DNA from: Escherichia coli
GTDB taxonomy: Bacteria; Pseudomonadota; Gammaproteobacteria; Enterobacterales; Enterobacteriaceae
Assembly (NCBI RefSeq): GCF_003334385.1
Contig: NZ_QOWN01000041.1
Reading direction: 5' to 3' (one strand)
DNA length: 38,687 bases
In this document: positions 1 through 38,687 of the stretch, piece after piece
Numbering within the stretch: position 1 is the first letter of the stretch
How the letters are laid out: every line of letters starts with the position of its first letter
The notes under the pieces: model-generated
Told to the model about the DNA's origin: nothing
Database searches by the model: none
Seen by the model: only the letters and a program-made list of their open reading frames with translations
Position numbers and translations under genes: made by a program

Positions 1-102
1 GCTGAACTGTTGCTGGAAGACTACAAAGCCTCCCTGAAATATCTCAGCGATCACCCGAAACTGCAGGGTATTGCCCAACAGAACAGCTTTAAACATACCT
101 GA
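1..102 (+). CDS. gadB: glutamate decarboxylase B, 3' end only (5' end outside window)
   Basis: Frame 1 translates to ...[33 protein letters not shown] then TGA at 100-102; matches the GadB C-terminus as I recall it; gadC follows, as in the gadBC operon. Confidence 0.85.
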
Positions 103-122
103 TAACGTTTAACGGTAACGGT

Positions 123-148
123 GTCCCGAAACGAACCCGTTTCGGGAC
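123..148 (+). terminator. 10-bp perfect hairpin in the gadB-gadC intergenic region (possible partial terminator/attenuator)
   Basis: gtcccgaaac / gaaccc loop / gtttcgggac; followed by only a weak U-run (aatttcc). Confidence 0.35.
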
Positions 149-257
149 AATTTCCAAAGTCTGTTCACTGGCATTAGCAACGGAAAATATTGTTCTGAAT
201 ACGCTTCAGAACAAAACAGGTGCGGTTCCGACAGGAATACCGTTTTAGGGGGATAAT

Positions 258-1793
258 ATGGCTACATCAGTACAGACAGGTAAAGCTAAGCAGCTCACAT
301 TACTTGGATTCTTTGCCATAACGGCATCGATGGTAATGGCTGTTTATGAATACCCTACCTTCGCAACATCGGGCTTTTCATTAGTCTTCTTCCTGCTATT
401 AGGCGGGATTTTATGGTTTATTCCCGTGGGACTTTGTGCTGCGGAAATGGCCACCGTCGACGGCTGGGAAGAAGGTGGTGTCTTCGCCTGGGTATCAAAT
501 ACTCTGGGGCCGAGATGGGGATTTGCAGCGATCTCATTTGGCTATCTGCAAATCGCCATTGGTTTTATTCCGATGCTCTATTTCGTGTTAGGGGCACTCT
601 CCTACATCCTGAAATGGCCAGCGCTGAATGAAGACCCCATTACCAAAACTATTGCAGCACTCATCATTCTTTGGGCGCTGGCATTAACGCAGTTTGGTGG
701 CACGAAATACACGGCGCGAATTGCTAAAGTTGGCTTCTTCGCCGGTATCCTGTTACCTGCATTTATTTTGATCGCATTAGCGGCTATTTATCTGCACTCC
801 GGTGCCCCCGTTGCTATCGAAATGGATTCGAAGACCTTCTTCCCTGACTTCTCTAAAGTGGGCACCCTGGTAGTATTTGTTGCCTTCATTTTGAGTTATA
901 TGGGCGTAGAAGCATCCGCAACCCACGTCAATGAAATGAGCAACCCAGGGCGCGACTATCCGTTGGCTATGTTACTGCTGATGGTGGCGGCAATCTGCTT
1001 AAGCTCTGTTGGTGGTTTGTCTATTGCGATGGTCATTCCGGGTAATGAAATCAACCTCTCCGCAGGGGTAATGCAAACCTTTACCGTTCTGATGTCCCAT
1101 GTGGCACCAGAAATTGAGTGGACGGTTCGCGTGATCTCCGCACTGCTGTTGCTGGGTGTTCTGGCGGAAATCGCCTCCTGGATTGTTGGTCCTTCTCGCG
1201 GGATGTATGTCACAGCGCAGAAAAACCTGCTGCCAGCGGCATTCGCTAAAATGAACAAAAATGGCGTACCGGTAACGCTGGTCATTTCGCAGCTGGTGAT
1301 TACGTCTATCGCGTTGATCATCCTCACCAATACCGGTGGCGGTAACAACATGTCCTTCCTGATCGCACTGGCGCTGACGGTGGTGATTTATCTGTGTGCT
1401 TATTTCATGCTGTTTATTGGCTACATTGTGTTGGTTCTTAAACATCCTGACTTAAAACGCACATTTAATATCCCTGGTGGTAAAGGGGTGAAACTGGTCG
1501 TGGCAATTGTCGGTCTGCTGACTTCAATTATGGCGTTTATTGTTTCCTTCCTGCCGCCGGATAACATCCAGGGTGATTCTACCGATATGTATGTTGAATT
1601 ACTGGTTGTTAGTTTCCTGGTGGTACTTGCCCTGCCCTTTATTCTCTATGCTGTTCATGATCGTAAAGGCAAAGCAAATACCGGCGTCACTCTGGAGCCA
1701 ATCAACAGTCAGAACGCACCAAAAGGTCACTTCTTCCTGCACCCGCGTGCACGTTCACCACACTATATTGTGATGAATGACAAGAAACACTAA
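258..1793 (+). CDS. gadC: glutamate:GABA antiporter
   Basis: 511-aa polytopic membrane ORF ([22 protein letters not shown]...); RBS gggggataat before the ATG; length and sequence match GadC/XasA as recalled. Confidence 0.95.
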
Positions 1794-1816
1794 CCATGTC
1801 TGAATGGTTATAAGAC

Positions 1817-1847
1817 AAGGGAGCGATAATTCATCGCTCCCTTTTTC
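1817..1847 (+). terminator. rho-independent terminator after gadC
   Basis: Stem gggagcgat / loop aattc / atcgctccc followed by TTTTT. Confidence 0.7.
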
Positions 1848-1923
1848 GTGCTTGCTGTCGTATTGACTTAACGGGGATAAGTACGAGAATGAGCGCACAT
1901 CTGTTTACCGGAAACCAGCACAT

Positions 1924-3243
1924 ATGGATATCTGCTCCCGAAACAAGAAATTAACGATTAGAAGACCAGCGATACTAGTTGCACTGGCACTTTTACTGTG
2001 TAGTTGTAAAAGCACGCCTCCAGAGTCCATGGTGACACCACCAGCAGGTTCAAAGCCACCAGCCACGACGCAACAATCGTCACAACCGATGCGTGGCATC
2101 TGGCTGGCCACGGTTTCTCGGCTCGACTGGCCACCGGTTTCCTCGGTTAACATTAGTAACCCCACCAGCCGGGCCCGTGTACAACAACAGGCGATGATCG
2201 ACAAACTGGATCATCTGCAACGTCTCGGCATAAACACGGTCTTTTTCCAGGTCAAGCCGGACGGTACCGCCCTGTGGCCATCGAAAATTTTGCCGTGGTC
2301 CGATCTTATGACCGGTAAGATTGGTGAAAATCCGGGTTACGATCCGCTGCAATTTATGCTCGACGAAGCCCACAAGCGTGGGATGAAAGTACACGCCTGG
2401 TTTAACCCCTATCGCGTATCGGTTAATACGAAGCCCGGTACTATCAGGGAACTGAATAGCACTCTGTCTCAACAACCGGCGAGCGTCTATGTGCAACACC
2501 GCGACTGGATCAGAACGTCTGGCGATCGCTTTGTCCTCGACCCGGGCATCCCTGAGGTTCAGGACTGGATCACATCAATAGTCGCAGAAGTGGTTTCCCG
2601 CTATCCCGTAGATGGCGTGCAGTTTGACGACTATTTCTATACGGAGTCACCGGGTTCACGGCTAAATGATAACGAAACGTACCGTAAATACGGAGGCGCA
2701 TTTGCGTCAAAAGCAGACTGGCGGCGCAACAATACTCAGCAGTTAATTGCAAAGGTATCGCACACCATTAAAAGCATTAAGCCGGGAGTCGAATTTGGTG
2801 TTAGCCCGGCAGGCGTGTGGCGTAACCGATCACACGATCCGCTCGGTTCCGATACCCGAGGCGCGGCAGCCTATGACGAATCCTACGCTGACACCCGTCG
2901 ATGGGTGGAACAAGGATTGCTGGATTACATTGCTCCCCAAATTTACTGGCCGTTCTCACGGAGTGCCGCGCGTTATGACGTGTTGGCAAAATGGTGGGCG
3001 GATGTCGTTAAACCGACCAGGACCCGCCTGTATATCGGTATCGCCTTCTATAAAGTGGGTGAACCTTCAAAGATAGAGCCAGACTGGATGATTAACGGCG
3101 GCGTACCGGAACTGAAAAAGCAGCTCGATCTTAACGATGCTGTGCCCGAAATTAGCGGCACCATCTTGTTCCGTGAGGACTATCTGAATAAACCGCAGAC
3201 TCAACAAGCGGTCAGCTATCTGCAAAGTCGCTGGGGCAGTTAA
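1924..3243 (+). CDS. yddW: putative lipoprotein YddW (glycoside-hydrolase-like family)
   Basis: 439-aa ORF; N-terminal signal peptide with Cys-containing lipobox-like region (ALALLLCSCKS). Confidence 0.85.
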   Translation: MDICSRNKKLTIRRPAILVALALLLCSCKSTPPESMVTPPAGSKPPATTQQSSQPMRGIWLATVSRLDWPPVSSVNISNPTSRARVQQQAMIDKLDHLQRLGINTVFFQVKPDGTALWPSKILPWSDLMTGKIGENPGYDPLQFMLDEAHKRGMKVHAWFNPYRVSVNTKPGTIRELNSTLSQQPASVYVQHRDWIRTSGDRFVLDPGIPEVQDWITSIVAEVVSRYPVDGVQFDDYFYTESPGSRLNDNETYRKYGGAFASKADWRRNNTQQLIAKVSHTIKSIKPGVEFGVSPAGVWRNRSHDPLGSDTRGAAAYDESYADTRRWVEQGLLDYIAPQIYWPFSRSAARYDVLAKWWADVVKPTRTRLYIGIAFYKVGEPSKIEPDWMINGGVPELKKQLDLNDAVPEISGTILFREDYLNKPQTQQAVSYLQSRWGS

Positions 3244-3260
3244 ACTCCCATTCTTACTTT

Positions 3261-3295
3261 GTAACAAGCCGGTGCTTTACCCACCGGCTTGTTAC
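3261..3295 (+). terminator. 13-bp hairpin after yddW (no clear U-tract)
   Basis: gtaacaagccggt ... accggcttgttac inverted repeat just 3' of the yddW stop. Confidence 0.35.
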
Positions 3296-3410
3296 CCTCT
3301 TAAACTATCCCACTAATAATCATGCTTACTTAAGTCAAATTAACCACACTTAGTTAAACAGCCATAAATCCCTAATAAAAATGTATGAATATGAAAAACC
3401 ATACGATATT

Positions 3411-3446
3411 CGCTGTCACCGAAAAATAATTACGATGGGCTATACT
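3411..3446 (+). promoter_or_regulatory. candidate sigma-S-type promoter upstream of dosC (-10 cTATACT)
   Basis: gggCTATACTct at 3439-3446 resembles a sigma-S -10 with a -13 C; no good -35; would give a ~160-nt leader. Confidence 0.25.
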
Positions 3447-3606
3447 CTTCTGAAGAACAGTAGCGTAGATTGAAACTGTCCTAAATCGCTTATTTCTTTT
3501 CAGTATATCTTCATATTTCAGGAGAATATGGTGCAGTTAGTCGATCTCGCACGTTGCGTTTCATTTTGATTCCGTCTGATTTCCCAGCCTTATAAGGGTG
3601 TGAATT

Positions 3607-4989
3607 ATGGAGATGTATTTTAAAAGAATGAAAGATGAGTGGACCGGACTTGTCGAACAGGCAGATCCGCCCATTCGTGCTAAAGCCGCGGAAATTGCCG
3701 TTGCGCATGCTCATTATCTGAGTATCGAGTTTTATCGAATTGTCCGCATCGACCCGCATGCCGAAGAATTCTTGAGTAATGAACAAGTTGAGCGGCAGTT
3801 GAAGAGTGCGATGGAACGCTGGATTATTAACGTGCTTTCTGCCCAGGTTGACGATGTCGAAAGGCTAATACAAATCCAGCATACCGTCGCGGAAGTGCAT
3901 GCCCGCATAGGAATTCCGGTAGAAATTGTCGAGATGGGGTTTCGGGTGCTGAAAAAAATCCTCTATCCGGTGATCTTCTCTTCGGATTATTCCGCCGCAG
4001 AAAAACTTCAGGTCTACCATTTCTCGATTAACAGTATTGATATCGCGATGGAAGTGATGACTCGCGCGTTTACCTTTAGTGACAGTAGTGCCTCAAAGGA
4101 AGATGAAAACTATCGTATCTTCTCGTTACTGGAAAACGCCGAAGAAGAAAAAGAACGGCAAATAGCCTCAATACTTTCATGGGAAATAGATATTATCTAT
4201 AAAATCCTGCTGGATTCTGATTTAGGCAGTAGTTTGCCTTTAAGCCAGGCTGATTTTGGCCTGTGGTTTAACCATAAAGGTCGACATTATTTTAGTGGTA
4301 TTGCCGAAGTAGGCCATATCTCCCGTCTGATTCAGGATTTCGACGGTATTTTCAATCAAACCATGCGTAACACCAGAAATTTGAATAACAGAAGTCTGCG
4401 GGTGAAATTTTTATTACAGATAAGAAATACCGTATCGCAAATTATTACCTTGCTGCGTGAATTGTTTGAAGAAGTATCGCGCCACGAAGTCGGTATGGAT
4501 GTACTGACGAAATTACTTAACCGCCGTTTCCTACCGACTATCTTCAAACGCGAAATTGCCCATGCCAACCGGACCGGTACACCGCTGTCAGTGCTGATTA
4601 TTGACGTTGATAAATTCAAAGAGATCAATGATACGTGGGGCCATAACACTGGTGATGAAATTCTGCGTAAAGTCTCTCAGGCCTTTTATGACAACGTCCG
4701 CAGTAGTGATTATGTTTTCCGCTACGGGGGCGATGAATTTATCATTGTTTTGACTGAAGCTTCTGAAAACGAAACGTTACGTACCGCAGAACGTATTCGC
4801 AGTCGGGTGGAGAAAACCAAACTGAAAGCCGCAAACGGCGAAGATATTGCCCTCTCACTTTCCATCGGTGCCGCCATGTTTAATGGTCATCCTGACTATG
4901 AGCGCCTCATTCAAATAGCCGATGAAGCTCTGTATATCGCCAAAAGACGAGGTAGAAACCGTGTTGAACTCTGGAAAGCCAGTCTTTAG
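3607..4989 (+). CDS. dosC: globin-coupled diguanylate cyclase (O2-sensing GGDEF protein)
   Basis: 460-aa ORF; C-terminal GGDEF domain with RYGGDEF motif; ends ...RGRNRVELWKASL; RBS before the ATG. Confidence 0.92.
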   Translation: MEMYFKRMKDEWTGLVEQADPPIRAKAAEIAVAHAHYLSIEFYRIVRIDPHAEEFLSNEQVERQLKSAMERWIINVLSAQVDDVERLIQIQHTVAEVHARIGIPVEIVEMGFRVLKKILYPVIFSSDYSAAEKLQVYHFSINSIDIAMEVMTRAFTFSDSSASKEDENYRIFSLLENAEEEKERQIASILSWEIDIIYKILLDSDLGSSLPLSQADFGLWFNHKGRHYFSGIAEVGHISRLIQDFDGIFNQTMRNTRNLNNRSLRVKFLLQIRNTVSQIITLLRELFEEVSRHEVGMDVLTKLLNRRFLPTIFKREIAHANRTGTPLSVLIIDVDKFKEINDTWGHNTGDEILRKVSQAFYDNVRSSDYVFRYGGDEFIIVLTEASENETLRTAERIRSRVEKTKLKAANGEDIALSLSIGAAMFNGHPDYERLIQIADEALYIAKRRGRNRVELWKASL

Positions 4990-5013
4990 ATGCGCCAGGA
5001 TGCAGAGGTAATC

Positions 5014-5163
5014 ATGAAGCTAACCGATGCGGATAATGCCGCCGATGGCATTTTTTTCCCCGCCCTTGAGCAAAATATGATGTTTACGATGCGTATCGCC
5101 CACAACAAGCACAGGCGATGTTGTGGCAAGCCTGCCCAGACCCGCAATATGTTGTTGATGTGA
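5014..5163 (+). pseudogene. dosP: dosP 5' remnant: first 23 codons of dosP, then out-of-frame read into ddpX sequence (49-codon ORF)
   Basis: RBS gaggt plus ATG 25 nt after the dosC stop; MKLTDADNAADGIFFPALEQNMM matches the DosP N-terminus as recalled; from codon 24 the nucleotides are ddpX sequence in a different frame; stop at 5161-5163. Confidence 0.7.
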
Positions 5164-5468
5164 CGGTCGGTTCTAATCACAGCCGTGGCACGGCGATCGA
5201 CCTGACGCTTCGTGATGAGCACGGGAACATCCTCGATATGGGCGCAGGGTTCGATGAAATGCACGAGCGCTCCCATGCCTATCACCCTTCCGTCCCGCCC
5301 GCCGCTCAGCGCAATCGGCTGTTGCTGAATGCGATAATGACTGGTGGCGGTTTTGTCGGTATCTCCAGCGAATGGTGGCACTTCGAATTACCCCAGGCAG
5401 CGAGTTACCCTCTGCTCGCTGATCAATTCTCTTGTTTTATATCCCCTGGCACACAGCACGTCAGTTAA
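5085..5468 (+). pseudogene. ddpX: ddpX 3' remnant (D-Ala-D-Ala dipeptidase, VanX family) lacking about the first 60-75 codons
   Basis: ddpX-frame translation YDAYRPQQAQAMLWQACPDPQYVVDVTVGSNHSRGTAIDL...WWHFELPQ...; an in-frame TGA at 5067-5069 sits upstream and there is no start codon or RBS for a full-length product. Confidence 0.75.
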
Positions 5469-5481
5469 TCAGGAAACTGTC

Positions 5482-7032
5482 ATGAAGAGATCGATATCGT
5501 TTCGTCCCACATTGCTCGCGCTCGTCCTTGCCACAAATTTCCCGGTTGCGCACGCCGCCGTACCAAAAGATATGCTGGTGATTGGTAAGGCCGCCGATCC
5601 ACAAACCCTCGACCCGGCGGTAACAATAGATAATAACGACTGGACAGTGACCTACCCGTCTTATCAGCGGCTGGTTCAGTACAAAACGGACGGTGATAAA
5701 GGCTCAACCGACGTTGAAGGCGATCTGGCAAGTAGCTGGAAAGCGTCTGACGATCAAAAAGAGTGGACGTTCACCCTGAAAGATAATGCTAAATTTGCCG
5801 ATGGCACACCTGTCACTGCCGAAGCAGTAAAACTTTCTTTTGAGCGGCTACTAAAAATCGGCCAGGGGCCAGCAGAAGCATTTCCCAAAGATTTAAAGAT
5901 TGATGCTCCCGACGAACATACGGTGAAGTTTACCCTTAGCCAACCATTCGCACCGTTCCTCTACACGCTGGCGAATGACGGTGCATCCATTATCAATCCG
6001 GCGGTCTTAAAGGAACATGCAGCGGATGATGCTCGCGGCTTCCTCGCGCAAAATACCGCCGGTTCCGGACCATTTATGCTGAAAAGCTGGCAAAAAGGTC
6101 AGCAATTAGTTCTGGTGCCAAATCCGCATTACCTAGGCAATAAACCGAACTTCAAACGGGTATCGGTAAAAATTATTGGTGAAAGTGCCTCCCGTCGCCT
6201 GCAGCTCTCCCGTGGCGACATTGACATTGCCGATGCGCTGCCGGTGGATCAACTCAACGCCCTGAAGCAGGAAAATAAAGTCAATGTGGCAGAGTATCCG
6301 TCACTGCGCGTTACCTATCTGTATCTGAATAACAGCAAAGCGCCTCTTAATCAGGCGGATCTGCGTCGGGCCATTTCCTGGTCTACCGATTATCAGGGCA
6401 TGGTTAACGGCATTCTGAGTGGTAACGGAAAACAGATGCGCGGCCCGATTCCGGAAGGCATGTGGGGCTACGATGCGACGGCAATGCAATACAACCATGA
6501 CGAAACGAAAGCCAAAGCCGAATGGGATAAAGTGACGAGCAAACCCACCAGCCTGACGTTTCTCTACTCCGATAACGATCCGAACTGGGAGCCTATTGCT
6601 CTGGCGACACAATCCAGTCTCAACAAGCTGGGCATCATTGTGAAGCTGGAAAAGCTGGCGAACGCCACCATGCGCGACAGAGTGGGTAAAGGTGATTACG
6701 ACATTGCGATTGGCAACTGGAGTCCGGATTTTGCCGACCCGTATATGTTTATGAATTACTGGTTTGAGTCAGACAAAAAAGGTCTGCCGGGTAACCGCTC
6801 GTTCTATGAAAACAGTGAGGTCGATAAGTTACTGCGCAATGCGCTTGCGACCACCGACCAGACGCAGCGTACCCGGGACTACCAGCAGGCACAGAAAATC
6901 GTCATTGATGACGCTGCTTATGTGTACCTGTTCCAGAAAAACTACCAACTGGCGATGAACAAAGAGGTGAAAGGCTTTGTGTTCAATCCCATGCTGGAAC
7001 AGGTCTTCAATATCAATACCATGAGTAAATAA
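5482..7032 (+). CDS. ddpA: periplasmic D,D-dipeptide-binding protein (ABC transporter substrate-binding)
   Basis: 516-aa product from ATG 5482 (RBS aggaaa), with signal peptide MKRSISFRPTLLALVLATNFPVAHA; the ORF-track start at 5344 is an upstream in-frame extension. Confidence 0.92.
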   Translation: MKRSISFRPTLLALVLATNFPVAHAAVPKDMLVIGKAADPQTLDPAVTIDNNDWTVTYPSYQRLVQYKTDGDKGSTDVEGDLASSWKASDDQKEWTFTLKDNAKFADGTPVTAEAVKLSFERLLKIGQGPAEAFPKDLKIDAPDEHTVKFTLSQPFAPFLYTLANDGASIINPAVLKEHAADDARGFLAQNTAGSGPFMLKSWQKGQQLVLVPNPHYLGNKPNFKRVSVKIIGESASRRLQLSRGDIDIADALPVDQLNALKQENKVNVAEYPSLRVTYLYLNNSKAPLNQADLRRAISWSTDYQGMVNGILSGNGKQMRGPIPEGMWGYDATAMQYNHDETKAKAEWDKVTSKPTSLTFLYSDNDPNWEPIALATQSSLNKLGIIVKLEKLANATMRDRVGKGDYDIAIGNWSPDFADPYMFMNYWFESDKKGLPGNRSFYENSEVDKLLRNALATTDQTQRTRDYQQAQKIVIDDAAYVYLFQKNYQLAMNKEVKGFVFNPMLEQVFNINTMSK

Positions 7033-7033
7033 C

Positions 7034-8056
7034 GTGACCTTCTGGAGTATTTTACGCCAACGCTGCTGGGGGCTGGTGCTCGTGGTGGCGGGCGTCTGCG
7101 TGATTACGTTTATTATCTCGCATCTGATCCCTGGTGATCCGGCGCGGTTACTGGCGGGTGACCGCGCCAGCGATGCTATCGTGGAAAATATTCGCCAGCA
7201 ACTGGGACTGGACCAGCCACTGTATGTACAGTTTTACCGCTACGTCAGCGACCTGTTTCATGGTGACCTGGGAACATCCATTCGTACCGGGCGTCCGGTG
7301 CTGGAAGAGTTGCGTATATTTTTCCCGGCGACGCTGGAGCTGGCTTTTGGTGCCCTGCTGCTGGCACTCCTGATTGGCATCCCGCTGGGCATACTCTCTG
7401 CAGTCTGGCGAAATCGCTGGCTGGATCATCTGGTGCGAATAATGGCCATTACCGGAATCTCCACACCTGCGTTCTGGCTTGGGCTGGGCGTCATTGTGCT
7501 GTTTTATGGTCATCTGCAAATTCTTCCCGGCGGCGGAAGGCTTGATGACTGGCTGGATCCACCAACGCACGTTACCGGCTTTTATCTGCTCGATGCGCTG
7601 CTTGAAGGCAACGGTGAAGTCTTCTTCAATGCGTTGCAACATCTCATCTTACCGGCATTAACGCTGGCGTTCGTTCACCTGGGAATTGTCGCTCGCCAGA
7701 TCCGCTCAGCGATGCTGGAACAATTGAGTGAAGACTACATTCGTACCGCCCGGGCCAGCGGCTTGCCCGGCTGGTATATCGTTTTATGTTATGCGCTACC
7801 CAATGCGTTGATCCCATCGATTACCGTATTGGGTTTGGCGCTGGGCGATTTGTTGTATGGCGCAGTGCTCACCGAAACCGTTTTTGCCTGGCCCGGAATG
7901 GGTGCATGGGTAGTAACATCAATACAGGCGCTCGACTTCCCGGCAGTGATGGGCTTTGCCGTCGTGGTTTCATTTGCTTATGTGCTGGTCAACCTGGTGG
8001 TGGATTTGCTCTATTTGTGGATTGATCCGCGTATCGGACGTGGAGGTGGTGAATGA
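7034..8056 (+). CDS. ddpB: D,D-dipeptide ABC transporter permease
   Basis: 340-aa membrane ORF with GTG start abutting the ddpA stop; DppB/OppB-like permease. Confidence 0.9.
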   Translation: MTFWSILRQRCWGLVLVVAGVCVITFIISHLIPGDPARLLAGDRASDAIVENIRQQLGLDQPLYVQFYRYVSDLFHGDLGTSIRTGRPVLEELRIFFPATLELAFGALLLALLIGIPLGILSAVWRNRWLDHLVRIMAITGISTPAFWLGLGVIVLFYGHLQILPGGGRLDDWLDPPTHVTGFYLLDALLEGNGEVFFNALQHLILPALTLAFVHLGIVARQIRSAMLEQLSEDYIRTARASGLPGWYIVLCYALPNALIPSITVLGLALGDLLYGAVLTETVFAWPGMGAWVVTSIQALDFPAVMGFAVVVSFAYVLVNLVVDLLYLWIDPRIGRGGGE

Positions 8057-8949
8057 TGCTAAGCGAGGAAACGTCCGCCGTACGCCCACAAAAACAAACG
8101 CGATTTAACGGTGCAAAACTGGTATGGATGCTGAAAGGCAGTCCGCTCACCGTGACCAGCGCAGTCATCATTGTATTAATGCTATTGATGATGATTTTTT
8201 CACCGTGGCTGGCGACGCATGATCCCAACGCCATTGATTTAACCGCCCGCCTTTTGCCGCCTTCTGCGGCGCACTGGTTTGGCACCGATGAAGTGGGACG
8301 CGATCTGTTTAGCCGCGTACTGGTCGGCAGTCAGCAATCAATTCTCGCCGGATTAGTCGTGGTTGCCATTGCGGGTATGATTGGTTCGCTACTCGGATGT
8401 CTATCCGGTGTGCTTGGTGGACGCGCAGACGCCATCATCATGCGCATCATGGACATTATGCTGTCGATTCCTTCGTTGGTACTGACAATGGCACTGGCTG
8501 CCGCTCTCGGGCCGAGTTTGTTTAACGCCATGCTGGCTATTGCTATTGTGCGAATTCCCTTTTATGTGCGCCTGGCGCGGGGGCAAGCATTAGTTGTACG
8601 CCAGTATACCTATGTTCAGGCGGCGAAAACCTTTGGCGCGTCTCGTTGGCATCTGATCAACTGGCATATTTTACGTAACTCCCTACCGCCGCTGATCGTG
8701 CAGGCATCGCTGGATATCGGTAGCGCGATTTTAATGGCCGCCACGTTGGGATTTATTGGCCTGGGTGCTCAACAACCGAGTGCTGAATGGGGCGCGATGG
8801 TAGCAAATGGTCGCAACTATGTACTCGATCAGTGGTGGTATTGCGCATTTCCGGGGGCAGCGATTTTGCTTACCGCCGTCGGGTTTAATCTCTTTGGTGA
8901 TGGTATTCGCGATCTGCTTGACCCGAAAGCAGGAGGAAAGCAGTCATGA
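8053..8949 (+). CDS. ddpC: D,D-dipeptide ABC transporter permease
   Basis: 298-aa membrane ORF overlapping ddpB by 4 nt; DppC-like. Confidence 0.9.
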   Translation: MMLSEETSAVRPQKQTRFNGAKLVWMLKGSPLTVTSAVIIVLMLLMMIFSPWLATHDPNAIDLTARLLPPSAAHWFGTDEVGRDLFSRVLVGSQQSILAGLVVVAIAGMIGSLLGCLSGVLGGRADAIIMRIMDIMLSIPSLVLTMALAAALGPSLFNAMLAIAIVRIPFYVRLARGQALVVRQYTYVQAAKTFGASRWHLINWHILRNSLPPLIVQASLDIGSAILMAATLGFIGLGAQQPSAEWGAMVANGRNYVLDQWWYCAFPGAAILLTAVGFNLFGDGIRDLLDPKAGGKQS

Positions 8950-9932
8950 CCCAACCCGTTCTGGACATTCAACAACTGCATTTGAGTTTCCCCGGTTTTA
9001 ACGGTGATGTTCACGCGCTCAACAATGTGTCCTTGCAGATTAACCGCGGTGAAATTGTCGGTCTGGTGGGAGAATCCGGCTCAGGTAAATCAGTCACCGC
9101 AATGCTGATTATGCGTCTGCTACCGACGGGCAGTTATTGCGTACATCGGGGGCAGATTTCCCTGCTGGGAGAAGATGTTCTTAACGCGCGGGAAAAACAG
9201 CTTCGTCAGTGGCGCGGCGCACGAGTGGCGATGATCTTTCAGGAACCGATGACCGCCCTCAATCCGACACGTCGAATAGGTCTTCAGATGATGGACGTGA
9301 TCCGCCATCATCAACCAATAAGTCGTCGGGAAGCCAGAGCTAAAGCGATTGACCTGCTGGAAGAGATGCAAATCCCGGATGCCGTGGAAGTTATGTCGCG
9401 CTATCCGTTTGAGCTTTCAGGTGGTATGCGCCAGCGGGTAATGATTGCGCTGGCATTCTCCTGCGAGCCGCAATTGATTATTGCCGACGAACCGACTACG
9501 GCGCTGGACGTCACGGTGCAGTTGCAGGTACTGCGTTTGCTTAAACATAAAGCCCGCGCCAGTGGAACTGCGGTTCTGTTCATCAGCCATGATATGGCCG
9601 TGGTGTCGCAACTGTGCGATAGCGTTTACGTGATGTATGCCGGAAGCGTAATTGAAAGCGGCGTGACGGCAGACGTTATCCATCATCCCCGGCATCCGTA
9701 TACCATTGGTTTGCTGCAATGCGCACCAGAACATGGAGTACCACGCCAGCTATTACCCGCCATTCCAGGGACGGTACCAAACCTCACCCATTTGCCTGAC
9801 GGCTGCGCTTTTCGCGATCGTTGCTATGCGGCAGGTGCACAATGTGAAAACGTCCCGGCGCTGACAGCGTGTGGTGACAACAACCAGCGCTGTGCCTGTT
9901 GGTATCCGCAGCAGGAGGTTATAAGTGTCTGA
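8946..9932 (+). CDS. ddpD: D,D-dipeptide ABC transporter ATP-binding protein
   Basis: 328-aa ORF; Walker A GESGSGKS, signature LSGGMRQR, Walker B IIADEPT. Confidence 0.9.
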   Translation: MTQPVLDIQQLHLSFPGFNGDVHALNNVSLQINRGEIVGLVGESGSGKSVTAMLIMRLLPTGSYCVHRGQISLLGEDVLNAREKQLRQWRGARVAMIFQEPMTALNPTRRIGLQMMDVIRHHQPISRREARAKAIDLLEEMQIPDAVEVMSRYPFELSGGMRQRVMIALAFSCEPQLIIADEPTTALDVTVQLQVLRLLKHKARASGTAVLFISHDMAVVSQLCDSVYVMYAGSVIESGVTADVIHHPRHPYTIGLLQCAPEHGVPRQLLPAIPGTVPNLTHLPDGCAFRDRCYAAGAQCENVPALTACGDNNQRCACWYPQQEVISV

Positions 9933-10851
9933 CACGTTATTAACGTTACGCGACGTCCATATCAATTTCCCGGCCCGTAAAAACTGGCTTGGTAAAACTA
10001 CGGAACATGTTCATGCCATTAATGGTATTGATTTACAGATCCGCCGTGGTGAAACCTTAGGGATCGTCGGCGAGTCAGGCTGCGGCAAAAGCACCCTCGC
10101 ACAGCTTTTAATGGGTATGCTGCAACCGAGCCACGGGCAGTACATCCGTTCTGGCTCACAACGCATTATGCAGATGGTGTTTCAGGACCCGCTCTCTTCG
10201 CTTAATCCGCGCTTACCGGTGTGGCGCATCATCACAGAACCGCTCTGGATAGCTAAGCGTAGTAGTGAACAACAGCGGCGAGCGTTGGCAGAGGAGTTGG
10301 CTGTGCAGGTGGGTATTCGTCCGGAGTATCTCGACCGCCTGCCTCATGCGTTCTCCGGCGGGCAGCGGCAACGTATCGCCATTGCCAGAGCACTCTCTTC
10401 GCAGCCTGACGTGATTGTGCTTGATGAGCCAACCTCTGCGCTGGATATCTCCGTTCAGGCGCAGATCCTCAATTTACTGGTAACGCTACAGGAAAATCAC
10501 GGGCTGACCTATGTGCTGATTTCACACAATGTCTCGGTGATACGTCATATGAGCGATCGGGTGGCGGTGATGTATCTCGGGCAGATTGTAGAACTGGGCG
10601 ACGCGCAGCAGGTGCTGACGGCACCTGCACATCCATACACCCGATTATTGCTGGATTCCCTCCCCGCCATTGATAAACCGCTGGAGGAAGAATGGGCATT
10701 ACGTAAAACGGATCTGCCGGGAAACCGCACGTTGCCGCAAGGCTGTTTTTTCTACGAACGTTGCCCGCTGGCAACCCACGGATGTGAAGTCCGGCAATCA
10801 TTAGCAATAAGGGAGGACGGACGTGAGCTCCGGTGCTGGCGGGCGCTGTAG
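9925..10851 (+). CDS. ddpF: D,D-dipeptide ABC transporter ATP-binding protein
   Basis: 308-aa ORF, GTG start; Walker A GESGCGKST, signature FSGGQRQR, Walker B LDEPTSALD. Confidence 0.9.
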   Translation: MSDTLLTLRDVHINFPARKNWLGKTTEHVHAINGIDLQIRRGETLGIVGESGCGKSTLAQLLMGMLQPSHGQYIRSGSQRIMQMVFQDPLSSLNPRLPVWRIITEPLWIAKRSSEQQRRALAEELAVQVGIRPEYLDRLPHAFSGGQRQRIAIARALSSQPDVIVLDEPTSALDISVQAQILNLLVTLQENHGLTYVLISHNVSVIRHMSDRVAVMYLGQIVELGDAQQVLTAPAHPYTRLLLDSLPAIDKPLEEEWALRKTDLPGNRTLPQGCFFYERCPLATHGCEVRQSLAIREDGRELRCWRAL

Positions 10852-10861
10852 AGATGCTAAC

Positions 10862-10900
10862 AACGCATCAGGCATTCACGCGCCTGACGCGTCATCCGGC
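10862..10900. repeat. REP-like palindromic element between the convergent ddpF and osmC stops
   Basis: gcatcaggcattcacgcgcctgacgcgtcatccggca resembles the REP consensus (gccggatg...cctgatgc). Confidence 0.4.
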
Positions 10901-10906
10901 AATGCT

Positions 10907-11338
10907 TTACGATTTCAACTGGTAATCCAGCGTAATTTCCGCTTTCAGTACCTGAGAGACCGGGCATCCTGCTTTTGCTTTCTGGATTATGCCGTCAAAG
11001 GTAGAGGCATCAATACCCGGCACCGCAACTTCACTCTTCAGTGCGATTTTCGTAATCGCAAAACCGGCATCCACTTTATCCAGCGACACATCGGCGGTGG
11101 TATCAATCGATGTTGGCGTGAATCCCGCTTCCCCCAGCATTAATGAAAGCGCCATTGAGAAACATGCGGCATGCGCTGCGCCAATCAGTTCTTCAGGGTT
11201 GGTTCCTTTTTCGCCTTCAAAACGCGTGTTAAATCCATACGGCTGTTGGTTCAGCACGCCACTCTCGGTGGATACTGTTCCCTTCCCGCGTTTGATATCG
11301 CCTTCCCAGTGTGCCTGACCTTTCTTATGGATTGTCAT
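10907..11338 (-). CDS. osmC: osmotically inducible peroxiredoxin OsmC
   Basis: 143-aa ORF MTIHKKGQAHWEGDIKRGKG...; RBS aggaga; OsmC/Ohr fold signature. Confidence 0.93.
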   Translation of the reverse strand: MTIHKKGQAHWEGDIKRGKGTVSTESGVLNQQPYGFNTRFEGEKGTNPEELIGAAHAACFSMALSLMLGEAGFTPTSIDTTADVSLDKVDAGFAITKIALKSEVAVPGIDASTFDGIIQKAKAGCPVSQVLKAEITLDYQLKS

Positions 11339-11359
11339 TGTTGCTCTCCTGTGGGCTTA

Positions 11360-11420
11360 AAAAGGAAATTATAGACTACGTGAGAAACAGCACGAGGATA
11401 AGCAGGATATTCCGAATAAA
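11360..11420 (-). promoter_or_regulatory. osmC promoter region: sigma-S-like -10 (cTATAAT on the minus strand) and putative RcsB box
   Basis: Minus-strand agtcTATAATtt around 11365-11376; ggataagcaggatattccgaat at 11394-11417 resembles an RcsB box; assignment rests on recalled osmC regulation. Confidence 0.35.
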
Positions 11421-11682
11421 ATCCGGCGAAAATATTACTTCTGCACTTAAATTAAATTCCCACAATAGATTACCGGGAATATATAACCCAAAAGATATTG
11501 TATCAATATTAATCGGATCATACCAATCACAATCCCTATGAATATCATGGTGTTAAAATATAAAAATCATCAACCAGGACTAATCTTAACAACGAAGCGG
11601 CAAATATTTGCCATGCTGAATGTGCTTTATAAATCTGCGATCCGTAGCAGACACCATAAATACACAGACACGGAGAATCACT

Positions 11683-11898
11683 ATGTTTACTTATTATCAG
11701 GCAGAAAATTCAACAGCAGAACCCGCTCTGGTTAATGCCATTGAGCAAGGCCTTCGGGCACAGCATGGTGTTGTCACTGAAGATGACATTCTCATGGAGC
11801 TGACCAAATGGGTTGAAGCTTCTGATAACGACATCCTCAGTGATATCTACCAGCAAACGATCAATTATGTGGTCAGTGGCCAGCACCCTACGCTTTAA
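11683..11898 (+). CDS. bdm: biofilm-dependent modulation protein
   Basis: 71-aa product MFTYYQAENSTAEPALVNAIEQGL... from the internal ATG at 11683; the ORF-track start at 11620 is an upstream extension. Confidence 0.85.
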   Translation: MFTYYQAENSTAEPALVNAIEQGLRAQHGVVTEDDILMELTKWVEASDNDILSDIYQQTINYVVSGQHPTL

Positions 11899-11999
11899 GG
11901 TGCTATGCTTGATCGGCAACCTAATTTAGGGGTTTAGCACGTGTTTCTTCGCTACGGCGATGTTGTCCTTAAAACTAGCTACAGGATTGAGGAGTTAAA

Positions 12000-12137
12000 A
12001 TGAAATCGAACCGTCAGGCACGTCATATTCTTGGACTGGACCATAAAATTTCTAACCAGCGCAAAATAGTTACCGAAGGTGACAAATCCAGCGTAGTAAA
12101 TAACCCAACCGGCAGAAAACGCCCCGCTGAAAAGTAA
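12000..12137 (+). CDS. sra: stationary-phase-induced ribosome-associated protein (30S subunit protein S22)
   Basis: 45-codon [48 protein letters not shown] with RBS ggag; below the ORF-track cutoff, found by manual translation. Confidence 0.85.
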
Positions 12138-12166
12138 TTCATAACCATCAGTCCTCAATGACGATT

Positions 12167-12202
12167 AAACACCATTGCCTGCGCAATGGTGTTTTTGTTT
12201 TT
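12167..12202 (+). terminator. rho-independent terminator after sra
   Basis: caccattgc / ctgc / gcaatggtg followed by TTTTTgTTTTT. Confidence 0.75.
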
Positions 12203-12293
12203 ATCTGCTTTATACTTGAGGCCGACGCCCTGGCGGTAAAGCAAAGACGATAAAAGCCCCCCAGGGATGGATATTCAAAAAAGAGTGAGTGAC

Positions 12294-13991
12294 ATGGAAC
12301 CAAAAACAAAAAAACAGCGTTCGCTTTATATCCCTTACGCTGGCCCTGTACTGCTGGAATTTCCGTTGTTGAATAAAGGCAGTGCCTTCAGCATGGAAGA
12401 ACGCCGTAACTTCAACCTGCTGGGGTTACTGCCGGAAGTGGTCGAAACCATCGAAGAACAAGCGGAACGAGCATGGATCCAGTATCAGGGATTCAAAACC
12501 GAAATCGACAAACACATCTACCTGCGTAACATCCAGGACACTAACGAAACCCTCTTCTACCGTCTGGTAAACAATCATCTTGATGAGATGATGCCTGTTA
12601 TTTATACCCCAACCGTCGGCGCAGCCTGTGAGCGTTTTTCTGAGATCTACCGCCGTTCACGCGGCGTGTTTATCTCTTACCAGAACCGGCACAATATGGA
12701 CGATATTCTGCAAAACGTGCCGAACCATAATATTAAAGTGATTGTGGTGACTGACGGTGAACGCATTCTGGGGCTTGGTGACCAGGGCATCGGCGGGATG
12801 GGCATTCCGATCGGTAAACTGTCGCTCTATACCGCCTGTGGCGGCATCAGCCCGGCGTATACCCTTCCGGTGGTGCTGGATGTCGGAACGAACAACCAAC
12901 AGCTGCTTAACGATCCGCTGTATATGGGCTGGCGTAATCCGCGTATCACTGACGACGAATACTATGAATTCGTTGATGAATTTATCCAGGCTGTGAAACA
13001 ACGCTGGCCAGACGTGCTGTTGCAGTTTGAAGACTTTGCTCAAAAAAATGCGATGCCGTTACTTAACCGCTATCGCAATGAAATTTGTTCTTTTAACGAT
13101 GACATTCAGGGCACTGCGGCGGTAACAGTCGGCACACTGATCGCAGCAAGCCGCGCGGCAGGTGGTCAGTTAAGCGAGAAAAAAATCGTCTTCCTTGGCG
13201 CAGGTTCAGCGGGATGCGGCATTGCCGAAATGATCATCTCCCAGACCCAGCGCGAAGGATTAAGCGAGGAAGCGGCGCGGCAGAAAGTCTTTATGGTCGA
13301 TCGCTTTGGCTTGCTGACTGACAAGATGCCGAACCTGCTGCCTTTCCAGACCAAACTGGTGCAGAAGCGCGAAAACCTCAGTGACTGGGATACCGACAGC
13401 GATGTGCTGTCACTGCTGGATGTGGTGCGCAATGTAAAACCAGATATTCTGATTGGCGTCTCAGGACAGACCGGGCTGTTTACGGAAGAGATCATCCGTG
13501 AGATGCATAAACACTGTCCGCGTCCGATCGTGATGCCGCTGTCTAACCCGACGTCACGCGTGGAAGCCACACCGCAGGACATTATCGCCTGGACCGAAGG
13601 TAACGCGCTGGTCGCCACGGGCAGCCCGTTTAATCCAGTGGTATGGAAAGATAAAATCTACCCTATCGCCCAGTGTAACAACGCCTTTATTTTCCCGGGC
13701 ATCGGCCTGGGTGTTATTGCTTCCGGCGCGTCACGTATCACCGATGAGATGCTGATGTCGGCAAGTGAAACGCTGGCGCAGTATTCACCATTGGTGCTGA
13801 ACGGCGAAGGTATGGTACTGCCGGAACTGAAAGATATTCAGAAAGTCTCCCGCGCAATTGCGTTTGCGGTTGGCAAAATGGCGCAGCAGCAAGGCGTGGC
13901 GGTGAAAACCTCTGCCGAAGCCCTGCAACAGGCCATTGACGATAATTTCTGGCAAGCCGAATACCGCGACTACCGCCGTACCTCCATCTAA
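12294..13991 (+). CDS. maeA: NAD-dependent malic enzyme
   Basis: 565-aa product from [23 protein letters not shown]...; malic-enzyme motifs; the ORF-track start at 12267 is an upstream in-frame extension. Confidence 0.93.
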
Positions 13992-13997
13992 GCCTGC

Positions 13998-14040
13998 GCC
14001 CGGTAGTGAAGGCTACCGGGCTATTTCCCTCTCCCTTTTT
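13998..14040 (+). terminator. hairpin plus T-rich tract after maeA
   Basis: gcccggtag / tgaagg / ctaccgggc then tatttccctctcccttttt. Confidence 0.5.
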
Positions 14041-14124
14041 CAGATCTCATCCATACTGGGTAGTGGCGAATAAATCTCATTTGCCTCACCTGCTATGCAG
14101 AACATCATCCGAAAAGGAGGAACT

Positions 14125-15135
14125 ATGAAGGCTGCAGTTGTTACGAAGGATCATCATGTTGACGTTACGTATAAAACACTGCGCTCACTGAAACATGGCG
14201 AAGCCCTGCTGAAAATGGAGTGTTGTGGTGTATGTCATACCGATCTTCATGTTAAGAATGGCGATTTTGGTGACAAAACCGGCGTAATTCTGGGCCATGA
14301 AGGCATCGGTGTGGTGGCAGAAGTGGGTCCAGGTGTCACCTCATTAAAACCAGGCGATCGTGCCAGCGTGGCGTGGTTCTACGAAGGATGCGGTCATTGC
14401 GAATACTGTAACAGTGGTAACGAAACGCTCTGCCGTTCAGTTAAAAATGCCGGATACAGCGTTGATGGCGGGATGGCGGAAGAGTGCATCGTGGTCGCCG
14501 ATTACGCGGTAAAAGTGCCAGATGGTCTGGACTCGGCGGCGGCCAGCAGCATTACCTGTGCGGGAGTCACCACCTACAAAGCCGTTAAGCTGTCAAAAAT
14601 TCGTCCAGGGCAGTGGATTGCTATCTACGGTCTTGGCGGTCTGGGTAACCTCGCCCTGCAATACGCGAAGAATGTCTTTAACGCCAAAGTGATCGCCATT
14701 GATGTCAATGATGAGCAGTTAAAACTGGCAACCGAAATGGGCGCAGATTTAGCGATTAACTCACACACCGAAGACGCCGCCAAAATTGTGCAGGAGAAAA
14801 CTGGTGGCGCTCACGCTGCGGTGGTAACAGCGGTAGCTAAAGCTGCGTTTAACTCGGCAGTTGATGCTGTCCGTGCAGGCGGTCGTGTTGTGGCTGTCGG
14901 TCTACCGCCGGAGTCTATGAGCCTGGATATCCCACGTCTTGTGCTGGATGGTATTGAAGTGGTCGGTTCGCTGGTCGGCACGCGCCAGGATTTAACTGAA
15001 GCCTTCCAGTTTGCCGCCGAAGGTAAAGTGGTGCCGAAAGTCGCCCTGCGTCCGTTAGCGGACATCAACACCATCTTTACTGAGATGGAAGAAGGCAAAA
15101 TCCGTGGCCGCATGGTGATTGATTTCCGTCACTAA
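14125..15135 (+). CDS. adhP: Zn-dependent alcohol dehydrogenase, propanol-preferring
   Basis: 336-aa product [19 protein letters not shown]...; Zn-ADH motifs GHEGIGVV and CGHCEYC; RBS aaaaggagg. Confidence 0.93.
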
Positions 15136-15144
15136 GAGGCCTTT

Positions 15145-15174
15145 GCTGCGACTGCCATGTTCGGGTCGCAGCAT
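15145..15174 (+). terminator. hairpin after adhP (no U-tract)
   Basis: tgctgcgac ... gtcgcagca inverted repeat. Confidence 0.3.
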
Positions 15175-15280
15175 CGCACACTCTCCAACATGAAATGGCT
15201 AAATGGATTATTGTTGCGTAGGAAGGAACAATAATGATAGTGTTCCCAGTGAAGGAACGCTACTGAGAGTAAAGACACTA

Positions 15281-15565
15281 ATGAAAATGGCCAATCATCC
15301 CCGCCCGGGGGACATTATTCAGGAATCACTGGACGAACTTAATGTCAGCCTGCGCGAGTTTGCCAGAGCAATGGAAATTGCTCCCTCAACGGCAAGCCGA
15401 TTGCTGACAGGAAAAGCAGCTTTGACGCCAGAAATGGCGATTAAACTTTCCGTGGTGATCGGCAGTTCGCCGCAAATGTGGCTGAATCTGCAAAACGCCT
15501 GGAGTCTGGCAGAGGCAGAAAAAACAGTGGATGTGTCGCGATTACGCCGTCTGGTTACGCAATAA
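15281..15565 (+). CDS. yddM: Xre/HigA-like helix-turn-helix DNA-binding protein
   Basis: 94-aa product [45 protein letters not shown]...; HTH motif evident; start chosen at the internal ATG by recollection of YddM length. Confidence 0.75.
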
Positions 15566-15617
15566 AAAAATGGCACTTTATAAAGCGCCATTTAGAACTG
15601 ATGACAAACGCAACATT

Positions 15618-15715
15618 GCCTGATGCGCTACGCTTATCAGGCCTACACGTTCACTGCAATCTATTGGATTTGAAGGGTTTTCATGCCGGATAAGGCGTTC
15701 ACGCCGCATCCGGCA
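15618..15715. repeat. BIME: two inverted REP elements
   Basis: gcctgatgcgctacgcttatcaggcctac and tgccggataaggcgttcacgccgcatccggca; canonical REP sequences. Confidence 0.85.
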
Positions 15716-15744
15716 TGAACAAAGCCTACGTTGTCTACAATATG

Positions 15745-15776
15745 AAAATGGCGCCTTTTACAGCGCCATTTTCAGC
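15745..15776. terminator. bidirectional terminator between yddM (+) and fdnI (-)
   Basis: aaaatggcgc / cttttaca / gcgccatttt; A/T runs on both sides. Confidence 0.55.
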
Positions 15777-15793
15777 TTAAAGTTCAAAAGAGA

Positions 15794-16447
15794 TTATATC
15801 CCTTCTTCACTCTCTTTTTTCGCTTCTGCCTTCTCGATTTCACGATACCAGCGCGGATGGTGTTTCTTCGCCCAGCGACGACTTACCTTCCCTTCGATCA
15901 TCCCTTTAATCGATCCTTTCACCCAAAATGCCATATACATATGGATCAGGATGGCGTGGATCAGGATGATACCCGCAGCCGCGTGGATCAGCAGGCTGTA
16001 GCGAACAACCTGCATCGGGAAGTACTGCGCAAAGTACGGACGCCAGATAATCACCCCGGTCACCAGCAGCACGAAAATCATGCTCATGATCGACCAGAAC
16101 ATCATCTTTTGCCCGGCGTTGTACTTACCGACATCCGCCACTTTATGCTCATTGCCTTTCAATACTTCGACAATGTTCAACAGCCACGGAATATCTTTCT
16201 TATCCGGGATGTTGTGATGCACAAAACGCACAAACATAAACATCAGTGCGACGAAAATCGCAATGCCGAAGAACGGGTGCAAAATGCGTCCCATCTGCGG
16301 CGTACCGAAGGTTTGCGTCAGCCATTGCAGCGTCGGGAAGAAGAACGAAATCCCGGACAGCGCCACCAGGAAGAAGCAAATCACCACGGTCCAGTGACAG
16401 GCGCGATCAATAAATTTGGTGCGCACAATCATTTTCGACTTACTCAT
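15794..16447 (-). CDS. fdnI: formate dehydrogenase-N gamma subunit (cytochrome b556)
   Basis: 217-aa membrane product [26 protein letters not shown]...; overlaps fdnH by 8 nt. Confidence 0.93.
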
Positions 16448-17324
16448 GATGATCCTCCTCGTCATCGTCCACTTCCTTATTCGGGCCAATACCGATGTAG
16501 TGGAAAATCAACCCGGCAAAAGTGGCAATAAAGCCAGCCGCTGCCAGCGGTTTCAACGCGCCTTTCCACAGGCTTACCGAGGTGTCGATCTTCGGATCTT
16601 TCGGCAGACCGTGATACAGCTCCGGCTGATCGGCGTGATGCAGCACGTACATAACGTGCGTACCACCGACCCCTTCCGGGTTGTAGACGCCAGCATGTTC
16701 GTAACCACGCGCTTTCAGTTTCGCCACGCGCTGTTCCGCCAGCTCCAGCATCTCCTTCTTGGTGCCGAAGTGGATAGCCCCGGTCGGACAGGTTTTCACA
16801 CAAGCCGGTTCCTGGCCGACGCTGACGCGATCGACGCAGAGCGTGCATTTATATACCCGGTTATCCTCTTTGTTGAGGCGCGGAATATTAAACGGACACC
16901 CGGCAATGCAGTAACCACAGCCGATGCAGTTTTCCGACTGGAAATCGACAATCCCGTTAGCGTACTGAATGATTGCACCAGCAGACGGGCACGCCTTCAG
17001 GCAGCCGGGATCTTCACAGTGCATACAGCCGTCTTTACGGATCAGCCACTCCAGCTTGCCGTTCTGTTCGGTTTCGCTAAAGCGCATCACCGTCCAGGAC
17101 TTGGCGCTCAGATCGGCGGGGTTATCGTAAACCCCGACGCAGTGCCCCACTTCATCACGGATGTCGTTCCACTCCGAACACGCCACCTGACAGGCTTTAC
17201 AGCCGATACAGGTGGAAACGTCGATAAGTTTTGCGACTTCTGCTTTGTAATCACGCACCTGAGAAGGCGGCGTGATGGAGTTAGTTGCGGACCTTTTGAT
17301 AATGTCCTGCGTTTCCATAGCCAT
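16440..17324 (-). CDS. fdnH: formate dehydrogenase-N beta subunit (4x[4Fe-4S])
   Basis: 294-aa ORF with multiple CxxCxxCxxxCP ferredoxin motifs. Confidence 0.93.
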
Positions 17325-17336
17325 CTGTTCGCCCCC

Positions 17337-20300
17337 TTACGCCTGCTCGATGTTGACTAAGAACGCTTTATATTCCGGCGTTTGCGAGTTTGCATCACCG
17401 ACATTCGGCGTCAGAGTGTTAGCGATATAACCTTTACGCGCGACACCCTCAAAGCCCCAGTGGATTGGAATACCCACCGTTTCAACCTGCTGACCATTTA
17501 CATTCAGCGGTTTCAGACGACGCGTTACCACAGCCACCGCGCGGATAAAGCCACGCTTGCTGGAGACAGTGACACGATCGCCATTATTAATGCCTTTCGC
17601 CGCCGCCAGCGTTTCGCTGATTTCCACAAACTGTTCCGGCTGAGCAATTGCGTTGAGCAATGCGTGCTTGGTCCAGGTGTGGAAGTGCTCGGTCAGACGA
17701 TAGGTCGTACCCACATACGGGAACTGCTCTTTTTTACCCATCCGCAGCGCGTCTTGTTCATACAGACGAACAACCGGGTTAGACACCACGTTCGGATGCA
17801 GCGGGTTAGTGCCCAGCGGCGTTTCAATCGGCTCGTAGTGTTCCGGGAACGGACCTTCCGCCATTTTGTTGATGGCAAACAGGCGTCCCATCCCTTCCGG
17901 CTGCATGATAAACGGCCCGGTTGGCGTACCCGGTGCGGCATTGCCGAAGTCAGGAATATCGTTACCCGTCCACTTGCTGCCGTTCCACTGGATCAGCATC
18001 CGTTTCGGATCCCACGGTTTACCGTTGATATCCGCCGAAGCACGGTTGTACAGCACGCGACGGTTGAGCGGCCACGCCCAGGCCCATCCCAGCGTATTCC
18101 CCAGACCGGACGGGTCGGAGTTATCGCGGTTAGCCATCTGGTTGCCCTGCTCTGTCCAGCTACCGGTGTAGATCCAGCAAGAAGATGCGGTTGTACCGTC
18201 ATCACGCAGATGCGCAAAGCTACTCAGCAACTGACCTTTCTTCGCAATAAGCACGCCATTAGCGTCATAGAGATCTTCCAGCGCGTAGCCGTTGTTCTCT
18301 TTAGCCACTTCGTCAGATTGCGGTTCGTGCGGCTGCTTGTAGTTCCAGCTCATCTTCATCAGCGGTTCTACGCCTTTACCACCTTCGGACTGGTACAGCT
18401 CGCGCAGATGATGGTAGATACCCGCCAGAATTTCACCGTCGTTACGCGCTTCGCCCGGCGCGTCCTGACCTTTCCAGTGCCACTGCAACCAGCGACCGGA
18501 GTTAGCGATAGAACCATCTTCTTCAGCAAAGCAGGTCGAAGGCAGACGGAATACTTCAGTCTGAATAGACGCCGGATCGACATCGTTCGACTCACCGTGG
18601 TTCTGCCAGAAGGTAGAGGTTTCAGTCACCAGCGGATCGATAACCACCATGTACTTCAGCTTGCTCAGGCAGCTCACCACTTTGTTTTTGTCCGGGAAGG
18701 ACGCAACCGGGTTAAAGCCCTGGCAGAAATAACCGGTGACTTTGCCTTCATCCATCATGTTGAAATACTTGATGACGTCGTAGGTCTGGTCCCACTTCGG
18801 CAGCCAGTCATAGCCCCAGTTGTTCTCTTTCTGCGCGGCATCGCCATAGAAAGATTTCATCAGGCTAACGAAGAACTTCGGATAGTTGCTCCAGTAGTTC
18901 ACCTGATCAGCCAGCGTCGCTTTCGGCGTGTTCGCTTCCAGATACGACTGCAAATCAACCTGTTTTTCTGACGGCAGCGTCAGATAACCTGGCAGGCTGG
19001 TAGAGAGCAGGCCTAAGTCAGTCAAGCCCTGAATGTTGGAGTGACCACGCAATGCGTTCACGCCGCCACCGGCCATACCCATGTTACCGAGCAGCAACTG
19101 GATCATCGCCATAGTACGGATGTTCTGCGCACCCACAGTGTGCTGCGTCCAGCCCAGCGCGTACAGGAAGGTGGTTGTGCGATCCGGTGCGCTGGTGGAG
19201 GCCAGCACTTCACACACTTTCAGGAAGTCGGCTTTTGGCGTACCGCAGATGTTTTCAACGACGTCCGGCGTGTAGCGGGAAACGTGCTCTTTCAGCAGGT
19301 TCCACACACAGCGCGGATGAGTCAGTGTTTCATCGCGTTTCGCATAGCCGTTTTCATCGAACTGATAGTTCCAGGACGATTTATCGTATTGACGTTTTTC
19401 AGCGTCGTAGCCGCTGAACAGACCGTCTTCGAAAGCAAAATCATCACGCACCAGCAGGCTGGCGTTGGTGTAATGCTTAACGTATTCGGCGTTGATTTTG
19501 TTGTTTTCGATCAGGTAGCGCAAAACGCCAGACAGGAACGTAATGTCCGTACCGGAACGAATAGGCGCGTAAATATCCGCCACAGAAGCGGTACGCGTAA
19601 AACGGGGATCGACAACGATCAAGGTTGCGTCGTTGTTGTTTTTCGCTTCCATCGCCCAGCGGAAACCGACGGGATGCGCTTCAGCAGCGTTACCGCCCAT
19701 CACCATCACGACGTTAGCGTTTTTGATATCCACCCAGTGGTTGGTCATCGCACCGCGACCAAATGTTGGAGCAAGACTTGCTACCGTTGGTCCGTGTCAG
19801 ACGCGCGCCTGGTTGTCTACCGCCAGCATCCCGAGGGAGCGGGCAAATTTCTGGGTCAGCATCCCGGTTTCGTTGCTGGCACCGGAGGCACACAGCATAC
19901 CGGTAGAAAGCCAACGGTTTACCGTTACGCCCTGCTCGTTCTTTTCAATAAAGTTGGCGTCACGGTCAGCTTTCATCAGCTTCGCAATACGGGAGAATGC
20001 TTCTTCCCAGCTAATGCGCTGCCATTTGTCAGAACCTGGCGCACGATATTCCGGGTAGCGCAGACGGTTTTCACTGTTGACGTAATCCAGCAAACCGGCC
20101 CCTTTCGGGCACAGCGCACCACGGCTTACCGGATGATCCGGGTCACCTTCAATGTGATAAATCGCTTCTCTGGCGTTTTTTGCGCCATCACCCAGGCTAT
20201 ACATCAATAGCCCGCAACCTACGGAACAGTATGTGCAGGTGTTACGGATCTCTTTAGCGCGTAATAATTTGTAGTTTCGCGCCTGAGCCAGTGCTTGCTT

Positions 20301-20384
20301 CGGGGCAAAGCCCAATGCCGCTACTGTTGTTCCAGCCATACCGCCCGCGCAGATTTTAAAAAATTGTCTGCGACTGACGTCCAT
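17337..20384 (-). CDS. fdnG: formate dehydrogenase-N alpha subunit, selenocysteine-containing (in-frame UGA at 19797-19799)
   Basis: Two ORF-track pieces (17337-19748 and 19797-20384) are in the same frame; translation reads ...AVDNQARV-U-HGPTVASLAPTFGRGAMTNHWV...; Tat signal MDVSRRQFFKICAGG; total 1015 codons plus stop. Confidence 0.93.
19752..19796 (-). promoter_or_regulatory. SECIS element directing Sec insertion at the fdnG UGA
   Basis: mRNA UGA-CACGGACCAACGGUAGCAAGUCUUGCUCCAACAUUUGGUC folds as a stem-loop immediately 3' of the UGA, like the fdhF/fdnG SECIS as recalled. Confidence 0.7.
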
Positions 20385-20448
20385 TGCTTTCCTCTTTTTT
20401 CAGGGGTATTACTGCGCGAGGAAACTAACAGTAAAATTCTGAATCTTT

Positions 20449-20462
20449 TTGCGCGAAATCAA
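20449..20462 (-). promoter_or_regulatory. putative FNR box upstream of fdnG
   Basis: Minus-strand TTGAT-TTCG-CGCAA (consensus TTGAT-N4-ATCAA), centred about 71 nt upstream of the fdnG ATG. Confidence 0.4.
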
Positions 20463-20509
20463 AAAGAACATCTGTTTGCCACAAAATAATCCGCCTTCGC
20501 AAATTGACC

Positions 20510-20525
20510 TACCTCAATAGCGGTA
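20510..20525 (-). promoter_or_regulatory. putative NarL 7-2-7 heptamer pair upstream of fdnG
   Basis: TACCTCA-AT-AGCGGTA, a palindromic approximation of TACYYMT-nn-AKRRGTA, about 60 bp upstream of the candidate FNR box. Confidence 0.35.

Positions 20526-38687: not shown

Follow-up and report, generated by a model that had tools for sequence, protein, structure and literature searches.

The DosC and DosP proteins of Escherichia coli are a diguanylate cyclase/phosphodiesterase (DGC/PDE) pair that acts with PNPase, and in the wild type the dosCP genes are co-transcribed. DosP is described as the most abundant stationary-phase PDE (PMC11543664). Published dosP knockouts have only mild phenotypes, with filamentous growth and biofilm formation that shows no gross defect. 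The RpoN/NtrC promoter of the ddpXABCDF genes sits in the dos-ddpX spacer, and induction of ddpX reaches 104-fold (PMC8743547).

The closest described counterparts of the allele reported here are the laboratory Δdos and ΔdosP (pdeO) mutants of K-12, in which the phosphodiesterase is gone, dosC (dgcO) is kept and the PNPase-associated pair is broken. The window, which is the whole 38,687-nucleotide stretch of E. coli DNA that was analysed, shares these properties, but its allele is scar-free and apparently natural, it also takes out the ddp promoter with the 5' third of ddpX, which leaves ddpABCDF directly behind dosC. In FDAARGOS_1248 and 200112 the same locus has lost about 2.3 kb of dosP, leaving a short N-terminal “PAS domain” ORF after dosC; there, however, the breakpoints extend from about codon 65 of dosP to the spacer, and ddpX is intact. 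An overlap of 14 nt, as repeat-mediated slippage typically leaves, flanks the FDAARGOS_1248 deletion, whereas in the window no homology is found at the junction and ddpX is destroyed. In two other genomes, CAVP880 and GCA_002510955.1, the dosC-dosP-ddpX interval has likewise been hit by deletions that are independent and specific to their lineages. The first (dosC'-dosP) differs in that the 3' half of dosC is also lost and ddpX is whole, and the second is a 234-bp deletion of the ddpX start only, with dosP kept. These independent events and the one in the window indicate sporadic loss of the interval in E. coli, though it is preserved in more than 97% of complete genomes.

DdpX is also dispensable, and has been repeatedly lost, in B2 strains, Shigella and other E. 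coli. In B2 genomes the match to the deleted segment ends just beyond dosP, and ddp appears to be absent from them, judging by the missing megablast match. A 61-nt ddpA probe found no match in 1,203 of the 5,426 genomes, and ddpX is split in several assemblies, including Shigella and E. coli frameshift alleles. Those losses are either ancient or due to point mutations and frameshifts, whereas in the window a single deletion takes dosP together with the 5' end of ddpX.

Alignment of the window with K-12 MG1655 reveals collinear sequences of about 99.95% identity, interrupted by a single clean gap. Window positions 1-5082 correspond to K-12 L003 1353-6434 (2 mismatches in 5,082 nt) and those from 5083 onwards to L003 from 9219 (3 mismatches in 10,689 nt), a match on both flanks that is close enough to rule out a chance pattern. 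At the deletion junction (5082..5083), where L003 6434 abuts 9219, codon 23 of dosP runs into nt 197 of ddpX (codon 66, second position), and exactly 2,784 bp (L003 6435-9218) are missing. “Codon 23” refers to the 799-aa RefSeq/UniProt start and is codon 31 in the historical 807-aa numbering, which begins at ATG 4990. The lost DNA comprises dosP codons 24-799, the terminator-like hairpin of that gene, a 257-nt spacer and ddpX codons 1-65 plus 1 nt, so that the deletion runs 453 nt past the end of dosP. The same breakpoints are obtained against LR-64-2, the closest complete genome, in which dosP and ddpX are intact. A sequence-only reading had proposed the join of dosP codon 23 to the middle of ddpX, with ddpX sequence in a different frame from about 5083; both alignments bear this out and place the change exactly at 5083. 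Its estimate of 60-75 lost ddpX codons narrows to 65 codons and 1 nt, and its deletion size of about 2.5 kb proves too small. The distance from the dosC stop to the ddpA start is 493 nt in the window and 3,277 nt in K-12; the reference spacing is thus not the same, and the wild-type PCR product, put beforehand at about 3.1 kb, should be about 3.3 kb.

The junction itself is blunt. The breakpoints share 0 nt of microhomology, no base is inserted, the junction slides in neither direction, and a search within ±40 nt found no local similarity between the two sites. Slippage mediated by repeats or microhomology was considered and rejected, as the breakpoints have 0 nt in common. The junction has no FRT or loxP scar and, as already stated from the sequence alone, no scar, cassette or IS of any kind; every base belongs to K-12 dosP or ddpX. 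Collinear flanks, freedom from foreign DNA and homology, and a junction reproduced in independent data are together the marks of a homology-independent deletion, and the window shows all three. The best explanation, to which we give a probability of about 0.9, is that a natural lineage fixed a chromosomal deletion of 2,784 bp that had arisen spontaneously in a single step, with the consequences described below. Because the junction is blunt, its most likely route would be the joining of two broken ends without homology (illegitimate recombination). The zero microhomology is not decisive for the enzyme system involved, be it gyrase-mediated exchange or RecBCD/LigA end joining, since about 56% of random breakpoints share no base by chance.

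Remnants of both genes flank the junction. The dosC stop (TAG, 4987-4989) is followed, as first noticed in the sequence, by an AGAGG Shine-Dalgarno motif and an ATG at 5014, from which MKLTDADNAADGIFFPALEQNMM is encoded, corresponding to K-12 DosP residues 1-23. This dosP 5' remnant (codons 1-23; 5014..5082, + strand) is identical to K-12 L003 6366-6434. Since ddpX is entered at nt 197, it is out of frame with dosP, and the hybrid ORF (5014..5163, + strand) stops at TGA 5161-5163 after 49 codons, in agreement with the initial description, with 23 DosP residues followed by 26 out-of-frame residues from ddpX DNA. An exact record of its product exists in the Logan assemblies; the search that retrieved it found no record of the 57-aa ORF starting at ATG 4990. 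The ddpX 3' remnant (nt 197-582 of 582; 5083..5468, + strand) is closed at its upstream end by an in-frame TGA at 5067-5069. The TGA had been read correctly, but the accompanying statement that this frame has no start codon is valid only as far as the internal ATG at 5118 (M78), the sole usable start. Gene callers predict there a 116-aa ddpX remnant (5118-5468) without R71 and without the N-terminal 40% of the fold. In an alignment to VanX (1R44), DdpX R71 equals VanX R71, the conserved YRP arginine, and lies upstream of the remaining start M78. The ddpX ribosome-binding site is deleted along with the first 65 codons, while the loss of DosP residues 24-799 covers both PAS domains, the GGDEF domain and the EAL domain. 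Judged by its sequence, the locus has null alleles of dosP and ddpX, and neither the 49-aa nor the 116-aa ORF should be counted as a gene.

The genes on either side, dosC and ddpABCDF, stay full length. In the ORF list dosC (dgcO; 3607..4989, + strand) encodes an intact oxygen-sensing diguanylate cyclase of 460 aa, with Pfam matches to Protoglobin, DosC_2nd and GGDEF that were found on the identical Logan dosC gene. Its single difference from K-12 is synonymous (N341, AAC>AAT) and present in 3 complete genomes, SCU-104 among them. ORF and gene calls give ddpA (5483..7032, + strand) its intact length of 516 aa, and SNP comparison shows a private P218L change that none of the 4,223 matching complete genomes shares. 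The genes ddpB (7034-8056), ddpC (8053-8949), ddpD (8946-9932) and ddpF (9925-10851), all on the + strand, have K-12 length according to gene calls on an identical Logan contig, shifted by +47; a synonymous SNP in ddpD is the sole difference from K-12 across ddpBCDF (7034..10851).

What ddpABCDF has lost is its upstream control region. The deleted K-12 segment carries a terminator-like hairpin just 3' of the dosP stop and, 45 nt upstream of the ddpX start, the motif TGGCAT-N5-CTGCA. The σ54 pattern by itself is not enriched (8 matches against about 18.6 expected), and the motif is taken as a candidate σ54 site solely on the strength of its position, which coincides with that of the published promoter (PMC8743547). 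Downstream of the junction, the sequence up to ddpA retains no σ54-like or σ70-like site. With the promoter gone, ddpABCDF would lose control by nitrogen limitation, and its expression would depend entirely on transcription that starts at the stationary-phase dosC promoter and reads through 493 nt without a strong terminator; dependence on such read-through is a prediction, and a probable one. The sole terminator-like signal left between dosC and ddpA is a hairpin with a T7 run after it, located in the 5' codons that dosP retains (5035..5052, + strand). It is native to wild-type dosP, with the sequence found in K-12, and the co-transcription of wild-type dosCP passes through it. This hairpin and T-run could attenuate the predicted read-through into ddpA.

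For the cell, DosC would then make c-di-GMP without its partnered O2-activated phosphodiesterase, and cleavage of D-Ala-D-Ala by DdpX would no longer be possible. The mild phenotypes of dosP knockouts suggest that the physiological effect of the deletion may be small. In annotation, dosP (pdeO) and ddpX of this lineage are to be treated as deleted or as pseudogenes, and its phenotypes in oxygen-dependent c-di-GMP turnover, curli/PGA regulation and D-Ala-D-Ala use should be read with the deletion in mind. The allele adds one more natural split of a DGC/PDE pair, with DosC retained and DosP gone; it is new, yet it is an ordinary gene loss of a familiar kind. The isolates, if obtainable, would offer a natural background in which to gauge the restraint of DosP on DosC.

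The allele is rare. The junction occurs in none of 5,426 complete E. coli genomes, of which 5,394 carry the missing segment, at 80% coverage or more in 97.8%. Three Logan contigs encode the junction ORF, namely ERR1948963_181 (5 samples), SRR3823653_403 and one more. Two of the three were compared with the window, and these (ERR1948963 and SRR3823653) are 100% identical to it over 15,116 and 7,111 nt, private SNPs included. The exact 40-nt junction had 0 matches among JGI metagenome contigs. Ten other contigs with the 116-aa ddpX remnant were considered as junction carriers and rejected, apart from the known ERR1948963 contig; in these, ddpX has a frameshift or nonsense mutation or a 234-bp deletion of another kind, or the contig is an ENA metagenome scaffold with 100-N gaps, an artefact.

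The same deletion might instead have been adaptive and not neutral, either because unopposed DosC raises c-di-GMP, with effects on matrix production or on phage or stress phenotypes, or because ddpABCDF was rewired to the dosC promoter. This is rather unlikely. The recurrence of at least three other independent deletions at the locus (FDAARGOS_1248/200112, CAVP880 and GCA_002510955.1) speaks in its favour, as do the abundance ascribed to DosP in stationary phase (PMC11543664) and the shift in phage N4 infection outcome with PDE dosage. Yet those deletions differ in extent and have no common ddpX outcome, knockouts of dosP are mild, the allele is confined to three Logan contigs, with none in complete genomes or JGI metagenome contigs, and the 97.8% retention implies that dosP is usually maintained. 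The rewiring version, distinctly unlikely when scored on its own, would have one step create a new dosC-ddpABCDF operon by removing dosP, the terminator and the σ54/NtrC promoter. If true, a D,D-dipeptide ABC importer without its dipeptidase would be co-expressed in stationary phase with an unopposed diguanylate cyclase, and the lineage would gain higher c-di-GMP and altered recycling of cell-wall dipeptides.

A deliberate scarless deletion made in a K-12-like strain, for instance by counter-selection or CRISPR, would account for the perfectly clean junction, for a length that is a multiple of three (2,784 = 3 x 928) and for flanks very near K-12. It is nonetheless very unlikely, because the breakpoints disregard gene boundaries (23 dosP codons are kept and ddpX is entered at the second position of codon 66), the two gene fragments are joined in different frames, and no FRT/loxP scar or cassette is present. 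Moreover, the strain is not K-12, as its private SNPs and the copy number of a 178-bp repeat show, and the junction is in no complete laboratory-strain genome. The earlier judgement that this is not an engineered knockout is supported by the boundaries within codons and genes, the out-of-frame fusion and the clean join.

Harder still to credit is a two-step route, in which an IS that had entered dosP or ddpX deleted the DNA next to it before being precisely lost itself. Adjacent deletions by IS are common in E. coli and Shigella, and the window contains ISAs1-family elements at a distance of about 30 kb; but the junction shows neither IS sequence nor an inverted-repeat remnant nor a target-site duplication, K-12 sequence accounting for every base, and two rare events would be needed where one suffices. 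Least credible is an assembly artefact that collapsed or mis-joined a full-length dosP-ddpX: the window does resemble a short-read contig, beginning in the gadB/gadA repeat and finishing in an rhs/IS region, and mis-joins can occur in such assemblies, but the breakpoints have no repeat or k-mer overlap to collapse, and Logan contigs covering two run series and at least six samples show the very same junction in independent assemblies, which largely refutes it. Of the origins first listed, assembly collapse therefore falls and spontaneous deletion in the strain lineage stands.

The spontaneous deletion can be placed in its lineage. The allele is real and, on sequence comparison, apparently from a rarely sampled E. 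coli lineage near K-12-like phylogroup A strains. About 14 SNPs in 38 kb are private with respect to both K-12 and LR-64-2, including 6134 T and 9842 A. They are mostly transitions, and those within intact genes are mostly synonymous, as expected of a wild lineage under purifying selection. When SNPs flanking the deletion were probed for closer relatives among complete genomes, no informative sister genome emerged. The 178-bp repeat has a copy number in the window that differs from that of K-12, and a leucine-rich-repeat pseudogene in the window has the ORF structure seen in K-12.

The genes of the window run from gadB' through gadC, digH and dosC, across a short anomalous stretch, into ddpA-F and osmC, and onward to narZ and the rhs region. 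The dosC gene (3607-4989) ends in a TAG stop at 4987-4989, 3' of which a Shine-Dalgarno AGAGG precedes an ATG at 5014; the 23 codons beginning there are identical to those for K-12 DosP residues 1-23. From base 5083 the sequence is that of ddpX, starting with nucleotide 197 of 582 (codon 66, second position), and the dosP frame, 49 codons in all, continues out of frame through this DNA to a TGA at 5161-5163. The ddpX frame itself is shut upstream by a TGA at 5067-5069 and offers no start before an internal ATG at 5118 (DdpX M78), which leaves a 116-aa remnant ORF. All coordinates of the sequence-only reading held when the window sequence and its ORFs were rechecked.

The breakpoints were obtained by BLAST against a 44.5-kb stretch of K-12 MG1655 (L003), in which two blocks are relevant. 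Window 1-5082 corresponds to L003 1353-6434 with 2 mismatches, and window 5083-15771 to L003 9219-19907 with 3, placing the exact breakpoints at L003 6434 and 9219. The absent segment (L003 6435-9218) measures exactly 2,784 bp and comprises dosP codons 24-799 with the stop, the entire 257-nt dosP-ddpX spacer, and ddpX nucleotides 1-196. A join of dosP codon 23 to the middle of ddpX had been proposed from the sequence alone, and these points stand; the accompanying size, roughly 2.5 kb, was slightly low. Between the dosC stop and the ddpA start lie 493 nt in the window and 3,277 nt in K-12, so the compact spacing is not that of the reference.

The junction is absent from complete genomes. A 1.1-kb junction probe matches 5,408 of 5,426 complete E. 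coli genomes, none of which carries the junction intact, and every match splits at query position 384 (window 5083). The halves of the probe lie close together in two records only, FDAARGOS_1248 and strain 200112, where the deletion is a different one. The 2,784-bp segment is present in 5,394 of the 5,426 genomes, with at least 80% coverage in 5,306 (97.8%). By exact-sequence look-up, the 49-aa junction product is found on three Logan-assembled contigs; a search of JGI metagenome contigs for the junction found none. Two of the Logan contigs were fetched and match the window with 100% identity: ERR1948963_181, which recurs as one contig in 5 samples, over 15,116 nt, and SRR3823653_403 over 7,111 nt. 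These stretches take in the junction as well as SNPs private to the window, and the same junction therefore occurs in independent assemblies from two run series. Together with the breakpoints against K-12, this confirms the deletion. Spontaneous deletion, strain variant and assembly collapse had all been offered as origins; the first two are supported, and collapse, like the notion of an edited sequence, is ruled out by the independent assemblies and by the lack of any sequence common to the breakpoints. Both Logan contigs begin at window position 48, inside the gadB 3' end (the gadA/gadB repeat), and the window ends (38687) inside an rhs pseudogene, so that it resembles an entire contig of a short-read assembly, with repeats at both ends.

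The most economical explanation of the deletion is probably a single event of homology-independent illegitimate recombination, which would have proceeded by double-strand-break end joining or topoisomerase-mediated exchange, enzyme systems that are indistinguishable from sequence. This model rests on a junction that is blunt and lacks homology, insertion, IS end or FRT/loxP scar, and on boundaries that disregard gene limits. Slippage between repeats is contradicted by the 0 nt of microhomology, the junction sliding in neither direction, and a comparison of the two breakpoint neighbourhoods found no similarity between them. By contrast, the allele of FDAARGOS_1248 and 200112 has a 14-nt junction overlap, the classic repeat-mediated signature. 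IS-mediated deletion fails for want of an IS end at the junction. An engineered knockout, already deemed unlikely because no scar, cassette or IS was seen, is rejected on the same grounds: there is no inserted base, FRT or loxP site, and the boundaries ignore gene limits. The allele is thus an ordinary spontaneous gene loss, a loss-of-function deletion of a familiar kind. It is also new, with no published description found and no complete genome carrying the junction.

Both dosP and ddpX are predicted to be null, because DosP is cut to 23 native residues and DdpX could at best start from M78, without R71. The heme-PAS, PAS, GGDEF and EAL domains of intact DosP are all gone. Alignment with VanX (PDB 1R44) identifies R71 as the conserved "YRP" arginine, which in VanX is the transition-state-stabilising residue. 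The remnant retains the SxHxxGxAxD and EWWH motifs, which in VanX bear the zinc ligands and catalytic glutamate. The dosC gene is intact with one synonymous SNP only, and ddpA-F are all at K-12 length.

In wild type, dosC and dosP are co-transcribed, and their products form an O2-responsive DGC/PDE pair acting with PNPase in the degradosome. An RpoN/NtrC promoter in the dos-ddpX spacer drives ddpXABCDF, and nitrogen depletion induces ddpX about 104-fold (PMC8743547). The K-12 segment that was deleted holds a hairpin resembling a terminator, 10 nt beyond the dosP stop, and the sequence TGGCAT-N5-CTGCA, 45 nt in front of the ddpX start; no equivalent of either was found in the window. DosC would consequently act without its dedicated phosphodiesterase, and ddpABCDF would lose nitrogen control, its only expression coming from dosC-promoter transcripts that read through the 493 nt. 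The sole terminator-like element in this interval is a 7-bp-stem hairpin followed by T7 (5035-5052), native to the first dosP codons and shared with wild-type K-12. Despite its terminator-like score, dosCP is co-transcribed, wild-type transcription passing through it. The physiological effect may be modest, since the dosP knockouts described in the literature show mild phenotypes. Adaptive rewiring into a dosC-ddpABCDF operon is improbable, the recurrent loss at this locus being the one finding in its favour. The value of the spontaneous deletion lies in correct annotation and in a possible natural dosC-positive, dosP-negative background.

Other, independent lesions affect the same locus. FDAARGOS_1248 (L002 3290-3680) and 200112 carry an independent deletion of about 2.3 kb, from early dosP to the dosP-ddpX spacer; an ORF of 102 aa, a 'PAS domain S-box protein', remains, and ddpX is intact. 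E. coli CAVP880 (L017 2301-3121) has independently lost the dosC 3' half and all of dosP, keeping ddpX and ddpA-C. In GCA_002510955.1 (L013, about 3990) a 234-bp deletion removes the ddpX start (L003 9009-9242), its right breakpoint only 24 nt from that of the window. Several ddpX frameshift or nonsense alleles also occur, and in several assemblies of E. coli and Shigella (L007, L008, L009 and L015; ~3766-4046) the splitting of ddpX into ORFs of 69-91 aa and 116 aa indicates that its pseudogenisation is recurrent. NCBI names the 116-aa product 'Shigella sonnei D-alanyl-D-alanine dipeptidase'. Apparent ddpX rearrangements in four ENA metagenome scaffolds (L010, L011, L012 and L016) are artefacts of 100-N scaffold gaps, for example L010 3878-3977, sometimes with duplicated flanks. 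In B2 genomes the match to the deleted segment ends just past dosP. The ddp genes would seem dispensable, as a ddpA probe is without match in about 22% of the complete genomes.

The window differs from K-12 by 18 SNPs, alignment noise in a repeat set aside, and, in the yddM-fdnI interval, is 178 bp shorter at a tandem repeat of a 178-bp unit, of which it has one copy fewer (window 15560-15771, L003 19712-20085; 2.1 copies in K-12, a single copy in the window and LR-64-2). Judged by these differences, it is not K-12. LR-64-2, the best relative among complete genomes, is 16 SNPs away with dosP and ddpX intact, and the lineage is without a close representative there. The SNP pattern reads as natural divergence under purifying selection, and not as sequencing error or a laboratory derivative, because the SNPs private against both genomes are mostly transitions (13 of 14) and those within intact genes mostly synonymous. 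One private non-synonymous change, ddpA P218L (window 6134, codon 218, CCA>CTA), is absent from all 4,223 complete genomes that a 61-nt probe matches; it may stem from a relaxation of selection on ddp, an operon now without promoter and dipeptidase, or from chance. The sole Rfam gathering-score match in the window is a SECIS_3 element in fdnG (19744-19802, - strand, 84 bits), which fits the selenocysteine codon of formate dehydrogenase-N.

Follow-up and report, generated by a model that had tools for sequence, protein, structure and literature searches.

The closest described counterpart of the locus studied here is dosCP (dgcO-pdeO)-ddpXABCDF of Escherichia coli K-12, in which the genes of a globin-coupled diguanylate cyclase (DosC) and a haem-PAS phosphodiesterase (DosP) precede those of a D,D-dipeptide importer. 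The dgcO and pdeO genes are under RpoS control, and among the diguanylate cyclases DgcO has the highest expression in stationary phase (PMC5635695). The ddpX promoter is NtrC/RpoN-dependent (PMC8743547). Natural gain and loss polymorphism of GGDEF/EAL genes in E. coli has been described (Povolotsky and Hengge 2016, as relayed in PMC5635171).

The locus in the window (the whole stretch of 38,687 nt that was analysed) encodes DosC, DdpB, DdpC, DdpD and DdpF proteins that are identical to those of K-12, but 2,784 bp are absent compared to K-12-type and sister genomes. We consider this deletion a recent, clone-specific, blunt chromosomal event in a phylogroup-A-like E. coli, which led to loss of function and not to adaptive rewiring, and assign a probability of roughly 60% to this reading.

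Results

Structure of the deletion junction

The following features, given with coordinates in the window and strand, describe the genes around the junction:

3607..4989, + strand: dosC (dgcO/yddV), globin-coupled diguanylate cyclase of 460 aa, intact open reading frame
4990..5082, + strand: dosP remnant, 31 codons from the historical ATG at 4990 or 23 codons (69 nt) from the annotated ATG at 5014
5014..5163, + strand: fusion open reading frame of 49 aa (57 aa with the start at 4990), DosP N-terminus followed by out-of-frame ddpX
5082/5083, no strand: deletion junction, alignment endpoints, identical in the Logan contigs L012 and L013
5083..5468, + strand: ddpX remnant, nt 197-582, codons 67-193, own start codon and ribosome-binding site lost
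5482..7032, + strand: ddpA, periplasmic substrate-binding protein of 516 aa, intact, own AGGA ribosome-binding site, P218L
7034..8056, + strand: ddpB, permease/ATPase gene set, open, protein identical to K-12
8053..8949, + strand: ddpC, permease/ATPase gene set, open, protein identical to K-12
8946..9932, + strand: ddpD, permease/ATPase gene set, open, protein identical to K-12
9925..10851, + strand: ddpF, permease/ATPase gene set, open, protein identical to K-12

By alignment, positions 1867-5082 of the window correspond to positions 1-3216 of the K-12-type locus L002 and positions 5083-11700 to L002 6001-12618; the deleted segment is L002 3217-6000. Both flanks of the junction have 99.97% nucleotide identity to K-12, and gene order and strand are unchanged. 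Compared to K-12, dosP codons 24-799, a hairpin directly after dosP, the 257-bp dosP-ddpX intergenic region and ddpX codons 1-66 were lost, and dosP codon 23 was joined out of frame to nt 197 of ddpX. The resulting fusion open reading frame ends at a TGA (5161-5163), which overlaps an in-frame GTG of ddpX (5160) as GTGA. Neither microhomology nor repeats turned up in a search of the breakpoints. The junction is blunt, and a slippage or repeat-mediated mechanism was rejected for this reason. An Rfam scan of the whole window revealed no known RNA element in the junction region, the sole match being the fdnG SECIS.

DosC does not differ from K-12 DosC in any amino acid; a single synonymous SNP is present at 4629. 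On the identical product Pfam recognizes Protoglobin, DosC_2nd and GGDEF. The GGDEF motif is found at aa 374-378 (nt 4726-4740), the RSSD I-site (RxxD) at aa 365-368, and the haem residues F42, Y43 (distal) and H98 (proximal) are all present. The historical dosP start ATG (4990) abuts the TAG stop codon of dosC; an N-terminal extension MRQDAEVI of DosP has been described (PMC11543664). Downstream of dosC, full-length dosP (haem-PAS/PAS/GGDEF-like/EAL, 799-807 aa) is absent and 69-93 nt are left. The original prediction of an intact GGDEF motif in a DosC without its partner was thus confirmed. Its statement that dosP is gone is correct for the protein, but 23-31 codons persist, fused out of frame to ddpX.

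The full-length VanX-type D-Ala-D-Ala dipeptidase DdpX (193 aa) is also absent, since codons 1-66 and the ribosome-binding site are deleted. The longest in-frame ddpX reading frame (5118-5468) comprises 116 aa from Met78; it has a Peptidase_M15 match and lacks residues 1-66/77. All five genes for the ABC importer (ddpA, B, C, D and F) are intact, and for ddpB-F the identical products match Pfam permease and ATPase families. The only protein change compared to K-12 is P218L in DdpA. We rejected the view that this is a private damaging mutation: the protein with L218 is found in many strains of diverged backgrounds with an undeleted locus, and judged by this distribution P218L is a standing polymorphism. 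The predicted gene set of a permease without dipeptidase is therefore present, but it is not special to this strain, as ddpX was inactivated independently elsewhere (see below).

In K-12 a sigma54 -24/-12 element, ATGGCATGAGATCTGCA, is located at L002 5745, about 34 nt upstream of ddpX, and corresponds to the ChIP-seq site OS16 (PMC4591121). A likely deletion of the native promoter close to ddpX had been predicted, and indeed the whole intergenic region with this promoter is missing. No sigma54 match (GG-N10-GC, up to 3 mismatches) was found between positions 3200 and 7100 of the window. The K-12 hairpin GCCCGCACTCGCGGGT with TTTCATTT directly after dosP (L002 5560-5575), which is terminator-like with a folding energy of -10.9 kcal/mol, falls inside the deleted segment.

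Transcription across the junction

Four further features are relevant for transcription from dosC into the ddp genes:

3440..3460, + strand: candidate dosC promoter with a sigmaS-type -10 element C-TATACT at 3440-3446 (own -10 scan)
5035..5052, + strand: terminator-like hairpin in dosP codons 8-13, AATGCCGCCGATGGCATT (AAUGCC-GCCGAU-GGCAUU) followed by a U-run, -6.4 kcal/mol (consensus scan)
5164..5481, + strand: stretch of 318 nt that this allele probably does not translate, candidate for Rho-dependent polarity (composition scan and inference)
5398..5421, + strand: hairpin near the ddpX 3' end, CAGCGAGU...GCUCGCUG followed by AUCAAUUCUCUUGUUUUAU, -12.4 kcal/mol (fold)

The dosC 5'UTR has a length of 147 nt, as measured in BL21(DE3) (PMC5435950), which implies a transcription start at about 3460 in the window. 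The C-TATACT motif is placed 7 nt upstream of the ideal position for this start, and we assign it as a candidate sigmaS-type promoter element. The alignment showed that the region upstream of dosC is identical to K-12.

Between dosC and ddpA (4990-5482), scanning revealed neither a sigma70-like (at least 9/12) nor a sigma54-like promoter. A replacement sigma54 or strong sigma70 promoter was rejected, since only -10 matches of 5/6 were present (at 5032, 5076 and 5333, the last one with TGC upstream). With the native ddpX promoter and the post-dosP hairpin deleted and no such promoter in between, any ddpA transcripts most plausibly derive from read-through that starts at the dosC promoter. The ddpABCDF genes would lose control by nitrogen limitation (NtrC) and would depend for their transcription on RNA polymerase arriving from the probably sigmaS-dependent dosC promoter (start near 3460) or on weak internal promoters. 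A part of the transcripts from dosC likely extends into ddpA, though the two hairpins and the approximately 318 nt of probably untranslated RNA beyond 5163, which are open to Rho, probably attenuate this read-through. The original prediction, which had ddpABCDF read from the dosC promoter, holds with regard to the lost promoter, and the loss of the post-dosP hairpin, which it did not mention, also supports it, but it did not consider these remaining obstacles. Likewise, its statement that there is no terminator between 4990 and 5482 stands for strong canonical terminators only.

Both hairpins are native coding sequence and either weak or non-canonical. The hairpin at 5035-5052 is also present in K-12 and lies inside the translated fusion reading frame, which keeps ribosomes on the RNA up to 5163. 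In the hairpin at 5398-5421 the U-rich tract begins only after 5 nt and is not adjacent to the stem, and because of this displacement it was missed by the consensus scan. Terminator-like matches over 8.2 kb numbered 16 compared to 8.9 ± 3.1 in shuffled sequences, which is roughly chance frequency. The two hairpins may not terminate, as both are native coding sequence and the first one is transcribed through in the wild type, where dosP is expressed. The second hairpin is a possible attenuator when untranslated, and judging from the sequence, intrinsic or Rho-dependent termination may well attenuate transcription.

How far attenuation goes separates our reading from the strongest alternative, an effective silencing of ddpABCDF after the loss of its sole strong promoter, with transcription from dosC stopping by Rho polarity after the premature stop at 5163 or at the hairpin at 5398-5421. 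The remaining ddp genes would then be heading to pseudogenisation. The untranslated RNA contains C-rich and G-poor 78-nt windows (starts at 5230-5270, span 5230-5347, and starts at 5370-5410, span 5370-5487) with C/G ratios of 1.5-1.9, as expected for this alternative, and the -12.4 kcal/mol hairpin with its U-rich tail has lost its translation. It is also in line with silencing that the closely related strain SCU-104 already lacks ddpA-ddpB and the region upstream of dosC, and that ddpX loss is recurrent elsewhere. On the other hand, the displaced U-tract weakens the case for termination at this hairpin, and all five ddp reading frames are intact and identical to K-12 except for the one common polymorphism. 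Furthermore, an 'internal promoter' for RpoD holoenzyme at ddpA/ddpB was found in vitro (PMC3946193), and re-initiation in the ddpX frame at the GTGA overlap (5160-5163) could shield all but the last 13 nt before ddpA from Rho. Effective silencing is possible but less likely to us.

Consequences for c-di-GMP signalling

The opposite alternative is a full rewiring, in which one efficient sigmaS-dependent dosC-ddpABCDF operon is formed, c-di-GMP levels rise especially at low O2 with effects on biofilm or curli, and imported D-Ala-D-Ala is not hydrolysed. The arrangement of the genes is compatible with this: dosC and ddp genes share the same strand, the native terminator-like hairpin and the promoter are both deleted, ddpA has kept its own ribosome-binding site, and dosC is intact, with a normally high expression in stationary phase. 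The expression of csgBA is lower upon deletion of dgcO, so DosC feeds into curli control. Against an efficient operon, the two hairpins and the Rho-exposed untranslated stretch are in the path, and even the native promoter, which increases ddpX 104-fold, increases ddpF just 2.2-fold (PMC8743547), so that the distal genes are weakly responsive anyway.

The prediction that c-di-GMP rises under low oxygen is not well aimed. The O2-bound form of DosP is the active (ON) one, with a kcat of 3.2 s-1 under aerobic and 0.4 s-1 under anaerobic conditions, and the enzyme responds in the range of about 75-256 µM O2 (PMC11543664). Being mostly OFF at low O2, its loss should change little there. Since DosP is activated by O2, its absence should be felt mainly at high O2. 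DosC would be made without its partner phosphodiesterase, and the local DosC/DosP/PNPase c-di-GMP module would lose its O2-activated sink, with the largest effect expected at high O2 or upon re-oxygenation. The active form of DosC is disputed, as the deoxy form (PMC11543664) and the oxy form (PMC8846402) have both been proposed. The reported phenotypes of a dosP/pdeO knock out are mild: it did not affect motility (PMC12153312) and caused no gross biofilm defect (PMC11543664).

E. coli has many other phosphodiesterases. Taken together, full rewiring is unlikely, and we favor loss of function with some attenuated read-through.

Lesions of the locus in other strains

Among 5,426 complete E. coli genomes, about 1,100 have a truncated dosC and lack the full-length gene. 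Coverage of the dosP segment reaches at least 80% in 5,305 of the 5,426 genomes, and 79 have no match to it. Of the two, loss of dosC is the more common natural state, while the DosC-only configuration of the window is rare. For ddpX we found five independent lesions (a 4-bp insertion, Q76*, Y70*, a 10-bp deletion and a 235-bp deletion), and the same 116-aa C-terminal ddpX reading frame was called in 106 collection blocks. SCU-104 carries three separate lesions at the dosCP-ddp locus. Apparent 155-nt 'insertions' in ddpX of L007-L009 were rejected as N-filled scaffold gaps. A 'dosP' in PMC12089661 (J Med Microbiol 2025) is irrelevant here; it is a plasmid-borne gene so annotated inside an IS26 unit. 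In other strains dosP and ddpX are inactivated independently, and the locus decays repeatedly in natural E. coli.

The repeated independent lesions of dosP, ddpX and ddpAB in close relatives such as SCU-104 could also be taken as a sign of selection in the gut. It is, however, quite improbable to us that the deletion is adaptive, that is, that gut selection at the locus produced a working sigmaS-driven dosC-ddpABCDF operon with stationary-phase dipeptide uptake uncoupled from nitrogen status and the DosC/PNPase module locked 'on'.

Occurrence of the deletion allele

The 2.8-kb deletion is present in one E. coli clone; it is rare but real. Outside the window, the allele was recovered solely via exact look-up of the 49-aa fusion peptide, which matched only in three Logan contigs. 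These carry the identical junction and represent about seven sequencing runs. Across the junction, the window is matched at 100% identity by L012 (ERR1948963; contig in 5 samples) and L013 (SRR3823653). The sister contigs L017 and L020, which differ from the window by 1-2 SNPs and one indel, have the full dosC-dosP-ddpX-ddpA arrangement, and this near identity suggests that the deletion is recent. As the clone was sequenced in several runs, the allele at least carries no strong fitness cost, and selection for it may be possible.

An assembly error or an engineered knock out is hardly credible: although the junction is blunt without microhomology and had no match by megablast of its region in the 5,426 complete E. 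coli genomes or, as an exact 30-nt sequence, in GTDB representative genomes and JGI metagenome contigs, the same junction and flanks occur in three independently assembled Logan contigs. The endpoints contain no repeat by which an assembly might collapse, and they carry no scar. Designed deletions differ from this one, whose ends are asymmetric and out of frame, and the background has non-K-12 SNPs that are also found in natural isolates.

Discussion

The deletion is best read as a new allele of an already known locus decay, one more loss-of-function allele. As it stands, it mainly documents that genes of the dosCP-ddp locus are often lost in E. coli, and it opens no new question. If read-through is true, it would provide a small natural example of a transporter operon whose control was swapped from NtrC/sigma54 (nitrogen limitation) to sigmaS (stationary phase), and a natural DosC-only strain with near-isogenic DosCP-positive sisters. 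Such a set of strains could be used to address the active O2 state of DosC in vivo and the locality of DosC/DosP signalling.

Strains that have lost either DosC or DosP, through a deletion, a frameshift or a stop codon, exemplify the known polymorphism of GGDEF/EAL genes, and the window belongs to the same phenomenon. An independent natural loss of DosP is shared by the strains FDAARGOS_1248 and 200112, in which DosC is kept, the post-dosP hairpin is removed as in the window, and dosC abuts the ddp genes. Unlike the allele of the window, their deletion of about 2.28 kb leaves a 102-aa PAS reading frame, an intact ddpX and the sigma54 site in place. A 14-nt overlap flanks this deletion and is suggestive of a repeat-mediated event, whereas the blunt deletion in the window additionally covers the promoter and the 5' end of ddpX. 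The ddpX pseudogene alleles of other strains resemble the window in retaining ddpABCDF without a functional dipeptidase, but they are point lesions or small indels, and most of them keep the native promoter and dosP. With regard to transcription, the closest parallel are deletion-generated operon fusions of the classical trp-lac type. In those the fused transcript was demonstrated genetically, while we infer the dosC-ddp transcript; the proposed mechanism is the same, as deletion of a terminator together with the downstream promoter puts distal genes under the control of the upstream promoter.

Structure of the dosC-ddpA region

Alignment to a K-12-type reference locus (L002) showed that window 1867-5082 corresponds to reference positions 1-3216 and window 5083-11700 to positions 6001-12618, with 3 mismatches in total. 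The absent segment comprises 2,784 bp, from dosP codon 24 through nt 196 of ddpX, the gene for the D-Ala-D-Ala dipeptidase. The junction (5082|5083) was blunt, and no bases common to either flank and the opposite end of the deleted segment were found at it. The exact endpoints and the intact flanking genes bear out the structure that the original prediction had inferred, and its gene coordinates were exactly those obtained from the ORF listing.

Genes of the window (from the ORF listing and sequence reading)
258-1793, plus strand, gadC
1924-3243, plus strand, digH/yddW
3607-4989, plus strand, dosC
492 nt, plus strand, gap between dosC and ddpA
5482-7032, plus strand, ddpA
7034-8056, plus strand, ddpB
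8053-8949, plus strand, ddpC
8946-9932, plus strand, ddpD
9925-10851, plus strand, ddpF
convergent, minus strand, osmC

The globin-coupled diguanylate cyclase DosC showed 0 amino-acid differences to K-12 DosC in the protein comparison, including the GGDEF motif (aa 374-378), the RSSD I-site (aa 365) and the haem-pocket residues F42/Y43/H98. DdpB, DdpC, DdpD and DdpF were identical to the K-12 proteins, and P218L was the only difference in DdpA. Judged by sequence, the window carries both an intact DosC and intact genes for the D,D-dipeptide importer DdpABCDF; it has neither a dosCP operon nor an NtrC-controlled ddpXABCDF operon. The sequence just 3' of digH contains a perfect inverted repeat of 13 bp, TAACAAGCCGGTG...CACCGGCTTGTTA (3262-3294). 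This repeat probably terminates digH transcription and would shield dosC from transcripts entering from upstream. The sole Rfam family match in the window was SECIS_3 (19744-19802, minus strand, 84.3 bits), which is the selenocysteine insertion element already described for fdnG.

The dosP residue spans 69 nt from the annotated ATG at 5014, or 93 nt from the historical ATG at 4990, which directly adjoins the dosC TAG; the MRQDAEVI extension encoded from ATG 4990 is used by the Gilles-Gonzalez laboratory (PMC11543664). The dosP frame enters ddpX out of frame and ends at TGA 5161-5163, resulting in a peptide of 49 or 57 aa. In the ddpX remnant (5083-5468) its own RBS and start are absent. Met78 (5118) is the first codon of its longest in-frame ORF, so that the first 77 residues are missing.

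Origin of the deletion

The junction was present in 0 of 5,426 complete E. coli genomes, and its 30-nt sequence had no match in GTDB representative genomes or JGI metagenome contigs. When the 49-aa fusion peptide was looked up as an exact match, three Logan contigs were returned. Among them are contigs from ERR1948963 (one contig, present in five samples) and SRR3823653; over 11,116 and 7,111 nt, respectively, and across the junction, these were 100% identical to the window. Two sister contigs, L017 and L020, had the same 2,784 bp present and otherwise showed only one to two substitutions relative to the window; L017 had one indel in addition. Since the junction is identical in the Logan contigs and near-identical contigs are undeleted, the deletion is real, arose recently in a sub-clone and is no assembly artefact. 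Strains with L218 in DdpA, L017 and L020 among them, mostly had the full dosC-dosP-ddpX-ddpA arrangement. An engineered origin was argued against by the out-of-frame, scar-free and asymmetric endpoints and by the non-K-12 SNP background. The allele is new to the complete-genome collection; its kind is already known.

Predicted transcription from dosC into ddpA

The 257-bp spacer between dosP and ddpX was deleted entirely. It contains ATGGCATGAGATCTGCA, the sigma54 ChIP-seq site OS16 that Bonocora et al. assigned to ddpX (PMC4591121). NtrC and the RpoN holoenzyme bind the ddpX promoter, and ddpX increases 104-fold upon nitrogen depletion (PMC8743547). A scan for GG-N10-GC recovered the site in K-12 and gave no match in window 3200-7100. 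The guess that the native ddpX promoter was lost was, therefore, correct. Consequently ddpABCDF should be without NtrC-dependent induction, and this negative prediction is the firm one. The reference has, 13 nt past the dosP stop, a GC-rich hairpin that is accompanied by a T-tract (GCCCGCACTCGCGGGT TTTCATTT, -10.9 kcal/mol). It also falls within the deleted segment, and the loss of this terminator-like hairpin of dosCP strengthens the idea of read-through.

The dosC promoter region was unaltered, with a sigmaS-type C-TATACT at 3440-3446 in the -10 scan; by the 147-nt dosC leader determined in BL21(DE3), transcription should start near 3460 (PMC5435950). RpoS controls dgcO/pdeO (dosC/dosP), and DgcO is the highest-expressed cyclase in stationary phase (PMC5635695). 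Because of the untouched promoter region, the RpoS control and the high stationary-phase expression, some transcription from the dosC promoter reaching ddpA is the most likely outcome. Within 4990-5482 the promoter scan found no sigma70-like site of at least 9/12, and only weak -10-like hexamers were present (5032, 5076, 5333).

The claim that 4990-5482 has no terminator did not hold as worded, as two terminator-like hairpins are present. At 5035-5052 the consensus terminator scan flagged AATGCCGCCGATGGCATT with a T-run behind it (-6.4 kcal/mol), which represents native dosP codons 8-13 and also occurs in K-12. It is transcribed through in the wild type, because dosP is expressed, and it would still be covered by ribosomes in the deletion allele, which keeps the dosP start and the fusion ORF. 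In all strains examined this hairpin (L002 3169-3186) and a U7 run lie inside dosP. That it could be a natural attenuator setting the wild-type DosC:DosP ratio is only a thought, because such matches occur at chance frequency. The hairpin at 5398-5421 is stronger (-12.4 kcal/mol by folding) and is followed by AUCAAUUCUCUUGUUUUAU. It lies inside translated ddpX in the wild type and is probably untranslated in the deletion allele.

The 318 nt past the fusion-ORF stop at 5163 (5164-5481) showed no obvious translation. A composition scan with 78-nt windows revealed C-rich/G-poor segments in this stretch with C/G ratios of 1.5-1.9, for window starts at 5230-5270 (spanning 5230-5347) and 5370-5410 (spanning 5370-5487). 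Such RNA is of the kind that Rho tends to use. Attenuation of read-through from dosC to ddpA is plausible. At 5160-5163 (GTGA) the fusion-ORF TGA overlaps an in-frame ddpX GTG in a typical translational-coupling layout. If ribosomes re-initiated at this site, they could cover the message to within 13 nt of ddpA, and the coupling might yield a 102-aa C-terminal DdpX fragment and shield the mRNA from Rho. The prediction of read-through into ddpABCDF was partly right: the dosC promoter region is unaltered and the ddpX promoter and the post-dosP hairpin are gone, but hairpins and Rho-type RNA remain.

A genomic SELEX study reported that the RpoD holoenzyme has an 'internal promoter' between ddpA and ddpB (PMC3946193). 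Expression of ddpF increased 2.2-fold where ddpX increased 104-fold (PMC8743547), so the distal ddp genes are weakly coupled to the first promoter even in the wild type. Since ddpXA is already RpoS-dependent in EDL933 (PMC2907692), control by the dosC promoter would alter the regulatory logic less than the predicted 'rewiring' suggests.

Loss of ddpX in other strains

The presence of ddpABCDF without DdpX was confirmed as a gene state. The significance attached to it was misdirected, as ddpX is also lost independently elsewhere, and a permease without DdpX is nothing unusual. In the assembly collection, 106 blocks carry the same 116-aa C-terminal ddpX ORF. Five different independent ddpX-inactivating lesions occurred among the examined E. 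coli examples (L004, L005, L006, L010, L011): a 4-bp insertion, Q76*, Y70*, a 235-bp deletion that takes the RBS and 5' end, and a 10-bp deletion of nt 194-203. The latter overlaps the right breakpoint of the window (nt 196/197) and results in the same out-of-frame tail.

Expected effect on c-di-GMP

DosP, the O2-sensing haem-PAS phosphodiesterase, is oxy-ON, with a kcat of 3.2 s-1 in air that falls to 0.4 s-1 under anaerobic conditions, and a dose response at about 75-256 uM O2; no phosphodiesterase is more abundant in stationary phase (PMC11543664). The original prediction of a c-di-GMP rise under low oxygen was misdirected, since DosP is largely off anaerobically; its loss should have the greatest effect at high O2 or when oxygen returns. 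The active state of DosC is contested: 'Unliganded DosC produces c-di-GMP' (PMC11543664) stands against 'O2 binding activates DgcO' (PMC8846402). Under either model the gap between mutant and wild type would be smallest with DosP already off. Published dosP/pdeO knockouts are mild: swimming and swarming were unchanged (PMC12153312), and growth was filamentous, but without a gross biofilm defect (PMC11543664). Deletion of dgcO decreased csgBA expression (PMC12713406). It is plausible that the DosC/PNPase/RNase E module (PMC5635695) would be affected locally.

Comparison with other dosCP alleles

FDAARGOS_1248 (L001) and strain 200112 share an independent 2.28-kb internal dosP deletion that looks repeat-mediated, with a 14-nt overlap at its ends (L001 3494-3507). 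Unlike the window, this allele keeps an intact ddpX, the sigma54 site and a 102-aa PAS ORF; as in the window, the post-dosP hairpin is removed. SCU-104 is closely related to the window strain; its complete genome (NZ_CP053284.1 2461627-2483009) has the dosC SNP (4629) in common with the window and was 100% identical to it on three flanking segments. It carries a 239-bp deletion upstream of dosC that covers the candidate promoter (window 3340-3578), a dosP frameshift and a 2,050-bp ddpA-ddpB deletion (window 5745-7794). These three lesions suggest that selection on the dosCP-ddp cluster as a whole is relaxed or negative in that lineage.

The dosP segment was covered to at least 80% in 5,305 of the 5,426 complete genomes (unmatched in 79), and full-length dosC was present in only 4,294. 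About 1,100 genomes have only a dosC 3' fragment, annotated 'diguanylate cyclase domain-containing protein'; dosP is kept in most genomes. The usual asymmetry is, therefore, DosP without DosC, which matches the literature on GGDEF/EAL gene loss (PMC5635171). By these counts, the cyclase without its phosphodiesterase is the rare state and the phosphodiesterase alone as the common one. The window allele belongs to a known class, the strain-specific losses in the c-di-GMP network of E. coli, and would work like a classical deletion-generated operon fusion.

Follow-up and report, generated by a model that had tools for sequence, protein, structure and literature searches.

Among the described systems close to the locus analyzed here is the HigB-HigA toxin-antitoxin (TA) pair of the Proteus vulgaris plasmid Rts1 (PDB 4MCT/4MCX; HigA-DNA, 6CHV/6CF1). 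Its toxin gene comes first, as in the ancestral yddM module described below, but the Rts1 higBA pair is plasmid-borne and complete, whereas the yddM copy is chromosomal and toxin-less. Two operators cover the -35 and -10 of Rts1 higBA, through which HigA represses without the toxin, and repression of Phig by HigA on its own exceeds that by the HigB-HigA complex about 1.6-fold (PMC12266136); at yddM, two predicted operators surround the putative promoter. The P. vulgaris HigB-HigA fails to bind the E. coli hig operators (PMC12266136). The HigB-HigA pair of E. coli K-12 (YgjN-YgjM) shares its name and its toxin-first order with the yddM-type pair. However, the helix-turn-helix (HTH) of the K-12 HigA is C-terminal, whereas that of the CFT073/YddM type is N-terminal (PMC6987408), and in practice the two represent different families.

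Closer still is an antitoxin with the same 94 residues as YddM, HigA of E. coli CFT073 (PDB 2ICP/2ICT), which a review names as the YddM of that strain (PMC3968373); in AIEC NRG857c it goes by the name of HigA-2, of the ParE-2/HigA-2 pair (NRG857_07325/07320). Both strains keep the toxin gene directly upstream, in contrast to the DNA studied here. We took the NRG857c pair to be the yddM locus, given its matching gene sizes of 279 and 285 nt. A 2020 study comparing TA repertoires reported that, of the ParE-2/HigA-2 pair that NRG857c and CFT073 carry, K-12 and HS have the antitoxin gene only, and that they likewise keep only higA of the ParE-1/HigA-1 pair (PMC7232551). Judging from genome position, the latter gene in K-12 seems to be ybaQ, and YbaQ would then be a toxin-less orphan too. 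YbaQ (PDB 2EBY) likewise belongs to the TIGR02607-type HigA homologues, matching YddM at E=6e-9, and it bound DNA in the ChIP-exo study that also covered YddM (PMC6237786), but it differs in its locus, which lies outside our window, in its length of 113 aa and in its distant sequence. The antitoxin-only state of K-12 and the structure of the protein were thus already known (PMC7232551; 2ICP/2ICT). We add counts of each state over 5426 genomes, evidence from other genera on the ancestral state, the anatomy of two operators, a shared frameshift allele of the toxin and a caveat on selection.

The window, which is the whole analyzed stretch of 38,687 nucleotides (38.7 kb), contains the maeA-adhP-yddM-fdnIHG region of E. 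coli (Table 1). RefSeq names the genes adhP, yddM and fdnI, and an 801-nt query around yddM matched several E. coli chromosomes at 100% identity. The initial annotation had described a 94-aa protein with an HTH, and the open reading frame bears this out, with the quoted HTH string corresponding to residues 24-45. The range given for it, 15181-15565, is correct at its end but not at its start, since 15181 lies 100 nt 5' of the ATG and the range takes in the promoter and operator region. A 120-aa in-frame reading frame from the ATG at 15203 was rejected as the true yddM, because it would start upstream of the conserved operators and putative promoter and leaves the HMM match unchanged. The same annotation had seen no toxin-sized reading frame in the 145 nt (15136-15280) between adhP, which ends at 15135, and yddM, and we found there only mechanical ORFs of 25 aa on the plus strand (15157-15234) and 48 aa on the minus strand (15132-15278), neither of them toxin-related. 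It had also proposed a search of this spacer with toxin sequences; tblastn with the cognate toxin of other strains gave no match in the whole 38.7-kb window at E<=1e-3. Overall, neither the ORF list nor tblastn nor local alignment detected a toxin ORF or a toxin remnant in the window. As the toxin gene is absent from the window, yddM is an orphan antitoxin gene and not part of a complete HigBA TA system, in agreement with the earlier suggestion that it may be solitary.

Table 1. Features at the adhP-yddM-fdnI locus of the window
Feature	Position	Strand	Basis and remarks
adhP (alcohol dehydrogenase), upstream neighbour	14125..15135	+	ORF list; RefSeq gene calls for other strains with the identical region
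Hairpin just 3' of the adhP stop, GCTGCGAC-N12-GTCGCAGC	15145..15172	+	Sequence, alignments
Operator-like O1, GTTGCgtaggaagGGAAC (GTTGC-N7-GGAAC)	15213..15229	+	Pattern search; predicted function; overlaps the putative -35
Putative -35, TTGCGT	15214-15219	+	Conservation only
Putative -10, GATAGT, between O1 and O2	15236..15241	+	Conservation only
Operator-like O2, GTTCCcagtgaaGGAAC (GTTCC-N7-GGAAC, exact)	15242..15258	+	Pattern search, conservation
22-nt scar region	15259..15280	+	Alignments; toxin-bearing strains have a 279-nt higB-like gene and an RBS between O2 and the yddM ATG
yddM, HigA-family antitoxin/Xre HTH, 94 aa	15281..15565 incl. stop	+	TIGR02607, PF01381, PDB identity; ATG at 15281, TAA at 15563-15565
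Terminator-like hairpin copy 1, AAAAAAATGGCAC-TTTATA-AAGCGCCATTT, directly after the yddM stop	15564..15593		
178-nt insertion polymorphism with two REP palindromes (15618-15646, 15685-15715)	15594..15771		Ends in hairpin copy 2 (15744-15773)
fdnI (formate dehydrogenase-N gamma subunit), convergent downstream neighbour	15794..16447	-	ORF list, RefSeq annotation

The terminator scan made no call at the hairpin after adhP. In toxin-bearing strains, a T-run, CTGTTTTG, follows this hairpin (L001:1646-1690); the T-run is missing from the window (15145-15180), which reads ATCGCAC instead. With the T-run missing, transcription of adhP may run on into yddM more often in the toxin-less haplotype. An Rfam scan of the whole window returned the SECIS element of fdnG as its sole match and nothing near yddM. 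This element (SECIS_3; 19744-19802, minus strand, 84 bits) sits at the upstream end of a long minus-strand ORF (17337-19748), which we take to be fdnG; a SECIS is expected for the selenoprotein gene fdnG, and the ORF list breaks at this position because of the selenocysteine insertion element.

The HTH had been described as being of the antitoxin type, and HMM classification placed YddM inside an antitoxin family. The protein scored 93.7 bits against the NCBIfam equivalog TIGR02607, "HigA family addiction module antitoxin" (cut-off 47.7), with residues 3-81 aligned to model positions 1-80 of 81, and it contains Pfam PF01381 HTH_3 (E=5e-9). It is 100% identical across all 94 residues to the PDB entries 2ICP/2ICT, "antitoxin HigA"; the next solved relatives are HigA of the P. 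vulgaris plasmid Rts1 (E=1e-18), GraA, Coxiella HigA and E. coli YbaQ. YddM thus combines a curated HigA score, an Xre/Cro-type HTH and, by identity to a solved structure, a known HigA fold. A further mark of a HigA, a HigB/RelE-type toxin gene adjoining it upstream, is lacking in the window, but 1329-1331 E. coli genomes and most of the other genera sampled have one at the orthologous locus.

This upstream gene was seen in strain BEN2908, whose longer adhP-yddM spacer accommodates a 279-nt gene (92 aa) with a RelE/ParE-family toxin annotation; the stop of this gene overlaps the yddM start (ATGA). The 92-aa product, as seen in L001, matches Pfam PF05015 HigB-like_toxin over residues 4-92 (E=4e-17), and its closest solved relative is the Rts1 HigB of P. 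vulgaris (4MCT_B), matched over the full length at E=1e-31. His 54 of the toxin aligned to a His of P. vulgaris HigB, as did the C-terminal YEDYH; H54A is the substituted P. vulgaris HigB variant used in PMC12266136. The lost partner therefore shows the Pfam match, the similarity to a characterized HigB and the conserved His-54 position that mark a HigB toxin.

Among the 5426 complete E. coli genomes that we counted, toxin DNA was present in 1331 (near full length in 1329), with one copy each, while yddM was present in 5413 (about 99.7%) and was full length at >=95% identity in 5409. Toxin-bearing strains include UTI89, IHE3034, BEN2908 and ATCC 11775, which we take to belong to phylogroup B2; the toxin is absent from K-12, O157:H7 and HUSEC2011. 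A 61-nt exact sequence spanning a 1-nt deletion that frameshifts the toxin gene of strain R8 (probe L002:1875-1935; toxin gene in L002:1822-2099) occurred in 545 of the 5426 genomes, or ~41% of the toxin-bearing ones, and yddM was intact in the single such allele read (L002). An apparently intact toxin is thus carried by at most ~785 genomes (~14%), the shared frameshift by ~10% and no toxin gene at all by ~75%, the class to which the window allele belongs. The YddM protein is identical in strains with an apparently intact toxin, and this identity is the one indirect sign that YddM may neutralize its cognate toxin.

Several mobile elements and one stray record were encountered in these comparisons. 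In E. coli E6474 (L058:1-1987), the Tn3-family transposon TnAs1 truncates the 5' end of yddM, and two other strains (L056, L057; 693-885) carry a copy of IS200C just 3' of the gene, so that mobile elements use the yddM spot in three strains. A 214-nt contig labeled Clostridium sp. CMCC3677 (L035) encodes residues 1-36 of E. coli YddM at 100% identity, which suggests contamination.

The pair is not confined to E. coli. A scan with one genome per species yielded 41 loci encoding YddM relatives. By tblastn, the toxin gene immediately preceded the yddM homologue in E. albertii, in two other Escherichia lineages and in about 11 Citrobacter genomes, and the same order was found in Cedecea, Buttiauxella, Pluralibacter, Enterobacter, Chimaeribacter, Erwinia and more distant Proteobacteria. 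The question of whether any related locus carries an adjacent toxin is thus answered by 1329-1331 of the 5426 E. coli genomes and by almost every orthologous locus in E. albertii, Citrobacter, Cedecea, Buttiauxella, Pluralibacter, Enterobacter and Chimaeribacter. The position is shared as well: the TA pair stands beside fdnI in Escherichia, Citrobacter and some Enterobacter-like and Pluralibacter loci, and fdnI flanks an intact pair in Citrobacter and E. albertii. Since the pair occurs in this order and beside fdnI across other genera, these comparisons show the toxin-bearing state to be ancestral at the adhP-fdnI locus and the state of the window to be a loss. The initial annotation had offered a relic of a TA pair as one of two readings, and with a toxin-bearing ancestor at the same locus beside fdnI, the yddM of the window is such a relic. 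Our data support the view that yddM is the surviving antitoxin half of a chromosomal HigB-HigA pair whose toxin was deleted in the lineage of the window.

The yddM coding sequence differs from that of BEN2908 at only 9 of 285 positions, all synonymous. The upstream region is far more divergent and measures 185 nt before the toxin in the toxin-bearing haplotype and 145 nt before yddM in the window. The 22 nt between O2 and the yddM start are common to all 11 toxin-less alleles read, bar 1-2 point differences, which fits a single old deletion event behind these alleles. Local alignment of this segment (15259-15280) to the sequences on the 5' and 3' sides of the toxin gene turned up matches of only 5-6 nt, which shuffled sequence gave just as well (p=0.28 and 0.56, respectively). 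With neither flank significantly similar to it, precise breakpoints cannot be assigned. Two candidate junctions, an ATGAA microhomology joining the toxin start to the yddM start in a MAFFT alignment and a "CAC" breakpoint, were dropped; the former was unsupported by the flank alignment, and the latter was likewise unsupported. The part between the adhP hairpin and O1 aligned poorly to the toxin-bearing haplotype, and every toxin-bearing E. coli allele fetched had the same B2-type 185-nt upstream region, none of them combining the toxin with a K-12-type upstream region. The loss was either not a simple excision or was altered afterwards, and no sampled haplotype gives the toxin-less allele by one clean excision.

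Toxin loss with retention of the antitoxin has recurred. Within E. coli, the losses comprise the deletion (~75%), the shared frameshift (~10%) and one different partial deletion, and there are parallels in Citrobacter and Chimaeribacter. The partial deletion, in E. coli O157:H7 TR01 (L004:1396-1556), still has the final 47 nt of the toxin gene and is unique among the 5426 genomes; other O157:H7 strains have the K-12-type allele. The TR01 allele is a mosaic, with B2-type sequence after the adhP hairpin, a K-12-type O1, a junction at AAT into the toxin end and O2 deleted. We considered it as a deletion intermediate and rejected this on account of its uniqueness; it represents an independent event or an assembly artefact. 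In the other genera (read at L008:2880-3000, L014:2723-3000 and L031:2950-3000), the toxin gene of Citrobacter sp. FP75 has lost an internal piece between two ATGGCGA repeats, that of C. portucalensis A60 is frameshifted, and Chimaeribacter californicus retains only the last ~13 toxin codons (…LNLEDYH). The antitoxin ORF is intact in all four (TR01, FP75, A60 and C. californicus).

Upstream of yddM, O1 and O2 are 17-bp quasi-palindromes of one design, spaced 29 nt apart on either side of the putative -10. O2 together with positions 15225-15229 also makes GGAACA-N10-TGTTCC, and three GGAAC/GTTCC pentamers fall within 34 nt, compared with a background of 1.7 per kb in the window. No other copy of the O2 design was found in the 38.7-kb window with up to one mismatch, apart from O1 itself (one mismatch). 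Followed by an RBS, the O2 motif GTTCC-N7-GGAAC recurs in the inspected homologues from Escherichia, Citrobacter, Cedecea, Buttiauxella and Chimaeribacter with a single exception, L024, whose left half-site is GCTCC. O1 is more variable; most homologues inspected from Escherichia, Citrobacter, Buttiauxella and Enterobacter keep its block GTTGCG...GGAAC, with variant half-sites in some. A consensus promoter scan of 15050-15850 gave nothing at threshold, and the predicted -35 and -10 therefore rest on conservation: the -10 position reads GATAGT in the window, TATACT in Chimaeribacter homologues and TATAAT in phage GER2, where a related operator arrangement with different half-sites surrounds the TATAAT box.

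An exact inversion of O1 was seen in the toxin-less strains 2013C-4538 and XH988 (L052:146-300 and L053:146-300; window 15211-15231), where GTTGCGTAGGAAGGAAC becomes GTTCCTTCCTACGCAAC inside a TTGTT...AACAA inverted repeat and both half-sites are kept. The yddM identity class (98.6%) of one of these strains made up 12 of 60 evenly spaced rows, and the flip may thus be common.

Downstream of yddM, the initial annotation had noted REP elements, and two REP-type palindromes are indeed present. They fit REP/BIME elements, which are imperfect palindromes of ~30-35 nt located between convergent genes and repeated in many copies per genome; an 801-nt query spanning them matched a median of 28 places per E. 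coli genome and was multi-copy in every genome. The 178-nt block that contains them is bounded by a 34-nt direct repeat of the terminator-like yddM/fdnI hairpin (spacing 178 nt; window 15560-15773), and alleles without the block (L002, L003, L047 and L052) have just one hairpin, common to yddM and the convergent fdnI. The presence or absence of the REP block is independent of the toxin gene, which implies that recombination has taken place within the short interval.

Overall, we propose that the locus began as a chromosomal type II module of the same kind as HigB-HigA of P. vulgaris Rts1, in which the toxin gene precedes the antitoxin gene, and that the 279-nt toxin gene was removed in the K-12-like E. 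coli lineage of the window. This loss would have placed yddM directly behind the promoter of the module itself, with O1 over the -35 and O2 just after the -10. By analogy with P. vulgaris HigA, which represses without its toxin, YddM dimers would continue to occupy O1 and O2 and to repress the promoter of their own gene, and YddM would be left without a toxin to neutralize in the window genome. We hold it probable that yddM encodes the HigA of an ancestral HigBA module that has lost its toxin and now stands behind its own promoter and two operators. Its current role is most likely that of a self-repressing DNA-binding dimer with nothing left to neutralize. In MG1655, ChIP-exo of YddM carrying a tag at its native chromosomal locus yielded binding peaks and a MEME motif, and the paper calls the motifs that it found palindromic (PMC6237786).

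Whether selection still maintains the orphan is a separate question. It is possible, although we do not favor it, that yddM is a decaying relic that has had no function since the toxin was lost and persists because it is short, harmless and self-repressed and is re-imported by recombination with toxin-bearing strains. Polymorphism within E. coli speaks for such decay to some extent. Changes private to the toxin-less alleles comprise one synonymous (position 129) and five nonsynonymous changes (D11G, G44R, E80A, L91Q and V92A), a 1:5 ratio that is near the neutral expectation of 1:3 and gives no sign of purifying selection since toxin loss. Nine of the 10 synonymous polymorphisms of the toxin-less alleles also segregate among the toxin-bearing alleles, and these are therefore ancestral or moved by recombination. 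Purifying selection had appeared from our first comparisons (7 and 9 differences, all synonymous), and we withdrew that conclusion because the sites are shared with toxin-bearing alleles. Segregating sites were synonymous and nonsynonymous in a ratio of 10:5 among toxin-less alleles compared with 33:2 among toxin-bearing ones (Fisher p=0.02), which suggests relaxed constraint on the toxin-less yddM; however, the alleles sampled were picked by identity steps and are enriched for rare variants, which counts against reading these numbers as decay. The one genome in which a Tn3-family transposon truncates yddM also fits decay. Against this stand the full-length gene at >=95% identity in 5409 of 5426 genomes, the lack of any stop codon or frameshift in the 11 toxin-less alleles read, and the same protein being encoded by seven of those 11 (window, L003, L052, L053, L056, L057 and L060) from six DNA haplotypes. 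Moreover, the nonsynonymous variants are rare or fall in the C-terminal tail, outside the HMM-matched region, the operators have been retained even through the exact inversion of O1, and YddM is made and binds DNA in MG1655 (PMC6237786).

A function in anti-addiction is another explanation for the persistence of the gene, and we judged it quite unlikely: orphan YddM would be kept to neutralize related HigB toxins arriving on plasmids or phages, thereby blocking post-segregational killing or abortive growth arrest. The YddM of toxin-less strains is the very protein that is paired with the toxin in B2 strains, and a plasmid search matched HigB-like toxins on 538 records, of which 99 came from Escherichia. 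However, 535 of these 538 records lie below 60% identity to the toxin, two lie at 90-99%, and the single one at 100% is a mis-assigned chromosome fragment. The E. coli phage GER2 encodes a HigB that shares 61% identity with the toxin and a HigA that shares 51% with YddM, with a similar operator layout, but a relative was found in this one E. coli phage record only. Immunity would also require cross-neutralization at 40-60% toxin identity, and the plasmid and phage relatives are weak support at best for it. The mis-assigned record at 100% identity is the 386-kb PLSDB "plasmid" of E. coli KE48 (L062), which carries the chromosomal maeA-adhP-toxin-yddM-fdn region.

Alternatively, YddM might have been recruited after toxin loss to control other chromosomal genes, possibly stress-related ones, which we consider unlikely. 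The ChIP-exo peaks and the motif obtained for YddM in MG1655, together with an RNA-seq deletion strain built in the same work (PMC6237786), would suit a domesticated regulator. Genetic-interaction profiles tie yddM to cspABE and oxyR (PMC9283627), and the Keio yddM deletion was hypersusceptible to epetraborole, with no complementation (PMC12457515); we counted both for this reading, but these screen phenotypes are unconfirmed. Apart from O1, the 38.7-kb window holds no further copy of the O2 design with one mismatch allowed, and YddM is identical in toxin-retaining strains, so no sequence change marks a new role.

Taking immunity against incoming HigB and small-regulator functions together, we regard it as doubtful that the orphan antitoxin is actively maintained across E. 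coli, with the toxin having been purged independently in several ways and the antitoxin retained together with its switch of two operators. The reading that we prefer is still that of a HigA left behind by its toxin, most likely repressing its own promoter. For annotation, this means that yddM should be described as an orphan HigA antitoxin rather than as an "uncharacterised regulator"; beyond this correction, the locus is of small significance. For the biology of E. coli, yddM is a marker of a TA module that is being lost from the species. The locus also offers a natural series, in which the toxin is intact, frameshifted or deleted and the antitoxin protein is identical in all but a minority of alleles, and this series can be used to ask whether orphan antitoxins are selected or slowly decaying.

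Follow-up and report, generated by a model that had tools for sequence, protein, structure and literature searches.

Does the TGA at positions 19797-19799 (minus strand) of this stretch end a gene, or is it read as selenocysteine inside a longer one? The window, i.e. the whole stretch of 38,687 nucleotides that was analysed, is a segment of the Escherichia coli chromosome extending from gadB to RHS, with 99.95% identity to strain ML35. The initial annotation had placed the codon in fdnG and described the reading frame as running straight through it, between formate dehydrogenase sequences. Translation bears this out: the frame 20384..17337 (minus strand) is a single one of 1015 codons, in which UGA-196 is the sole internal stop. 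At the site the minus strand reads ...CAG GCG CGC GTC TGA CAC GGA CCA ACG GTA GCA AGT CTT GCT..., translated as AVDNQARV before the stop and HGPTVASLAPT after it. The features of the gene and its operon are the following:

17337..20384, minus strand: fdnG, alpha (catalytic, molybdopterin) subunit of formate dehydrogenase-N, from its translation, 1kqf_A, RefSeq and TIGR01553
20375..20355, minus strand: twin-arginine signal motif SRRQFFK, FdnG residues 4-10, from the translation
19797..19799, minus strand: in-frame UGA, selenocysteine codon 196 of fdnG, by direct reading and from X196 of 1kqf_A
16440..17324, minus strand: fdnH, beta (iron-sulfur) subunit of formate dehydrogenase-N, a 294-aa ORF, from the annotation of near-identical genomes
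15794..16447, minus strand: fdnI, gamma (cytochrome b) subunit of formate dehydrogenase-N, from the annotation of near-identical genomes

The identity of the gene was established from structure, annotation and context. The translation, with an X placed at position 196, was used as query against PDB sequences; read through the TGA, FdnG aligns end to end with 1kqf_A (residues 1-1015) with at least two substitutions, L342F and K1014Q, the latter taken from the match line of the alignment. The TGA sits opposite residue 196 of 1kqf_A, an X in the PDB sequence, which we take to be selenocysteine. RefSeq annotates near-identical genomes with a single fdnG CDS of 3048 nt spanning the TGA, and the gene order yddG, fdnGHI, yddM-adhP-maeA is that of annotated near-identical E. 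coli genomes. The operon partners and the Tat motif of formate dehydrogenase-N are both present, fdnH and fdnI following fdnG on the same strand in the same operon, and the translation also contains an N-terminal Cys cluster, CTYCSVGC.

Some other properties of the window were recorded. It shows an apparent 2784-bp dosP-ddpX deletion, with a junction at 5082|5083 that was found in none of 5426 complete genomes. ML35 and several other genomes are about 99.95-100% identical to the window and all have dosP, which the window lacks; in SCU-104 the fdnG region is 100% identical to that of the window, ddpAB are deleted and one intergenic region has an extra 178 bp. A scan for FNR boxes upstream of fdnG gave one candidate, at 20449-20462, which has two mismatches; over the window such boxes number 37, against 23.9 +/- 4.7 in shuffled sequences, a marginal excess reached by 1 shuffle out of 100.

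The gene was said to be split in two by naive gene callers, and this is what the list of open reading frames contains, the second frame opening with an ATG 48 nt past the TGA:

19797..20384, minus strand: false 'ORF 1', 195 aa followed by UGA, covering TIGR01553 positions 1-194
17337..19748, minus strand: false 'ORF 2', 803 aa from an internal start at Met-213, covering TIGR01553 positions 212-1008 of 1009

Taken at face value, this mechanical call would make the TGA a genuine stop, with fdnG either a pseudogene carrying a nonsense mutation or a pair of genes for proteins of 195 and 803 residues. We give this reading a vanishingly small probability. TIGR01553 is an NCBIfam equivalog model with a cut-off of 814 bits; the C-terminal piece exceeds this by itself (1280 bits), the N-terminal piece gives 279.5 bits, and the match takes in both. 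The two pieces are consecutive parts of one profile and are therefore not separate genes; the intervening 17 residues keep to the frame and are conserved. The crystallised protein (1kqf_A) is moreover a single chain of 1015 residues, and these two lines, profile coordinates and structure, rule out the two-gene reading. Since the frame is continuous, no ribosome-binding context is required for the second piece. Nor does the codon behave as a nonsense mutation: a 71-nt stretch including it has matches in 5426 of 5426 E. coli genomes, with a median of two matches per genome, and among the 5434 matching E. coli records a single one falls below 99% identity; the U-HGPTV context is found again at 104 loci of distant bacteria. 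For K-12, a full-length selenium-containing FdnG of about 113 kDa has been reported (Berg et al. 1991, as cited in PMC13188914).

If the codon is recoded, a signal should lie on its 3' side. It had been proposed that the 40-45 nt immediately downstream form a stem-loop like those of fdhF and fdnG, and such an element is found there:

19744..19802, minus strand: bacterial SECIS, full match to Rfam SECIS_3 (RF01989), model positions 1-59, within the V195-U196-HGPTVASLAPTFGRGAMT coding sequence
19754..19796, minus strand: complete stem-loop, lower helix (19796..19787 with 19762..19754) included, fold of -12.7 kcal/mol
19768..19785, minus strand: apical hairpin GGUAGCAAGUCUUGCUCC, putative SelB-binding module, on which the minimum free energy (MFE) and Rfam structures agree

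The covariance model RF01989 matches the 59 nt with 84.3 bits, above its gathering threshold of 63 bits (E 8.6e-19 over the whole window), and it is the sole Rfam match in the window. The MFE fold and the Rfam structure describe the same hairpin, which begins at 19796, the first nucleotide past the UGA; the paired region with its codon (19754-19799) lies within 2 nt of the span first noted (19752-19799). The apical hairpin is made of two G-C pairs, a bulged U (U19783, unpaired in both the MFE and Rfam structures), a 5-bp stem and a GUC loop (19777..19775). Its upper stem thus amounts to 5 bp plus 2 bp across the bulged U. A spacer of 11 nt (CACGGACCAAC) separates the UGA from the first G of GGU, as long as that of fdhF (CACGGCCCAUC). 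Liu and co-workers are said to have placed, in 1998, the start of the E. coli apical hairpin 11 nt after the UGA. The lower helix serves to space the apical hairpin from the UGA.

The element was compared with the bacterial SECIS model of PMC13188914, whose Fig. 2 legend gives an apical loop of 3-9 nt, an upper stem of 4-16 bp and a G in the first two loop positions, together with a spacing of 16-37 nt from UGA to loop and an MFE of -7.5 kcal/mol or lower. All four constraints hold at fdnG, with a 3-nt loop on a 7-bp upper stem, G as first loop nucleotide, 19 nt between UGA and loop, and an MFE of -12.7 kcal/mol for the 43 nt from 19796 to 19754 (-13.8 kcal/mol for 48 nt including the UGA). 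Compared with shuffled sequences this stability is unremarkable: z-scores are -1.1 (61 nt), -1.4 (48 nt), -2.1 (43 nt) and 0.0 (71 nt), and 8 to 27 of 200 shuffles fold as well as the site, a figure that rises to 91 with the 71-nt stretch. As the z-scores are weak, the SECIS is established by the covariance model and by the comparative data.

The fdhF (formate dehydrogenase-H) SECIS, the prototype dissected by experiment, had been suggested as a reference, and the comparison shows a common architecture. Both elements are in the same register, with an 11-nt spacer (beginning CACGGNCC), and both consist of UGA, spacer, GG, bulged U, a stem of 4-5 bp, a loop containing G-U-C, and CC. They differ in the stem (UGCA/UGCA in fdhF, AGCAA/UUGCU in fdnG), in the loop (GGUC in fdhF, GUC or AGUCU in fdnG) and in the 3' strand of the lower helix, which is unlike and has a 5-nt internal loop; the host protein of the fdhF element is also different, being the cytoplasmic FDH-H of 715 residues with Sec140. 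In fdhF, breaking the stem by mutation reportedly abolishes selenocysteine insertion, and re-forming it by compensatory mutation reportedly brings insertion back. PMC4489274 cites fdhF mutagenesis for the bulged U and the GGUC loop as functional determinants, and the minimal SelB-binding fdhF hairpin, AUCGGUUGCAGGUCUGCACC (PMC10945757), has the architecture of the fdnG apical hairpin. In the Rfam classification the fdnG element is of type SECIS_3 and not SECIS_2: the fdhF-type family SECIS_2 (RF01988) scores 28.8 bits on it for a threshold of 70 and was rejected.

Likeness to the fdnG SECIS was in fact an understatement, as the element is that of fdnG itself, and the remark that the site is not novel also stands. 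It is the K-12 fdnG Sec196 SECIS (PDB 1KQF/1KQG; RF01989), matching all 59 positions of the Rfam model; for K-12 fdnG, PMC13188914 credits selenium insertion to Berg et al. 1991 (J Biol Chem 266:22380). The strain-level differences from 1kqf_A, L342F and K1014Q, lie elsewhere in the protein and the recoding site shows none. The element is also identical to that of the K-12 paralog fdoG, with which one more feature is shared:

19732..19802, minus strand: 71-nt run 100% identical between fdnG of the window and fdoG of K-12, from a codon-aligned comparison

This run is the longest identical stretch between the two genes in the codon-aligned comparison, the runner-up being 36 nt, and fdnG and fdoG share 74.8% of their nucleotides overall. 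It includes the 51 nt from the UGA onward. Like fdnG, fdoG (formate dehydrogenase-O) has selenocysteine at codon 196 and an element of the SECIS_3 family; it differs in belonging to another locus (fdoGHI-fdhE) and, outside the SECIS, in sequence (74.8% nucleotide and 76.9% amino acid identity).

Such conservation 3' of the UGA could also come from protein constraint on the active-site peptide combined with gene conversion among the two paralogs, which would leave the hairpin incidental. The peptide HGPTVASLAPTFGRGAMT is indeed highly conserved, a conversion tract could explain why the identity of the paralogs continues 12 nt past the Rfam model, and the weak fold z-scores agree with an incidental structure. 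Synonymous positions are left free by the protein, yet from codon 196 to codon 213 all 18 of 18 codons are the same in fdnG and fdoG, against a background same-codon rate of 0.61. The question is then whether synonymous changes in more distant genes respect the pairing, as a structural constraint would require and a peptide constraint would not. With the comparative data given below, we consider protein constraint with conversion highly improbable as an account of the hairpin.

The comparison set comprised 104 FdnG-type loci, all from other species, and pairing was scored on 69 distinct homologous sequences. Among the 104 loci the bulged U is invariant, all 7 apical pairs are formed in 100, and the apical loop reads GUC at 87 loci and GUU at 15; chance matches to the search pattern (n=6) form only 2-5 of the 7 pairs. 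Over the 69 sequences, pairing in the apical helix reaches 97.7% and compensatory changes occur at 4 of its 7 pairs. They fall on third codon positions: columns 24/30 alternate between A-U, C-G and G-C, and columns 21/33 between G-C, A-U and C-G. Synonymous codons on the two sides of the apical stem are accordingly chosen in pairs, as GCA with CUU (74 cases), GCC with YUG (14), UCC with YUG (10) and GCG with CUC (4).

The pairwise nature of these changes was measured against shuffles. Double-sided changes number 47 cells, against 13.6 +/- 4.0 in shuffled data, and none of 500 shuffles reaches 47. The covariation score is 0.221 for 0.121 +/- 0.006 in shuffles (0 of 500 as high), and it drops to 0.05-0.09 with slid partners; sliding the 3' partner by 1-3 columns lowers the pairing from 90% to 27-50%. 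Codon choice driven by GC content, together with shared ancestry, could be behind part of the apparent covariation. Against such an effect, GCA and CUG never occur together, and at each varying pair the pairing fails in only 2 of 69 cells. The GC-rich genera Pseudomonas and Burkholderia, moreover, retain the A/U-ending stem codons GCA and CUU, which protein constraint with conversion leaves unexplained. The reading retained for the apical hairpin is that of a conserved RNA structure. The pairing of the lower helix is less well supported than that of the apical one, because it shows no double-sided change and is 84.4% paired across species.

Two of these observations, that the identity with fdoG runs 12 nt past the SECIS model (to 19732) and that the lower helix has a strongly conserved sequence but no compensatory changes, lead to a speculative proposal. 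The nucleotides beyond the putative SelB-binding hairpin might have a second, sequence-specific function rather than serving as a simple paired spacer, for example in contacts with the ribosomal mRNA entry channel or h16, or in tuning the competition with release factor 2. We regard this as very unlikely; protein constraint on the active-site peptide with a short gene-conversion tract accounts equally well for these observations.

The machinery for recoding is encoded elsewhere: no tRNA gene was found within the window and no sel gene in its annotated neighbourhood. In complete E. coli genomes the sel genes are essentially universal, selC being present in 5425 of 5426, selAB in 5426 of 5426 and selD in 5426 of 5426, a set which takes in the closest relatives ML35 and SCU-104.

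From the UGA within the frame, the protein's identity, the covariance match, the constraint on nucleotides, the compensation in the apical stem and the near-universal sel genes of E. coli, we conclude that the site is almost certainly E. coli fdnG's own signal for recoding UGA as selenocysteine. SelB binding, competition with release factor 2 (RF2) and selenocysteine as a molybdenum ligand are established parts of the E. coli system, and by analogy decoding would proceed as follows. UGA codon 196 would enter the A site with the 3' hairpin still folded. The apical part (GG/CC, bulged U, short stem and G-U-C loop) would bind the C-terminal domain of SelB, the specialised elongation factor, which would bring selenocysteyl-tRNA(Sec), encoded by selC and charged via SelA and SelD, together with GTP. 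The ternary complex thus tethered at the ribosome would allow the UGA to be decoded as selenocysteine in competition with RF2, and the hairpin would afterwards melt and be translated as HGPTVASLAPTFGRG. The expected outcome is one Tat-exported catalytic subunit of 1015 residues, in which Sec196 would ligate the Mo of the bis-MGD cofactor.

The fdnG recoding site is already known and ordinary: the classical selenoprotein genes of E. coli are three, fdnG, fdoG and fdhF. What is at stake is first annotation, as a caller blind to UGA recoding reports fdnG as a pseudogene or as two false ORFs; the correct annotation is one selenoprotein gene of 1015 codons with a transl_except at codon 196. The comparative data are also a textbook case of an RNA structure limiting the choice of synonymous codons within a coding region, with a 71-nt block frozen between paralogs and paired switches of synonymous codons across phyla.

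The fdnG frame (20384..17337, minus strand) was translated through the TGA at 19799..19797, where the strand reads CAG GCG CGC GTC TGA CAC GGA CCA ACG GTA GCA AGT CTT GCT CCA ACA TTT GGT CGC GGT GCG ATG ACC. Codon 196 is the sole internal stop of the 1015 codons (AVDNQARV*HGPTVASLAPT), and the HGPTV context directly follows it; the open frame through the TGA described in the initial annotation is borne out. As also anticipated there, mechanical ORF calling yields two ORFs for this gene, one of 195 aa at 19797..20384 and one of 803 aa at 17337..19748. Both match a single NCBIfam equivalog, the formate dehydrogenase-N subunit alpha model TIGR01553: the 195-aa piece covers profile positions 1-194 and the 803-aa piece 212-1008 of 1009, which makes them consecutive parts of one protein; the 17 positions between them correspond to selenocysteine (Sec) and the hairpin-encoded peptide. 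When residue 196 was set to X, the translated protein aligned with PDB 1kqf_A (the major subunit of nitrate-inducible formate dehydrogenase) along residues 1-1015 of each chain, with two substitutions (L342F and K1014Q) among the alignment positions listed, and the X196 of 1kqf_A lies opposite the TGA. Two separate genes at this locus are ruled out by this alignment and by the single profile spanning both pieces. Near-identical genomes carry a single 3048-nt fdnG CDS in RefSeq annotation.

The FdnG N-terminus contains a twin-arginine motif (SRRQFFK), and fdnH and fdnI lie downstream on the same strand. An FNR-box-like site, TTGATTTCGCGCAA (20449-20462, minus strand; TTGAT-N4-ATCAA with 2 mismatches), was observed in the gap separating fdnG from yddG, 65-78 nt 5' of the fdnG ATG. 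Its position would fit anaerobic induction of fdnGHI; the pattern occurs 37 times window-wide versus 23.9 +/- 4.7 in shuffles, and this site alone is not significant.

An Rfam scan of the whole window at the gathering threshold returned exactly one match, SECIS_3 (RF01989), at 19802..19744 on the minus strand (full-length, 84.3 bits for a threshold of 63, E 8.6e-19). The Rfam alignment gives the following elements:

19796..19787 paired with 19762..19754, minus strand: lower helix
19783, minus strand: bulged U, preceded by two G-C pairs
minus strand: 5-bp stem AGCAA/UUGCU
19777..19775, minus strand: loop GUC

The same structure was obtained as the ViennaRNA minimum-energy fold of 43-61 nt (-12.7 to -19.9 kcal/mol); folding and SECIS_3 match together confirm the predicted 3' stem-loop. 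Stability is unexceptional, with z-scores of -1.1 (61 nt), -1.4 (48 nt), -2.1 (43 nt) and 0.0 (71 nt), and folding energy by itself would therefore not prove a SECIS element. The bacterial SECIS model outlined in the Fig. 2 legend of PMC13188914 comprises a loop of 3-9 nt on an upper stem of 4-16 bp, a G in the first two loop positions, a UGA-to-loop distance of 16-37 nt and an MFE <= -7.5 kcal/mol; the fdnG hairpin agrees with 4/4 of these constraints as worded in that legend, its UGA-to-loop distance being 19 nt.

The element was then compared with those of fdoG and fdhF, taken from K-12. The fdoG SECIS is identical to that of the window across the 51 nt compared. The fdhF SECIS, with which the initial annotation had proposed a comparison, has the same register and architecture (UGA, 11-nt spacer, GG, bulged U, stem, loop, CC), but its stem is of 4 bp with a GGUC loop, and the sequences of the stem and 3' strand differ, which is why the fdhF-type model SECIS_2 gives only 28.8 bits on the fdnG element (threshold 70). 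PMC4489274 is the source for the importance of the bulged U and of the GGUC loop as determinants of SECIS function. The fdnG segment homologous to the minimal SelB-binding fdhF hairpin, as delimited in an excerpt of PMC10945757, is AACGGUAGCAAGUCUUGCUCC.

Nucleotide identity between window fdnG and K-12 fdoG is 74.8%, and amino-acid identity is 76.9%. The longest perfect run shared by the two genes, of 71 nt, falls on the SECIS (19802..19732), the next longest being 36 nt; codons 196-213 are identical in 18/18 cases, for a background probability of 0.61 of same-codon use at identical amino acids. The run reaches 12 nt past the 3' end of the SECIS_3 model, which could reflect added constraint or a short gene-conversion tract. 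Of 5434 matching E. coli records, all except one have this 71-mer at >=99% identity; the median is two sites per genome, the number that fdnG and fdoG together would give. Separately, 7-8 fdnG/SECIS match places in the E. coli genome collection are on plasmid-typed records.

A single scan of a species-representative genome collection with GCNCGNGTNTGACAYGGNCC gave at least 120 loci. Among the 120 matches listed, 104 are FdnG-type (QARV-U-HGPTV), 10 fdhF-type (CCARV-U-HGPSV) and 6 chance matches without FDH context. The listed FdnG-type loci provided 69 distinct ungapped 59-mers. Scored against the Rfam structure, these have 90.2% of cells paired (84.5 +/- 0.4 in shuffles), 47 cells show double-sided changes (13.6 +/- 4.0) and the covariation score is 0.221 (0.121), each value being reached by 0/500 shuffles. 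Pairing falls to 27-50% when the 3' partner is displaced by 1-3 columns. The apical helix carries the covariation signal, with 97.7% pairing and 4/7 pairs changed on both sides, e.g. columns 24/30 (A-U 42, C-G 22, G-C 3) and 21/33 (G-C 52, A-U 9, C-G 4); in the lower helix, pairing is 84.4% and double changes are absent. This helix-specific signal fits an apical hairpin acting as functional core above a lower part that would be mainly spacer. At the codon level, facing Ala/Ser and Leu codons co-switch in the 104 listed loci (GCA+CUU 74, GCC+YUG 14, GCG+CUC 4, UCC+YUG 10), GCA never being paired with CUG. In the same set the bulged U is invariant (104/104), the loop is GUC in 87, GUU in 15 and CUC in 2, and all 7 apical pairs form in 100/104; the six listed chance matches form 2-5 of 7. 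Two of the FdnG-type loci, both Desulfovibrio-type, L035 (Candidatus Desulfovibrio gallistercoris) and L078 (Mailhella sp.), with context HQARV-U-HGPTVPALAESFGRG, lie outside the SECIS_3 register (2-3 of 7 apical pairs, loop CUC); their SECIS hairpin is presumably another one, formed in a shifted register.

In the established mechanism of the E. coli system, the SelB-GTP-Sec-tRNA(Sec) complex uses the SelB C-terminal domain to bind the apical part of the SECIS when the UGA occupies the A site. Sec is inserted in successful competition with RF2, after which the hairpin is melted and itself translated. In the FdnGHI structure, Sec196 coordinates the Mo centre. No tRNA gene was found in the window, and no sel gene in its neighbourhood as annotated in near-identical genomes. 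K-12 queries against 5426 complete E. coli genomes matched selAB and selD in 5426/5426 and, by megablast, selC (tRNA-Sec) in 5425/5426, one genome giving no selC match. Given this near-universality, the source strain almost certainly has the required Sec-insertion machinery. One selC match of the collection is on a plasmid-typed record.

A 3.7-kb query around the site matched 5426/5426 complete E. coli genomes, with 100% identity in strain SCU-104 (annotated fdnG, fdnH, yddG). Over the first 25 kb of the window, identity is ~100% to ML35 and to several further genomes, and direct BLAST of the whole window on ML35 gave 99.95% identity in two blocks. Annotation of near-identical genomes gives the gene order:

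left part: gadB-gadC-digH-dosC-(dosP)-ddpXABCDF-osmC-bdm-sra-maeA-adhP-yddM
fdn operon and right part: fdnI-fdnH-fdnG, then yddG-yddL'-LRR'-narU-narZYWV-yddE-nhoA-yddH-pptA-IS-ydcD-RHS

From these matches and this order, the window is ordinary E. coli chromosomal DNA.

Several local variations were observed. A 239-bp segment in the digH/dosC gap (3340-3578), shared with ML35 and absent from SCU-104, probably represents a small insertion or repeat element between the two genes. The yddM/fdnI intergenic region (15560-15771) is variable and repeat-containing: ML35 is collinear with the window, SCU-104 is longer by 178 bp, and its two BLAST blocks overlap there by ~212 nt, as tandem or REP-like repeats might produce. 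According to the annotation of near-identical genomes, 21757-22032 and 22071-23401 hold a truncated porin pseudogene (yddL) and a frameshifted leucine-rich-repeat protein gene, with a corresponding split in the window ORF list (318-aa and 111-aa ORFs). From ML35/SCU-104 annotation, an intact ISAs1-like ISEc5 transposase gene adjoins a degraded ISAs1 copy with a frameshift and an internal stop (34833-35969 and 36055-37199), followed at the right end (including 37381-38687) by ydcD/yncO and an RHS core protein gene represented by its C-terminal end. Finally, 2784 bp of ML35 and other best-matching genomes are missing at 5082|5083 (context 5014-5744), from codon 24 of dosP, an oxygen-sensing c-di-GMP phosphodiesterase gene, to codon 66 of ddpX, i.e. 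nearly all of dosP and the ddpX 5' end. The dosP start is joined out of frame to ddpX, giving a 57-aa hybrid ORF (4990..5163), with no obvious microhomology at the junction. A 100-nt probe over the junction reached coverage >=80% in 0/5426 complete E. coli genomes; the deletion could be strain-specific, of laboratory origin, or an assembly artefact.

Frame, protein identity and SECIS_3 match support the reading of this site as a selenocysteine recoding site. It is the textbook fdnG selenocysteine codon with its SECIS, hence already known, and its sole practical importance is for correct gene calling.
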